64,000 nt of DNA from Bacteroidales bacterium (GCA_009877105.1 WXFD01000011.1:46485-110484), one strand, 5' to 3'; numbered from the stretch's first letter, positions 1 to 64,000 are shown. A program made the numbers and translations. Notes: a model not told the origin generated them from the sequence alone.

Positions 1-1
1 C

Positions 2-3000
2 GGAACGGGCCCCTGGATGACACCTGCACATAGCTTTAACATAAATGACATACCTGATCTTGCTCCTCTCGATAATACAGTTTGCAGCGATGCACCATCG
101 GCAATAACTTTTTCAATATCCAATGCAGGACCGACTATCACAGGGCTTACCTATAATATTACATCAATAAATATGAACGGCCTTGTTCCGTCAGCAGGTT
201 CTCCTGCAACCGGTACAGGGCTTGCTGCCGCTATAATTTCGGACGATGCATACACGAATAAGACGTCAGGCGATGTAAATGTGATCTATGCTGTTGTACC
301 AGTCAGTTCGCAGGGCTGTATTGGAGCTCAGGAGAACGTTACGCTCACCGTGATGCCCGAGCCTGTACTGGCAAACCTCAGCACCCCCAAATGCAGCGAT
401 GAAGCTCTCGGATTCAACCTGAGCCTTGCCTCGGGCAGCTCGCCGGCCGCTTCATACAATATCACAGCCATAAACAGCAATGGCCTTACCGCTTCAGCGG
501 GCTCACCTGCCACCGGCTCGAATCTTCCTGCCAATGTCATAGCGGATGATGCCTGGACCAATACCACCGGCTCACCAGTGAACGTGGTTTACTCGATTGT
601 CCCGGTTGGCGTGAACGGATGCCCTGGGGATACTTATACAATGACCATCACCATCAACCCGGAGCCTGTCCTGGCTTCCCTTGTTCAACCGGTTTGCAGC
701 GACCAGCCTCTTGGCTTCAGCCTCGCGACAGCAGCCGGGAGCGTTGCCGCCGCTACTTACAATATTATCTCGATCAATTCCAACGGTCTTACAGCTTCGG
801 CTGGTTCCCCGGCCCCCGGTACAGGATTCGCGGCTAACGTGATAGCTGACGATGCCTGGACCAATACCACTGCAGATCCGGTTGATGTTGTTTACACGGT
901 TGTACCTGTTAGTGCATCGGGTTGCGAAGGCAACGCCGGAACAATAACCATAACTGTCAATCCCGAGCCTGTACTTGCAGACCTTAACACGACAATCTGC
1001 AGCGATGCCCCGCTGAACTTCAATCTTGCAACAGCTGCCGGGAGTGTCGCTGCCGCTACATACAATATCACTGCCATCAATTCCAACGGTTTAACTGCTT
1101 CAGCGGGTGCTCCTGCTGTTGGTAACGGGCTTTCAGCCAACGTGATTGCTGATGATGCCTGGAGAAACACAACGCCTCATGCCGTCAACGTGGTTTACAC
1201 CATCGTTCCGGTCAGTTCCTCCGGTTGCCCCGGCAACCCGGTTAACATGACTATCAGGGTCAATCCCGAACCGGTTTTGGCAACAACGGGGAAGGAGGTA
1301 TGCAGTCGTGAACCTCTGAATGTAAACCTGGCCGTCAACCCCGGAGGCGTGGCAGCGGCATCTTATAATATTATCAGCATTAATGCAAACGGGCTTGTCC
1401 CTTCCGCCGGTTCACCAGCAGCGGGCAACGGGCTCCCGGCAAATGAAATCGCTGATGACGCCTGGATTAATACGACATCGGCAATAGTCAACGTTGTTTA
1501 CAGAGTGGCCCCGCTCAGTGCAGATAACTGCGAAGGTAACCCCGTCGATATCACCTTTGCCGTGAAACCTGAGCCGGTTATTTCCCCGAACCAGACAGTA
1601 AATGTCTGCTCCGGCAACCCGCTCGACTATCCAATTGCTCTTGATAATTTCACCAATCCGGGAGCAGGCGTTACCTTCACGTGGAATACCCCTGTTCTCA
1701 ACCCGGCAGATCCGGCCTTCACGGGCGGCAATCCGAGAAATACCGCCTCATCTGCCAACATTACCGACACTTTTGTTAATACTCTCGGCATCATTGGAAC
1801 GGCAACCTATACCGTCACTCCTTATTATAACGGCTGTGCCGGCCAGCCGGTTGATATCGTCATCAGGGTTGGTTCAGAGCCTGTTCTTGATCCAGGTCTC
1901 GATGACTTTGCCTGCAGCAACGATGCCATCGGCCTGGTGCTCAGGGAGGCAGCAGGATCGGTAGCCCCGTCGCATTACAATATTATTTCGGTAAACATGG
2001 AGACGGGTCTTTCAGCTGCTTCAACAAATGCCATTGTACCGAATGACAACGCACCCGCAACATATCTGTCAGGCGATATCTTTGAAAACAAAACCGGAGT
2101 TGACAAGACCGTCACCTACAGGGTGCAGCCCGTGCTTGCTCCCGACTGTTTCGGTGACCCTGTTGACGTGGTGATGACCATTCGCCCACAGCCGGTGATC
2201 GTTCCCGGCCAGGTAAAGCCTGTCTGTTCCGGCGTAACAATCGGCAAAGAAATTTTCCTGATCCCTGTCAACACTCCTGCCGGAGTGAGATTCAACTGGA
2301 GCGCCCCGGCAATATCCGACGGGTCGGTGCAGGGATCTGCAGGCAGTGGCGTTGAAGCTGACCCGGCCGGTACAGTTCATATCAATGACGTGATACGGAA
2401 TTATTCATCGGCAGCCATCACGGCTACATACAGGGTAACCCCGGTGAGCGCTGAAGGATGCCGCGGCGAAGAGGTACCGGTTATCATTACCATAAATCCT
2501 GAGCCGCTGCCCAAGCCGATATCGGGACGGGCTGACCTTTGCGCGGGAGAGTCTGCCCCGGTCGTGTACAACGTTACACCTGTCGGAGGCTCATCGTTCC
2601 ATTGGACAGTTGACCCTGCTGTCGGAACAAAGACATTCGATTTCAACACCAACGCTATAATGATCACTGCTGCTACCGCGGCAGGAACTGGTAATATTAG
2701 CGTTTACGAAACAAATTCGCTGGGCTGTCCCGGAGCCCCGTTCACCTTGCCCGTCAGGGTATGGGACAGCCCCGATCCTGAAAATATTACGGGTGAACAA
2801 ACGGTTTGTGCCTACAGCACCCATACATATAGCGTGACACACAGACCGGGATCAGTCTACAGCTGGACCCTCCCGGGCGGAGCTGCCCTGGTTGGAAACC
2901 CCTCCGGGAATTCAATCCAGGTCGTGTTTGGAAACGTGGGCGGGACCATTCTTGTCCGCGAGACCAATATTGCCGGATGCATCACTGACCATGATCCGCT

Positions 3001-6000
3001 GGCTGTAACCGTTAACCCGCAGCCAACGGCCAACATCACGAACGGCGGAACCATGTGTGACGGCGGAACCAGGGCCCTGACCGTGTCATTTATCGGCACT
3101 GCCCCGTTCAGCTTCACCTACGCGATCAACGGGACTCCCCTGGCGCCCATATCAACCAGTGATAATCCCTATATACTGAATGCAACCCTTGCCGGTACCT
3201 ACTCGGTTGTCAACGTGACCGACAACACGGGTTGTACAGGTCCTGGCTCCGGAACAGCTACAATCACCTATTTCCCGAAACCAACGGGTATAATAAGCGG
3301 CACGGCGGAACTATGCCGGGGAAGCCAGGCAACCATAACAATGACTTTTACCGGGGTGCCGCCTTATACATTCACGTACACCGACGGAACCACACCGGTG
3401 ACCGTTACCAACCACCCTAACAGCGTTTACACGGCGAACGTTTCCCCATCCGTGTCATCAACTTATACTCTTGTTTCACTGAGTGATGGAAATAATTGTG
3501 ATGGCGTCCTTTCAGGTCAGGCAACAATAAACGTTAATCAACCGCCTTCACTGACCCTTACCGGAACAGATCTCATCTGTCATAACGTGCCCACGGGTGC
3601 TGTCGATCTGACCATCACCGGCGGAACTTCTCCTTTCGGTATATCATGGACCGGGCCAAACGGGTTCACTTCAACTGCTGAAGATATATCAGGGCTTAAC
3701 GAGGGATATTATGCCGTTACCGTGAGCGATTCAAAGGGATGTCATGCAACGGCCAACATCACAATCATGCAGCCTCGTCCGCTTTATGCAGCGGTTGACC
3801 GCACGAACGTGACATGCTATGGCGCTGACGATGGTACGATAACCATTTCCGGTTCTGACGGCGGTTCAGGATTTTACGAGTACAGCATCGATGGCGGCAT
3901 TGCCTGGAGTAATGATGTGACTTACACGGACCTGGCTCCCGGAACGTACGTGGTAATGATCAGGGATCTTGTCAACCCGACATGTATGCTGACGCTCAAC
4001 CCCGGGCTGCAGATAACCGGTCCGCCGATATTGTCGGGAACAGTCGGTAAGACAGACATAACCTGTCACGGATCACATGATGGAACAATAACCATCTCCA
4101 ACCCTGCCGGAGGTTACGGGACATACCAGTACAGTCATAACGGCGGAGCCGACTGGCAGGATTCACCTCTGTTCACGAACCTTTCAGCCGGATCTTACAG
4201 CATGGTTATACGCGACAGGGCTAACCCGCTCTGCAGGATGGATCTTGGCCCAGTGGTGATAAACGAGCCAGATGCCCTGGCAGCCACTGTTAACAGTACT
4301 GATGCCACCTGTTTCGGGGCGAATAATGGCACGATAACCATTAGCGGGGCAACAGGAGGTTATGGGGTTTATGAATACTCGATCAATGGCGGGGCAAGCT
4401 GGCAGGCTTCAAATACATTCCCGAACCTCGCCCCGGGCACTTACAATGTAAGAATGCACGACAGGGCCAATCCTGCCTGCATGATCATAATCAATTCTTC
4501 GCTGGTCATAACCGAACCGGCCATTCTGTCGGCAACGGTTGCAAGAACCAACGTTACCTGCAACGGTGCCAATGACGGGACAATTACCATCACTAACCCG
4601 CTAGGCGGTTACGGAACTTATGAATACACTGTTGATGGCGGCTCGGTCTGGCAGTCGCCGGGTACCTTTACAGGCCTTGCTCCCGGATATTACAACGTGA
4701 AGATCAGGGATGCAGCAAACGTTACGTGCGAGATAACCCTCCGGCCTGCCCTGCAGATAACCGAGCCGGCCGTCCTCTCGGCAAGCGTTGCATCAGTAAA
4801 TGTAACATGTAACGGGGCAGACGACGGGAGAATAACAATTACAAATCCCCTGGGCGGATCGGGCTCTTATGAATACACAGTGCATGGCGGACCGCCGTGG
4901 CAGCCGTCCGGCATCTTCAACGGACTTGCACCCGGCACCTATGATGTCAGGATAAGGGATGCCGCCAATCCGCTTTGCGTTACAACGCTTAACGGCACCC
5001 TGGTGATAACCGAACCGCTTCCTCTCGACGCGACACTGACATCCACAATGATAAGCTGCTTCGGGGCGAACAATGGCATAATTGCCATCAGCAATCCGGA
5101 AGGAGGCAGCGGAACTTATGAATACACTGTAAACGGAGGAACAAACTGGTCGAATTCCGGTAATTTCACCGGACTCACTCCCGGCATCTATAACGTCATA
5201 ATGAGGGATGCTGTCCACAAAACATGCGAGCATGTGCTCAATTCAGCGCTGGTAATCACACAGCCTGCCGTGCTGGCTGCAAATGTTGCATACACCAATG
5301 TCACCTGCTTCGGCGGGGCCGACGGCACAATAACCATAACCAACCCCACGGGCGGCTACGGAACCTATCAATATACCGTCAACGGCGGCGGTTCATGGCA
5401 GTCATCGGGCAGCTTTACCGGCCTGGGACAGGGCACATATAATGTTCAGATCAGGGATGAGGCTCATCCCGGATGCGTGATAGTGCTCAATAATGCGCTG
5501 GTGATAACCCAGCCAGCGATACTTAGGGCAACCATAACGACAACCATGGTGACCTGCTTCGGTGCCAACAACGGGATAATAACCATAACCAATCCGCTTG
5601 GCGGTTCGGGCAGTTATGAATTCAGCAATGATGGCGGTACGCACTGGCAGGCTTCGGGCATATTTGCCGGTCTTGCCCCCGGATCGTATGAAGTGAGGAT
5701 AAGGGATGCTGCAAATCCGTTGTGCGAAATAGTGCTTAATCCCGGAGTGTCCGTTACTGAGCCGGCAGAGCTCAATGCTGTGGTTACTGTGGTCAATATA
5801 ACCTGCAGCGGTGCGAATAATGGCAGGATACTGATTTCAAACCCGACAGGCGGCTACGGGACCTACGACTATTCGATCGACGGAGGTATCGGATGGCAAG
5901 CCACGGGAACCTTCACCGGCCTTTCACCGGCAACTTATGATGTCAGGATCAGGGACAGGGCCAACCCGCTATGCGTGGTGACCCTTCCGGCAGCAACTAT

Positions 6001-9000
6001 CACGCAGCCTGATCCGCTTTCGGCAGCAATTGTGTCAGATAACATAACCTGCAATGGAGCCAATGATGGCAGGATAGAAATCAGCGGCGCCGCGGGTGGC
6101 TCAGGGGCTTACCAATATTCCATCACCGGCGGATCGGCATGGCAAAGCTCCGGTATCTTCAATTATCTGAGCCCCGGCACTTACAATGTAAGGTTGAGAG
6201 ATGCTGCAAACATTACATGTGAGATTACCCTTGATGATGCACTGGTGATCACTCAGCCCGCCAGGCTGACGGCTGTGGTAAGCAGTTCAAATGTAACATG
6301 CAATGGCGGTAATGATGGTTCAATAACCATAACATCTCCGGCTGGAGGTTATAATATTTATGAATACAGCATTGACGGCGGCATAAGTTGGGACGGAATT
6401 ACTTCATTTACCGGTCTTGCCCCGGGATTTTACAATGTCCAGATGCGTGACGCGGCTCACCCGGCCTGTGTTGTTACCCTCAATGGTTCAGTCAGGATTA
6501 CCGAGCCGCCGGTACTCTCGGCAAGCGTCACTCAGACAAACATTACATGTCACGGGGCAGGCGACGGCATTATAACAATCAGCTCGCCTGCGGGAGGCCA
6601 TGGCGCTTATGAATACACTGTTACAGGAGGAACGCCCTGGCGGACAACCGGCACTTTCAGCAATCTTGGCCCGGGCAGCTATGATGTCAGGATCCGCGAT
6701 GCCGTAAATCAAACATGTGAGATTCCGCTTGGCACCCTGACCATAACCGAACCAGCGGCGCTTACTGCAACCGTGACATCAGTGGATATCAGCTGCTTCG
6801 GAGCCAATGACGGATCGATATCGGTTACATCCCCATCGGGAGGCTATGGAACATATCAGTACAATCTGAACGGAAGCACCTCCTGGCAGGTATCCGGAAA
6901 CTTCACCAACCTCGCTCCGGATACATATGTTGTCAGGATGAGGGATGCCGCCAATCCGGCATGCGAGATCACATTAACTCCTGATCCGGTGATATCGGAG
7001 CCCGGTATTCTGGCTGCGACCATCAACGGAACTAACGTGAGCTGTTTCGGAGGCGGTGACGGATCAATTACCATCAACAATGCAACGGGCGGATCGGGGA
7101 ATTACGAATACAGCATCAATGGCGGCGGTTCATGGAATGCCACGGGCATATTCACTAACCTCATTGCCGGAGCATATAACATACTTATCAGGGATGCTTC
7201 GCACCCGGCATGTATTATTGTTCTTAATAACGCTTATCTGATAACCCAGCCGTCATTGCTTTCGGCAACGGTAAGCAAGACAGAAGTGTCGTGTCACGGC
7301 TTCAACGACGGGACCATAAGCATCACTTCCCCGGCAGGCGGATATGGTACATACGAGTATTCAATAGATGGCGGCCTTAGCTGGCATGCATCCGGATTCT
7401 TTGACCATCTTACCCCTGGCACCTACGATGTAAGGATGAGAGATGAGGCTCATCATGGCTGCGCAGTGATCCTCTATCCAAACCTGCTGATCACCGAGCC
7501 GATCCGGCTTTCATTGTCAACGACCGGCGATGTGGTGCTTAACTGTTTTGGCGACAATAATGGCATGGGCACATTTTATGCCTCGGGCGGAACAATGCCC
7601 TACACTTTCATTGTTGACAATCAGGCGGGAGCCACCGTGGCTGGTCCTGGATTTAACTCGCAGACCTTCTTCAGCGCCAGTGCGGGGGTTGTCAATGTTA
7701 CCGTGGTTGATGCCAACGGATGCTCTGAAAGTGCCTCCATCCAAATCACCCAGCCCGATGAACTGCTTCCCGGTTCGATTGGCGACGATCAGATTGTATG
7801 CAGCGGCGATATACCCGCCGCTATCCAGGAACTGACCCCGGCAACGGGAGGTCCTGGAGCCAGGGTGTTCCAGTGGCAGTCGTCAACAAGTGCAACCGGA
7901 CCTTTCGTCAATATTGCCGGCGCCAATGGCAATGATTACACACCAACGACTGGTGCCACCTACACCCAGTATTACAGGAGAATGGTAACCTCCGGCACAT
8001 GCATGCCCGGGTACAGCAACGTGGTCGGGGTGTTTGTTAACCCCAGGCCAGTCGCCTTCCTTACCGGTGGCGGTACCATTTGCCCGGGAGAAAACGCTGT
8101 TATCCGAATAACAATGCCAGCCGGAACAGGACCGTTCACGGTGGAAATAGACGGGCTGGGAACTATAAATAATTATAACAGCGGTGATGATATAACGGTC
8201 AGTCCTGCTGCCACAACTACCTACAGCCTGGTAAGCGTGATCGATGCAAACAACTGCGAGGTTGTTGCACCGTCGCCAAACCTTAGTGGCACGGCTACCG
8301 TGACCGTGAGCGATCTGCCGCTAATAACTTTATTCACCCCGCCGGATCCGGTTTGCGAATTCTCGCTTGCCTCGTTCAGAGTGACGGCCACAGGCACCAA
8401 CCTTACTTACCAGTGGTATGTCGATGATGGAAATTCAATCAGCCCGGTAAGTGACGGCGGAACATATTTTGGAGCGTTAACGCCTACTCTTCAGATATTT
8501 AATGCTGTGAGAAGTATGGACGGAAATATCTATCACGTGGCAGTCACGGGCTGCGGAACCACTGTCACTTCATCAGATATAGTCCTGACTGTGAATACCG
8601 CTCCCGAGATCACTCTTCATCCCAGGGATATTACCGTGTGCCTTGGCCAGGATGCCGTGCTGGAGGCAGATGCAACGGGCACAGGTATTACCTGGCAATG
8701 GTTGGTGAACAGGGGCTCTGGTTTCGTACCGGTAACTGATGATTCAAATTTCAGCGGTTCTCAATCCAATATACTTACCATCACTGATGCCCGGTCGTCC
8801 TTCAATGGCTGGATCTTCAGGGCTGTTGCAAGTGGAGTCTGCGGTGTTCCTGTAAACACCAACTTTGCTGTTCTCAGGGTAATCAATCCACCGGAGGTGA
8901 CAACTCATCCTAACCCGGTAGCGGTTTGTGAGGACAGTCCCGCGTCGTTCCTGGGTAATGGCAGGGGGTATACCACTATGCAATGGCAGGTTAATACCGG

Positions 9001-11005
9001 AGGCGGATGGACCGACCTGAGCGATGGAACGGATTATATTGGTACCGGAACACAGCAGCTTGTAATTTTAAATACCCCTGTCGCGATGAACGGTAACCGT
9101 TACAGGCTGGCGCTTGTTACATCCTGCGCGGTGGTATATACCAATCCGGCCACACTGACCGTGAATGCAAACCCGGTCGTTGACTTCAGCGGTATAAGCC
9201 CGATGAATGCCTGCGGCGGTGATCCGGTCACTCTTGACGGCAATCCCACCGGCGGTTCAGGAAGCTACACGCAGCACCGGTGGACAGGCGACGTGGGCCC
9301 GTTGAACAATTATTTCGTTCAGTCGCCTGTATTCAGGCCGTTCATTTCCGGAACCTACGACCTTAATTACAGGGTCACCGACAGCAACGGGTGCACTGCG
9401 GATGATGACCTGAGGATCATAGTCGACAGTCCGTCGGCCCAGTTCAGCTATGACGTTCCCAGCGGCTGTTCACCACTTACAGTCAGGTTTACAAAGGATA
9501 TGACCGGCATTGATGAATGGTGGTGGGATTTTGATGACGGCACGCCGGTTGAATCAACTGAAGCCAGTCCGGTTCACGTGTTTATCAACAATACTCCCGG
9601 TGCAATCCGGTATTATAACGTCACCCTGAGGGTAAGGTCTGCGGGGAACTGTTTTGCCGAATACAAGGCAACGATAACGGCGTACCCGGCAGTTGATGCA
9701 ACCTTCACGCCTGATAATTCAGTTATCTGCAGCGGCAGCTCCATTACTTTCACGGCAGCGACCGGAGCATACAGATATTTCTGGGATTACGGCGATGGCT
9801 CATCAGGTTATGGCACCCACTCGGCAAGACACTCGTATACCAATACCGGCACGACGCCCGAGGTACATACGGTTACCCTCACCACCTATACGTTGAACAA
9901 CTGTACCGATGTACAAACCTATGATATCACCGTGATGCCGGTACCGGTCCCGCAGTTCACCGCTGATCCATGGACACAGGTATTCAAAACTACCGGTAAC
10001 CCGGTGATATTTACCAATACAACAAATGCAGGTACCTGGAACTGGTTGTGGAGATTCGGGGATGGCACCACGTCGACAGAAATGAATCCGCACCATAATT
10101 ATACTCAGATCGGGGACTACAATGTGACCCTGATTGCCGGCAATGCCAGCTGCACCGACAGTGTGAAGCACAGCGTGAGTGTTCTGCCCCCGGCTCCGGT
10201 GGCCGATTTCGACTCCATACCATCGGGATGTGCGCCGCTGTTTGTGAACATCAGCAACACTTCGCTGAACACCGATCTTCCCGGCACCACCTATCACTGG
10301 GATTTCGGTGACGGGAGCACTTCGACTGCAAAGAATCCGACCTATACATACTTCACCCCAGGTTCATACACCGTGCGACTGTATGTTGTCGGTCCGGGCG
10401 GCACATCAGATTATAGCCAGGCAGTTCACGCCCATCCGTCACCCAAGGCATATTTCGAGATCACACCGCCCCAGGTTTACGCAAACGACAAGAACGTTCG
10501 TTGCTTCAATCTCAGCCAGGGTGGCAGCACTTATCTCTGGGATTTCGGGGATGGCGAAACATCGACTGAAGCTGAACCAGTTCATAAGTACATGAAGGAA
10601 GGAGTGTATGACATCTCCCTCACTGTAACTTCGGCCAATGGCTGTACCGATCAGTACATACTTTCACCTGCAGTTACGGTACTTCCTGTCGGTGAACTAA
10701 GATATCCCACAGTCTTTATCCCCAACAAGACGGGTCCGATTGAAAGATCCGATCTGCCCACGGGCGGTCTCGAGACCGATCAGTTCTTCTATCCCCCGAT
10801 AAGACAGCTGGTCCTTGACTATAAACTGCAGATCTTCAACAGATGGGGTGTACTGATATTTGAGACACATGACATCAATACCCCGTGGAACGGCTATTAT
10901 AAGGGTGAATTGTGTCCGCAGGGAGTGTACGTATGGCTTGTGGAAGGCAAGTTTGCTGACGGGAAGCCTTACAAGAAAGCCGGTAATATAACATTGCTGC
11001 ATTGA
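2..11005 (+). CDS. Giant (>3660 aa) repeat-rich SprB-like cell-surface adhesin, T9SS cargo; 5' end cut by window edge
   Basis: One uninterrupted ORF. The frame is open from nt 2, with no stop before the ATG at 17. The first residues begin mid-repeat (DLAPLDNTVCSD matches the later EPVLADLNTTICSD) and there is no signal peptide. The body consists of tandem repeat families, PKD motifs (WDFGDGSTS..NPTYTY) and a C-terminal T9SS sorting domain. Confidence 0.9.
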   Translation, partial: GTGPWMTPAHSFNINDIPDLAPLDNTVCSDAPSAITFSISNAGPTITGLTYNITSINMNGLVPSAGSPATGTGLAAAIISDDAYTNKTSGDVNVIYAVVPVSSQGCIGAQENVTLTVMPEPVLANLSTPKCSDEALGFNLSLASGSSPAASYNITAINSNGLTASAGSPATGSNLPANVIADDAWTNTTGSPVNVVYSIVPVGVNGCPGDTYTMTITINPEPVLASLVQPVCSDQPLGFSLATAAGSVAAATYNIISINSNGLTASAGSPAPGTGFAANVIADDAWTNTTADPVDVVYTVVPVSASGCEGNAGTITITVNPEPVLADLNTTICSDAPLNFNLATAAGSVAAATYNITAINSNGLTASAGAPAVGNGLSANVIADDAWRNTTPHAVNVVYTIVPVSSSGCPGNPVNMTIRVNPEPVLATTGKEVCSREPLNVNLAVNPGGVAAASYNIISINANGLVPSAGSPAAGNGLPANEIADDAWINTTSAIVNVVYRVAPLSADNCEGNPVDITFAVKPEPVISPNQTVNVCSGNPLDYPIALDNFTNPGAGVTFTWNTPVLNPADPAFTGGNPRNTASSANITDTFVNTLGIIGTATYTVTPYYNGCAGQPVDIVIRVGSEPVLDPGLDDFACSNDAIGLVLREAAGSVAPSHYNIISVNMETGLSAASTNAIVPNDNAPATYLSGDIFENKTGVDKTVTYRVQPVLAPDCFGDPVDVVMTIRPQPVIVPGQVKPVCSGVTIGKEIFLIPVNTPAGVRFNWSAPAISDGSVQGSAGSGVEADPAGTVHINDVIRNYSSAAITATYRVTPVSAEGCRGEEVPVIITINPEPLPKPISGRADLCAGESAPVVYNVTPVGGSSFHWTVDPAVGTKTFDFNTNAIMITAATAAGTGNISVYETNSLGCPGAPFTLPVRVWDSPDPENITGEQTVCAYSTHTYSVTHRPGSVYSWTLPGGAALVGNPSGNSIQVVFGNVGGTILVRETNIAGCITDHDPLAVTVNPQPTANITNGGTMCDGGTRALTVSFIGTAPFSFTYAINGTPLAPISTSDNPYILNATLAGTYSVVNVTDNTGCTGPGSGTATITYFPKPTGIISGTAELCRGSQATITMTFTGVPPYTFTYTDGTTPVTVTNHPNSVYTANVSPSVSSTYTLVSLSDGNNCDGVLSGQATINVNQPPSLTLTGTDLICHNVPTGAVDLTITGGTSPFGISWTGPNGFTSTAEDISGLNEGYYAVTVSDSKGCHATANITIMQPRPLYAAVDRTNVTCYGADDGTITISGSDGGSGFYEYSIDGGIAWSNDVTYTDLAPGTYVVMIRDLVNPTCMLTLNPGLQITGPPILSGTVGKTDITCHGSHDGTITISNPAGGYGTYQYSHNGGADWQDSPLFTNLSAGSYSMVIRDRANPLCRMDLGPVVINEPDALAATVNSTDATCFGANNGTITISGATGGYGVYEYSINGGASWQASNTFPNLAPGTYNVRMHDRANPACMIIINSSLVITEPAILSATVARTNVTCNGANDGTITITNPLGGYGTYEYTVDGGSVWQSPGTFTGLAPGYYNVKIRDAANVTCEITLRPALQITEPAVLSASVASVNVTCNGADDGRITITNPLGGSGSYEYTVHGGPPWQPSGIFNGLAPGTYDVRIRDAANPLCVTTLNGTLVITEPLPLDATLTSTMISCFGANNGIIAISNPEGGSGTYEYTVNGGTNWSNSGNFTGLTPGIYNVIMRDAVHKTCEHVLNSALVITQPAVLAANVAYTNVTCFGGADGTITITNPTGGYGTYQYTVNGGGSWQSSGSFTGLGQGTYNVQIRDEAHPGCVIVLNNALVITQPAILRATITTTMVTCFGANNGIITITNPLGGSGSYEFSNDGGTHWQASGIFAGLAPGSYEVRIRDAANPLCEIVLNPGVSVTEPAELNAVVTVVNITCSGANNGRILISNPTGGYGTYDYSIDGGIGWQATGTFTGLSPATYDVRIRDRANPLCVVTLPAATITQPDPLSAAIVSDNITCNGANDGRIEISGAAGGSGAYQYSITGGSAWQSSGIFNYLSPGTYNVRLRDAANITCEITLDDALVITQPARLTAVVSSSNVTCNGGNDGSITITSPAGGYNIYEYSIDGGISWDGITSFTGLAPGFYNVQMRDAAHPACVVTLNGSVRITEPPVLSASVTQTNITCHGAGDGIITISSPAGGHGAYEYTVTGGTPWRTTGTFSNLGPGSYDVRIRDAVNQTCEIPLGTLTITEPAALTATVTSVDISCFGANDGSISVTSPSGGYGTYQYNLNGSTSWQVSGNFTNLAPDTYVVRMRDAANPACEITLTPDPVISEPGILAATINGTNVSCFGGGDGSITINNATGGSGNYEYSINGGGSWNATGIFTNLIAGAYNILIRDASHPACIIVLNNAYLITQPSLLSATVSKTEVSCHGFNDGTISITSPAGGYGTYEYSIDGGLSWHASGFFDHLTPGTYDVRMRDEAHHGCAVILYPNLLITEPIRLSLSTTGDVVLNCFGDNNGMGTFYASGGTMPYTFIVDNQAGATVAGPGFNSQTFFSASAGVVNVTVVDANGCSESASIQITQPDELLPGSIGDDQIVCSGDIPAAIQELTPATGGPGARVFQWQSSTSATGPFVNIAGANGNDYTPTTGATYTQYYRRMVTSGTCMPGYSNVVGVFVNPRPVAFLTGGGTICPGENAVIRITMPAGTGPFTVEIDGLGTINNYNSGDDITVSPAATTTYSLVSVIDANNCEVVAPSPNLSGTATVTVSDLPLITLFTPPDPVCEFSLASFRVTATGTNLTYQWYVDDGNSISPVSDGGTYFGALTPTLQIFNAVRSMDGNIYHVAVTGCGTTVTSSDIVLTVNTAPEITLHPRDITVCLGQDAVLEADATGTGITWQWLVNRGSGFVPVTDDSNFSGSQSNILTITDARSSFNGWIFRAVASGVCGVPVNTNFAVLRVINPPEVTTHPNPVAVCEDSPASFLGNGRGYTTMQWQVNTGGGWTDLSDGTDYIGTGTQQLVILNTPVAMNGNRYRLALVTSCAVVYTNPATLTVNANPVVDFSGISPMNACGGDPVTLDGNPTGGSGSYTQHRWTGDVGPLNNYFVQSPVFRPFISGTYDLNYRVTDSNGCTADDDLRIIVDSPSAQFSYDVPSGCSPLTVRFTKDMTGIDEWWWDFDDGTPVESTEASPVHVFINNTPGAIRYYNVTLRVRSAGNCFAEYKATITAYPAVDATFTPDNSVICSGSSITFTAATGAYRYFWDYGDGSSGYGTHSARHSYTNTGTTPEVHTVTLTTYTLNNCTDVQTYDITVMPVPVPQFTADPWTQVFKTTGNPVIFTNTTNAGTWNWLWRFGDGTTSTEMNPHHNYTQIGDYNVTLIAGNASCTDSVKHSVSVLPPAPVADFDSIPSGCAPLFVNISNTSLNTDLPGTTYHWDFGDGSTSTAKNPTYTYFTPGSYTVRLYVVGPGGTSDYSQAVHAHPSPKAYFEITPPQVYANDKNVRCFNLSQGGSTYLWDFGDGETSTEAEPVHKYMKEGVYDISLTVTSANGCTDQYILSPAVTVLPVGELRYPTVFIPNKTGPIERSDLPTGGLETDQFFYPPIRQLVLDYKLQIFNRWGVLIFETHDINTPWNGYYKGELCPQGVYVWLVEGKFADGKPYKKAGNITLLH
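50..1570 (+). repeat. About 5 tandem 101-aa (303-bp) repeats inside the adhesin gene
   Basis: The unit EPVLAxL..CSDxPLGFNLAxAAGSVAAATYNIxxINSNGLTASAGSPAxGxGxxANVIADDAWTNTTxxPVxVVYxIVPVSxxGCxG..ITxNP restarts at nt ~358, 661, 964, 1267 and 1570. Long stretches are identical or nearly identical at DNA level, e.g. gatgatgcctggaccaataccac at ~546 and ~850. Confidence 0.85.
3780..7510 (+). repeat. About 15 tandem 83-aa (249-bp) SprB-type repeats, with degenerate copies flanking at ~3550 and ~7510-7750
   Basis: The recurrent unit is LxAxVxxTNVTC[FNHY]GAxDGxITIxNPxGGxGxYEYSxxGGxxWQxSGxFTGLAPGTYxVxIRDAANPxCxxxLNxxLVITEP. The spacing between the conserved Cys codons is 249 nt (e.g. ~3812, ~4064, ~4313). 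Confidence 0.85.
9430..10690 (+). other. Array of 5 PKD-like domains within the adhesin
   Basis: There are five occurrences of the PKD signature: WWDFDDGTP, FWDYGDGSSG, WRFGDGTTSTEMNPHHNY, WDFGDGSTSTAKNPTYTY and WDFGDGETSTEAEPVHKY. Each is followed by Y.V.L-type strands. Confidence 0.8.
10700..11002 (+). other. T9SS type-B (gliding motility-associated, CHU_C-like) C-terminal sorting domain
   Basis: The C-terminal ~100 aa read FIPNK....DQFFYP...LQIFNRWGVLIFE...PWNGYYKGELCPQGVYVWLVEGKFADGKPYKKAGNITLLH. This matches the known pattern F.PNGDG.ND.F....I.NRWG..V......W.G......P.GVY.Y........KG.V.L. Confidence 0.8.
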
Positions 11006-11074
11006 TCCGGATACGGCTTCATCCGTATTTTTCAGGGTTCTGAGGCATTCACCGGAGTTTCAATGACAAAACGG

Positions 11075-11110
11075 GCCGTCTCATTTGAAACAATGAGACG
11101 GCTTTTTTTT
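11075..11110 (+). terminator. Rho-independent terminator after the adhesin gene
   Basis: An 11-bp perfect stem gccgtctcatt/aatgagacggc with a 6-nt loop, followed by T8 (11103-11110). Confidence 0.85.
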
Positions 11111-11542
11111 ATGCCTGCCGGTTAGCCAGTCGTGCAGGGTAAAAATATTCAGTAACCATTAATTTTTCCCTGATTTTTCTTTTTTCTGGCCCTGAAGGTT
11201 TCTAATATTGTTATTGCAATACAAACTTAATTCATTGTGGTTGGTTTCGATCTGATGGACGCATTTGCCGTGCAAATGACAGAGGGGAAGGATACGCACT
11301 GGCCTGGAGGAGTCCGCAGGCAGGCAAGGTATTCATGAATAATGCCGCATCATGACTGGTAAAGCTGTTTTTCTGGAATAATATATTGTCTAACTGCATT
11401 TTAAAATTCGTGCCTATGAAACAAAACCTACTTGTTTAACCAACGGGTAAGGCAGTCCGCCCAGCCAGATTCCATTTAGGGCTGCAATGATTATAAAAGC
11501 AGGGCTTATAACCCAAATCAACAATTTAAATCATCAACAAAA

Positions 11543-12709
11543 ATGAAAAAGATCATTTATGTCGTGGCAACCTGTTTATTATTTGCAGGTTGTGAAAAAT
11601 ATGCTCCGGAACAGGACAGCCAGGATATTGAAAAAAGAATGTTGAGCGGTCCTGAAACGATCCTGAAGGAGAACCTCGACCTAGCGGCACAAATCCTGGT
11701 GGAAGTCATGCAGGAAGAAGCCGTTGCAAACGAGATTTCAGTGCTTTACAATGATGACAGATCCTTCTGGATGCTTTCTTTCGAGGATCTGTTCAATGAA
11801 GCCAAGAGCAGTTCCTTTTCTGTACTCAGGGAGAGGTTTCTGGACAAGTGTGCCGTAACCGGGACAAAAGGTACCTGGCAGGACCTTGCAAATTTCCTGG
11901 CCAGGAACGGCGCCTATATTTATTGTCCCTATCCTTCAAGTTTTTATCCAAAGGGTACCAGGGTGGTGACTGTGGCAGCTCACCCGATAGACAATGATAA
12001 AGAGGGGGCTGGTTACCGGTTTGAAGGCAAGATTGTTCAGAGGGTCACTGTGAATGAAAGATATGCCGACGCCAGCCCGGTTATTCTTATTATGCCGCCT
12101 GATGAGAAAGAATCCGGAACCTTGTCCGCTGATATCCTGACTGCGGACCTGGCAAAGGGAGACCCGGTGTACGAGGTGAAAATAGGCAAAATCAGATGTG
12201 CAAATTATTGCGGAGGACTTTTTGAAGGTGAATTAGAATTGAGAATTTCGAGAGGATATCCTGAATTTAATATGTCCACTGGGGCAACTGTAGGTAAGTT
12301 CACTACTATTATACCGGTGAACTATCCAAGATCATACGCAAAATCTGCTATTAATAATTGGACGTCCCATTCAGAAGGTGGATGGTACACAGTTAATATT
12401 CCTTGGGACACTAATTGGAAAAAAGAGAAAGTAGAACAAGCTATTCTGGTTTATGAATATGATAATGTTAAAGAAACCTCAGTTAATGCTACTGTGGGCT
12501 ATAAGCCAAGTGAAACAAGCACAACAGTTACTGTGGCGGTAAAAGCAGTTTATAATGGTGATTTTCTGGGATTAGTAGAATGGGAAAGACATTGGTATTT
12601 AAAAACAAATAATTCTCCTGGTCTATATGATGAAGTTAAGGATGGATTAACAGTAAGAAAGACATGTCCTAAACTAAAATTGACGACTCCTCTTAGAATT
12701 ATTTATTGA
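11543..12709 (+). CDS. Hypothetical lipoprotein (388 aa)
   Basis: Lipoprotein signal MKKIIYVVATCLLFAGC with a lipobox Cys at residue 17. I recognise no family. The 3' ~500 nt are visibly more AT-rich than the 5' part. Confidence 0.7.
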   Translation: MKKIIYVVATCLLFAGCEKYAPEQDSQDIEKRMLSGPETILKENLDLAAQILVEVMQEEAVANEISVLYNDDRSFWMLSFEDLFNEAKSSSFSVLRERFLDKCAVTGTKGTWQDLANFLARNGAYIYCPYPSSFYPKGTRVVTVAAHPIDNDKEGAGYRFEGKIVQRVTVNERYADASPVILIMPPDEKESGTLSADILTADLAKGDPVYEVKIGKIRCANYCGGLFEGELELRISRGYPEFNMSTGATVGKFTTIIPVNYPRSYAKSAINNWTSHSEGGWYTVNIPWDTNWKKEKVEQAILVYEYDNVKETSVNATVGYKPSETSTTVTVAVKAVYNGDFLGLVEWERHWYLKTNNSPGLYDEVKDGLTVRKTCPKLKLTTPLRIIY

Positions 12710-12990
12710 TTTCTGGGCTGTCTTGTTTACAATATCATCTATTTAAAGGATTACTGTTAATAATGAGCAAAATAGCAATAAGTAGATTCATCATGGACAA
12801 TGAAGAAGTATTGAAAATCAACCTTGTGACAATCACTTAAAAATAGTTGGTTGTTACTGATATGGTTTACAAGACAGCCCTTAATCAAAAAGTATTGAAA
12901 TGAAACACATATGTTTACCATACTCAAAAAATCATAAGTATAATTTTCAACATATGGGTTCTATCATACTATTGAAATCAAAATTATACC

Positions 12991-13620
12991 ATGATGAAAA
13001 AGAAATATGTCGCAATAATTATTAGCATCCTTTTTAATATTCCTTTGTCTGCACTGACAAACCAAGCAAATGACACATCTATGATTGATTTTTCTTTATA
13101 TTATTTTGTTGACTTGTCAGATACTTATGGCGGAGGTGAAATTTTTTCAGGAGAAATTGGTTTTTCCCGTTCATGGTACGGAGCGTGTTTGGGATATGGC
13201 CATTTTCAATCACAGTCTACCTTTATCTTAAAAGTTCCAGTTGAGAATCCAGATGGCCAAATAGGTATACCCTTTGACGAAATGGCGATTATGAAAAACT
13301 CCTCTTTATCCTTAAAAATTCTTCCCATAAGGACATCTTGGATTAATGCGGAATTAATTTTTGGGATTGCTTTTGCAAAAGCTGAATGGTCATGCTATAA
13401 AAGTGTGGATTATAGTTACAGTATTGTTGAAAATAGGTTTACTCAACTAATAAGAGATTATCAATTGATTAAAAGTAAACATTTTGGTTATCAGGTTGGA
13501 TTAAATATAGTTTTATGTCCTTTGAAATTTGCTGATTTTAAATTAAGTGCAAGGATGCAAGATTTAAATCGGGGAGGCACTTTCTTTTTTGTGGGTGGAG
13601 GGATAAGCTTAAAAATTTAA
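12991..13620 (+). CDS. Hypothetical small outer-membrane beta-barrel-like protein (209 aa), AT-rich gene
   Basis: N-terminal signal peptide (MMKKKYVAIIISILFNIPLSA), alternating hydrophobic/aromatic beta-strand-like pattern, Gly/aromatic-rich segments. No family recognised. Confidence 0.55.
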   Translation: MMKKKYVAIIISILFNIPLSALTNQANDTSMIDFSLYYFVDLSDTYGGGEIFSGEIGFSRSWYGACLGYGHFQSQSTFILKVPVENPDGQIGIPFDEMAIMKNSSLSLKILPIRTSWINAELIFGIAFAKAEWSCYKSVDYSYSIVENRFTQLIRDYQLIKSKHFGYQVGLNIVLCPLKFADFKLSARMQDLNRGGTFFFVGGGISLKI

Positions 13621-13720
13621 AGCTGTGCAAAATCTTTATTTTTAAGAAAATAAAAAGACTAATATAACATCTTTATCTCGGTAGTTTTCAGATGAACTTT
13701 GGAAATTAAATTTCAGTTAT

Positions 13721-14296
13721 ATGAAGATATTTACATTTTTATTTTGTTTTTTCACAATGATCTCTTGGAACCTCCATTCTCAGGATAAAAAACTGACATT
13801 AAAAACCGGTGTCGGTTACTATACCGATGTTATGACCTGGCCAGATGGCCCTATAATTTGGCTCGAAGGAGGTTACAGATTCCAGACGGATTTTTACCTG
13901 AACACCCGTCTTTCTATGGCAACAATAGACTGGGAAATAAATAATGAGACTTTTTCCGGTTATAAGACTATTTCCTTGAGACAAATGCTAGATGTTACCT
14001 TCTCCCGACCGCTGCGAATTGCTGATAATCATTTTCTGGAGCCAGGATTAGGATTTAAACTTAAACGTGAATACCATTTGCTTCCCGATGTTTCATTGGA
14101 GGAAATATCCGGTCAATTATATCTCAGTACAAATTATAGTTACATCTTTTACGAAATTGGTTTCACTGCAAATATCGACTATTACTACCGGTTCAGTTCC
14201 GGATTTTTCCTGGGTTTGCGGGCTGATACCAATGTTATATGGGCCCTCGGTTTTGAGGGACTTACCATATCCCCCCTGTTCGGATTCAGGTTCTGA
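13721..14296 (+). CDS. Hypothetical small outer-membrane beta-barrel protein (191 aa), AT-rich gene
   Basis: Signal peptide MKIFTFLFCFFTMISWNLHSQ, alternating-strand pattern, and a terminal LFGFRF with C-terminal Phe typical of BAM-dependent barrels. Confidence 0.6.
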   Translation: MKIFTFLFCFFTMISWNLHSQDKKLTLKTGVGYYTDVMTWPDGPIIWLEGGYRFQTDFYLNTRLSMATIDWEINNETFSGYKTISLRQMLDVTFSRPLRIADNHFLEPGLGFKLKREYHLLPDVSLEEISGQLYLSTNYSYIFYEIGFTANIDYYYRFSSGFFLGLRADTNVIWALGFEGLTISPLFGFRF

Positions 14297-14441
14297 TTTA
14301 TGAATGATACCGCGGGAACTTCAGATCAGGTAATTTTTGTTTATTGATCCCTCAGGAGAACCATTCAGATCCACTGAGGTTATTTCTTGATAAGCCGATA
14401 ATCCCTGATCTGTCGGTTGCCTCTGTCCGGCCAGGCCGCTA

Positions 14442-14624
14442 CACCGCCGGATTCAGCATGCTGCAATGATTATTTTGAAGTGTATCTTCCTGCGATCCAA
14501 CCTTTATTTAAAACTTATGGCTTACGGATCACCGGAAAGCTAGCTCTGAGAGAGCGTAGACATTAATAACCCCCGGCGCCAGCCGGGGGGCAAGTCACCA
14601 AAGAAAAGGAGCCCGGAAAAGACA
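14442..14624. repeat. Copy A of a duplicated non-coding module (conserved block - variable ~100 nt - conserved hairpin block)
   Basis: Block 1 is caccgccggattcagcatgctg (14442-14463). Block 2 is cccccggcgccagccggggggcaagtcaccaaagaaaaggagcccggaaaagaca (14570-14624) and contains an 8-bp GC hairpin. Confidence 0.7.
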
Positions 14625-14700
14625 ACCGCTCCTGTTTTTCGACGTTTGCGCTAAGGCCATTTCCCGCTCCAAAAAACAGGAGCGGTTCGCGCCTTTTCCG
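14614..14700. other. 87-nt extended hairpin (8 + 16 bp helices) in non-coding DNA
   Basis: cggaaaag(14614-21)/cttttccg(14693-700) and aaccgctcctgttttt(14624-39)/aaaaacaggagcggtt(14672-87) are perfect complements. They are separated by a 2/5-nt internal loop and a 32-nt apical loop. Confidence 0.7.
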
Positions 14701-14711
14701 CTCTGCCCGCG

Positions 14712-14885
14712 CACCGCCGGATTCAGTATGCTGGTATTGCGACAGGTATTTGTTTTTCCATTAAACTGTTGGCGGCTCTTGAAATTACATATTACGCCCC
14801 TTCAGGGCTTATTGTCACTGGTGATCCTTTCCCCCGGCTGTCGCCGGGGGGCAAGTCACCAAAGAAAAAAGCCCGGAAAAGGACA
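14712..14885. repeat. Copy B of the duplicated non-coding module
   Basis: Block 1 is caccgccggattcagtatgctg (14712-14733). Block 2 is cccccggctgtcgccggggggcaagtcaccaaagaaaaaagcccggaaaaggaca (14831-14885). The stem matches copy A but the loop differs (tgtc vs gcca). The ~95-105 nt between the blocks are unrelated in the two copies. Confidence 0.7.
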
Positions 14886-15184
14886 CTGTGCATCAGGCGG
14901 AAAACGAAAAGATATCCCCGGCAGCAAATCAGCACGCCACCGGGGATCAGGGTCAGGGCGACCAATCGTTCGGGGCGAACGAAGACCAGACTTTCAGAAG
15001 AAATGCAGCGAGTGGTCCGAATTAGTTGAAGGAAAATAATCTTTAGATGAATCCCCCGGGTGAGGATAATAAACAGGCAGGTTTTTATCAACATGCATGG
15101 CAGACAATATTTAACGTAATGCGACTTTCAGCTGCAATATACAAAAAACCGGGGCCAGAAAATCTTTTTCCTGTAAAAAAAAAT

Positions 15185-15382
15185 TCAGGCCGGAACATAA
15201 CTGCGCCTTGTCCTGCAGTAACGGATCAGATATCCCTCCTGCCTGAGTTCGTGGATCAATCTTTTAACAGTTCTGATGCTTACATCTAGCAGTATTGCCA
15301 GCTCTTCAGGAGTTCCCGTACCCTTTAGCGAAATGAGACGAAGAATCCTGATCTTCATATTTTCTTTCTGAAAACGTGTCAT
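15185..15382 (-). CDS. Small winged-helix/HTH DNA-binding protein (65 aa from the Met at 15382; the ORF is open to 15496)
   Basis: ILRLISLKGTGTPEELAILLDVSIRTVKRLIHELRQEGYLI is a typical HTH_11/DeoR-N-type helix-turn-helix. The start is uncertain (15496, 15382 or 15358). Confidence 0.6.
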   Translation of the reverse strand: MTRFQKENMKIRILRLISLKGTGTPEELAILLDVSIRTVKRLIHELRQEGYLIRYCRTRRSYVPA

Positions 15383-15523
15383 GATACTGGAGTAATTGAG
15401 ACAGGTTGACTTTCGATATAAACTTAATAAAATTTTGCTAAAACTCCAAAAGTTTAGCCAGCAAAATTCAGTGTTTACAGGGAAAAGCGATGACAAAATT
15501 ATCGAAAATCGGGTACAGGGAAT

Positions 15524-17317
15524 TTAGGGATTGGAGCATTCACCAAACCTTGATGCCTGCCTGGTATACATCCTGTGGTAGATCCCCCGGGCTTTCATCA
15601 GTTCGTCGTGGGTCCCGGTCTCGGAAATCTCTCCGTTGCTGATAACGATTATCCTGTCAGCAAATGAAATATTTGTCAGCCTGTGACTTATGAGTATCGT
15701 TGTGCGTCCCCTGACGACTTCCCTGAACCGGCTGAATATTTCATACTCGGTGTCTGAATCAAGGGCGCTTACAGGCTCGTCGAGTATCAGGACGGGAGCA
15801 TTGCGGAAAAGAGCCCTGGCCAGGGCCAGCTTCTGCCACTCCCCCCAGCTTAGCTCACGGCTGTCGTCAAAGAGGTTGCCGATAACGGTATCATAACCTG
15901 CAGGCAGATTGTTTATCATATCATGAACATGCGAAACGGCAGCGGCTTTTCTGATTCTGGTTTCAGCGTCGGCAGCTTCGAGATCTCCTATCCTAATATT
16001 CTCACCGGCGCTCATGTTGTAAAGCATGAAATCCTGAAATACGACTGAAAACATCTTTCTGTAGGCGTCCGGATCAATATTCCTGATATCTGTGCCGTCG
16101 TATCTTATTACACCCGAATCGGGATCGTACAGCCTGGTGATAAGCCTTACAAGCGTGCTTTTGCCGGCGCCGTTGGGCCCGGCCAGGGCTACAATTTCGC
16201 CTCGTCCAACAGTAAATGATACATTTTTCAGGGTATGACTCGTGTTGCCGGGATATGTGAATGACAGATCCCTGACCTCGAGGCCTGTCCTGAGAATGGA
16301 AGCGGGCATCTGCGGTTCGGCCGCCTTTATGCTTTCCTTGAGATTCAGAAACTCAAAGGTGTCGCCGATGAAAAGACTGTCTTCATATAATCCGGCAAGT
16401 GAACCAAACAGATCCCTGATATATGACATGCCCTGCCTGAAGGCAAGAATGAACATTGCCATCTGACCGAGGGTCAGGTTTCCACTTGCCGCACGGCCCG
16501 TAACATACACCAGGAGTAACAGCAGTGCAAGCGCTTTAACCGTGTCTGACAGGATCCCGATCAGTGTCCTTTTCCTGATTATCCTGAGCTCCTCTTCCTT
16601 CTGCCTTGCAAATGCAGTTTTAAAAAGTGAAATGAAATAATTGCCCGTTCCAAACAATCTCAGCTCCCTTGATGGCCTGTCGCCCGTGAGCAGCCAGCTG
16701 AAGTAAGCGGATTTCCTTGCGTCAGGCGTGCGGCTGCGCTGAAAATTGTACAGTATGTCTGCGAAATGAAGCCGCAGCCAGATCCCGGGTACATTCACCG
16801 CAAGCAGCAGCACAACCAGGCCCCAGTGCAGGGAGAAAAGCACGCCTGCCATGAGAAGCAGCGAGACAGCACCCCTGAACATCGAAATGATATTGTTCAA
16901 TATGCTGTTCGGCCTCCATGGAGCTTCAGAAGTTGCCCTTGAAAGACAATCATAATAGGCGGGATGCTCGAAATTGATCAGATCGAGCCTTACCGATTTG
17001 GAATGAAGCAGGCCGAACATGTACGATTCGAGCTTTATCGACTGGTTGCGGCGGATATAATTACCTGCCCCGGTCGATACTTCGTCAAGGAAATAAATCA
17101 CCACAACGGCAATGATCAGCCCGATAATCTCCGGTATCCCCGAACCGGCAGACACGGTTTCCGTTATCCTGTCGATTAAAAGCCTGATCAGGAAAATCAA
17201 TGCGAGTGGAAGAAAACTCTGAAGAAGGGAAATCAGAATGTTTGCTGCAGCCCAGCCCGGTGCACTTTTCCATACAAGCCCGAGCGAATCCCTGAACAAT
17301 CTGGCCTTTTTATTCAT
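15524..17317 (-). CDS. ABC exporter, fused permease/ATPase half-transporter (597 aa)
   Basis: N-terminal ~300 aa multi-TM domain. Walker A GPNGAGKST, signature LSWGEWQKLALARA, Walker B VLILDEP, H-loop ISHR. No C39 peptidase domain. Confidence 0.9.
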   Translation of the reverse strand: MNKKARLFRDSLGLVWKSAPGWAAANILISLLQSFLPLALIFLIRLLIDRITETVSAGSGIPEIIGLIIAVVVIYFLDEVSTGAGNYIRRNQSIKLESYMFGLLHSKSVRLDLINFEHPAYYDCLSRATSEAPWRPNSILNNIISMFRGAVSLLLMAGVLFSLHWGLVVLLLAVNVPGIWLRLHFADILYNFQRSRTPDARKSAYFSWLLTGDRPSRELRLFGTGNYFISLFKTAFARQKEEELRIIRKRTLIGILSDTVKALALLLLLVYVTGRAASGNLTLGQMAMFILAFRQGMSYIRDLFGSLAGLYEDSLFIGDTFEFLNLKESIKAAEPQMPASILRTGLEVRDLSFTYPGNTSHTLKNVSFTVGRGEIVALAGPNGAGKSTLVRLITRLYDPDSGVIRYDGTDIRNIDPDAYRKMFSVVFQDFMLYNMSAGENIRIGDLEAADAETRIRKAAAVSHVHDMINNLPAGYDTVIGNLFDDSRELSWGEWQKLALARALFRNAPVLILDEPVSALDSDTEYEIFSRFREVVRGRTTILISHRLTNISFADRIIVISNGEISETGTHDELMKARGIYHRMYTRQASRFGECSNP

Positions 17318-17351
17318 CTGGAATGAAAACAGGTTCCCAATTTACTTAAAA

Positions 17352-17477
17352 TTAACTTATACGGCCAGACCTTTCCAGTACTTCCATAATTTTCATATGC
17401 TGCCGTAAACCAGGCATGATCGGGAATGTATCAATAGCAATTGCCCGAGTGACATATATCATTTGTTTAGTTGCCAT
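17352..17477 (-). CDS. Candidate 41-aa small ORF (possible precursor peptide), unverified
   Basis: Hand translation of the minus strand gives MATKQMIYVTRAIAIDTFPIMPGLRQHMKIMEVLERSGRIS-stop. It is co-directional with the operon, lies 104 nt after the peptidase stop and 34 nt before the ABC start, and ends in Ser. There is no homology support. Confidence 0.2.
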   Translation of the reverse strand: MATKQMIYVTRAIAIDTFPIMPGLRQHMKIMEVLERSGRIS

Positions 17478-17581
17478 ATATCAATCATCTGTAGATTCTC
17501 AGAATAGCTGAGCTGGTTTGAGCCGGCTGGTTCCTGTATGGGGCCCGGCTTGATATGCGTTGAAATCGGAGCGGATCCGGC

Positions 17582-18064
17582 TCAGCTTTGAGCTTTCCGG
17601 ATCTTGTTTTTTAATGATCTTCTGATCCTCATGATCGTGGCTGAAAGTCGATTCAGAAAATAGTCCGGTTCAGGCTTCATGTAGCGCCTCAGAGCAACCG
17701 GCGTTCCTTCCGGGTATTCGATCCCGGTGACCTTTCCGACAATCAGATTTTCCGGCAGTGCTTCATCTTCGTACAGGTTGCAATCGCCTCTTGTAACAAC
17801 AAACACCTGGTTGTTCTTCTCAAATTTCCTTACTATCCTGTGCATGACAAAGCCCGGATCAAGTCTCCAGACCACAATATCGCCTTTTTTAAGGGCCGGG
17901 ATATCGGCTGGTTCGATATAGACAAGCGAGCCGGGTTTTATAGATGGATACATGCTGAAGCCTTCGGCCCGCAGCTTAAGTGTTTTACCCTCCGAAAGCA
18001 GTGTCAGCCCGACCTCGTTCAGCGGTAAAAGATCCTGTTTATTCATTCCTGAGGAGATATTCAA
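17582..18064 (-). CDS. S26/S24-superfamily peptidase, ER/archaeal (SipW-like) Ser/His type, apparently soluble (154-160 aa)
   Basis: The boxes are GFSMYPSIKPGSLV (nucleophile Ser), GDIVVW, FVMHRIV (His in place of the bacterial Lys) and VVTRGDCN. They correspond to the SGSMEP / HR(V/I) / TKGDNN pattern of SipW/Sec11-type signal peptidases. There is no hydrophobic N-terminal anchor. The alternative start at 18046 overlaps the kinase stop. Confidence 0.7.
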   Translation of the reverse strand: MNISSGMNKQDLLPLNEVGLTLLSEGKTLKLRAEGFSMYPSIKPGSLVYIEPADIPALKKGDIVVWRLDPGFVMHRIVRKFEKNNQVFVVTRGDCNLYEDEALPENLIVGKVTGIEYPEGTPVALRRYMKPEPDYFLNRLSATIMRIRRSLKNKIRKAQS

Positions 18065-18926
18065 TGATGCTTCTGTCGGGTCTGAATGACAGTGTGGCGA
18101 TTGGTACTTTCGAGCACATCATTGAAACAGAGCCAAGAAACCTTGCTATCATATCGGGGCTGTAGTTATGCTGAATGCTGTTTGCAACAACATAGGAGAC
18201 TGCCGAGGCTTCCCTTAACGGGTATAATTCATTTTCGGAACCGTGTTCAATGAAGAATATTTTGGTAAGCGGTGCTTCCCTTGGGCCGTCATTCCTGTTG
18301 ACAGGGGTGTTGTACATCCTGTATACGCCGTCGGTGTTCCTTATTATCAGACGGTCATCGTGGATTACCTGTGCGCCAACGTTATCCCAGAGCTTTGACA
18401 TGGTGGTCTTGCCTTTTCCGGAGATTCCGCTGAAAAGATAACCCTTTCCGCCATAATAAACTCCCGAGGCATGGATCATTATGTCCGCCTTTATTGCCGT
18501 CAGATAGTAAAGGATAAGCCCGTCGAGGGGGTATTCAAGCGGATCGGTTTCAAAGCCGGCATTCTCGAGATAAAGATCCCATTCCCTGAGGGTGAGGGAA
18601 AATTTCAGCGTGGCCCTTTTGTTGCTTATAGACTCCGGGAAATTGGTCGTCAGCAGCATGTCGCCGTTTTCCTTGTATACGCTCCAGAAATTTTCGCATC
18701 TGCTGAGCTTGTAACCCTTTATTTCCACGAGGTAGGGAGCTACGAACAACCGTTCCGAGTCCTCACCCGGCCTGAAGATCCCATGGTGCACCCTGATCCT
18801 TACGTCATAATCCGAACGCGGGATAATGTTAAGATGAAAACGTTCATCAGGAACCAGCTCCGGTCCGTCGTCATACGATTCCAGCCTTATATTGTATCCG
18901 GCAATATTCAGATTATACTCTCTCAT
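18039..18926 (-). CDS. HPr kinase/phosphorylase-like (HprK C-terminal domain) putative peptide kinase (295 aa)
   Basis: The C-terminal half reads MIHASGVYYGGKGYLFSGISGKGKTTMSKLWDNVGAQVIHDDRLII. This gives the beta-strand-His, the G-x-S-G-x-G-K-[ST] P-loop and the downstream DD that are characteristic of the HprK catalytic domain. The N-terminal ~140 aa are unrecognised. Confidence 0.7.
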   Translation of the reverse strand: MREYNLNIAGYNIRLESYDDGPELVPDERFHLNIIPRSDYDVRIRVHHGIFRPGEDSERLFVAPYLVEIKGYKLSRCENFWSVYKENGDMLLTTNFPESISNKRATLKFSLTLREWDLYLENAGFETDPLEYPLDGLILYYLTAIKADIMIHASGVYYGGKGYLFSGISGKGKTTMSKLWDNVGAQVIHDDRLIIRNTDGVYRMYNTPVNRNDGPREAPLTKIFFIEHGSENELYPLREASAVSYVVANSIQHNYSPDMIARFLGSVSMMCSKVPIATLSFRPDRSIIEYLLRNE

Positions 18927-18984
18927 AAGGAGTCTGATTTATAAACCTTTTCCTGATTAACGGAATTATGACGGGAATATTATT

Positions 18985-19272
18985 TTATAACCTGATGATG
19001 AGATAATTACTCATGTTTTCCATAAACGCCAATACATCTCGCGTTGCGGTTTCGGATTCAATATCAAATTCTTCCGTGAATCTTTCCACAATTTCCCGAA
19101 TATTTTTTTCCCCGTCTATCAGTTCCCAGATGAAGGCGCCTGATTCGTTGAGGGTAAACAACCTGTTCATATCTGCTATATTGTTGGCCAGGGGAACCAG
19201 AACGTATTCGTTCCCCGTCTTTCTGGTTACAATATCGGGAGAATGGGAGACAACTGAATCCAGGTCGATCAT
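18985..19272 (-). CDS. PqqD-family protein (RiPP recognition element-like), 95 aa
   Basis: The size and pattern ..EYVLVPLANN......LFTLNESGAFIWELIDGEKNIREIVERFTEEFD...ETATRDVLAFMENM are typical of PqqD/RRE winged-helix proteins. Confidence 0.75.
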   Translation of the reverse strand: MIDLDSVVSHSPDIVTRKTGNEYVLVPLANNIADMNRLFTLNESGAFIWELIDGEKNIREIVERFTEEFDIESETATRDVLAFMENMSNYLIIRL

Positions 19273-19290
19273 AATAATTTAAATATAAAT

Positions 19291-19298
19291 CAAATGTA
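19291..19298 (-). promoter_or_regulatory. Bacteroidota -7 box (TAcaTTTG) for the PqqD-led operon
   Basis: The reverse complement of caaatgta is TACATTTG, matching the TAnnTTTG consensus. It lies 19 nt upstream of the ATG at 19272. Confidence 0.5.
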
Positions 19299-19315
19299 GT
19301 AAAATTTATTGTTCC

Positions 19316-19323
19316 TATTTTTG
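19316..19323 (+). promoter_or_regulatory. Bacteroidota -7 box (TAttTTTG) for rnr
   Basis: tatttttg lies 21 nt upstream of the ATG at 19344. Confidence 0.5.
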
Positions 19324-19343
19324 TCGGTTCAACGCAATGAATT

Positions 19344-21485
19344 ATGGGAAGGAAAACAAGGGGAAGAAGGAAGAAGGGAGATATTCCGGTCGAGGCAACT
19401 AAAAAACTGGTACGGGAGATACTTGAAAAAGATCCCAGGCAGGGTTTTAATTACAGGCAGATAGCAAAGAAGCTCAATTTCAGCGATACTGATAAAAAGC
19501 AATTGATCAGGGAGATATTGGAAGAGCTTTCGGCAGACGGATCGGTTGTTGAGGTACAGCAGGGGAAATACAGGTCGGCGCGGATACCAAAAAGAGGATC
19601 CATAACGGGGACGGTGGATATGACAAGAATGGGATATGGTTTTGTCGTTTCCGACGACATTGAGGATGATGTATTTGTTACCTCAAAGAACCTTAAAACA
19701 GCTTTGCATGGCGATAAGGTGAAGGTTCTTCTGTTTGCCGGGAAAAAGGGATCGAGGCCCGAGGGAGAGGTGATTGAGATAATTGAAAGATGGCGTACAT
19801 CATTTGTGGGCACTGTTGAGGTGATGCCGAACTTCGCTTTTCTTGTTCCCGATAATAAGAATATGCCTTTCGATCTTTTCATTCCTGCCTCGAAACTTAA
19901 TGGTGCGAAACAGGGGCAGAAGGCAGTTGCAAAAGTCATCGACTGGGATCCCAAATCAAGAAACCCTGTGGCCGAGATAATTAACGTCCTGGGTTATCCC
20001 GGGCTGAATGAGACGGAGATGCATGCCATTCTTGCAGAATTCGGACTTCCGGCTCATTTTACCGAAGAGGTTGAAAGAGATGCTGAAAAAATCCCTGGTC
20101 AGATTACGGAGGCTGATATACAGTCAAGGCGCGACTTCAGGAATGTTCCCACTTTTACTATAGATCCGGCTGATGCCCGCGATTTTGATGATGCCATTTC
20201 GCTGAGGAGGCTGGAGAATGGAAACTGGGAGGTGGGTATCCATATTGCCGATGTCACCCATTATGTGAAACCGGGAACTCTTACGGAAGAAGAGGCCAGA
20301 CAACGGGCCACATCAGTTTATCTGGTTGACAGGGTGGTTCCCATGCTGCCGGAGAGACTCTCGAACGAAATTTGTTCGCTCAATCCTTCAGAGGACAAGC
20401 TTACATATTCAGCTGTTTTTGAATTGAATGATAAATCGGAAGTTATCGATGAATGGTTTGGGCGGACAATCATCAACTCCGACAGGAGGTTCTCATACAA
20501 GGAGGCCCAGCTGGTTATCGATACCGGTGAGGGGGAGATGTGTGATCAGCTCCTGCCGCTGAATCGCCTTGCTCAGCAGCTCCGCTCTCGAAGATTATTG
20601 CTGGGAGCCTTTTCTTTTGAAAGGGTGGAGGTTCAGTTCGACCTCGACAGTGAAGGCAAGCCCCTGGCAATTAAATTCCGCGACATGGGCACTGCCAACC
20701 AGCTTATCGAGGAATTTATGCTTCTTGCCAACAGGAGGGTGGCGGAATTCATCGGGAAAAAACTCAGGGCACAGCCTTTCGTTTACAGGGTCCATGATAA
20801 ACCCGATCAGGAGAAGATCAGCAATTTCAGGCATTTCATAACCCGGTTCGGGTATAAATTGCCTGAAAATATCGGCAATCTGCCACAGGCAATGAACAGG
20901 TTGTTCAGGGAAATTGCCGGAAAGGATGAACAGAACATCATCGAAACAATAGCTCTCAGGGCCATGGCCAAAGCGGTTTATTCAACAAAGAATATCGGGC
21001 ATTACGGGCTGGCCTTTAAATACTATACCCATTTCACCTCTCCCATAAGGCGCTATCCCGACATGATGGTCCATCGCCTTCTTACTGCGTATCTGAATAA
21101 GGAGAACCCTGAAAACCGGAACTCACTTGAAAAACTCTGCGAGCATTCCTCAAAAATGGAGAGGTTCGCAACGGAAGCCGAAAGGGCTTCGATAAAATAC
21201 AAGCAGGTCGAATTTATGAGCGACAAAACCGGACAAATATTCGATGGTGTGATTTCCGGTGTCACTGAATGGGGTATTTATGTTGAGATAATTGAAAACC
21301 AGTGTGAGGGGATGGTTAGTGTTAAAGATCTCAATGATGACTTCTATGAATACGACGAGGAGAATTATTGTCTCAGGGGTCGTTCAGCCGGGCGGACCTA
21401 TACCCTGGGCGACAGGGTTAAGATTGAAGTGGTTCGGGCCGATCTTCAGAAAAAGCAGCTGGATTACAGGCTGATTATTCTGTGA
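19344..21485 (+). CDS. rnr: Ribonuclease R (3'-5' exoribonuclease, RNB + S1 domains)
   Basis: 713 aa. Basic N-terminus, cold-shock-like region, RNB catalytic region (FTIDPADARDFDDAIS, YLVDRVVPMLPE, HYGLAFKYYTHFTSPIRRYPD) and a C-terminal S1 domain. Confidence 0.92.
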   Translation: MGRKTRGRRKKGDIPVEATKKLVREILEKDPRQGFNYRQIAKKLNFSDTDKKQLIREILEELSADGSVVEVQQGKYRSARIPKRGSITGTVDMTRMGYGFVVSDDIEDDVFVTSKNLKTALHGDKVKVLLFAGKKGSRPEGEVIEIIERWRTSFVGTVEVMPNFAFLVPDNKNMPFDLFIPASKLNGAKQGQKAVAKVIDWDPKSRNPVAEIINVLGYPGLNETEMHAILAEFGLPAHFTEEVERDAEKIPGQITEADIQSRRDFRNVPTFTIDPADARDFDDAISLRRLENGNWEVGIHIADVTHYVKPGTLTEEEARQRATSVYLVDRVVPMLPERLSNEICSLNPSEDKLTYSAVFELNDKSEVIDEWFGRTIINSDRRFSYKEAQLVIDTGEGEMCDQLLPLNRLAQQLRSRRLLLGAFSFERVEVQFDLDSEGKPLAIKFRDMGTANQLIEEFMLLANRRVAEFIGKKLRAQPFVYRVHDKPDQEKISNFRHFITRFGYKLPENIGNLPQAMNRLFREIAGKDEQNIIETIALRAMAKAVYSTKNIGHYGLAFKYYTHFTSPIRRYPDMMVHRLLTAYLNKENPENRNSLEKLCEHSSKMERFATEAERASIKYKQVEFMSDKTGQIFDGVISGVTEWGIYVEIIENQCEGMVSVKDLNDDFYEYDEENYCLRGRSAGRTYTLGDRVKIEVVRADLQKKQLDYRLIIL

Positions 21486-23016
21486 TCCTGTTTTCCTGAT
21501 CATTTTCAATGATCCTCAGCAGCTCATCGGCTGCCGATTCCTGCGGAACATTTCTCAGTACGGGAGTTGTGCCCCTGTAGATATGGACCTTGCCGTTTGC
21601 CGCTCCCACATATCCGTAATCGGCTCCCGCCATTTCTCCCGGACCGTTTACGATGCAGCCCATAATTGCTATTTTCAGTCCTTTCAGATGCATGGTCTTT
21701 TCCTTTACCTTTTTGATTGCATCCTGAAGGTCGAACGAGGTTCGTCCGCAGGTGGGACAGGAAAGGTACGTCACCCGGGTGATCCTGGCTCCCGTGGCCT
21801 GCAACAGGGAGAAAGAGAGTTCCCTGAGCTTGTAGTCAGGGATTGTGCCGGCAGCGGAGATGCATATTCCATCAGCCTGGCGCGTGATGAAAAATTTTCC
21901 CATAGTTGCCGCAGCCTTGATTGCAAGTTTCTCCGGATCATCCCCGGCAAACTCCCCGTGGAGTATGAATCCCCTTTCAGCTTCATGACCGACTACTGGT
22001 TTCCCGGGTGCTTTGAAACTGACAACCCGGCCCTCGTATGTGACTCCCGATTCATCAATGAACTTTCCGTTGCCGGCAATAAACACCCCGGGCCTGTATC
22101 GGATGCCGCGATCCCTGAAATTCAGATTGTTTTCCGGTATGGTTACCCTGCCTTTATCTCCGGCAATGGCTTTGAGAATTTCCCTGGCAACGGGAATTTC
22201 ATTTTCAGGAGCCTCCGACAGCGAAACCCTGATGGTATCGCCGATTCCTTCTGCCAGAAGGGCTCCGATCCCAGCCGCCGACCTTATTCTCCCGTCCTCG
22301 CCCTCGCCGGCCTCGGTTACACCCAGATGCAGCGGATACGAAAATCCCTTCTCCATCATCATCCTTGTGATGGCAAGAGTGGCCCTGATCATTTCCCCCG
22401 AATCCGATGATTTCATTGACAGGACAAGCCGGTGGAAATTTTCGGCCCTAAATATTTCAATGAATTCCATCGCCGAGACCGCCATGCCTTCAGGAGTGTT
22501 CCCGTAGCGGGTCATTATTCTGTCGGAAAGTGACCCGTGATTGACCCCTATCCGTATTGCCGTCCCATATTCATGACATATTTTTATCAGAGGTAAAACT
22601 CTCGAGTGTATTCTTTCAAGTTCCGATTCATATTCTTTCTCCGACAATCTTACTTCGGTAAAGGAAGCTCTTCTGTCAGCATAGTTACCCGGATTGATCC
22701 TCACCTTTTCAACGATCCGCGCAGCTGTTTCAGCGGCCTGGGGGTTAAAGTGAATGTCGGCAATCAGCGGGGTATCGTATCCGGCCTTGAGCAGTCCCTT
22801 CTTTATGCCGGCCAGGTTCTCTGCTTCCCTTATGCCCTGTGCCGTAAGTCTGACGAAATCGGCACCTGCCTCGATGATCCTGATGCACTGTGCAATGGAT
22901 GCAGCAGTATCGAGGGTGCTCGTGGTGGTCATCGACTGGATCCGCACCGGATGATTGCCTCCAAGCGGAACTGATCCGATAGTGATAACCGGTGATTTAT
23001 ATGCTGTTTCCCTCAT
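21475..23016 (-). CDS. ispG: 4-hydroxy-3-methylbut-2-en-1-yl diphosphate synthase (IspG/GcpE), long form with inserted domain
   Basis: N-terminal VPLGGNHPVRIQSMTTT TIM-barrel region. C-terminal 4Fe-4S domain with SCPTCGRT and CIVNGPGE. Confidence 0.9.
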   Translation of the reverse strand: MRETAYKSPVITIGSVPLGGNHPVRIQSMTTTSTLDTAASIAQCIRIIEAGADFVRLTAQGIREAENLAGIKKGLLKAGYDTPLIADIHFNPQAAETAARIVEKVRINPGNYADRRASFTEVRLSEKEYESELERIHSRVLPLIKICHEYGTAIRIGVNHGSLSDRIMTRYGNTPEGMAVSAMEFIEIFRAENFHRLVLSMKSSDSGEMIRATLAITRMMMEKGFSYPLHLGVTEAGEGEDGRIRSAAGIGALLAEGIGDTIRVSLSEAPENEIPVAREILKAIAGDKGRVTIPENNLNFRDRGIRYRPGVFIAGNGKFIDESGVTYEGRVVSFKAPGKPVVGHEAERGFILHGEFAGDDPEKLAIKAAATMGKFFITRQADGICISAAGTIPDYKLRELSFSLLQATGARITRVTYLSCPTCGRTSFDLQDAIKKVKEKTMHLKGLKIAIMGCIVNGPGEMAGADYGYVGAANGKVHIYRGTTPVLRNVPQESAADELLRIIENDQENRITE

Positions 23017-23182
23017 TTTCTAAAAGATCTGCTCAGTTTGCCTTAAGTTAACCTGCTGAAAAGATACCAGGTGCCTGTTATTCAATGTCCTGTTCCGGGG
23101 AACGAAGCCTGATTGCAGATCAGCCCCGATTATTCTTTCCGGCATGAAAAACTTTTTCATGTATCATTAAGTCAGTAATCCC

Positions 23183-24652
23183 TCAGCCTCTTTCCCATTC
23201 CGCCCCGTCTTTCCTGTCTTTAAGGATAATGCCTGCTTCCTTGAGTTCGTTCCTGATCTTGTCGGATGTCGCAAAATCTTTTCTTTCCCTTGCATCCTGG
23301 CGGAGGTCGATGATTATCTTCATGAGTTCGCCGGTAAGCTTTTCGTCGGTGACTGATACCGGTGCTGCTTTCAATCCCAGGATATCGAAAACAAAGGTTT
23401 TAAATAGTTTTTTAAGCGATCCGAGGTCAGCAGCACTGAGTTTTTCCTTGCCGTCATTTACCTGGTTAATGTATTTCACTCCCTCAAAGAGATATGAAAG
23501 CAGGACGGGAGTGTTCAGATCGTCGTCAATCGCATCAAAGCATTTTTTTTCAAGAGCGCTGATATCCAGTGTTGATTTTTCGGAAGGTCCGGTTTTCTCA
23601 AGTGTTTCAAGTCCCTTGAACAGTCTTTCCAATCCCTTTTCCGCTGATTTAAGGGCTTCATTCGAAAAGTCGACAGTACTCCTGTAATGGGCCTGAAGGA
23701 TGAAGAACCTGATCGTCATCGGGCTGTATGGCTGTTCAAGCAACGGATGCTCGCCGCTGAAAAGCTGATCGAGCGTTATAAAGTTACCAATCGACCTGGC
23801 CATTTTCTGGCCATTGATGGTTATCATATTGTTGTGCATCCAGTATTTTACCGATTCCTTTCCGAGAGCCGCGGTCGACTGTGCTATCTCACACTCATGG
23901 TGAGGGAACATCAGGTCCATGCCGCCGCCATGGATGTCAAATACTTCGCCCAGGTATTTTACGCTCATTGCCGAGCACTCCATGTGCCATCCGGGGAATC
24001 CGTTGCTCCATTCAGAGGGCCACTTCATAATATGACCTGGGGTGGCTTTCTTCCACAGGGAGAAATCAAACGGGCTGCGCTTCTCATCCTGTCCGGCCAG
24101 TGAACGGGTATTTGCCTGGAGCTCTTCAAGCACTCGGCCCGAAAGCTTCCCATAGTCATATTTCTCACTGTACTTTTTTACATCGAAATAAACCGATCCG
24201 TTTGATTCATATGCGTAGCCTTTTTTCAGGATCTTCCTGATAAACTCCTGCTGTTCGATTATGTGTCCCGAAGCCCTTGGTTCAATCGACGGCTTGAGGG
24301 TATTCAGCTGATCCATGTTCCTGTGGAAGGTATTCATATAATTCTGCACGACCTCCATTGGTTCAAGATGCTCGGCCCGGGCCGCCTTCAGGATCTTATC
24401 CTCCCCCTCATCCGAGTCATTTTCGAGATGTCCTACATCGGTGATGTTGCGGACATATCTTACCTTATAACCCAGATGCAATAAGTATCTGTACAATACA
24501 TCGAAAGTGATGGCCGGCCTGGCATGGCCCAGATGGGCATTGCTGTAAACCGTCGGTCCGCAGACGTACAGCCCTGCAAACGGGGGCCGGAGAGGTTCAA
24601 ACAGTTCCTTCCGCCGTGTCAGACTGTTGTATATCGTGAAATTATTATGCAT
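23183..24652 (-). CDS. cysS: Cysteine--tRNA ligase
   Basis: [17 protein letters not shown] (HIGH), GWHMECS, and KMARSIGN (a KMSKS variant). 489 aa. Confidence 0.93.
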
Positions 24653-24672
24653 GCATCTGTAATTTGGTTTAG

Positions 24673-24680
24673 CAAAAGTA
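24673..24680 (-). promoter_or_regulatory. -7 box (TActTTTG) for cysS
   Basis: The reverse complement of caaaagta. It lies 21 nt upstream of the ATG at 24652. Confidence 0.45.
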
Positions 24681-24720
24681 AGTTAAATCTTTATTTTTTT
24701 GCGTTTTTAAAAATCATTCC

Positions 24721-24728
24721 TACATTTG
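24721..24728 (+). promoter_or_regulatory. -7 box (TAcaTTTG) upstream of the SAM riboswitch and met operon
   Basis: tacatttg lies ~43 nt upstream of the riboswitch P1 start. Confidence 0.45.
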
Positions 24729-24770
24729 CACCCACGAATCAAATATTCCTTCCTGTCAGGATCGTTTGAT

Positions 24771-27602
<2,832 letters not shown>

Positions 27603-27632
27603 AGGCAGTTTATCATAAATTTTAAAACTTAC

Positions 27633-30600
27633 ATGAAAGAGTCTCTCGGGAACATCATTCAGCAACGTATCCTGATCCTCGACGGAGCGATGGGAACAAT
27701 GATCCAGAAGCAGAAGCTTCAGGAGCATGACTTCAGGGGGGAGCAATTCCTCTCGCATCCCCGTCCCCTGAAAGGCAACAATGATATCCTGTCTATAACG
27801 AAACCCGGTGTAATTCTTGATATTCACCGGCAGTATCTCGAGGCCGGAGCCGACATTATCACCACCAACACATTCAATGCGAACAGGATCTCAATGGCTG
27901 ACTACGGGATGGAGGAAATGGTTTATGAGATGAACCTCCGGTCGGCAAGGCTTGCAGCCAGATCAATCACCCTGTTTGAGGAAGAAGGCGGGAAGGGCCC
28001 GCATTTTGTTGCAGGGTCAATCGGTCCGACAAACCGGACGGCATCCATGTCGTCAGATGTGGGTGATCCGGGTGCCAGGTCGGTTAGCTTCGACCAGCTC
28101 GCCGACGCCTATGCTGAGCAGGTGAGAGGTCTCATCGACGGCGGGGCAGACATCCTCCTGATTGAAACGGTTTTTGATGTGCTGAACTGCAAGGCTGCCC
28201 TTTTTGCCATCGATTCGGTATTCGGCGAAAAAGGCAGGAGACTTCCGGTAATGGTCTCAGGAACAATCACCGATGCCAGCGGCAGGACACTGACCGGACA
28301 GACGCTCGAAGCGTTCCTGGTGTCGGTCTCACATTTCCCGCTGTTCAGCATCGGACTTAACTGTGCCCTTGGCGCTGAGCAGCTGAGGCCGTTTGTGGAG
28401 GAACTGTCTGCAAAGGCAGGTTTTTTTGTGTCAGTTCATCCTAACGCCGGCCTTCCCAACCAGTTCGGGGAATATGACCAGTCGGCCACATTCATGGCTT
28501 CGGTGGCGGAGGAGTTCATGGAAAGGGGCTGGATTAACATAATCGGAGGCTGCTGCGGCACTACCCCGGAACATATAGCAAAGCTGGCAGAAAAAGCTGC
28601 AGGCCACGCCCCGAGAAAGAAGCCTGAAATTACAAGGTATACAAGGCTGTCGGGGCTCGAAGCTCTTACAATCACCCCGCAGACAAATTTTGTCAACATC
28701 GGTGAGCGTACAAATGTATCGGGATCGATAAAATTCGCCCGGCTCATCCGGGAAGAGAAGTATGATGAAGCTCTTTCCGTGGCGCGGAACCAGGTTGAAG
28801 GGGGCGCCCAGATCATAGATATCTGTATGGATGAAGCCTTGCTCGACTCTGAGAAGGCAATGGTGCGGTTCGTGAATCTTGTCATGTCCGAGCCGGATAT
28901 TGCCAGGCTTCCCATTATGATCGACTCTTCGAAATGGACAGTAATTGAATCGGCTCTTAAGTGCATCCAGGGAAAATCGATCGTTAATTCTATCAGCCTT
29001 AAGGAAGGAGAAGAGGTCTTCCTTGAACAGGCGCGCAAAATCCGAAAATACGGGGCTGCTGCCGTTGTGATGCTCTTTGATGAGACCGGACAGGCTGACA
29101 CCTATGAGAAACGGATCGAGGTTGCGGAAAGATCGTATAAACTTATGGTCGATAAGGCCGGATTTCCCCCGGAAGATATTATTTTCGATCCAAATGTTCT
29201 CGCAGTAGCAACCGGAATAGAGGAACATAACAACTACGCCGTCAATTTTATTAAAGCTACGGAATGGATCAGGAAAAACCTGCCGTATGCAAAGGTAAGC
29301 GGGGGTATAAGCAACCTGTCGTTCTCTTTCAGGGGGAATGACAGGGTTCGCGAGGCAATGCATTCGGTGTTCCTTTATCATGCCATCAGGGCAGGTCTGG
29401 ACATGGGTATTGTGAATCCGGGAATGCTCCAGGTATACAGCGAGATTGAACCGGATCTCCTTAAGCTGACGGAGGATGTTGTGCTGAACAGAAGAAAGGA
29501 TGCAACTGAAAGGCTCGTCAGGTTCGCCGAGGGATTGAAGGTTGAGGGCAGGAAAGAAGGGAAGGCGGATGAATGGCGTTCCATGCCCGTGCTGGAGAGG
29601 CTCAGGCACTCCCTGAAACGCGGGATAGATGAATTCATTGAACAGGATACGGAAGAGGCAAGAGGACTTTTTCCCAGGGCGATCGAGCTGATTGAGGGTC
29701 CTCTGATGGGAGGGATGAATGAGGTCGGCGATCTTTTCGGTTCAGGGAAAATGTTCCTGCCCCAGGTGGTAAAGAGCGCGAGGGTTATGAAAAAGGCTGT
29801 TGCCGTCCTGTCTCCATATATTGAGGAGGAAAGCGGTGGGAAGGATAAGAAGCAGGCAGGAAAGATTGTCCTGGCAACGGTTAAGGGCGATGTTCATGAT
29901 ATAGGTAAGAATATTGCCGGAGTCGTACTTTCATGTAACAATTACCAGGTGATAAACCTGGGAGTGATGGTTCCTGCCGACCGGATAATCGACACAGCCC
30001 TGAATGAAAAGGCTGATTTTATCGGCGTCAGCGGATTGATTACGCCTTCACTTGAAGAAATGGTGCATGTTGCATCTGAGATGGAGCGCAGGAAGATAGA
30101 TCTGCCCCTGCTTGTTGGGGGGGCAACTACTTCCGAGATCCATGCTGCAGTGAAGATAGCCCCTGCCTACTCGGGAACCGTTGTCCATGTGAAGGATGCT
30201 TCGAAGGCAGCAGGAGTGCTCTCTTCCCTTCTCCAGGGTGAAGGATCAGGTTTTGCACGAGGAATAAAGGAAAAATATAGAAAAATAAGGGAAGATCATT
30301 CCCTGAGACAGGCGGAGAGGATCCTTCTGCCGATTGAGGTTGCAAGGGAGAACAGGCTGATTACGGACTGGACAAATGCCGTCATCCATGAACCTGCCAG
30401 ACCGGGAATTCATGTGATTAAGCATATCCCTGCCGACCTGCTGGTCAGATATTTCGACTGGACATTTTTCTTTTTTGCATGGAAATTGAACGGAAAATAT
30501 CCCCAGATACTTGAGGATCCTGTGAAGGGCGAAGAGGCACAAAAGCTTTTCAGTGACGCGCAATTTTATATAAGGGAAATTATTGAACGGGAGCTGCTGA

Positions 30601-31280
30601 AGATCAACGGCGTTTTCCAGATCTTTCCTGCAGAATCGGAAGGGGATGATGTGAAAATATTAACAGAAGGCAGAGATCATGTTAAAGGAGTATTCAGGTT
30701 CCTGAGGAACCAGGAACAGAAAGAAAAAGGTGTTCCCAATCTATGCCTTGCAGATTTTGTTGCCCCGGTGTCGTCAGGATTGAAGGATTATATGGGAGTA
30801 TTTGTTGTGACCGCTGAGCTGGATCAGGATAAGCTGGTTGAATACGGTGATGACGATTATGCCGTAATAATGCTCAGGATTCTCAGCGACAGGTATGCGG
30901 AAGCAGCAGCTGAATATGTTCATGAACTGATCCGGAAACATTACTGGGGCTACAGCCCTGAAGAAAATCTGAGTGTTGATGACATGCTGAAAGGGAAATA
31001 TACAGGGATACGTCCGGCTCCAGGTTATCCTGCATGTCCTGATCATACTGAGAAACGGGTTATTTTTGACCTGCTCGAAGCAGAGAAAAATACCGGTGCG
31101 GGACTTACCGAAAATTTTGCGATGACTCCTCCCGCCGCAGTAAGCGGTTACGTTTTTTCGCATCCCGCATCAGCTTATTTCAATGTCGGGAAGATTGGCA
31201 AAGATCAGCTGGCTGATTATGCGGCGAGAAAAAATATGAGTGTTGGGGAAGCCTCGCGTTGGCTTGCTCCGAATTTATGA
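27633..31280 (+). CDS. metH: Cobalamin-dependent methionine synthase
   Basis: 1215 aa. Contains a Hcy-binding domain ([11 protein letters not shown]), a pterin-binding domain, the B12-binding DxHxxG motif ([10 protein letters not shown]) and a C-terminal AdoMet activation domain. Confidence 0.95.
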
Positions 31281-31290
31281 TAAATTGTTT

Positions 31291-32244
31291 ATGAGCGTTA
31301 TTGAGATCATCAGAAAAGCAAAAGGAACACTATTCACCTTTGAACTGCTTCCGCCCCTGAAGGGTCACAGCATTGAAAAAATATATTCAACCATCGACCA
31401 GTTGATTGAGTTCGGACCGGCTTACATCAATTTTACTTCGCACCGTAATGAAACAGTTTATCATGAAAGACCTGACGGGCTGCTTGAAAAACGTGTGGTG
31501 AGGAAACGACCGGGCACGTTTGCACTTGCGGCAGCGGTGAAATACAAATATAATATCCCGGTGGTGCCGCATGTTCTCTGCGGAGGATTTACAAGGGAAG
31601 AAACCGAGAATGTGCTCATCGAAATGAATTTCCTCGGCATAAATGATGTGCTTGCCCTCAGGGGCGACCCTCCAAGGGGAAGCCGATCCTTTATTCCCGA
31701 AAAGAACGGGCATACCTATACCTGGGAGCTGGTACAGCAGATCGTAAACATGAATAACGGAAAGTATCTTGAGGCGACTCTTGAGGATACAACACCCACT
31801 TCATTCTGTATCGGGGTTGCGGGTTATCCTGAAAAGCATTTTGAAGCGCCGAACAGGGAGGCTGATATGGATAATCTTAAGCACAAGGTGGGCATGGGTG
31901 CCAGCTACATAGTGACCCAGATGTTTTTCGACAATAAAAAGTTTTTCCGTTTCAGGGACGAATGCAGGAAAGCAGGGATCGAAGTACCGATAATAGCCGG
32001 ACTGAAGCCTGTATCTGCCCTCAATGATATAAACCTGCTGCCCCAGACATTTCATATCGACATGCCAAATGAACTGGTAAAGGAACTGCAGAAATGCAAA
32101 ACCGACCGGGACGCCAGGGAGGTGGGGATAGAATGGGCTGCCATGCAGTCAAAGGAACTTATACGCGAGGGGGTCCCGGGAATCCATTATTACACCCTCG
32201 GACGTTCCGACAATGTTGCAAGGATCGTCAGGCAGTCATTTTAA
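31291..32244 (+). CDS. metF: Methylenetetrahydrofolate reductase
   Basis: FTFELLPPLKG, LALRGDPP and VAGYPEKH are MetF-family motifs. I set the start at the ATG at 31291 (MSVIEII), which avoids the 41-nt overlap with the metH 3' end implied by ORF-track start 31240. Confidence 0.88.
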   Translation: MSVIEIIRKAKGTLFTFELLPPLKGHSIEKIYSTIDQLIEFGPAYINFTSHRNETVYHERPDGLLEKRVVRKRPGTFALAAAVKYKYNIPVVPHVLCGGFTREETENVLIEMNFLGINDVLALRGDPPRGSRSFIPEKNGHTYTWELVQQIVNMNNGKYLEATLEDTTPTSFCIGVAGYPEKHFEAPNREADMDNLKHKVGMGASYIVTQMFFDNKKFFRFRDECRKAGIEVPIIAGLKPVSALNDINLLPQTFHIDMPNELVKELQKCKTDRDAREVGIEWAAMQSKELIREGVPGIHYYTLGRSDNVARIVRQSF

Positions 32245-32400
32245 ATAAAACTGCACAAACTTCACCGGAACTGCCAATGGAACCCTGCAGGCATGTACTC
32301 AGGGGTGGAATATTGTTTGGAATTTCCTGCTCCAGCCGGTAAAAATCTATCTGCTTCTCGCGGTTCAGTTTCCGGTGTTGATTCAGCCCCTGGCGGGAGA

Positions 32401-33744
32401 TCAGATTTTGAAGGCTTTTTTTATCCGGTCTACATGATCGAGTTTTTCCCACGCGAAGAATTCAACTTTCTTGGTATAGACCTTTTTCCCGTTTGAGTTC
32501 ACTATTTTCGGTGTGCAGCCCGGAACTTCGTAATAGACTTCAACCTCCTTTACATGGTGATTTCTCCCGAAATGTCCGTAGGATGCAGTAGGAAGATAGA
32601 TGGGATTCTTGAGGCCGAACCGTTCGACGATGGCAAATGGCCGCAGGTCAAAGAGATCGTTAATTACTGAAGCTATCTCCCCATCGTTCATGGGCATCCC
32701 GTCTTTTCCCTTAACCCTTGCCGTGTTGTAGGTATTGACGTGTAAGCCTACCGGCTTTGCGACACCAATGGCATATGCAATCTGGATCAGCACCCGGTCG
32801 CACACTCCGGCTGCAACGATATTCTTGGCAATATGCCGGGCCGCATAAGCTGCCGACCTGTCGACCTTTGAAGGATCCTTGCCCGAAAAGGCCCCCCCGC
32901 CGTGAGCCCCATGACCGCCGTAAGTGTCTACGATGATCTTGCGGCCGGTGAGCCCGGTATCGCCGTGAGGTCCTCCAATCACGAACTTGCCCGTGGGATT
33001 TACAAGAAGCTTCGTGTCGTCAGTGAAAAGTTTTCTTATCCTTTCGGGCAGGGTCTTCTTTACCCTTGGGATAAGGATATTTTGAAGGTCTGCGGTAATC
33101 TGCTCCTGCATAGCCTTTTCAGCGGATTTACGGGATTTCGGAGAGTGATTTTCTGGCAATATGAATTCATCGTGCTGGGTGCTTATCACAATCGTGTCAA
33201 TCCGTACGGGTGTGTTGTTGTCATCATATTCAATGGTTACCTGCGACTTGCTGTCGGGCCTCAGGTACTTCATATGCTTTTCTTCCCTTCTCACTGCAGC
33301 AAGCTCCTCGAGAAGGGTGTGTGCCAGAACAATGCTGAGAGGCATGTAATTGTCCGTTTCACGGCATGCGTAACCGAACATCATGCCCTGGTCTCCGGCA
33401 CCCTGTTCTTCGGGATTTTCACGAACAACCCCCTGGCGAATGTCGCTCGACTGATCGTGAATGGTGGAAATGACACCGCACGAATCGGAATCAAACCTGT
33501 ATTCCGCCTTGTTATAACCAATATCCCTTATAACCCGGCGGGCAGTCTCCTGAACATCCACCCAGCCCTCAGTACGCACCTCACCACCACATACCACAAG
33601 TCCTGTGGTAACAAAGGTCTCACAGGCAACTTTTGACTCCGGATCCCAGCGAAGAAACTCATCAAGCAATGAATCTGATATCTGATCGGCAACCTTGTCG
33701 GGATGACCTTCCGAAACAGATTCTGAAGTAAATAAATATCCCAT
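32401..33744 (-). CDS. metK: S-adenosylmethionine synthetase (long Bacteroidota form)
   Basis: [32 protein letters not shown] and [19 protein letters not shown]. Confidence 0.95.
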
Positions 33745-33912
33745 CTGACTAGAGTTTAATTTTACATTAGTACAATGGGAAAAGAGTTTGATTGATTCAA
33801 ATGACAGGATGTCAGCATTTTAGCATTTTTTCCCGTGGTTGCAATCAGCTCAAATCTTTCCACCAGATTTCAGGATGTAAAAGAAATAAAAAAATTCCAG
33901 ATTACAAAACCA

Positions 33913-34827
33913 TCATTTGCCCGTCAGGATCCGGAATATTTCTTCCAGGTTGCCCTCTTTCCTCTGAAGGGAAAGTACCGTCAGGTTGTTTCTCACTGCA
34001 AATTCAAACAGGCCCGCTCTTACGTCATGGTCAGCCGGTGATTCGATGATCCATGTATTTGGTTTTGTTTTTCTCACCCTGCCGGCATGGGGTATGCCGG
34101 CCAGCAGGCTGTCAGGGATATCCCGGTCAAACTCGACCTCGATAACCAGCCTGTCATTGATGAGTTTTGAGTAAATGTTTTCCTTTATTTCATCGGCAAC
34201 GATCACACCTCTGTCAATTATTATGATACGGTCGCATATTGCCTCAACTTCCTGCATTATGTGGGTTGAAAGCATGACTGTCTTTTCCTTCCCGGCCTCC
34301 CTGATGAGATTCCTTATTTCAACGATCTGGTTTGGATCAAGTCCTGTGGTGGCTTCGTCGAGAATAAGCACCTGCGGATCATGGATAAGTGCCTGGGCCA
34401 GGCCCACCCTTTGCCTGTAACCCTTCGAAAGGGAACCGATCTTCTTGTTCTGTTCCGGGATCAGCCCGGTTGTTTCAATGATTCTGTCAATCCGGTTCTT
34501 CAGGGGAATGTCCGACCTGTACATGGAGGCAACAAAGCCAAGGTATTCCCTTACATACATTTCAGGATAAAGGGGGTTATTCTCAGGGAGGTATCCTGTC
34601 ATTTCCCTTACTTTCAGCGAACCGGTTCCGATATCATGTCCGTTTATTGTAACTGACCCGGATGTGGCTGGGATGAAGCCGGTTATGATCTTCATCATGG
34701 TTGACTTACCTGCACCGTTGGGCCCCAGGAACCCCATAATCTCTCCTGTCTTTATTTCAAAGGATACGTCATCCAGTGCTTTCTGCTCACCGTAATACTT
34801 GGTGACATTTTTGATAATGACCGACAT
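33913..34827 (-). CDS. gldA: ABC transporter ATP-binding protein, GldA-like (gliding motility-associated)
   Basis: MSVIIKNVTKYYGEQKALDDVSFEI..GFLGPNGAGKSTMMKIITG, LSKGYRQRVGLAQA, LILDEATTGLDP. The start is taken at the second Met (34827). The GldA assignment rests on resemblance only. Confidence 0.7.
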   Translation of the reverse strand: MSVIIKNVTKYYGEQKALDDVSFEIKTGEIMGFLGPNGAGKSTMMKIITGFIPATSGSVTINGHDIGTGSLKVREMTGYLPENNPLYPEMYVREYLGFVASMYRSDIPLKNRIDRIIETTGLIPEQNKKIGSLSKGYRQRVGLAQALIHDPQVLILDEATTGLDPNQIVEIRNLIREAGKEKTVMLSTHIMQEVEAICDRIIIIDRGVIVADEIKENIYSKLINDRLVIEVEFDRDIPDSLLAGIPHAGRVRKTKPNTWIIESPADHDVRAGLFEFAVRNNLTVLSLQRKEGNLEEIFRILTGK

Positions 34828-34905
34828 GGAAAGGCAATTTAACACATAACAGCAGGGCGAAGATAAACCATTGACGGCATTTCTGCAAAACCGGGTTATT
34901 TAACA

Positions 34906-34913
34906 TATTTTTG
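34906..34913 (+). promoter_or_regulatory. -7 box (TAttTTTG) upstream of the DUF362-like gene
   Basis: tatttttg lies 76 nt upstream of the ATG at 34989. Confidence 0.35.
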
Positions 34914-34988
34914 CTTTTCAGAAGGAAATTCCGCCTTAATTTAATAGTTTAATTTTTTGTTATTTTTAATCAGCAGATACAAATCGCA

Positions 34989-36044
34989 ATGAACTCATGG
35001 AATCGCCGTAATTTTCTGAAGACATCCCTGGCCGGGTGTCTGGCGGCAGCCTGTTCACCGGCTTCGGGAATTTTTGCTTCATCAGCCTTGCAGGAGGCCG
35101 GCCGGACCAGGGTTGCCCTGACTACGGGAAACAACAGGGCGGACATTGCTTTCCGCTCCCTGCTTCCCTTTTCGGATCTGCTGAAGCAATCGATAGGTAA
35201 CAAAATGGTTATCCTGAAGCCAAACAATGTGTCAGTAAACGTCCAGCTGGCATCAACCCATGCCGATACTCTCGAAGGCATACTGGAGTTCCTAAGGTCG
35301 ATCAATAAGTTAACCAATGCAGTGATCGCAGAATCGGCTGCAGGCGGTCCGACATTTGAGGGCTTCAGCAATTTCGGTTACAACAGGCTGGCGGAAAAAT
35401 ATAATGTCAGGCTGGTGGATCTTGACCGGGAAAAATCCGACGTTGTTCACGTCTTTGATGAAAAGGATTTCAGGCCGCATCCCGTAAGGGTTTCATCGAT
35501 GCTCCTCGATCCCGGTTCATTTATAGTTTCAGTGGCAAGGATGAAAACACACGACAGGGTAATTGCAACCCTTTCCCTGAAGAATATAGTCCTGGGTGCT
35601 CCCGTCAAGGATGCCGGATTCACCTACGGACCCGGCCGCAAACCGGGAGCTAGGAATGATAAGCCCATTGTGCATGGAAGCGGTATCCGCGGAATAAACT
35701 ACAATATTTTTGCCCTGGCCGGGAGGCTTCATCCTCATCTCGCGGTCATTGACGGTTTTGAAGGGATGGAAGGCAACGGACCCGGGAACGGAACCCCTGT
35801 TGACCACCGTATCTGTGTGGCAAGTACCGACTGGCTTGCTGCTGACAGGGTGGGAATCGAACTTATGGGTATCGATTTTTCCAAGGTAGGATATCTAAAC
35901 TATTGTGCACAGGCAAACATGGGAACAGCAAGCCTCGAAAGTATTGAAGTGCTGGGGGAGAGGATCAGCGGGCACAGGAGAAAATACAGGCTCCACGATA
36001 ATTACAACTCACAGCTTGAATGGATGAAACCCGTCAATACCTGA
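34989..36044 (+). CDS. Tat-signal, DUF362-like protein (351 aa)
   Basis: Twin-arginine signal MNSWNRRNFLKTSLAGCLAAAC, with a possible lipobox LAGC. The body (ILKPN.., ARMKTHDRV, VIDGFEGMEGNGP) resembles the DUF362 family as I remember it. Confidence 0.6.
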   Translation: MNSWNRRNFLKTSLAGCLAAACSPASGIFASSALQEAGRTRVALTTGNNRADIAFRSLLPFSDLLKQSIGNKMVILKPNNVSVNVQLASTHADTLEGILEFLRSINKLTNAVIAESAAGGPTFEGFSNFGYNRLAEKYNVRLVDLDREKSDVVHVFDEKDFRPHPVRVSSMLLDPGSFIVSVARMKTHDRVIATLSLKNIVLGAPVKDAGFTYGPGRKPGARNDKPIVHGSGIRGINYNIFALAGRLHPHLAVIDGFEGMEGNGPGNGTPVDHRICVASTDWLAADRVGIELMGIDFSKVGYLNYCAQANMGTASLESIEVLGERISGHRRKYRLHDNYNSQLEWMKPVNT

Positions 36045-36150
36045 TTTCCCGTGAGACGTTTATTCTTATTGAATACTTAAAATACATGTGTACCTTTAAT
36101 GACAATTTAACAATGTCATCATCTGATTAATAATCTAAATCAAGTCTTCT

Positions 36151-38823
36151 ATGAAAGTATCCGGCAAATTTTCAATTCTGTTTCTGACAGCTTTTCTATG
36201 GCTGACACTACCGGGGCTGAAAGCCCAACAGCTCCGTGATTTCAAATATAACGGTGAGCTTGATGTTAAGGGCAACACTGTCAGTAGCAACACGCAGTTT
36301 AACGGCTATACCAACCATTGGTGGAACGATTACAGGCAGTGGTCGCGTTATGGTAACCTTTACAAGATAAGCATTCCTGATGTTGAAAGGAAAATAGCCC
36401 AGAATAAGATCGACATCGCAGAGGATATTGAATTGCCCGGGTTATGGATGCAGGAAGGCTTCATTGCAGGCTGGCTTGCTTCTGAAGCCAGGGTTCTTGA
36501 CGAACCATCGGTCAGTGACCTTGAGAATGCCCTGGCTGGCGGCAATGTTCTTGTTCTTGCCGATCCGGCTTCTGAAACAGGAAAGATATTAACCGGGAAA
36601 TATACCGGCAATGATACCTGGCGCAAGCTGCTGAAGAGCTATCAGTTCAATGATCCCGGCCTTAAACCGGTCGATGCTTTTATCCTCGAGGGTGGCAGCC
36701 GTAAAATATTTGTCATTTCATCGTCTGACAGGAATTCGAGGATCCGGCTGAAAAATCTCCTTGACAATACGGGAAATGTAATTGCCGGTTATGACATGCA
36801 TAAAGGCTGGTTTGGCGTTGAAACGCTTCTGAAATCAGTTACGATAACACCCGGGCATCCCCTCGAAATTATCGGCAGGGGTATGAATGAGGGGATCAGC
36901 TGGTTTGTTTTTAACGGTTACATGGAATTCCTTGCCCAGGGAGAATATGAATCGTGGATGGCCCGGACAAAGGTTCCGGTAGTAATTGATTACGGTCATC
37001 AGACCATTTTCGGACTGGATAATTATGATGGATTGCAGGTGCAGGATATGCCCACACGGCAATCATGGATCGATTTTGCCCACAAAAAGAATGGTTATGT
37101 GTTCAGGCCTGTTTATGATCCGCAGGCAGAGAATTATAACTATGACGGATACCTGGCCAATGCCGGCAACAAGACTGAAATAGACAAAGGTGCTTTCCCG
37201 TTTGTATCCATGACAGGTGATCTGCTGGGCGATCTGACCAGCAGTATGATCCTTTTCATAAAGAAGGGTGAGAAGCTGACCCGTGAAAATATGTGGGCAG
37301 CGATCATGGGAAAGAATGCAGTATCCGTTCTGAGAGACGGACTTATCATGGGTCCGCCGGTCTGGCGCAGGGCCGTTCAGATGCTGCTGCTCGACAGGAT
37401 TTTCCTCGAAGAATACTACAATGACAGGATCGACCTGCTTGCAACAATGGACGGATATACCCTGAACCTTGATATTTCAAATACCTGTCCGCAGGATATT
37501 ACAGGAAAGGTCGACATACAGCTTCCTGACGGCGTGGTTATGGAAGAAGGCAGTCCGGGCACCATAACGGTTCCGGCAGGGGAAAGCAGGACGGTTAAGG
37601 TGAAAATAAGGCCGGAAGCAGGAGGAATGAATACCCCGAACCCGGTCGTTGCCGGCTTTGACTGGGGAAAGAATAAGAAATACACTATGTGTGTGCTCGA
37701 CATGCCCCCTGCAATATCGGTTCACAGGATCCTTTACGGACATGCTCCTGTTGTCAGCTACCCGGTGACTGTTCACAATTTCAGCAGGGAAAGTTCCTAT
37801 CCGGTGAACATCAGGGTTATCGACAGGAATAAGCCGGGGAAGCCCGTATTTACGGCTTCGCGCAGGGCCACTAACGGAACCGGCACCTTCGCGGAAATCA
37901 ATTTTGACCTGAAAGTTCCTGCAGGGCAATACAACGTTGAAGTCGAAGCGCTTGGTGTCAAAACGGTCAGCCAGCTGGGTGTCGGCAAGGCTGCTGGATC
38001 GTTGAGAGCCTATGCCCTCGACCTGAATGCAGACGGGATTAACGAATACCGCATGGAAAACGACAGTGTCCGTATTACCCTTCTCACCACCGGCGCCAGG
38101 GTTATCGAATATTTTGTAAAGAGCCGCAACGACAATGTGCTTTTCAAACTGTGGCCCGAAAAATCGGGCGACGATAAGCGTCCTAACCGAAGCTGGGGCT
38201 ATTATCCATACGGCGGATTCGAGGATTTCCTGGGGCAGGCCAGCATGGAAACCCACAAGGTATATGATGCCGAGCTCGTGAAAAGCACAGGTGATTATGT
38301 TCAGGTCAAGATGACGGCCGACTATTACGGGAACAAGATTCAGAAGATCTTTACCTTGTACGGCAACTCGCCCCTGCTTGAAGTAAGATATGCCCTTACC
38401 TTCATCAATCCGGAGGCAAACGTGCTGGGCCCGCAGCCAATCCTCGAGATCGGCCGGGTTCACGGTACCGAGGATGTGTTCACTGTTCCGACAATGAACG
38501 GACTCGAGGAATTTCGTATGAGACCGGAGGAATATTACGGGAGAGCCCTGAAAATAAAGGAAGGATGGAATGCCGGATATGATACCTCCGAAAATATCTC
38601 ATTTGTCGGGGCATTCCCGGTCGATCAGCCTATTTTCCTTCATATGTGGATGAACCATCCCATTAACAACGATGCTCATTATTACTATGTTGAATTTCAG
38701 CCATGGCTCCCGATTTTCCAGAGTTCAACGATGTATTTCACATATTACCTCTGGGGGGCAGGCGGTCCATGGCAGTCAGGCGTCAGGGAACTGAGGAACA
38801 GGAATCTGATCACAACAAGGTAG
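36151..38823 (+). CDS. Large secreted hypothetical protein (890 aa)
   Basis: Signal peptide MKVSGKFSILFLTAFLWLTLPGLKAQQ. The C-terminal third (DLNADGINEYRMENDSVRITLLTTGARVIEY..) is reminiscent of beta-sandwich modules found at the ends of some glycoside hydrolases. No confident family call. Confidence 0.6.
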   Translation: MKVSGKFSILFLTAFLWLTLPGLKAQQLRDFKYNGELDVKGNTVSSNTQFNGYTNHWWNDYRQWSRYGNLYKISIPDVERKIAQNKIDIAEDIELPGLWMQEGFIAGWLASEARVLDEPSVSDLENALAGGNVLVLADPASETGKILTGKYTGNDTWRKLLKSYQFNDPGLKPVDAFILEGGSRKIFVISSSDRNSRIRLKNLLDNTGNVIAGYDMHKGWFGVETLLKSVTITPGHPLEIIGRGMNEGISWFVFNGYMEFLAQGEYESWMARTKVPVVIDYGHQTIFGLDNYDGLQVQDMPTRQSWIDFAHKKNGYVFRPVYDPQAENYNYDGYLANAGNKTEIDKGAFPFVSMTGDLLGDLTSSMILFIKKGEKLTRENMWAAIMGKNAVSVLRDGLIMGPPVWRRAVQMLLLDRIFLEEYYNDRIDLLATMDGYTLNLDISNTCPQDITGKVDIQLPDGVVMEEGSPGTITVPAGESRTVKVKIRPEAGGMNTPNPVVAGFDWGKNKKYTMCVLDMPPAISVHRILYGHAPVVSYPVTVHNFSRESSYPVNIRVIDRNKPGKPVFTASRRATNGTGTFAEINFDLKVPAGQYNVEVEALGVKTVSQLGVGKAAGSLRAYALDLNADGINEYRMENDSVRITLLTTGARVIEYFVKSRNDNVLFKLWPEKSGDDKRPNRSWGYYPYGGFEDFLGQASMETHKVYDAELVKSTGDYVQVKMTADYYGNKIQKIFTLYGNSPLLEVRYALTFINPEANVLGPQPILEIGRVHGTEDVFTVPTMNGLEEFRMRPEEYYGRALKIKEGWNAGYDTSENISFVGAFPVDQPIFLHMWMNHPINNDAHYYYVEFQPWLPIFQSSTMYFTYYLWGAGGPWQSGVRELRNRNLITTR

Positions 38824-38941
38824 AATATTAAAATCATGAAACCGGCATGATAGGCCACATTGATTACCGTCACAGGTGTAAAAACCTGATTACCGGTTAT
38901 ATGTGGTTCCATCATACTATAAAAATCAAAATAATATTATA

Positions 38942-40768
38942 ATGAAAAACGTGAATCAAAAGCACAGTTATCTTAAAATCGGATTAGCACTATTGTTTGC
39001 ATTATCGGTAAGTTTGACATCCTTTGCAAAGGATGAACTGAAAATCAACAGCCTTGAACTTAACTATCCATGTCCGGCAATACCTTACTACTACCTGAAA
39101 GCCGACCTGGAGCTTCCGAATCCATCAATCATCGAGGTGGAACTTTCCGTTAACGGTAAGACTCTCCGTTATACAACCCTTCACAAGAAAGGGGAGGAGA
39201 CAGATCTTTCAAAGCCTGTTATAACTCACCGGCCTCCTTCGGGTGCAGGCCTGTCGCAAGATAATATTGTTTACAAGGATCTGGAAGTTATTGGCTGGGT
39301 AAAATGGCAGCCGGCCCAGAGGTATGATGTAAAAGTTACCGTGAGGCTCAAAAAGTCGGCCCAGGGCTCGCCTACCGACCGGTTCATTTCTGCTGTGAAA
39401 AGTGTAACAGCACCGGCAGATGCCAGGGTTTTTGATCCTGCCTGGAAAAATTATAAGTCGGTGGTTCTTACCGAAACCGCGGGGATTGACAGGAAGAATG
39501 AACCAGTTGATGTGCTGCTGGCATTCTATCCCGATGAAGCCACTGATCTGAAGCGGGAGATCAGGGTAATGGCCTTTGATCCGGATTCCCGTGACCTTAA
39601 GGAGGTTCCGTCGCAGGTATACGATTTCCAGAAATACCTGGTTGAGGATGATCTTGCACCGGATGAGAATGGCAGACCAACCAGGGATATGCCGGTATGG
39701 CTTCCGACCGTAACAGCAAAAGTTTCATTCCTGGCTGATGTTCCTGCCCGTTCAAGCAGGATATTTCTGATCTATTATAACAATGAGGAAGCGCTGAGCA
39801 GAGTTTACAGGACGGATCTTGTTGTGCAGGGTGAAGAACCTGGCCTGCAGATAGAAAATGATCTGATCTCCGCAGTACTCCATCCGGCCTCAGGACATCT
39901 CGACCAGTTGTCGCTGAAGAAAAGGGCAGATTTTCCTCTCTATCACCATAAGGAAACAAACGGAGCTATCCACTGGAACCCTGAAATTTACACTCCTCCG
40001 CGGCCATGGACCCACACCTCCGATTGGGATCCGCCGCAGAATGTACATTCACTGTCCGGCCCTGTGATGACAATGACCGAAGTGTGGGGCAACCTGCGGG
40101 ATATCCCCGAGGTTGATGCATCGGTGCGATATGAATTCTTCCCTGGCAAACCTTATTTCATCAGCTCCACGGTGCTCAGGATAAATGAGACCGTGCATAC
40201 AATTGCAGTGAGGAATGCTGAAATGGTGCTGAAGAGGGAACTAATAACCCATGCAGCATGGTATGATGTGATCAGGGATAAGGTAATCAACTTCGATGTG
40301 ACCGATATGCCCGATCTGACCGATCTGATCATGGAAGCCGATGTGCCGTGGATTACGTTTTACAATGAAAAGGAAGGTATCGGTTTCGCCGGCATACAGC
40401 TGAGTTATGCAAATGCCGGGCTTGAATCTGCCCCAAGGCTTCTTAATCCGTTCTTTTATATCACGGGGGGCCCGTGGATTTACTGGGCCAGGGCATTGTC
40501 CCTCAGTTTCCTTTCTTCAAATATGCAGCAGATGATACCTGCAATGAAAGGGAATGTATTTTCGGAGAAATGGGCCTATCTGATCTATGAGACAGATAAA
40601 GGTCCGGAACCGTATGCACCAGTGCTGAAATGGAAAGAAACCCTTACCAACCCATTGAGAATAAGATTGGTGGAGGAAGTTGACGACAGGGTTTCAAAGA
40701 CTGTTACAGAACTTTTTGTAGGTGAAGGCAGGAGCGGCTGGGAAGGGCGCGAGACCAAACGGCATTGA
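38942..40768 (+). CDS. Secreted hypothetical protein (608 aa from the ATG at 38942)
   Basis: Signal peptide MKNVNQKHSYLKIGLALLFALSVSLTSFA. No recognised motifs. Confidence 0.6.
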   Translation: MKNVNQKHSYLKIGLALLFALSVSLTSFAKDELKINSLELNYPCPAIPYYYLKADLELPNPSIIEVELSVNGKTLRYTTLHKKGEETDLSKPVITHRPPSGAGLSQDNIVYKDLEVIGWVKWQPAQRYDVKVTVRLKKSAQGSPTDRFISAVKSVTAPADARVFDPAWKNYKSVVLTETAGIDRKNEPVDVLLAFYPDEATDLKREIRVMAFDPDSRDLKEVPSQVYDFQKYLVEDDLAPDENGRPTRDMPVWLPTVTAKVSFLADVPARSSRIFLIYYNNEEALSRVYRTDLVVQGEEPGLQIENDLISAVLHPASGHLDQLSLKKRADFPLYHHKETNGAIHWNPEIYTPPRPWTHTSDWDPPQNVHSLSGPVMTMTEVWGNLRDIPEVDASVRYEFFPGKPYFISSTVLRINETVHTIAVRNAEMVLKRELITHAAWYDVIRDKVINFDVTDMPDLTDLIMEADVPWITFYNEKEGIGFAGIQLSYANAGLESAPRLLNPFFYITGGPWIYWARALSLSFLSSNMQQMIPAMKGNVFSEKWAYLIYETDKGPEPYAPVLKWKETLTNPLRIRLVEEVDDRVSKTVTELFVGEGRSGWEGRETKRH

Positions 40769-40808
40769 CACTGACCAGAGAAGGGCGGTTAGGCCCGGAA
40801 TTTAATAC

Positions 40809-40861
40809 GACAGGCTGCAGGTGAACGATCGTGAATCATGCTGCGCCTGTCTTTCTTTTTT
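40809..40861 (+). terminator. Probable intrinsic terminator ending the 34989-40768 gene set
   Basis: gacaggc(tgcag)...(ctgc)gcctgtc stem followed by tttctttttt. Confidence 0.55.
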
Positions 40862-40905
40862 CCCTACTCCCGGCAGGCCCTGGTAAAAACAGGGTCGGGA
40901 TGTGA

Positions 40906-41754
40906 TCATGCATACATGAACTGACCTACTTTGGTGAATGTTGACCTCGGATTGACACAGCATACGGGGATCTTTGAACTGTTCGCTATGATGTATTGTT
41001 CTGCAGCCCCCAGCATGTAATCGGCCATGGAAATATTCTTTGTGGTCATGATAACGATAAGATCAGCTTTCAGCATGTCGGCAAATTCAAGTGTACGCTG
41101 TGCGTACTTGCCACGGCTCATTTCATGGATCGCGTAGTCTATATTGTTCTGGATCAGATACCTGATAGCAAAATTCAGGTTTACGTTAATCCTTCTGATC
41201 AGGCTTTTATCGGAGGTGACTGTTTTTAAAAGATGGATTTTCGAATCGAAATATTTTCCCATGAATATGGCCATGCTGAGTTTTTCCTTGTTTTCCAGCC
41301 TGAAATCAATCGGGAAAACAATGTTGCGGTATCTTTCATTATCCGCAGGGGGATTCTGGACGACAATAAACGGGACTTTTGATTTGACTATTACCTTAAG
41401 CGCCCAGCTTCCTGTTAGTTTCTGCATTCCTACTATTCCATGCGTTCCCATCACCACAAGATTGACATTACTGTTTTTGTGGTTGACAAATTCAGCTATT
41501 GAGGTGAAAATGCTTCCCTTTACCACACGGGCAGAAATATTCATGTTATACTTAGCTGAAGCTTCACCGGCCACATGATTCAGCAATGCCTGCTTCTCTC
41601 CTTCTGCCCTGGGTTTGATATCATTGTCAACAACATGTAAAAGGCATATGTCATTATTTACCATCCGGGCGATCCTGACTGAATGTGCAAGTGCATTCTC
41701 AGCAACAGGGGTGAAATCCCAGGGTACAACAATTATTTTCTTTGTTACTTCCAT
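40906..41754 (-). CDS. Universal stress protein, tandem UspA domains
   Basis: KKIIVVPWDFTPVAENALAHSVRIAR..ICLLHVV and LVVMGTHG.., then a second Usp-like half ending PVCCV. The start at 41754 is supported by a -7 box 30 nt upstream. Confidence 0.75.
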   Translation of the reverse strand: MEVTKKIIVVPWDFTPVAENALAHSVRIARMVNNDICLLHVVDNDIKPRAEGEKQALLNHVAGEASAKYNMNISARVVKGSIFTSIAEFVNHKNSNVNLVVMGTHGIVGMQKLTGSWALKVIVKSKVPFIVVQNPPADNERYRNIVFPIDFRLENKEKLSMAIFMGKYFDSKIHLLKTVTSDKSLIRRINVNLNFAIRYLIQNNIDYAIHEMSRGKYAQRTLEFADMLKADLIVIMTTKNISMADYMLGAAEQYIIANSSKIPVCCVNPRSTFTKVGQFMYA

Positions 41755-41783
41755 GATGGTTCTGTTTTTAACATTTTCTAATT

Positions 41784-41791
41784 CAAAGTTA
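41784..41791 (-). promoter_or_regulatory. -7 box (TAacTTTG) for the usp gene
   Basis: The reverse complement of caaagtta. It falls inside the longer ORF-track N-terminal extension, which argues for the shorter start. Confidence 0.45.
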
Positions 41792-42019
41792 TTCAGTTTT
41801 TCGTATTTTTCAAACCGGCGCAACTGCCTGTTTTGCCATCAGGGTGACTTTCCGGTCCTTCTAAATACATAACGGGACCGACGGAATCCGGATTAAAACT
41901 TCCCGCAAACTGATATTTACTGCTCCCGGCCCCTTCTATAACTCCTTTGCAGATCAATTATTATAGTATTTGTGTCAATAATCAGACAGGATCAGGGGAG
42001 GTGCTCTGAAACAATTTAT

Positions 42020-42027
42020 TATTTTTG
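42020..42027 (+). promoter_or_regulatory. -7 box (TAttTTTG) for asnS
   Basis: tatttttg lies 34 nt upstream of the ATG at 42061. It overlaps the TTG 'start' used by the ORF track at 42025. Confidence 0.45.
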
Positions 42028-42060
42028 CGGGGGGAAATCCATATTGGTTTTTTATATCAG

Positions 42061-43452
42061 ATGATGAAACGATCTAAAATAAAGGAACTTTTAAAATCGC
42101 CTCCTTTCGGAAAGGAAGTCCTGGTGAAAGGATGGGTCAGGACAAAAAGAGGAAACAGGAATATTGCCTTCATCGCCCTGAATGACGGATCAACCATAAA
42201 TAACATCCAGATCGTTGTCGATACAGCATCATTTGATGATAACCTGCTTAAGGAAATATCAACCGGAGCATGCATTGCAGTTGAAGGGATGCTTGCCGAG
42301 TCGCCTGGGAAGGGCCAGAATGTTGAGATCCAGGCACGGAAAATAGAGATTTACGGCAAATGCGATGCCGAGACATACCCTTTGCAGAAAAAGGGACATT
42401 CGATGGAGTTCCTAAGGGAAATCGCCCACCTGCGGTTCAGGACCAACACCTTCGGAGCTGTTTTCAGGATCAGGCACGCAATGGCTTTTGCCATACATAA
42501 ATATTTTAACGACAGGGGATTTTATTATCTGCATACCCCGATAATTACCGGAAGCGATTGCGAAGGCGCGGGGGAAATGTTTCATGTTACCACCCTTGAT
42601 CTTAAAAATGTACCCATTGACACGGATGGTGAAATTGATTTTTCAAATGATTTCTTCGGTAAAGAGACCAACCTCACGGTGTCGGGCCAGTTAGAAGGTG
42701 AACTTGGTGCACTTTCGCTGGGAGAGATTTATACCTTCGGCCCGACGTTCAGGGCTGAAAACTCAAATACCCCCCGGCATCTTGCAGAGTTCTGGATGAT
42801 CGAGCCTGAAATGGCCTTTTATGACCTGAATGACAACATGGATCTGGCTGAGGATTTTCTGAAATATCTTATTGCATATGCTCTGGAAAACTGCACCGAG
42901 GATCTGCAATTCCTCAATGATATGATCGACAGGGACCTTCTCGGGCGTCTCAGGTTTGTGCTTGACAATGAATTCGTAAGGATAAATTATACCGAAGCTG
43001 TTAATATTTTAACAACTTCGGGCAGAAAATGGGAATTTCCGGTCGGATTCGGGCGTGACCTCCAGGCTGAACACGAACGTTATCTCGTGGAGACCCATTT
43101 TAAACGACCGGTAATCATTACCGATTATCCGAAGGAAATAAAGGCCTTTTACATGAAGCAGAATGATGACGGCAGGACGGTGAGGGCCATGGACGTCCTT
43201 TTCCCCGGGATAGGAGAGATTATTGGCGGATCACAGAGGGAGGAGGATTATGATAAGTTGAAAAACAGGATAACCGAGTTGAAGCTGCCGGAAAAGGACC
43301 TGTGGTGGTACCTCGATACAAGAAAGTTCGGGACAGCTCCCCACAGTGGATTCGGATTGGGCTTTGAACGAATGATCCTGTTCATGACAGGTATGTCGAA
43401 CATCAGGGACGTGATACCCTTTCCCAGAACACCCAAAAACGCTGAGTTTTAA
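42061..43452 (+). CDS. asnS: Asparagine--tRNA ligase
   Basis: Class II motifs, including [25 protein letters not shown] and [10 protein letters not shown]. Confidence 0.92.
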
Positions 43453-43488
43453 TCACTGTCCTGATGGTTACAAACTAAAATTCAGGGG

Positions 43489-44952
43489 ATGTTAAAGCAG
43501 AAATTACAGCAGAAACTGCTTCAGAAGCTTTCACCGCAGCAGATACAGATGATTAAGCTGCTTGAGATCCCTACATTGCAGATTGAACAGCGGATAAAGA
43601 AAGAACTGGAGGAAAACCCGGCCCTGGAAGAGGGACCGGAAGAGGAGGAAGATATAATTCCCGGCGAAGATCATGAAGATCAGTATGATGAGAATGATGA
43701 GAATGATCATGATGAATTCACGCTCGATGATTATATTGAAGAGGATGATATTCCCGAATACCGGCTCCAGACAAGCAATTACAGCCCCGATGAGGAAAAA
43801 AAGGCAGAAATACCCTTCTCTGTGGGATCCTCGTTCCATGAACATCTTGAATCGCAGTTTAACCTGAGGGATCTGACGGAAAAGCAAAAAATCCTTGGAG
43901 AATACATTATCGGAAATATTGATGAAGATGGTTATCTCCGCCGGGAAACCGAGAACATCGTCGATGATCTTGCCTTTCTTCAGAATATCACCACAAACGA
44001 AAAGGAACTTGAAGAAGTATTGGAGATAATCCAGGATCTTGACCCCCCGGGCGTAGGAGCAAGAACGTTGAGAGAATGCCTGCTGATCCAGCTGGCAATC
44101 AAGGACAGGTCCCAGGCTTCTATTAAACTGGCTTACACGATTATTGACCAGTACTTTGAAGAGTTCTCCAAAAGGCATTATGACAAAATAACTGCAAAGC
44201 TTGGAATAACGGAAGACGAACTCAGGAATGCCATCGAGGAAATACTGAAGCTGAATCCCAAACCCGGCAGCATGTACAGTGATTCCTTGTCGAAAACATC
44301 ACACCAGATTATCCCTGATTTTATCCTCGATCTTACTGAGGATGGATTCGATCTGCAGCTTAATTCCCGTAACCTGCCGGAACTGCGCCTGAGTCCTGCA
44401 TATAATGAGATGCTTCAGTCATACATGAAGAACAGGAATCAAAAAAAGGACATGAAGGAGGCAGTGATGTTCGTAAAACAAAAAATTGATTCTGCCCGCT
44501 GGTTCATTGATGCAATCAGGCAAAGGCAGAATACCCTCCTGCTCACCATGAACGCCATTCTGGGATACCAACAGGAATACTTTGTCGAGGGGGACGAAAC
44601 AAAACTCCGGCCCATGATCCTTAAAGATATTGCAGAGATGACCGGGCTTGACATCTCCACTGTATCCCGGGTTGCCAACAGCAAATACATTCAGACCCAT
44701 TTCGGGATCCTGCCCCTGAAGTATTTCTTCTCCGAGGGGCTGCAAACTGACAGCGGCGAGGAAGTATCAACCAGGGAGATAAAACGGATCCTGCAGGACT
44801 GTGTGGAAAATGAAGAGAAAAGAAGGCCCCTTACTGATGAAAGGCTGACCGAGATCCTGCAGGAAAAAGGGTACCAGATTGCACGCAGGACCGTGGCCAA
44901 GTACAGGGAGCAGCTTAATATTCCTGTGGCACGGTTAAGGAGGGAGATTTAG
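43489..44952 (+). CDS. rpoN: RNA polymerase sigma-54 factor
   Basis: Gln/Leu-rich region I (MLKQKLQQKLLQKLSPQQIQMIKLLE), an acidic region II, and the C-terminal RpoN box ARRTVAKYREQL. Confidence 0.93.
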   Translation: MLKQKLQQKLLQKLSPQQIQMIKLLEIPTLQIEQRIKKELEENPALEEGPEEEEDIIPGEDHEDQYDENDENDHDEFTLDDYIEEDDIPEYRLQTSNYSPDEEKKAEIPFSVGSSFHEHLESQFNLRDLTEKQKILGEYIIGNIDEDGYLRRETENIVDDLAFLQNITTNEKELEEVLEIIQDLDPPGVGARTLRECLLIQLAIKDRSQASIKLAYTIIDQYFEEFSKRHYDKITAKLGITEDELRNAIEEILKLNPKPGSMYSDSLSKTSHQIIPDFILDLTEDGFDLQLNSRNLPELRLSPAYNEMLQSYMKNRNQKKDMKEAVMFVKQKIDSARWFIDAIRQRQNTLLLTMNAILGYQQEYFVEGDETKLRPMILKDIAEMTGLDISTVSRVANSKYIQTHFGILPLKYFFSEGLQTDSGEEVSTREIKRILQDCVENEEKRRPLTDERLTEILQEKGYQIARRTVAKYREQLNIPVARLRREI

Positions 44953-45005
44953 ACAGGATACAAAAGGAACAGATTTAAGCAGGAAACAATTTTTGAATAT
45001 CGCTT

Positions 45006-45641
45006 ATGGAGCCCGGAAAAAACTCATCCTTCTTAACCTCACTGGCGAACTTCATTTCAATTGTATTCCATCCCCTGCTGATGCCCCTGTACGGCCTGAT
45101 TATCATTTTTACGGCGCCTACCCTTCTGGGCTATATGCCCGTTGAGCTGAAGAAGGTGCTTTTTATGGTGGTCCTCATTAATAATGTCTTTATCCCGCTG
45201 ATCCTTTTCCCGTTGTTCAGGAGCAGAAACATTATAAGCTCCTACACGATCGAAGCAAGGAAGGAAAGGGCCATTCCACTGATCATGATGTCAGTACTGT
45301 ACTCTGTCACCTCATTCATTATTTTCAGGCATCAGATTCCTGTGTTCCTGAAGTCATTTGTTTTCAGTTCGACTTTTCTTGTTATCCTGTTGACGCTTAT
45401 CAATTTCTGGTGGAAGATATCAATACATGCAATGGCGGCCGGAGCATTGAATGCCGTTGTTATAATCCTGTCAGTAAAGCTGATATCACCGCTTGTCTGG
45501 TATCTGATTGCAACTGTACTGATAGCTGGCCTTGTAATGTCTGCGAGGCTGAAGCTCAATTCCCACAATCCCGCACAGGTCTGGTCGGGTTTTTTTACCG
45601 GGTTTGCCGGTTTAAGTTTCTTTTTAATGCTTCTGGTCTAG
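45006..45641 (+). CDS. Polytopic inner-membrane protein, unknown function (211 aa)
   Basis: About six hydrophobic segments. No catalytic motifs recognised. Confidence 0.55.
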   Translation: MEPGKNSSFLTSLANFISIVFHPLLMPLYGLIIIFTAPTLLGYMPVELKKVLFMVVLINNVFIPLILFPLFRSRNIISSYTIEARKERAIPLIMMSVLYSVTSFIIFRHQIPVFLKSFVFSSTFLVILLTLINFWWKISIHAMAAGALNAVVIILSVKLISPLVWYLIATVLIAGLVMSARLKLNSHNPAQVWSGFFTGFAGLSFFLMLLV

Positions 45642-46730
45642 GAGCTCCTTCAGGGCCTCATCCAGCAGCCGCCTGCTTTCATCTGCTATTGCTTCTGCAG
45701 GAAGATCCTTGCAGGGAGGCAGGACCAATCCGCTTCCGAGATGTTTCTGGGCAATCGTGGCAAACCAGCCCCTTTCCGACAGGTATCTTGCGAGATATTC
45801 CTGTTCAGTCTGTCCCGGGGTTGGAATAAGCAGGGCAGTCCTGTTAAGGCTTACCAGTTCCATGATTGTTGAATAACCCGAACGTGCAATTATATAATCG
45901 CTTTCCAGCAACAGCCTGCGGAATTCCATGGAGGGAAGGTGATGGAAGGAACGTATGTTGCCGGAAACAGCTACATCGTGGGGATGGCCCGGCCTGCCTT
46001 CGAGAATGGTGAGTTCCATGTCGCCGTTCCTGAAAAGATCAGTTATTTTCTGCTTAAGTATTTTCCTTTGCGGTTCAGGCCCCGACAGGACAAGGACAAT
46101 CCGGTTACCCGGCTGGGATTCCTTTCTGCCCGGACCTGCCGGCGGAGAAAACCGTGAAAGTATACCAATGAAGCGGGTATTCGAGGGAAGTTCCAGTCCG
46201 TGGGACAACCTTCCTGAAACATTGAGCTCTCCCGGGACATCGGGTATGAAGCAAAGGGAAAATTTTTTAATGATGAAGCGGTGAAGAAAAATGCCGAAGG
46301 GTTCAAGTATTTTCAGCCTGCCTGGGAACGGTATCCGGTGCATGTGTGAAATGTAAACGGTTTTTATGTCCCGGTGCCACAGGCCAAACCTGTTATCGCT
46401 GATTACAATGTCAATCCCGTGTTTTATGATTATCTTCCTGAGGCGCCTGTGCTCGGTTATTATATGGAAGATAAGTACAGGCAGTTTAAACAGCAGGATG
46501 AGGTATTGAGGCAGGTAATCCGAATATGCCGGCTTGAAACCCTTGAACTCTATCAGCATGGCGCCGGGCACTTCTTCCCTGAAAAGTGCAAGATGCTCAC
46601 GCCCCGCCCCGATAAGGATCTCATTGTTCATCTGCTGAAGCTTCAGTGCCAGCGGGATCATGCGTCCTGCATGACCAAGACCCCATTCAAGCGGACAGAT
46701 TAATATCTTTCTGGGAGCTTTCAAGATCAA
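45624..46730 (-). CDS. Glycosyltransferase, MurG/GT28-GT1-like fold (368 aa), TTG start
   Basis: N-terminal ILICPLEWGLGHAGRMIPLA Gly-rich loop and C-terminal ..ARSGYSTIMELV..PTPGQTEQ donor-binding-like region. The start is TTG (reverse complement of caa at 46728-46730) and overlaps the upstream stop (TTGA). Confidence 0.65.
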   Translation of the reverse strand: MILKAPRKILICPLEWGLGHAGRMIPLALKLQQMNNEILIGAGREHLALFREEVPGAMLIEFKGFKPAYSDYLPQYLILLFKLPVLIFHIITEHRRLRKIIIKHGIDIVISDNRFGLWHRDIKTVYISHMHRIPFPGRLKILEPFGIFLHRFIIKKFSLCFIPDVPGELNVSGRLSHGLELPSNTRFIGILSRFSPPAGPGRKESQPGNRIVLVLSGPEPQRKILKQKITDLFRNGDMELTILEGRPGHPHDVAVSGNIRSFHHLPSMEFRRLLLESDYIIARSGYSTIMELVSLNRTALLIPTPGQTEQEYLARYLSERGWFATIAQKHLGSGLVLPPCKDLPAEAIADESRRLLDEALKELLDQKH

Positions 46731-47509
46731 CCCGAAACCTGTGTTTTTATTCCGATGCGGGCTGCCATTTCAGCGATCCTTTCAAGTTCGGCAACGGGTA
46801 CTTTCTTCAATGATCCGTCAACCGGTGTATCCCTGGAAATTGTGTAGATCATTACCTCCGAAGGACGGATCATTTCGATTGCCTTCAGCCAGGCATCCAG
46901 TTCCTCGGATGTGGTGTTATCAATGATTTTTCCCTTATACGTTCCCCTGAGGAACAGCGTCTGAACAATCAGTTTTCCGTTGAACTTTTTCATCTCCTCT
47001 ATGATGTCGGATATTTTGATGTTTACCCTGGGCTGATTGTGCACCTGTACGGTAAGATCAAATCCTGAATCAAGCTTGAGGATGTTCTGGTCAACTTTCA
47101 TCAGGGCCTCCCTGATATGAGGTTTCGAAATGGTCGACGCGTTTGACAATACGGCAATTTTTGTACCGGGAAAGAATCTGTCCCTCAGTTCAATGGTATC
47201 ATCAATTATTTTTCCGAATCCCGGATGGAGGGTCGGTTCTCCGTTGCCTGCAAAGGTGATGACATCGGGCGTTTGGTTTTTTTCCTTCATTGAGCCCAGT
47301 TTTTTCTCAAGAGCATCCCTCACATCCTTCACGGAGGGCATTAAAGCCCTGTTAGCTTTGCTTTCCGAAGTCCATCCGCATTCACAGTAAATGCAGTCGA
47401 AATTACAGATCTTCTTTGTGGACGGGAGAAGGTTAATACCCAGTGAAACGCCGAGCCGCCGGCTCCTGACCGGTCCGAATATGATCTTGTTAAATAGGAA
47501 AGTCGCCAT
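46727..47509 (-). CDS. Radical SAM protein (260 aa)
   Basis: CNFDCIYCECGW carries the CxxxCxxC cluster motif near the N-terminus, followed by GNGEPTLHP. Confidence 0.8.
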   Translation of the reverse strand: MATFLFNKIIFGPVRSRRLGVSLGINLLPSTKKICNFDCIYCECGWTSESKANRALMPSVKDVRDALEKKLGSMKEKNQTPDVITFAGNGEPTLHPGFGKIIDDTIELRDRFFPGTKIAVLSNASTISKPHIREALMKVDQNILKLDSGFDLTVQVHNQPRVNIKISDIIEEMKKFNGKLIVQTLFLRGTYKGKIIDNTTSEELDAWLKAIEMIRPSEVMIYTISRDTPVDGSLKKVPVAELERIAEMAARIGIKTQVSG

Positions 47510-47607
47510 TTCCGGAGGAGATTAAGAGGCCAAAATTAATAAAATTATCGGGATGATGACAGGAGCGCTGATCCCTGGTTGACCGGCACAAGATGCTGGT
47601 ATCTGGG

Positions 47608-48774
47608 TCAGATCAGTCTGCTGACCCTGCTTTCACGGGTCAATCTGAGATTTGCAAGATCAGCATTCTGAATGAGCAGCAAGCCTGGCTTTTTCCCCGG
47701 GGCAATTGATCCGAATGTGCTTTCCTCACACAACGCCCTTGCTCCGTTAAGTGTTGCCCAGGAAACAAGGGTCTCGAGCGGAATGGAAGGAAAGAAATCC
47801 TGAATCGTTTTTAATTCTTCAAGTATGCTCAGGCTGCTGTTTGAAGCAAGGCTGTCAGTTCCGGTCACAACCCGGCAGCCTTCTTCTATCAGCATCCCCA
47901 CCTCTGGCAGCTGGTTCTCAATGTAAAGATTTGATCTCGGGCAGAGGCACCAGAAAATGTTATCCCGTTCCCTAACCTTCCTGACTGTACTACGGCCGGT
48001 GAAGGTGTTGTGGACCAGGATCAGGTTACCCGAAAGGGTTATTTCTTCAAGTATCGCCGAGGCATGGTCTTTCACGGTTTCAACTTTGATTCCCGGCCAT
48101 GAGTTTTCAAATGTTTCCTTTATGTCTCCCGAATTATTTGCAAGAAATTCTGTTTCCGACCCCGATTCCATGAAATGTATTGATGTCACCCTGTTTGAAG
48201 CTGTGGCTGATTTGACCAGTCGCAGCAAAGTAAGGGACAGTGAATAGAACGAGTGGGGGACCACGGAGTATTCCAGGCCCAGTGACCGGGCAGCTTCCGA
48301 CAGCCTGAGCGTTTCAGAGAATCTCTGCTGGGCTGCGTCCGGGTCTGTTCCGAGGACCTCCAGCAGGCTGATGTATTTAATCCGGCTTTTCGTTTTAAGC
48401 TCGAATGTCGCATCCGTATTGCAGACATCTGCACACAGCACCACCCCCTCGTTGAAAAGCATCCTGTCGGCCCTAAGAGCCGCAATGCTGCTTTCTGTCC
48501 TGTCCCTGATGCTCATTATATCATAAATGAAGCCGCCCAGTCCTTTGCCTGAAGGTATTTTGCCAACCAGGCCCGACAGTTCAAGGTGACAATGGCAGTT
48601 GACGAATCCGGGTATTATTATGCCATTGTGGAATTCAAGGCCCGCCCTCTCCTTCAGTTCTCCGCCGGTGTCTTCAGCGCTGATTACGGTTCCGTCGTCA
48701 TCCGTTGTTATTACACCTCTTTTTAATGGTGGTCCGCAGTTGGTGAATATGAATTGTGCCGAAAATTGTTTCAT
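47608..48774 (-). CDS. Amidohydrolase-superfamily protein (chlorohydrolase/deaminase-like)
   Basis: PGFVNCHCHLELS (HxH metal site), a later HF.E segment and a TDS motif. Confidence 0.75.
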   Translation of the reverse strand: MKQFSAQFIFTNCGPPLKRGVITTDDDGTVISAEDTGGELKERAGLEFHNGIIIPGFVNCHCHLELSGLVGKIPSGKGLGGFIYDIMSIRDRTESSIAALRADRMLFNEGVVLCADVCNTDATFELKTKSRIKYISLLEVLGTDPDAAQQRFSETLRLSEAARSLGLEYSVVPHSFYSLSLTLLRLVKSATASNRVTSIHFMESGSETEFLANNSGDIKETFENSWPGIKVETVKDHASAILEEITLSGNLILVHNTFTGRSTVRKVRERDNIFWCLCPRSNLYIENQLPEVGMLIEEGCRVVTGTDSLASNSSLSILEELKTIQDFFPSIPLETLVSWATLNGARALCEESTFGSIAPGKKPGLLLIQNADLANLRLTRESRVSRLI

Positions 48775-49559
48775 TGACCGGGAAGCCTGGGATTAAGGGA
48801 GATATTTTCCACGTAATAATGACTCTTTAAAAGCGGATTCTGATTCTCCATATTTACAAACCATCCTTTTATCCTTATGGGAGGCATTTCCTTCAGGCGG
48901 ATGGGAATGGAAAAATTATGCGGCTGGCCATCCTTCGGATAAAAAATTCCGGGGAAGTATGTCCTTTTGATTGCTTTTACGGCCGGATCGTTTGCTTCGA
49001 AAAACATGTTTAGATGAGGATACTGGGTCTCATCATCCGGATAAACGGTTATGGTGAAATTCAGGGTATAGAACCTTGAATATTGTACGGGAAGATCGAA
49101 CTCGGCGGAATCTGCGGGGGTGCCTCCGTAAAAGTAGTAGAACTGTTTTCCCTGCCAGTAGTTGTTGGCGATATCCTCCAGCAGGGGATTGTACTGAAGC
49201 AACTTCGATTCCATTGCGCTGAGCGCGCCTAGCACCTTGTCATAAATCCTTATCAGATCTTTGGGTTTTCGTGAGAAGTAGAACCACATGGTTCTGTCCA
49301 TTGTTTCTTTTGTATATCCGTGCCTCTCGATGACATTTATATATGCAGCCATTGAGTCAGCGTTGACATAAAGGTTGCTTATCCTAGGTATCGAAAGTAA
49401 ACCGTCGGCAATATGAATCTCGGTAAGGATAGAAATCAAGTCTTTTTCGGGAATAATGTGCCTGTGTTCAGCCCGGCTTTTTCTGCCTGAGCATGAAACG
49501 GAACACATTATCATAAACAGCACAAGGCCCCGCAGAAATATTTGCCCGGATAATTTCAT
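48771..49559 (-). CDS. Hypothetical lipoprotein (DUF4296-like N-terminus)
   Basis: Signal/lipobox ..MIMCSVSCSG. LISILTEIHIADGL resembles DUF4296. There is an ATGA overlap with the next gene. Confidence 0.55.
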   Translation of the reverse strand: MKLSGQIFLRGLVLFMIMCSVSCSGRKSRAEHRHIIPEKDLISILTEIHIADGLLSIPRISNLYVNADSMAAYINVIERHGYTKETMDRTMWFYFSRKPKDLIRIYDKVLGALSAMESKLLQYNPLLEDIANNYWQGKQFYYFYGGTPADSAEFDLPVQYSRFYTLNFTITVYPDDETQYPHLNMFFEANDPAVKAIKRTYFPGIFYPKDGQPHNFSIPIRLKEMPPIRIKGWFVNMENQNPLLKSHYYVENISLNPRLPGQ

Positions 49560-49567
49560 CTTCTGAC

Positions 49568-50788
49568 TCAGTTACGGACCAGGTACTTTTTTGTAAGGTA
49601 CCTGACAGGATACCATGCGGCCCAGAATCCTATCAGCAATACCGTTGCCGGAACAATAATGAAATCATTCAATTTCATTATTACCGGGTATGCATTCAGC
49701 AGCAGTGAGTCGCTCTGAAGCCGGACAAGTCCGTAAGTCTGCTGGAGCCAGCAAATTGCAAAACCCAGGATAACTCCTGCAACGGCGCCAATGATTGAAA
49801 TCAGCCATCCTTCAAAAATGAAGATCTTCCTGATCAGGTTATTGTCCGCTCCAAGGCTTTTAAGAATCTCAATATCACGTTCCTTTTCGATTATCAGCAT
49901 TGTAAGTGATCCTATGATGTTGAAGGATGCAATTATCAAAATAAAGGTAAGTATAAAGAAAATCGCCAGCCTTTCCGATTTCATGACTTTATAGAAGATC
50001 TCCTGCTGCTCAAACTTGTTTTGTACTGAAAAGCCTTTCCCGAAAATGTTCTTGATTTCTTTCTGGACTTTGATTTCATCGGCCTTTTTCCTGAATTTTA
50101 CTTCAATTGAACTTACACCTCTGTCATTCTCCAGCAGTTCATTTGCGAAATCCAGCGGTATAAAAACATATCTCGAGTCAAATTCCTGCTCAACCTGATA
50201 GATACCGGAGGGAAAAATAAATCTTCTGTTAAAGGCATTTTCGGGATTCAGGTTTGAATCTCCGCTTTTCCTTGGGACAAAAATATCGAGAGGTGTAATG
50301 AAGTTGATTCTTAATCCCAGCGAGTTTGCGATACCCATGCCAGGTATTGCGTAGGGACGCCCCTTTTCCGACTTCAGGGTGAACTGCCCGTCCCACATGG
50401 AGCTGTCAATGCGGGTAACTTTTATATAGTTCTCATCAACCCCCTTGATGGTTGCTATATATTGCCTTTCGCCATATCGGAGCAGGGCATTTTCTTCGAT
50501 GCACAGTGAGTAGCATGATACGCCGTCAACGGCTGATAAAAGATTCAGGCTGGCTGGATCGGGTATGAACGTTTTGCCTTCGGCTGCAGTGATCTTAATA
50601 TCCGGATCTGAAGTATTGAAGATTGACCGTACCAGGGTTTCAAGCCCGTTGAAAACTGAAAGCACAATGATCAGGGCCATGGTTCCCACCGAAACACCGG
50701 CCACTGAAACAGCAGAAATAATGTTTATTGCATTCCGCGATTTTTTTGCGAAAAGATATCTTTTTGCTATGTATAGGGAGAGCTTCAC
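49568..50788 (-). CDS. FtsX-like ABC permease, LolC/E family
   Basis: N-terminal TM, MacB-type periplasmic domain, and a C-terminal FtsX 3-TM bundle (ILKSLGADN..IF..EG). Confidence 0.85.
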   Translation of the reverse strand: MKLSLYIAKRYLFAKKSRNAINIISAVSVAGVSVGTMALIIVLSVFNGLETLVRSIFNTSDPDIKITAAEGKTFIPDPASLNLLSAVDGVSCYSLCIEENALLRYGERQYIATIKGVDENYIKVTRIDSSMWDGQFTLKSEKGRPYAIPGMGIANSLGLRINFITPLDIFVPRKSGDSNLNPENAFNRRFIFPSGIYQVEQEFDSRYVFIPLDFANELLENDRGVSSIEVKFRKKADEIKVQKEIKNIFGKGFSVQNKFEQQEIFYKVMKSERLAIFFILTFILIIASFNIIGSLTMLIIEKERDIEILKSLGADNNLIRKIFIFEGWLISIIGAVAGVILGFAICWLQQTYGLVRLQSDSLLLNAYPVIMKLNDFIIVPATVLLIGFWAAWYPVRYLTKKYLVRN

Positions 50789-50791
50789 TTT

Positions 50792-51601
50792 CTACTTGTT
50801 TGCTGTTACCAGGAGTCCCGTACCGGTTTTGTGTATCATGTGGATATCAAAGATGTTCAGGATGAAGGCAAAAGGATACACTATAAGGTAGTAAACAGGA
50901 AGAACCGGGAAGAACAGCCTGGAAATATTAAGCAGTTTCACCGGATACTTCATTGAAAGCAGCCATGAGATATGGCCGGGTTTACCGTAAGTGTAGACAG
51001 CGGATACATTGCGGAAGCCTGCAGCTGACAGTTTTTCCCTTAATTCGTCTTTCCCGTAGCCGTTTCTGACATGCTCATCGATAAACGACCTGTCATTTTC
51101 GTCATGAACATCTGACCCTCCCTTGTCAGAAGGTGTTGATATTATCAGGTATCCATTGTTTTTCAAAGCATTGTAAAAATTCTTTAATACCTTTATATCC
51201 TCATCGATATGTTCCATCACATCGACCGCCAGCACAAGATCAAATGTTTCCTTATTGTCAAGCAGCCTGAGATCGAGCCGGTCGAATGAGGTCCGTTGAC
51301 TCAGGGATGTTGAAGCAAAGAATTTTCTGCATTCTGCAACATGCCTGCCGTCGATGTCAACCCCCCTGATGACCCAGTTTCTGTTCATTCGCCCCATTCT
51401 CCAGGTATATTGCCCGAATCCGCATCCGGCGTCGAGTACAGATGCATTTTCCGGGAGAAGACCTGAAATTACCCTGAGCCTGCGTTTTACATGCCAGGTC
51501 CTGAGTAGCAGCAGGTCGAGGGTGAAATAAAATACTTTCCTCAGCAGGGGAGAGCCGTTGATAAACCGGGCAAGGTTCCTTTTTATCGGATCATACTGCA
51601 T
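50792..51601 (-). CDS. Class I SAM-dependent methyltransferase
   Basis: Motif I VLDAGCGFGQYT and motif II DLVLAVDVMEHI. Confidence 0.8.
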   Translation of the reverse strand: MQYDPIKRNLARFINGSPLLRKVFYFTLDLLLLRTWHVKRRLRVISGLLPENASVLDAGCGFGQYTWRMGRMNRNWVIRGVDIDGRHVAECRKFFASTSLSQRTSFDRLDLRLLDNKETFDLVLAVDVMEHIDEDIKVLKNFYNALKNNGYLIISTPSDKGGSDVHDENDRSFIDEHVRNGYGKDELREKLSAAGFRNVSAVYTYGKPGHISWLLSMKYPVKLLNISRLFFPVLPVYYLIVYPFAFILNIFDIHMIHKTGTGLLVTANK

Positions 51602-51604
51602 TGC

Positions 51605-51943
51605 TCACGATTTCAGAAGTCTGTCGATATTGTCGATATAATCGAGGCTGTCGTCAATAAAAAAAGAAATCTCAGGTACAATCCGAAGCTGTTTTCTGAT
51701 CTTCTGGCCTATTTCAAATCTGATCCTGGAGGAGTGGTCGTGTATGCTCTCAAGAATAATGCCCTGATCATTTGAGGGGAAGATGCTGATATAAATTTTT
51801 GCTGATGAAAGGTCAGGGCTCACCCTTACCTTGGTGATTGAAATCATCTTCCCGTGCGCCCATTCATTTCCCTTCCTGAGAAAGATCCCGGCCATTTCCT
51901 TCTGAAGCAGACGGGATACTTTTTTTTGTCGTGTCGATTCCAC
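51605..51943 (-). CDS. rbfA: Ribosome-binding factor A (GTG start)
   Basis: MESTRQKKVSRLLQKEMAGIF......ISITKVRVSPDLSSAKIYISIF is the typical RbfA N-terminus. Confidence 0.88.
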   Translation of the reverse strand: MESTRQKKVSRLLQKEMAGIFLRKGNEWAHGKMISITKVRVSPDLSSAKIYISIFPSNDQGIILESIHDHSSRIRFEIGQKIRKQLRIVPEISFFIDDSLDYIDNIDRLLKS

Positions 51944-51965
51944 AGCACATTTTGTTTTGATCAGT

Positions 51966-51973
51966 CAAAGGTA
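51966..51973 (-). promoter_or_regulatory. -7 box (TAccTTTG) for the rbfA-led operon
   Basis: The reverse complement of caaaggta. It lies 23 nt upstream of the start at 51943. Confidence 0.45.
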
Positions 51974-52086
51974 CTATTTTCCGGAAAATTCTCATCCTTT
52001 TATTGGCCGGGTACGGCTTAAATGCCTCTGCTGTCGTTGTTGCCCCTTATAAAGACCGATTACCGGAATGAATCAGGAAAAAAAGT

Positions 52087-52094
52087 TAATTTTG
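52087..52094 (+). promoter_or_regulatory. -7 box (TAatTTTG) for trpS
   Basis: taattttg lies 22 nt upstream of the ATG at 52116. Confidence 0.45.
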
Positions 52095-52115
52095 CAGGAT
52101 AGTTAATTTTCACAG

Positions 52116-53108
52116 ATGATGGAAACGGTAGTCAGCGGTATAAGATCGACGGGAAATCTTCACCTTGGTAATTATTTCGGCGCGTTGAAGAACTTTCTGA
52201 AGATGCAGAAGGAGAATAATTGTTTTTTCTTTATTGCCGATTATCATGCCCTGACAACCCATCCAAAACCCGGCGACCTCCATGGCAATATCAAACAGGT
52301 ACTGGCAGAATACCTTGCCTGCGGTATTGATCCTGAGATTGCCACGGTGTTTATTCAGAGCGACGTTCCGGAGGTGACTGAATTGTATCTTCTCCTGAAC
52401 ATGAATGCCTATGTTGGGGAACTGGAGAGAACCACTTCCTTCAAGGAAAAGGTAAGGAAATATCCCGATAACATTAATGCCGGCCTGCTTACCTATCCGG
52501 TACTAATGGCCGCTGATATAATTATTCACAAGGCCAACAAGGTGCCTGTTGGAAAGGATCAGGAACAGCATCTTGAGATGACAAGGAAATTTGCCAGGCG
52601 GTTCAATATGATTTACGGGGTCGATTATTTTCCTGAACCCGATGCCTATAATTTCGGCAGGAAGCTGATCAAAATCCCCGGCCTTGACGGATCGGGGAAA
52701 ATGGGGAAAAGCGAGGGTAACGGCATTTTCCTGTCAGATACACCACAGGAAATAAGAAAAAAAGTAATGAGGGCCGTTACTGACACCGGGCCTACTGCCA
52801 GGAATCAGGTACCGTCGGAACCGGTAAAAAACCTCTTTACAATAATGAAGGTTGTTTCAGATCCTTCCACTGTTAAATATTTCACAGAAAAACATGCTTC
52901 ATGCGAGATACGCTATGGCGATCTTAAGAAACAACTTGCCGAAGACATAATTAATGTTACTGATCCGATCCGCAAAAGAATCAACGATATCCTTTCTGAC
53001 AACAAATATCTTGCAAGAGTTGTGAGGGAAGGAGCTGAAAAAGCAAGAATGAGTGCTTCAAAGACAATTAGAGAGGTGAGGGAAATAATCGGATACAAAC
53101 CGTTCTGA
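52116..53108 (+). CDS. trpS: Tryptophan--tRNA ligase
   Basis: SGIRSTGNLHLGNYFGA (HIGH-like) and KMGKSEGN (KMSKS). 330 aa. Confidence 0.93.
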   Translation: MMETVVSGIRSTGNLHLGNYFGALKNFLKMQKENNCFFFIADYHALTTHPKPGDLHGNIKQVLAEYLACGIDPEIATVFIQSDVPEVTELYLLLNMNAYVGELERTTSFKEKVRKYPDNINAGLLTYPVLMAADIIIHKANKVPVGKDQEQHLEMTRKFARRFNMIYGVDYFPEPDAYNFGRKLIKIPGLDGSGKMGKSEGNGIFLSDTPQEIRKKVMRAVTDTGPTARNQVPSEPVKNLFTIMKVVSDPSTVKYFTEKHASCEIRYGDLKKQLAEDIINVTDPIRKRINDILSDNKYLARVVREGAEKARMSASKTIREVREIIGYKPF

Positions 53109-53286
53109 CATAAATAAAAGCCAGGTTTGTAACCTGGCTGTCCTTGATGAATCAAGTATATTTTGGAGATTGCCTGTGTAATATATTAATATCAAATTGC
53201 GTGCCAAATTATATCTTATGTCATTCGGTATTTTATTAATTTTTTTGGGAATAGTACGATAGGGTTACTGTAAAGGAAAGATAAAA

Positions 53287-55956
53287 GTGAGAAAACGAAC
53301 AACGCTCATCTTGCTGGTTATTCTTCTTGCGGGTCTTGCGCTGCTTGGCTATTTCCTTCATAAGGACCGGCAGGGTCTCCTGACTGATCCGTACAAGATA
53401 ATTGCCCCCAATGCATTTGTTGTAATTGAAACAGCCGACATACAGAGCCTTTTTAATTCACTTACAACAGGCAAGGGTATTTTTTCAGAACTCGGGAAGA
53501 CGGAGGAATTCAGAAGTTTTGATACGAAACTGAAATATATTGCGGATCAATTGAATAAACCCGGATTAAAGAAACTGGTCCTAGAGGGTAAAACACTTGT
53601 TTCTTTCCATCCGGCAGGTCAGAAAAAGCCGGTTCCCTTCCTTTCGATGACTATCACTCCTGATGTTGGCTTCAGGCAGCTGAGAGAAACCCTTTCCTCC
53701 TTCGGTATAAAGAATATTATTGAAGAAAGATCCGGTTCCAGGCGTCTTTTCAGGCTGCCATATGTTCTTGCCAGCCTCAGGGATACGGTCTTCGTGAGCA
53801 TTTCTTCAGGGTTACTGATCTGCAGCACATCGGAAACCCTTGTTTTGAACGCCCTGTCGCAGTCCCAGCCTCATGGGGATATAAGGGATGCACCCGGATT
53901 TGCAAGGGTGATGCTGGCCACAGGTAGAAAGGAAGACAAGCTTTTCGTGGTTTTCAGTAATCTAACTGATGTTATAAAACCGCTTTTTGCTCCGGATGCC
54001 CGCCTGCTTGCCGATAAGATAACCCGTCTTGGCAGCAGCGGCGGTGGTGATGTGTTCATTAATGATGAAGGTTTCACCCTGAGCGGATACATTGAAAGTT
54101 CGGATCCCGGAGAATACCTGTTCCGGTACAGGAATATTGTTCCCCGTAATCTGAAAAATTACAGGATACTTCCTTCGGGAACCTCATTGTTCGAGTCCAT
54201 GATCATGCCCGGAGAATCGCAGGTGAGAAAAAAACCGGAAGCCGGAAGCAATTTGCTGGCCGATAAGCTCAGACCCTATCTTGGAGAAGAGATCACACGG
54301 GCTTATATCGACATAAAAACCGTACCTGTGAATGATAACACGGTTATAGTTATTGAATTGAAAAATCCCGTTCAATGTGAACAGATTATCCGTGAACATG
54401 CGGATATCAGGAAAGAAACAAAATATTTTCAGCCTGACGATCAGGTGAAGATACCTGTCTATTTTACAGGGAAGACCGGACTCGTCAGACAGCTTGTCCC
54501 TGAACTTGCGCCATCCTTTTCTGATTCATATTTCACATTTTATGATAATTACATGATTATCGGAAGTTCAGAAATCACTTTATCACGATTTTTATATGAC
54601 AATATTCTCAATAAAACGCTTGCAAATGACGTGTTTTACCGTGAGTTTGAGAAACTTCTTCCTTCAAGGTCGGGCTATTTCTTCTATTGCAATCCACCGA
54701 GGATAGTTGATTATCTGGCCCAATATCTTTCACCTGAAATTATGGATGGGATACGCAAAAACAGGGTTGCATTCAACAAGCTGCAGTCTGTCGGATTTCA
54801 GCTGGCTTCCATCAACGATATGATCTATAATAACATTTCGCTCAGATACCGCGACCAGATCATGGAAGAATCGACAACAGAATGGGAAACACTGCTCGAC
54901 ACGGCTGCCAGCATTAAGCCTTTCTTCTTCAGGAATCACATTACGGGCGCCAGGGAAATATTCATACAGGATATGAATAATAATGCATACCTGATTAATG
55001 CGACTGGCCGGGTTCTCTGGAAAGTGCCTCTTAAAGAGAGGATAATTAGTACGGTTTACATGATAGATTACTACAGGAACGGGAAGTTCCAGCTTCTGTT
55101 CTCCGGACGGAACAATCTGCATGTACTTGACAGGAACGGGAACTATGTTGAAAGATACCCGGTCAGGCTCAGATCACCTGCAACCAATTCAGTGGCTCTT
55201 TTCGATTATGATAACAACAATACCTACAGGCTGGTCATTGCCGGGGAAGACAAGATGATTTATTCGTATGACAAGAGCGGGAATGCCGTTAAGGGATGGA
55301 AGCCGTTCCGTACATCAGGACAGGTAACCTCCGAGGCCGGGTTTTACAGGGTCTCAGGCAAGGATTTTATTGTAGTTGCCGATGAAGCTTCGTTGTACTT
55401 CCTCGACCGTTCAGGCAATATCAGGCTGAGACTGAAAGATGCAGTAACAAAAGCCGCGGGCTCAACCATCCGGCTTTCACCGGGCTCACGACCATCCCTC
55501 GTGTGCTCTTCTCCCCAGGGTGAGGTCCAGCATATTTATTTCGACGGAGAGGTCAGGAAATTCAGCCTTCGCCCCTTTGCTTCCGATCACTCGTTCGATT
55601 ATTTTGATATCGACGGGGATGGCTTTGGCGAATATATTTTCATTGAAAAGGGTAAATTGTATCTTTACGACCATGACCGGTCAGAATTATTCACCAAGGA
55701 CTTTACTACTGACAATCTCGGAGGTCCAATTAATTTTATCTTTTCTGCATCTGACAGGAAGATCGGAGTATTTGACCCTGGCAGGAAGCTTATTTACCTG
55801 GTTGATAAAAAAGGAGAAATAATGAAAGGATTTCCTTTAAGAGGAGCTTCAATGTTTTCAATAAACAGGCTTTCATCAGGGAATGAGTGGAATCTGATCG
55901 TGGGAGGAACAGACAGATTTTTATATAATTATAAACTTGAAACAGGAGGTAAATGA
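53287..55956 (+). CDS. Membrane-anchored hypothetical protein (889 aa, GTG start) with a C-terminal repeat (beta-propeller-like) region
   Basis: N-terminal TM RKRTTLILLVILLAGLALLGYF. The C-terminal third has a recurring motif: LDRNGNYVERYPVRL, YDKSGNAVKGWKPFR, LDRSGNIRLRL and VDKKGEIMKGFPLRG. Confidence 0.6.
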   Translation: MRKRTTLILLVILLAGLALLGYFLHKDRQGLLTDPYKIIAPNAFVVIETADIQSLFNSLTTGKGIFSELGKTEEFRSFDTKLKYIADQLNKPGLKKLVLEGKTLVSFHPAGQKKPVPFLSMTITPDVGFRQLRETLSSFGIKNIIEERSGSRRLFRLPYVLASLRDTVFVSISSGLLICSTSETLVLNALSQSQPHGDIRDAPGFARVMLATGRKEDKLFVVFSNLTDVIKPLFAPDARLLADKITRLGSSGGGDVFINDEGFTLSGYIESSDPGEYLFRYRNIVPRNLKNYRILPSGTSLFESMIMPGESQVRKKPEAGSNLLADKLRPYLGEEITRAYIDIKTVPVNDNTVIVIELKNPVQCEQIIREHADIRKETKYFQPDDQVKIPVYFTGKTGLVRQLVPELAPSFSDSYFTFYDNYMIIGSSEITLSRFLYDNILNKTLANDVFYREFEKLLPSRSGYFFYCNPPRIVDYLAQYLSPEIMDGIRKNRVAFNKLQSVGFQLASINDMIYNNISLRYRDQIMEESTTEWETLLDTAASIKPFFFRNHITGAREIFIQDMNNNAYLINATGRVLWKVPLKERIISTVYMIDYYRNGKFQLLFSGRNNLHVLDRNGNYVERYPVRLRSPATNSVALFDYDNNNTYRLVIAGEDKMIYSYDKSGNAVKGWKPFRTSGQVTSEAGFYRVSGKDFIVVADEASLYFLDRSGNIRLRLKDAVTKAAGSTIRLSPGSRPSLVCSSPQGEVQHIYFDGEVRKFSLRPFASDHSFDYFDIDGDGFGEYIFIEKGKLYLYDHDRSELFTKDFTTDNLGGPINFIFSASDRKIGVFDPGRKLIYLVDKKGEIMKGFPLRGASMFSINRLSSGNEWNLIVGGTDRFLYNYKLETGGK

Positions 55957-57434
55957 AATCTTTCGCAGTCTGGATCAGATCAATCCCAATCTCATTCCTG
56001 TTGTTTGCTGCAACAGTCGTGAGCGCCCAGAACAGCCAGGTTTTGTACTTTATGGACCTTCCACAGAACCATCTTGTGAATCCCGCCCTGAGGCCATCAT
56101 GCAGGATTTATGCCGGCCTTCCCGCAATAACGGGGATCAGCCTCAATATATCAAACAGTGTTTTTAACTTTTCTGATATTTTTGCGCGGGGCCAGAAAGT
56201 ATCTGAGTCAACAATCCCCATCATTAATTCCGGTTATGACCTCGGCAGATTCATGACCAGAATAGGGAAATTCAATTATTTTGATGCCGGGACATCCCTT
56301 CAGCTTATCGGCGCAGGCTTCACCGTCAAAGATGACATTTATATATCCTTTGATATCATTGATCATTTTATGACCAGACTGGTCGTTCCCGGGGATATTT
56401 TTGAACTGGCGCTCAGGGGAAACGATAAATTTTTCGGAACAACGGTCAATCTTTCAAACTTGGATGCAGGTCTCAAATATTACCGTGAAATAGGAGGAGG
56501 TTTTTCGATGAATTTATCAGACAGGCTGAGATTCGGTGCCAGGGCAAAACTCCTCATTGGGGTTGCAGCCATGGAGCTTGATAACCATCTGCTGAATATT
56601 AATGTTGTGGATGATAACTCGCATACCTTCAATACCAATATGGCTTTAAACATCAGTGCTCCTGTTAAATTCTACCCTGTGACTGACGGCAGCTCAGGGA
56701 TTGATCGTGTGGAGTTTGAGGACGACCGGTTCGGCAGCTGGCGCGACTATGCCGGGTACCTGACCTCGTTCAGGAACATTGGATTCGGTTTGGATGCCGG
56801 TGCAGAATTCAGAGTGACAGATAGAATTTTTGCGTCCATGGCCGTTACCGACCTTGGATATATTAAATGGAAGTCGGATCTCACACGCCTGGAAACAGAA
56901 AAACAAATTGAATTCAGCGGCCTGAACATGGAGGAGGTTTACAACGGATCAGCTTCATTCGGGGAAATGGGCGAGGCAATGATCGATTCGGTAAGAAGCT
57001 CTCTCCGAATAATTGATTCCCCTGATCCCTTCTTTACCATGCTTCCTGCAGGATTAACCCTTGCCGGCAAATATGTTTTGAATGATTACCTGTCGTTCGG
57101 ACTGCTCTCATACAGCAGGCTGGCAGACAAGCGGGTAAGGGAGTCATTTACCCTTTCAGGCAACCTGAACCTTGGGGGGTTTTTTTCTGCATCACTGGCC
57201 TATACAGCATCTAACAGGAGTTATGACAATTTGGGACTGGGTCTGGCAATCCGGGGGCTGTATGCACAATTTTATTTCCTGGTCGACAGGATACCTCTGA
57301 ACTGGAGCAGCGCGGATTTCGGAGACAGTTCATTTCCGTTCCCCCACAGATGGAACATGCTTAATGTCAGGACCGGATTCAATCTGGTTTTTGGCAATAA
57401 CCGGGCGGGAAACAAGAGTAAAAATAAATTTTAA
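55953..57434 (+). CDS. Outer-membrane beta-barrel-like hypothetical protein (493 aa)
   Basis: Signal peptide ending VVSAQNSQ, then VLYFMDLPQNHLVNPAL, an N-terminal style shared with PorP/SprF-like and related barrels. The pattern of alternating strands continues throughout. There is an ATGA overlap with the upstream gene. Confidence 0.55.
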   Translation: MKSFAVWIRSIPISFLLFAATVVSAQNSQVLYFMDLPQNHLVNPALRPSCRIYAGLPAITGISLNISNSVFNFSDIFARGQKVSESTIPIINSGYDLGRFMTRIGKFNYFDAGTSLQLIGAGFTVKDDIYISFDIIDHFMTRLVVPGDIFELALRGNDKFFGTTVNLSNLDAGLKYYREIGGGFSMNLSDRLRFGARAKLLIGVAAMELDNHLLNINVVDDNSHTFNTNMALNISAPVKFYPVTDGSSGIDRVEFEDDRFGSWRDYAGYLTSFRNIGFGLDAGAEFRVTDRIFASMAVTDLGYIKWKSDLTRLETEKQIEFSGLNMEEVYNGSASFGEMGEAMIDSVRSSLRIIDSPDPFFTMLPAGLTLAGKYVLNDYLSFGLLSYSRLADKRVRESFTLSGNLNLGGFFSASLAYTASNRSYDNLGLGLAIRGLYAQFYFLVDRIPLNWSSADFGDSSFPFPHRWNMLNVRTGFNLVFGNNRAGNKSKNKF

Positions 57435-57455
57435 CCAATAAGTCAGTTACAAGAG

Positions 57456-57665
57456 ATGATTCTATTGATCCGTTTTATTTTAATAGCCATAATTATCTAT
57501 CTGCTGTTGAAATCCTTTGCCAGGTTTCTTAATTACCGTGATCCTGAAGAGGAAGATCGTACCGGATATTTCAGAGCTGACAGCAAGACGAGGGAAGTAT
57601 CGAAGAAGATAGGGGAATATGTAGATTATGAAGAGATTAAAGATGATAAGAAACGCGATGTCTAA
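57456..57665 (+). CDS. Small membrane protein (DUF4834-like, 69 aa)
   Basis: A single TM (MILLIRFILIAIIIYLLLKSFARFL) followed by a charged tail ending GEYVDYEEIKDDKK. Confidence 0.55.
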   Translation: MILLIRFILIAIIIYLLLKSFARFLNYRDPEEEDRTGYFRADSKTREVSKKIGEYVDYEEIKDDKKRDV

Positions 57666-58417
57666 TCTGGTTCTTGTTTGAGTTTTTTAGCAAGGGCATT
57701 TGCAAAAACAAAATCATTCAGTGTGTTGCAATCAGAATTCAGTATTTGATGCTTGTTTCCTTCCCAGCATTTTACACCCTCACTTATAAATACTATTTTT
57801 TCGCCGATTTCCATAACTGAATTCATGTCATGAGTATTCACGATTGTAGTCATTGAATATTCCTCTGTAATTTCTTTGATCAGTTCATCAATGAGGATGG
57901 CAGTGAGCGGATCCAGTCCCGAATTCGGCTCATCACAGAAAAGATATTTCGGGTTAAGTGAGATAGCCCTGGCAATTGCCACTCTTTTTTTCATTCCTCC
58001 TGATAATTCCGATGGAAAGAGTGTATTGGCATTGAGAATATTAACTCTTTTCAGGCAGAAATTTACACGTTCGGTCTTCTCTTCCAGGCTTTTTTCGGTA
58101 AACATGTCAAGGGGAAAACGGACATTCTGCTCCACGGTCAGGGAGTCAAACAGGGCACTTCCCTGGAAAAGCATTCCCATTTCCTTCCTTATCTCCTTCT
58201 TTCCTTCAAAATCAAGTTTGTTGAAAAGTATATCATTGTACCATATCTCACCGCTGTCGATCTCATTGAGCCCGACGATTGATTTAAGCAATACGGTTTT
58301 GCCTGAGCCGCTTCTTCCGATTATCAGGTTTGTCTTACCTGGTTCAAAAGTGACAGAAATGTCAGTCAGGACAGTTTTCCCGTTAAATGATTTATTCAGG
58401 TTGTTGATCCTAATCAT
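57662..58417 (-). CDS. ABC transporter ATP-binding protein, MlaF-like
   Basis: GRSGSGKTVLLK, LSGGMKKRVAIARA and LFCDEPNSGLDP. Confidence 0.85.
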   Translation of the reverse strand: MIRINNLNKSFNGKTVLTDISVTFEPGKTNLIIGRSGSGKTVLLKSIVGLNEIDSGEIWYNDILFNKLDFEGKKEIRKEMGMLFQGSALFDSLTVEQNVRFPLDMFTEKSLEEKTERVNFCLKRVNILNANTLFPSELSGGMKKRVAIARAISLNPKYLFCDEPNSGLDPLTAILIDELIKEITEEYSMTTIVNTHDMNSVMEIGEKIVFISEGVKCWEGNKHQILNSDCNTLNDFVFANALAKKLKQEPD

Positions 58418-59157
58418 GAGAGCAGGAGTTGCGTGAGGATTACATTAAACAGGAGGATAAGGACGCTGCTGAAAACAACGGCTTTGGTGCTTGCCCGTCC
58501 GACTTCAAGTGATCCTCCTTCAACATAATAACCCTGAAAACCGGAAACGCTTGTTATTATGAATGCGAAAAAGAGTGTTTTTATCAGGGCATAGGTTATG
58601 TAATAGGGGATGAATGCATACTGGATCCCGTAAATGAAATCCTCTGATGTGATTACTCCTGACATTGTACCGGCCATCCATCCTCCCAGGATACCCACGT
58701 TTATACTGATCAGTGTCAGGAAGGGATTGAATGCAAGAGCTGCAATTATTTTAGGAAGTATCAGGTACGATGCTGAGTTGACTCCCATAATCTCAAGTGC
58801 GTCTATTTGCTCGGTAACCCTCATGGTTCCAATTTCTGAGGCAATGTTTGACCCGACTTTTCCGGCAAGGATGAGCGCAACGATCGTCGAGGAAAATTCG
58901 AGCAGTATTGAGTCCCTGCAGCCAAGTCCTATCAGGTAAGTCGGATAAATCGGATTCTCCGTATTATAGGCTGTCTGCAGGGTAATTACCGCACCCATGA
59001 AAAATGAAATGATCGTTACAATGCCTATTGAGTTCACTCCCAGTGAAACAAGTTCATGCATTGTCTGCTTATAGTAGACCGATGCTTTTTCCGGTCTTGA
59101 AAAGACTTTTTTTAGAAGCAGGAAATAACTGCCCAGCTGGTTAAAAAACCTAAACAT
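58414..59157 (-). CDS. ABC transporter permease, MlaE-like
   Basis: 247-aa polytopic protein (..EIGTMRVTEQIDALEIMG..), a hallmark of the MlaE family. It overlaps the ATPase gene by 4 nt. Confidence 0.8.
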   Translation of the reverse strand: MFRFFNQLGSYFLLLKKVFSRPEKASVYYKQTMHELVSLGVNSIGIVTIISFFMGAVITLQTAYNTENPIYPTYLIGLGCRDSILLEFSSTIVALILAGKVGSNIASEIGTMRVTEQIDALEIMGVNSASYLILPKIIAALAFNPFLTLISINVGILGGWMAGTMSGVITSEDFIYGIQYAFIPYYITYALIKTLFFAFIITSVSGFQGYYVEGGSLEVGRASTKAVVFSSVLILLFNVILTQLLLS

Positions 59158-59243
59158 CTTCAGTTTTTATGAGGTTTTAAAATTACGAATATTTATGCTA
59201 TTTCCCTCATGGATGTATAAAAGGGAATAAATCAAAATATATA

Positions 59244-59251
59244 TATATTTG
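59244..59251 (+). promoter_or_regulatory. -7 box (TAtaTTTG) for the guanylyltransferase gene
   Basis: tatatttg lies 29 nt upstream of the ATG at 59281. Confidence 0.4.
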
Positions 59252-59280
59252 CGGAACAGTATCAAGATAATAACTTTTTC

Positions 59281-60366
59281 ATGGACAACAGGTATGTGAT
59301 CATAATGGCCGGTGGAGTAGGAAGCCGGTTCTGGCCGCTTAGCCGTCAAAGCAAGCCCAAGCAGTTTCTGGATATCCTCGGAACGGGAGAAACCCTGCTT
59401 CAACAGACATTCAGGCGATTCAGTGCTTCCTGCAGGAAAGAGAATATTTTCGTTGTAACCGGTATGGAACACCAAGGCCTGGTTGCCGAGCAGCTTGATA
59501 TAAATCCTGAAAATATACTGGCCGAGCCTTTCAGGAGAAATACTGCCCCGTGCCTCGCATACGGAACATTCAGGATTATGCGTGAGAACCCGGAGGCCGT
59601 GATAGTCGTGACACCTGCCGATCATCTCATAATTAAGGAAGATGAGTTTTGTGAAGTTATAAATAAGGCCTTTGACTTTGCCTCGAAGAATGATGCATTG
59701 CTGACGCTGGGAATAAAACCTGACCGCCCGGAGACAGGGTACGGATATATCCAGGCTGACCGGAAAAAACCGGTCAGGGATTATGAGAACCTGCTAAGGG
59801 TGAAAACATTTACCGAAAAACCGGATATTGAACTTGCCAGGGTTTTCATACAGAGTGGTGATTTTTACTGGAATTCCGGAATATTCATCTGGAACATGAA
59901 GTCAATTCTTGCAGCGTTTGAAAAACATCTTCCCGATATGTTTTCAGCCTTTAACGAAGGCAGGGATCTGTACGGAACTGAGGAGGAAAAGAAATTCATC
60001 GGAAAAACATATATTGAATGCAAGAGTATCTCCATCGATTACGGGATCATGGAGAAGGCTGACAATGTTTATGTTATCTGTACTGATATGGGGTGGTCCG
60101 ATCTTGGGACCTGGAGTTCGCTGCATGAACATTCGAAGATAGACAGCAGAGGCAACTCCATTGTCAGGGGTGAGGTGTTTACCTATGATACCAGAGGCAA
60201 TATCTTTAACGTGTCGGATGGTAAGGTTGCAGTTATTCAGGGCCTCCAGGACTTTATCGTGGTTGATTCGGATGATGTTCTACTCATCGTTAGAAAGGAT
60301 GAAGAACAGAACATCAAAAACTATCTTGAGGACGTGAGAAAAGCTTCAGGCGACAAGTTCCAATAA
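59281..60366 (+). CDS. Mannose-1-phosphate guanylyltransferase (nucleotidyltransferase domain only)
   Basis: VIIMAGGVGSRFWPLSR...PKQFL, GYGYIQ, and DMGWSDLGTWSSL. Confidence 0.85.
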   Translation: MDNRYVIIMAGGVGSRFWPLSRQSKPKQFLDILGTGETLLQQTFRRFSASCRKENIFVVTGMEHQGLVAEQLDINPENILAEPFRRNTAPCLAYGTFRIMRENPEAVIVVTPADHLIIKEDEFCEVINKAFDFASKNDALLTLGIKPDRPETGYGYIQADRKKPVRDYENLLRVKTFTEKPDIELARVFIQSGDFYWNSGIFIWNMKSILAAFEKHLPDMFSAFNEGRDLYGTEEEKKFIGKTYIECKSISIDYGIMEKADNVYVICTDMGWSDLGTWSSLHEHSKIDSRGNSIVRGEVFTYDTRGNIFNVSDGKVAVIQGLQDFIVVDSDDVLLIVRKDEEQNIKNYLEDVRKASGDKFQ

Positions 60367-60375
60367 AAATCCGTA

Positions 60376-61200
60376 TCAGAACTCCCAAAGATCGTGTTCG
60401 AAATTGAAAAGTTCGGTTTTGATCCTTTCTGCTTCAAATAGTGTGTATTTGCCTACCGTATAGTCATTTATCTGCCTGTCGTCAAAAACGTTTGATTCCC
60501 CGAAAATCACGCTGCCGAATCTCCTCTGCATGAAAAGATCATCGAATGAAATTCTCTGGGCATCATTGTTTGCAATAAAGGCTTCATGTTTGGCCAGAAC
60601 ATCCCTGATGTCATCATATTTTATCCAGAACAAGGGTTTCCGAAGGGCGCGTCCCATTTCCTGATCAAAGCCCATCCAGTAGGGCATGATGCCAATGATC
60701 CTTACGTCGAGTTTTGACAGTTTCTTGTCGAAATACCATTCCTCATATACGAGTAGTTGTTTTACTTCTTCGGGTTTGGCATCCTCGGTGATGGTGGTAT
60801 CTTTCGTTGCTCCCTCGGCATTTATCTGGATCGACTGGACTCTTGTGGTTGCACCCATATTCGTCTCAATCTCATCGTAAGTGGTTGGGATGTTTGAATC
60901 TATGGCTGAAAATGCCTTTACTCGTCCGTTCTCAATTTCTTCCAGGAGGATTGCAATAAGGCTTTTTCTTCCGTCCTGCGTCACTTTTGTCGGATAGTAC
61001 AGCGGCTGATTAATTTTTTCCCTTAAGTCAATAAGGCGCCAGATCTTTTTCGACCATATTACATCGGCTTCCCTGAGATATGGATAGTTAATCTTCTTGT
61101 TGTCAACTATTGATTTCTGGTAAATATCGCCAAACGACTGGGCATTTGCCAACCCGCATATTGCAAAAGCGATGATTCCAAAAAAGACTTTTTTATTCAT
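60376..61200 (-). CDS. gldN: Gliding motility / T9SS protein GldN
   Basis: Signal peptide plus ..[32 protein letters not shown].., which matches the conserved GldN N-terminal region. It is the last gene of a gldKLMN arrangement. Confidence 0.85.
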
Positions 61201-61218
61201 TGTTTTACAATTTATTAG

Positions 61219-62814
61219 CTAGTCAATCTTTAATATTATCGGATTGAGGTCAAGAGTCCTTCCATCCGGTCCAAGGGCTTTAATGTCCTTGATAAACAAG
61301 TTCTTTCCCCTGGTCAGTCTGTTTATGAGGTTCTTCTGGTCAGGTGTAAGCAGATTGCTGGTACTCTTTTCCTCAAAGTCGCCCCTGTTATCGGTATACA
61401 GGACTGTGAAGCCAGTGACTCTGTATACGAGGTCAAAATCAAAGTCGGGCTGGGTGGCGAAAACGCCTGTTTGTGCAGCTGCCGTATTTTTTGGTACCGT
61501 TCCGGTATTCTTGCCGGCAAAAACTGCAATTGGAGGCGGGATTGGTTTAACCCTGAATTCGATAGGCGGGTAGGTTGTGAGTTTTCCTCCAGCGTCAGCT
61601 GAAACTATTACCTGTACTGGTTGACCTATGGCTGCTGGCTTGACCGCCCAGTTGCCCCTGAAGTATACACCCTTGGGATTCTTGACCCTGGTTGTGGTGA
61701 AGGATCCGTTTACCACTTTTATTCTGATGTTGTTAGGGCTGACACCCGGAACAGATACATCAATGGGATTGTCTATACCGTAATACATCACGTTCATTGC
61801 CGTGGGTGAAACGACCACATTGGGTTCTCCGACAGTATATGATGATTTGAAGTCAAAAGTCTTTGTTGAACCGTCGGGAGCCTTAAGTGATATTATGCCT
61901 CCCCACGTTTTCTGACCCGTAGAGGTTGCCCTGACCTTGTAAATGCCCCTTCCTGCATCGTCAAGGGGCAGTACGGTTCCGTTTACCGTAATATTGGGCG
62001 ATTGGGTTGTATCAGCCGCAGATATGAATACGGTCGCTTCATAATCGCTACCCAGTGTGACATAGTTGGTGTTGGGTATGACTATCGGTACCAGCTTGTT
62101 GAATTTGAATGCAGCAGCATCGATCTGTGAATACAGGTGATTAAGTATTTCTGTTTCTGCATTTCTGACGTCAACCTGCATCTTGGAAAGTATTGTGATC
62201 GCTGCAACGAGAGGAAGGGTCTGGAATGTCAGGTTTTCCCACCTGGCGGGTTGCCCGTCGGGATCGCGGCCGTCGTCCGTATTCAGGCTTTTGCGCAGAG
62301 CTTCTTCTGCCGTTGGATTCTTGTCATCGAGAGTGCTTATAAGAAACTCACGGTAATCATTTATGAGTGCCTTGAGAATATTTGCCTTGCCACCTTCACT
62401 TGCGCCGATGAGTACTTCGGAAGGAATGTTGTTTTCATCTATTTTCTTCACTTCCTCGATAAATACTTCATTCCCTTTTATTGCAGGAGTCTCCGGGCCT
62501 TCAGCCTTGGTTATTATTTCAATTTTCAGATCCTGGATATAATTGTATAATTCGTCAGCACGCGTTTTGACTTCATAAGCCGTAGTCTTGAACTTACCTG
62601 CCTTGGTCGGATTTTCTGCAGCGGCCCTGTCAAACTCACTGTATAACATGTTGTTCTTAATAACATAGTTTGCAAGAGTCGTGGTAAGGCTCTTGTCTAC
62701 TTTTTTAAAAGCTTCAACGGCTTCTTTTGACACGTTAAGTGCAAGCATGGCGGTAAGAATCAGATACATCATACCGATCATTTTTTGCCGTGGAGACAGC
62801 CTCTCGTGAGCCAT
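61219..62814 (-). CDS. gldM: Gliding motility / T9SS protein GldM (PorM)
   Basis: MAHERLSPRQKMIGMMYLILTAMLALNVSKEAV is the signature GldM N-terminus with its single TM. 531 aa. Confidence 0.9.
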   Translation of the reverse strand: MAHERLSPRQKMIGMMYLILTAMLALNVSKEAVEAFKKVDKSLTTTLANYVIKNNMLYSEFDRAAAENPTKAGKFKTTAYEVKTRADELYNYIQDLKIEIITKAEGPETPAIKGNEVFIEEVKKIDENNIPSEVLIGASEGGKANILKALINDYREFLISTLDDKNPTAEEALRKSLNTDDGRDPDGQPARWENLTFQTLPLVAAITILSKMQVDVRNAETEILNHLYSQIDAAAFKFNKLVPIVIPNTNYVTLGSDYEATVFISAADTTQSPNITVNGTVLPLDDAGRGIYKVRATSTGQKTWGGIISLKAPDGSTKTFDFKSSYTVGEPNVVVSPTAMNVMYYGIDNPIDVSVPGVSPNNIRIKVVNGSFTTTRVKNPKGVYFRGNWAVKPAAIGQPVQVIVSADAGGKLTTYPPIEFRVKPIPPPIAVFAGKNTGTVPKNTAAAQTGVFATQPDFDFDLVYRVTGFTVLYTDNRGDFEEKSTSNLLTPDQKNLINRLTRGKNLFIKDIKALGPDGRTLDLNPIILKID

Positions 62815-62849
62815 TTTTCAGGTTGTTTTATTTTTTACTTCAAGTGTAA

Positions 62850-63794
62850 TTATTTGACGTTCATTGCAGCAAGCATGTTCCCGTAAACATTGTTGAGTGC
62901 TGTCAGATTGTCATTTAATTTTGCAATTTGCTCGCGGTATCTGCTTGCATCGCCCGCGGAATCACTAAGATCCTTAATTAATCCCTGGATGCCTTTCTGA
63001 AGGCGTTCGGATTCTTTTATATGTTCATCGGCTCCCTTGCGCTGGAGTTCATAAACTGCGTTAAGTGCCGAAAGGTTTTTATTAAGTGTTTCAAGCTGCT
63101 GATGATAGTTTTTTCCTCCTGTATCAATGAAAGATACAGTTTCAGCCATTTTTCCATAAACAAGCTGGGTGTCATTTATTGTTTTGGAAGCTGCCTGGTA
63201 GGTTTCCGATAATCTGTTAAGCGATTCGTTGGCTGCATGTATGGTATTCATATATTTTGCGGATGCAGCCGAAATATCACCCATTACATTAATGTTTGAT
63301 GTTGCTTCGCTTAGCTTTTGCATTCCGACGCCGAGCTTCTGGAAAAGTTCAGGTGTGATTTCTGCTTTTTCCAGCATTTCGTCGAACTTTGAAAGTGCGA
63401 CTGAACCGCCGCCACCGCCGTAACCGCCACCGCCGTAACCGCCACCGGAGTATCCGCCTCCGGATATACCTCCTCCAACTGCATATCCGCCACCGGCATG
63501 TCCGCCCTGATATTTGGAATCGCGGGCACCCAATGCACCCGGTTCATCGTTAGGAATGCCGGCCAGTTCAGGATATACCAGTGTCCAGTCAACCTCTTCA
63601 TGAAGCGGTTCAAATGCTGAAAAGAAGAATATTATTGATTCTGTGCAAAGGCCTACGGTAAGCATCAAGCCTGCCAGTGGCCAGTGCTGTATTTTGAAGA
63701 GAGCTCCGATGATTACGATAGAAGCACCTAAACCGTAAAGCTTGGCCATGAAATTCTTCCATCCGCTGCTTTGTACTAATTCTGCTAAGCTCAT
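62850..63794 (-). CDS. gldL: Gliding motility / T9SS protein GldL (PorL), with a Gly/Tyr-rich insert
   Basis: GWKNFMAKLYGLGASIVIIGALFKIQHWP...TESIIFFFSAFEP, the two-TM GldL N-terminus with the conserved Glu. The C-terminal part is a coiled-coil-like region. Confidence 0.88.
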   Translation of the reverse strand: MSLAELVQSSGWKNFMAKLYGLGASIVIIGALFKIQHWPLAGLMLTVGLCTESIIFFFSAFEPLHEEVDWTLVYPELAGIPNDEPGALGARDSKYQGGHAGGGYAVGGGISGGGYSGGGYGGGGYGGGGGSVALSKFDEMLEKAEITPELFQKLGVGMQKLSEATSNINVMGDISAASAKYMNTIHAANESLNRLSETYQAASKTINDTQLVYGKMAETVSFIDTGGKNYHQQLETLNKNLSALNAVYELQRKGADEHIKESERLQKGIQGLIKDLSDSAGDASRYREQIAKLNDNLTALNNVYGNMLAAMNVK

Positions 63795-63851
63795 TATCAG
63801 TTGTTTTTAAGATTTTATTTTACTTGATATTCTCTGCTTTGAATAATTTTT

Positions 63852-64000
63852 TTAATGATTCACCCCAATATAGGATCTTACATTGCGAAATCCTATGTAA
63901 GACTTTGTTGAATCCTGATATTCATAATCACGCGTGCTTGTCTGTAAAAAGTATGCTATATCCTTCCATGACCCTCCCCTGATTACCTTTCGCTTCATAA
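63852..64000 (-). CDS. gldK: GldK (PorK) C-terminal fragment, cut by window edge
   Basis: Hand translation of the minus strand gives ..KVIRGGSWKDIAYFLQTSTRDYEYQDSTKSYIGFRNVRSYIGVNH-stop (TAA at 63852-63854). RGGSW....R......IGFR is the end of the FGE-sulfatase-like fold of GldK. It lies directly upstream of gldL. Confidence 0.8.
   Translation of the reverse strand, partial: MKRKVIRGGSWKDIAYFLQTSTRDYEYQDSTKSYIGFRNVRSYIGVNH

Follow-up and report, generated by a model that had tools for sequence, protein, structure and literature searches.

What would an operon make that carries the recognition, kinase and export genes of a lasso-peptide cluster but not the lasso cyclase? The question is raised by a stretch of 64,000 nucleotides from a Bacteroidales bacterium (GCA_009877105.1 WXFD01000011.1:46485-110484; this whole stretch is called the window below). 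A preliminary description, made from the DNA alone, read a cluster of five minus-strand genes in it as an operon of a pathway not yet characterised, whose product would be a linear, possibly phosphorylated peptide that is trimmed of its leader and exported.

Layout of the locus and its promoter

ORF calling over 15185-19298 of the window recovered all five co-directional genes (Table 1). The motifs read from them were also confirmed, including the 95-aa PqqD-like protein, the kinase P-loop, the three peptidase boxes and the 597-aa half-transporter, in which a Pfam scan detected no C39 peptidase domain. The -7 box announced upstream of the PqqD gene is present, but at a spacing of 18 nt instead of 19, and it sits within a 71-nt divergent spacer common to the PqqD gene and RNase R. 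Over the whole window TAnnTTTG shows no enrichment (30 matches against 39 expected); the position of the box is nevertheless conserved, because a TAnnTTTG lies 16-19 nt before the PqqD ATG in 53 of 64 related loci.

Table 1. Features of the locus, in window coordinates.
Feature	Position	Strand	Remarks
-7 promoter box, Bacteroidetes-type, TACATTTG	19291-19298	-	18 nt between box and PqqD ATG
PqqD-type RRE, discrete, LppB-like, 95 aa	18985-19272	-	Pfam PqqD, E=1.2e-19
HprK/PEPCK-fold P-loop kinase-like protein, ScmC family, LppK-like, 295 aa	18039-18926	-	PF27840 of homologues, fold, P-loop
S26B signal-peptidase-I-like leader peptidase, soluble, archaeal/ER-type, LppS-like, 154 aa	17582-18046	-	TIGR02228
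Peptidase-ABC spacer, 264 nt	17318-17581	-	contains two boxes and a non-conserved 41-codon ORF
ABC half-transporter, MsbA-like, LppD-like, 597 aa	15524-17317	-	ABC_membrane + ABC_tran
Small winged-HTH protein, 65 aa	15185-15382	-	sub-threshold HTH_11/MarR-type matches
RNase R	19344-21485	+	divergent neighbour of the PqqD gene

The junctions had been described as tight, which holds for the kinase and the peptidase: the peptidase most likely begins at the ATG at 18046, in preference to the TTG at 18064, which gives an 8-nt overlap with the kinase stop. Not all junctions are of this kind, since the spacer separates the peptidase from the ABC gene. In other relatives the spacer is missing and the two genes overlap. 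It holds two TG[AC]CATATATCA boxes (17450-17461 and 17472-17483), and similar TTGATATATATCA-like boxes are found, among the relatives, only in the closest ones (L006-L009). A tblastn search matched the 41-codon ORF within it (17352-17477) to none of the related loci, not even to L006, whose kinase is 96% identical to that of the window, and the ORF did not match our precursor model (see below).

The four genes for the RRE, kinase, peptidase and exporter stand as the operon, while the fifth, for the HTH protein, is probably a separately transcribed neighbour. Its most likely start is at 15382 (MTRFQKE...), as in relatives, and the product gave weak winged-HTH matches only (HTH_11, 23.4 bits against a cut-off of 25). 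The gene follows the ABC gene, or NTP_transf_5, in 58 tabulated sequences of the window clade and also occurs in the locus L156, and it is absent from the sister clade with fused genes. An AT-rich promoter-like stretch is conserved upstream of it in relatives, so that it may lie outside the operon transcript, and in the window a TAATTTTG box is located upstream of it at 15494-15501. It is probably a clade-specific regulator gene with its own promoter.

Comparison with the LPP system and other peptide pathways

The pathway turned out to be no longer uncharacterised. Popov et al. (Nat Commun, May 2026, PMC13381572) defined exactly this gene set as the linear polyphosphorylated peptide (LPP) system and, for lppA-K-B-S-D-N of Paenibacillus alginolyticus DSM5050, showed by experiment a linear, phosphorylated, leader-trimmed and exported peptide. 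Because the gene set and the LppS and LppB residues match those of the window proteins, the mechanism first proposed appears essentially right, by analogy with this homologous system.

The RRE belongs to the Pfam PqqD family (70.8 bits, cut-off 23.4), as the preliminary description had expected, and shares 31% identity with LppB (E=7e-9). Its N42 and D79 align with N33 and D70 of LppB, which form hydrogen bonds to Pro and Tyr in the YxxP motif of the leader (PMC13381572), and 76 of 76 clade members have both residues. The protein is thus predicted from its sequence to be, like LppB, a discrete PqqD-fold RRE with the YxxP-binding Asn and Asp.

The peptidase, with its GFSMYP, HRIV and TRGDCN boxes, scored 69 bits with the archaeal-type signal peptidase I model TIGR02228, above the cut-off of 51.85, and is 38% identical to LppS (WP_029196374.1; BLASTP, E=3e-19). 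Its S31/H69/D94 align with S29/H68/D93 of LppS, which are experimentally essential (PMC13381572), and 88 sequences keep the Ser, the His and two Asp without exception. It shares fold and catalytic motifs with SipW-type signal peptidase I, but unlike secretory signal peptidases it lacks membrane anchors, no transmembrane-like or hydrophobic segment being found in it (maximum 19-residue hydropathy 0.74). It therefore reads as a soluble SipW-like signal peptidase I with a predicted Ser/His/Asp triad and as a homologue of LppS. The exporter is MsbA-like, as in LPP clusters: its best NCBIfam matches are MsbA and MsbA-related models (MsbA 289 bits, below the cut-off of 602), and it is 62-89% identical across the clade.

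The kinase was harder to place. Its P-loop, SGISGKGKTT, is followed by HDDR, and little or no variation is seen in either the P-loop or the DD pair. The window kinase did not match the HPr kinase/phosphorylase models TIGR00679 and PF07475, contrary to the family placement first suggested, and 38 of 109 kinase-family representatives gave sub-threshold matches to TIGR00679. The HprK/PEPCK fold is nevertheless evident. A broad profile of the kinase family matched L. casei HprK/P over the active-site stretch (E=9e-6), with PEPCK next, and a Foldseek search with the AF2 model (pLDDT 91.6) returned 76 PDB matches at E<=1e-3, and the 50 of these that were listed comprise PEPCK and HprK/P structures only. 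In this model a C-terminal kinase domain follows an N-terminal beta-rich domain (about residues 1-125) whose fold differs from that of the HprK N-terminal domain. Fold and catalytic motifs are therefore those of bona fide HPr kinase/phosphorylase, whereas the N-terminal domain, the unmet HprK thresholds and the lack of a PTS context set the protein apart. Homologues at 56-96% identity to it carry precomputed Pfam PF27840 (ScmC). TIGR04249, TIGR04352 and TIGR04355, the TIGRFAMs that label LPP kinases (Supplementary Data 2, PMC13381572), type it below their cut-offs, and its likeness to LppK comes from such family models and the fold.

Membership in TIGRFAM pairings of an HprK-related kinase with PqqD had also been considered; for the HprK-related kinase A/B and ScmC/ScmD equivalogs, all scores fell far below the cut-offs. 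The best NCBIfam matches of the kinase were ScmC (31.5 bits against 125) and HprK_rel_B (26.7 against 200), and the RRE matched ScmD with 33.5 bits against 100. These matches recall the SynChlorMet cassette (TIGR04248-TIGR04251), which combines ScmC (TIGR04249) and ScmD (TIGR04248) with the radical SAM proteins ScmE and ScmF and which, to our knowledge, is itself uncharacterised. The low scores and the lack of radical SAM maturases in the operon rule out membership; the single radical SAM gene of the window is 28 kb distant.

The paeninodin and pseudomycoidin lasso clusters (A, K, C, B1, B2, D, with or without N) share with the locus a B1-like RRE, an HprK-like kinase and an ABC exporter; their kinase transfers phosphate to a Ser in the linear precursor, and their NTP-transferase acts on this phosphate. 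The locus differs from them in having neither the macrolactam cyclase (C) nor the transglutaminase-type B2, and an S26B serine peptidase is predicted to remove the leader instead. A Pfam scan of the operon proteins and thirty other window ORFs (17-11005, 12991-13620 and 13721-14296 lay outside the scan) found no Asn_synthase or transglutaminase core, and Pfam annotation of the 7-10 kb around the relatives examined shows none either, in agreement with the absence noted at the outset. It is extremely improbable, and already largely refuted, that we are dealing with a decayed paeninodin-type cluster that lost cyclase and B2. The kinase, the NTP-transferase of relatives and the ABC exporter are indeed typical tailoring and export genes of such clusters, and the best NCBIfam match of the RRE, below cut-off, is the Bacillus-type lasso PqqD chaperone; against this, the scans just described found neither gene, purifying selection on the operon genes is strong and all of them are intact, relatives show specific fusions of an S26 peptidase with kinase or exporter, and the cyclase-less LPP architecture is functional (PMC13381572).

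Inheritance, constraint and gene fusions in Bacteroidales

At least 80 species-level genomes of Bacteroidales encode the RRE, kinase, S26 peptidase and ABC exporter together, as do many more distant loci from metagenomes, and no lasso cyclase lies beside any relative examined; this bears out the predicted synteny. LPPs have been stated to be restricted to Bacillota (PMC13381572); an LPP-type system is newly seen to be widespread in Bacteroidota. All clade members have the locus at a fixed position, with RNase R/IspG/CysS on one side and envelope genes on the other, and in the fused-gene sister clade its genes are divided around these same housekeeping genes. In the window lineage the module is a vertically inherited core-genome locus, while LPP clusters in Bacilli are patchily distributed, horizontally transferred and located next to capsule loci (PMC13381572), a difference that could mean a different role.

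Selection acts on all operon genes. Compared with L006, dN/dS is 0.16 for the RRE gene; it is 0.085 for the ABC gene and 0.047 for the kinase gene, the most constrained of the operon, and the range of 0.05-0.16 is similar to the 0.07-0.08 of the neighbours RNase R and IspG. No frameshifts were seen in clade members, all operon genes being intact. That the operon is an inactive remnant which lost its precursor and does nothing is accordingly very unlikely: the lack of a precursor and an NTP-transferase and the variable peptidase-ABC spacer would fit such a remnant, but this constraint, catalytic residues invariant across at least 76 species-level genomes and the conserved promoter box speak against it.

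Gene fusions in relatives, which LPP clusters do not share, indicate that the four proteins are functionally linked. In the sister Bacteroidales clade the kinase is fused to the S26 peptidase; all 120 matches listed are of fused length (328-562 aa), with both domains recorded by Pfam in only about 20 of them. One protein joins PqqD, kinase and S26 domains. In other clades, at least four loci encode an S26::ABC fusion, with the leader-peptidase domain at the N-terminus of the exporter as in PCATs, where a C39 peptidase is fused to a bacteriocin exporter, and this implies that leader cleavage is coupled to export. The fused protease differs from that of PCATs in being S26B Ser/His/Asp rather than a C39 cysteine peptidase, and in the window the two genes are separate, 264 nt apart.

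The sixth LPP gene has a counterpart only in the relatives of the window. Of about 80 clade loci, 28 have NTP_transf_5 directly after the ABC gene, and L082 keeps a decayed remnant of it; tblastn found no match to it (LppN) in the window. NTP_transf_5 is an ancestral sixth gene that was lost from the window's operon.

Precursors and the probable role of the operon

The window order is B-K-S-D, without lppA or lppN. LPP clusters contain one to three precursor genes, with the leader YxxPxVLxHQxIxFETxxS (PMC13381572). Regular-expression and HMM searches of the 64-kb window, the operon included, and of loci L001-L089 found no precursor ORF with a YxxP leader, the search covering 8-10 kb around about 85 loci of the window clade and the fused-gene sister clade. 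The substrate of the machinery, whether peptide or protein, must therefore come from a gene elsewhere and be acted on in trans.

More distant relatives do encode candidate substrates. Between RRE and kinase, 45 of 80 distant loci, like L091, carry a conserved, unannotated precursor family with a YxxPx[IL] leader, a Pro-rich core and a conserved C-terminal PFGGxxP[DE]Y tail. With LppA, these precursors have only the KxYxxPx motif in common, so that the two families are unrelated beyond it.

Taken together, we consider the locus to be probably an LPP-type peptide maturation and export operon of four genes whose substrate is encoded elsewhere. Through a YxxP-type motif in its leader, a ribosomal precursor would be captured by the RRE and presented to the cytoplasmic Ser/His/Asp S26B peptidase, which would remove the leader, and the MsbA-like ABC transporter would export the linear product. 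By analogy with Paenibacillus, phosphorylation, RRE-dependent leader cleavage and export may be expected at the window locus, and the NTP-transferase, which decorates the phosphate further in related systems, has been lost here.

Much less probable is a housekeeping role in this lineage, in which the same four proteins process and export something other than a classical small RiPP, such as the leader at the N-terminus of a larger secreted or envelope protein from a gene elsewhere, as part of constitutive physiology. The fixed position between RNase R/IspG/CysS and envelope genes (split around them in the sister clade), constraint equal to that of neighbouring essential genes, the missing cis precursor and the lost NTP-transferase would all suit such a role, and LPP precursors of up to 200 aa have been reported (PMC13381572). 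The RRE has kept its YxxP-binding residues, however, distant relatives with the same enzymes have short, typical RiPP-like precursors, and a candidate protein substrate was not found, all of which speaks against it. A further likeness to the SynChlorMet cassette comes from some distant relatives (L166, L170 and L171), where Cys-rich precursors together with a radical SAM/SPASM gene stand between RRE and kinase and the S26 peptidase is also encoded.

Composition of the operon and its relation to linear polyphosphorylated peptide systems

Five co-directional minus-strand ORFs are present at 15185-19298, as had been claimed. Judged by homology and gene order, the operon among them is a probable Bacteroidales version of the machinery for linear polyphosphorylated peptides (LPPs), known from the lppA-K-B-S-D-N cluster of Paenibacillus alginolyticus, with its genes in the order B-K-S-D (RRE, kinase, peptidase, exporter). 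The first product is PqqD-like, as proposed (Pfam PqqD, E=1.2e-19). The S26 peptidase scores 69 bits against TIGR02228, archaeal-type signal peptidase I (curated cut-off 51.85), and has no hydrophobic segment, which agrees with a soluble enzyme; its start is most likely the ATG at 18046, giving the described overlap with the kinase stop a length of 8 nt. The exporter carries ABC_membrane and ABC_tran only, confirming a half-transporter without a C39 domain. The small HTH gene, regarded as the fifth member, has weak winged-HTH matches. In relatives it has a conserved promoter-like stretch of its own; its start is most likely 15382, the same as in those relatives.

The -7 box TACATTTG reported upstream of the PqqD gene is unremarkable in its frequency across the window, but its position is conserved. 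A TAnnTTTG box lies 16-19 nt upstream of the PqqD ATG in 53 of 64 related loci, which makes the box a credible candidate for the PqqD promoter. The two near-palindromic TG[AC]CATATATCA boxes in the peptidase-ABC spacer may be an operator or an internal promoter of the ABC gene. Several TTGATATATATCA-like copies occur in this spacer only in the closest relatives (L006-L009), and the TGATATATATCA boxes were rejected as a general operator because they are restricted to the closest relatives.

The 295-aa kinase-like protein had been assigned to the HprK type. It has the P-loop SGISGKGKTT and, 17 residues further on, HDD. The family scores are only sub-threshold: ScmC (TIGR04249), HprK-related kinases B and A, and PEPCK all match below threshold, and no curated equivalog is reached, so that membership in the TIGRFAM HprK-related/ScmC families did not hold. 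Its 1036 close homologues at E<=1e-3 are all unnamed proteins of Bacteroidales metagenome-assembled genomes and carry the new Pfam family PF27840 'ScmC'; clustering at 50% identity leaves the kinase family with more than 10,000 representative sequences. A narrow-family profile found HprK among PDB sequences at only E=0.6, a weakness resolved by a broader profile of 109 diverse family representatives with 25-53% identity to the window kinase. Its best match among solved structures is L. casei HprK/P (E=9e-6), followed by PEPCK, and the match covers exactly the active-site stretch (…HASGV…G.G.LF.G.SG.GKST…DDR…). HprK_rel_B was matched by 106 of the 109 representatives and the genuine HPr(Ser) kinase model by 38, all below threshold. 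A first AlphaFold2 model from a shallow alignment (pLDDT 70.6, weak Foldseek matches at E~0.02) was superseded by a confident model from a 64-sequence alignment (pLDDT 91.6), for which Foldseek returned 76 PDB matches at E<=1e-3; the 50 listed are without exception PEPCK or HprK/P. Taken together, the profile, AlphaFold2 and Foldseek results identify the protein as a predicted phosphotransferase of the HprK/PEPCK fold that has a distinct beta-rich domain at its N-terminus. A literature search on SynChlorMet and HprK-related kinases gave nothing useful, 'ScmC' returning unrelated acronyms.

The pathway had been taken as uncharacterised, but the same kind of system was characterised in 2026, in a study that started from archaeal-type signal peptidases adjoining RREs in Bacilli (Popov et al., Nat Commun 2026; PMC13381572). 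The LPP cluster definition includes an SpI-like peptidase, an MsbA-like transporter and precursors with the leader YxxPxVLxHQxIxFETxxS; when expressed heterologously, LppK adds between one and four phosphates to core Ser3, the leader is removed by LppS, whose cleavage requires presentation of the precursor by LppB, and LppN showed no activity in the heterologous host (PMC13381572). The LppS variants S29A, H68A and D93A are inactive (PMC13381572). The window peptidase shares 38% identity with LppS (E=3e-19), and its S31, H69 and D94, which align with the LppS catalytic residues, have invariant counterparts in 88 Bacteroidota sequences. The window PqqD protein matches LppB at E=7e-9; its N42 and D79 correspond to LppB N33 and D70, whose hydrogen bonds contact Pro and Tyr of YxxP (PMC13381572). 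Neither N42 nor D79 varies in any of the 76 clade members compared. LPP kinases are typed as TIGR04249, TIGR04352 or TIGR04355 (Supplementary Data 2, PMC13381572), and the window kinase matches each of these models weakly. The proposed product, a linear phosphorylated, leader-trimmed and exported peptide with an S26 peptidase replacing the lasso leader protease B2, agrees with the experiments on the homologous LPP system.

The reported lack of lasso machinery was also supported. A Pfam scan of the operon proteins and thirty other ORFs, setting aside the giant ORF at 17-11005 and the two outer-membrane-like ORFs, gave no Asn-synthase-like or transglutaminase-like match, and neither cyclase nor B2 is among the families annotated in the 7-10 kb around relatives that represent five different clades. 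An adjacent cyclase/B2 pair in relatives would have pointed to a decayed lasso cluster; none is annotated in the relatives examined.

Coordinates of the features in the window and in related loci (L-numbers)
Feature	Position	Strand	Remark
PqqD/RRE gene	18985-19272	-	
Kinase gene	18039-18926	-	
S26 peptidase gene	17582-18046	-	
ABC exporter gene	15524-17317	-	
HTH gene	15185-15382	-	
-7 box	19291-19298		
TG[AC]CATATATCA boxes	17450-17461; 17472-17483		spaced 22 nt
41-aa ORF	17352-17477		rejected as precursor
GC-rich repeated elements	14440-14980		between HTH gene and outer-membrane-like genes; inverted arms CCCCCGGC…GCCGGGGG
55-nt unit	14570-14624; 14831-14885		copies 80% identical
22-nt unit	14442; 14712		
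Outer-membrane-like ORFs	12991-13620; 13721-14296		
Giant ORF	17-11005	+	3662 codons
SAM-I riboswitch (S box)	24770-24897	+	69 bits; upstream of Cys/Met-PLP enzyme, homoserine dehydrogenase, MetH and MTHFR genes
SAM-II long-loop riboswitch	33810-33869	-	53 bits; upstream of SAM synthetase gene
Long ORFs	36151-38823; 38903-40768; 53287-55956	+	890, 621 and 889 aa; the last followed by a DUF5723 protein
GldL, GldM, GldN genes	60376-63794		
Precursor ORF	L091:7786-8004		72 codons; between PqqD and kinase
Leader-only variants	L144:4984-5142; L159:5407-5589		
Radical SAM/SPASM gene and Cys-rich precursors	L166:4402-5657; L170:1197-2876; L171:3826-5198		
GxxExxY / PD-(D/E)XK family gene	L050:7552-7941		inserted between PqqD and kinase
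606-aa membrane protein	L156:3049-4869	opposite	between RNase R and PqqD

Inheritance and gene fusions of the locus in Bacteroidales

A scan using one genome per species recovered 174 genomes with a relative, and the best 80 of the 174 (55-96% identity) all come from uncultured Bacteroidales. Among these best 80, the suggested synteny of PqqD, HprK-like, S26 and ABC genes recurs; the order IspG, RNase R (divergent), PqqD, kinase, S26, ABC is found in virtually every locus long enough for judging. The outer flanks are also kept, with CysS and Met/SAM genes on one side and outer-membrane and giant adhesin-like genes on the opposite side. Identities of the operon proteins parallel those of their housekeeping neighbours, and a comparison with the closest relative gives dN/dS values of 0.05-0.16 in the operon and 0.07-0.08 in RNase R and IspG. 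The locus is vertically inherited and strongly constrained; it is not a mobile secondary-metabolite island. Two insertions were seen in this otherwise fixed locus: in L050 the GxxExxY / PD-(D/E)XK family gene, and in L156 a membrane protein that looks like a sensor histidine kinase.

An additional LppN-type gene, NTP_transf_5 (PF14907, E=3.9e-47), occurs in 28 of about 80 loci, the more divergent ones, and its start overlaps the ABC stop. In L082 it is reduced to a C-terminal remnant, and nothing of it is left in the window; therefore, the gene was lost in the window's sublineage.

A sister Bacteroidales clade encodes kinase and S26 peptidase as a single polypeptide. All 120 matches listed from this clade have the fused length (328-562 aa), Pfam recording both domains in only about 20 of them, and one protein is a PqqD::kinase::S26 fusion. 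The ABC and NTP_transf_5 genes of this clade lie across the same CysS-IspG-RNase R block, on the opposite side. Distant metagenomic relatives carry the S26 domain at the N-terminus of the ABC exporter, which Pfam confirms in three of four proteins, and a supplementary table of the LPP study lists two Bacteroidales S26::ABC fusions with adjacent RREs, from Paludibacter propionicigenes and a Porphyromonadaceae bacterium, in an unanalysed network cluster (PMC13381572). In P. propionicigenes the fusion protein is WP_013444635.1 and the neighbouring RRE is WP_013444633.1. Gene fusions thus link kinase, peptidase and exporter as members of one pathway, and the kinase::peptidase and peptidase::exporter pairs favour modification, cleavage and export as coupled, ordered steps.

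Search for precursor genes in the window's clade and in distant relatives

No precursor gene accompanies the window operon in the roughly 64 kb covered, and no operon gap of its clade holds a conserved small ORF. The 41-aa ORF of the peptidase-ABC spacer was rejected: tblastn found no counterpart in the related loci, not even in L006 with its 96% identical kinase, the precursor HMM described below does not recognise the ORF, and the spacer itself is missing from many relatives. When all small ORFs between the genes of about 80 clade loci were clustered, the recurring clusters proved to be off-frame NTP_transf_5 translations or conserved DNA palindromes, not peptides. Direct reading of the PqqD-kinase and NTP5-HTH gaps showed nothing beyond AT-rich, promoter-like DNA, GC-rich repeats and an upstream extension in frame with the kinase. 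A conserved palindrome, TGTTATATAACA, immediately follows the small HTH gene in 22 related loci, among them L044, L050, L054, L055, L057, L058 and L065, and is the source of spurious 'MLYNI…' ORFs on both strands.

A leader-motif regex run on the window and all loci gave a single plausible match, the L091 ORF with the leader MKKREYIKPIIEQIDID, and this match led to a precursor family. A metagenome scan seeded by distant kinases added 80 further loci, about 25 of which have an ORF of 65-86 aa between PqqD and kinase. The family, whose carriers include L091, L095, L097, L099-L102, L104, L107, L109, L112, L116-L118, L124, L130, L140, L141, L143, L145 and L153, has a leader KK-Y-x-x-P-x-[IL]-E-x-x-x-[LI]-D-x-x-[IV]-x-L (also written KKYYxxPx[IL]ExxxLDxxIxL), a Pro-rich middle and a conserved tail PFGGxxP[DE]Y(xxM). 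An HMM from 21 sequences retrieved 46 ORFs, every one beside a kinase gene, and gave zero matches in the window and L001-L089. The family has 127 protein-database homologues, all unnamed, and matches no Pfam or NCBIfam model; two homologues on long contigs belong to a minimal PqqD-precursor-kinase trio. Some variants, as in L144 and L159, share only the leader; their cores are short, acidic and rich in Gly/Pro, with W or G as the last residue. Among the 80 distant loci, PqqD lies upstream of the kinase in 44 of 48 judged and S26 directly downstream in 31 of 52, while a precursor ORF was recorded in 36 of 59, ABC in 12 of 33 and NTP_transf_5 in 8 of 33.

In L166, L170 and L171, a radical SAM/SPASM gene and Cys-rich precursors (…YEKPKVTKVELRPEEAALTACK…) stand between PqqD and the kinase-like gene, with the S26 peptidase still downstream. 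Their layout resembles the SynChlorMet cassette, but the scores are far below its equivalog cut-offs, and they were rejected as true SynChlorMet cassettes at that level.

Significance and neighbouring elements

The finding is real and coherent, and it is not a categorically new system. LPPs were stated to be restricted to Bacillota, with a patchy distribution driven by horizontal transfer (PMC13381572), whereas the window operon is a vertically inherited part of a Bacteroidota core genome and lacks the NTP-transferase and, within the window, any precursor gene. The precursor family of its wider relatives shares only K-x-Y-x-x-P-x with LppA. LPP-type chemistry would thereby extend to Bacteroidota on a large scale, the machinery being common there and, in one lineage, a fixed core-genome module constrained as strongly as housekeeping genes. 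The conserved leader-binding and catalytic residues and promoter, together with strong purifying selection, argue that the machinery is almost certainly active on a substrate encoded elsewhere, which was not found among the loci examined. It is possible, though less likely than not, that in a large uncultured Bacteroidales lineage an LPP-type machine has become a vertically inherited housekeeping module whose substrate gene is unlinked or a non-canonical replacement. That would imply a constitutive role for phosphorylated exported peptides (e.g. in cell envelope, biofilm or signalling), not one in conflict or antibiosis, and LPP chemistry would gain another, independent precursor family (…PFGGxxP[DE]Y) besides the known one. 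The precursor-less version asks how an RRE-dependent pathway finds a substrate encoded in trans; the precursor family with its conserved C-terminal motif offers concrete substrates for testing, and Paludibacter propionicigenes, a cultured carrier, makes genetics possible.

Other elements of the window were recorded. GC-rich repeats similar to those beside the HTH gene fill the variable gaps of relatives, and Tandem Repeats Finder reported no array in the 14.2-15.3 kb region. SAM riboswitches of two different classes are found in the window within 9 kb of each other. The three long ORFs of the plus strand have no Pfam match at E<=1e-5. The L001 counterpart of the giant ORF encodes 5059 aa with SprB/PKD/CHU_C domains and looks like a type IX secretion adhesin; the GldL, GldM and GldN genes are located at the opposite window end.
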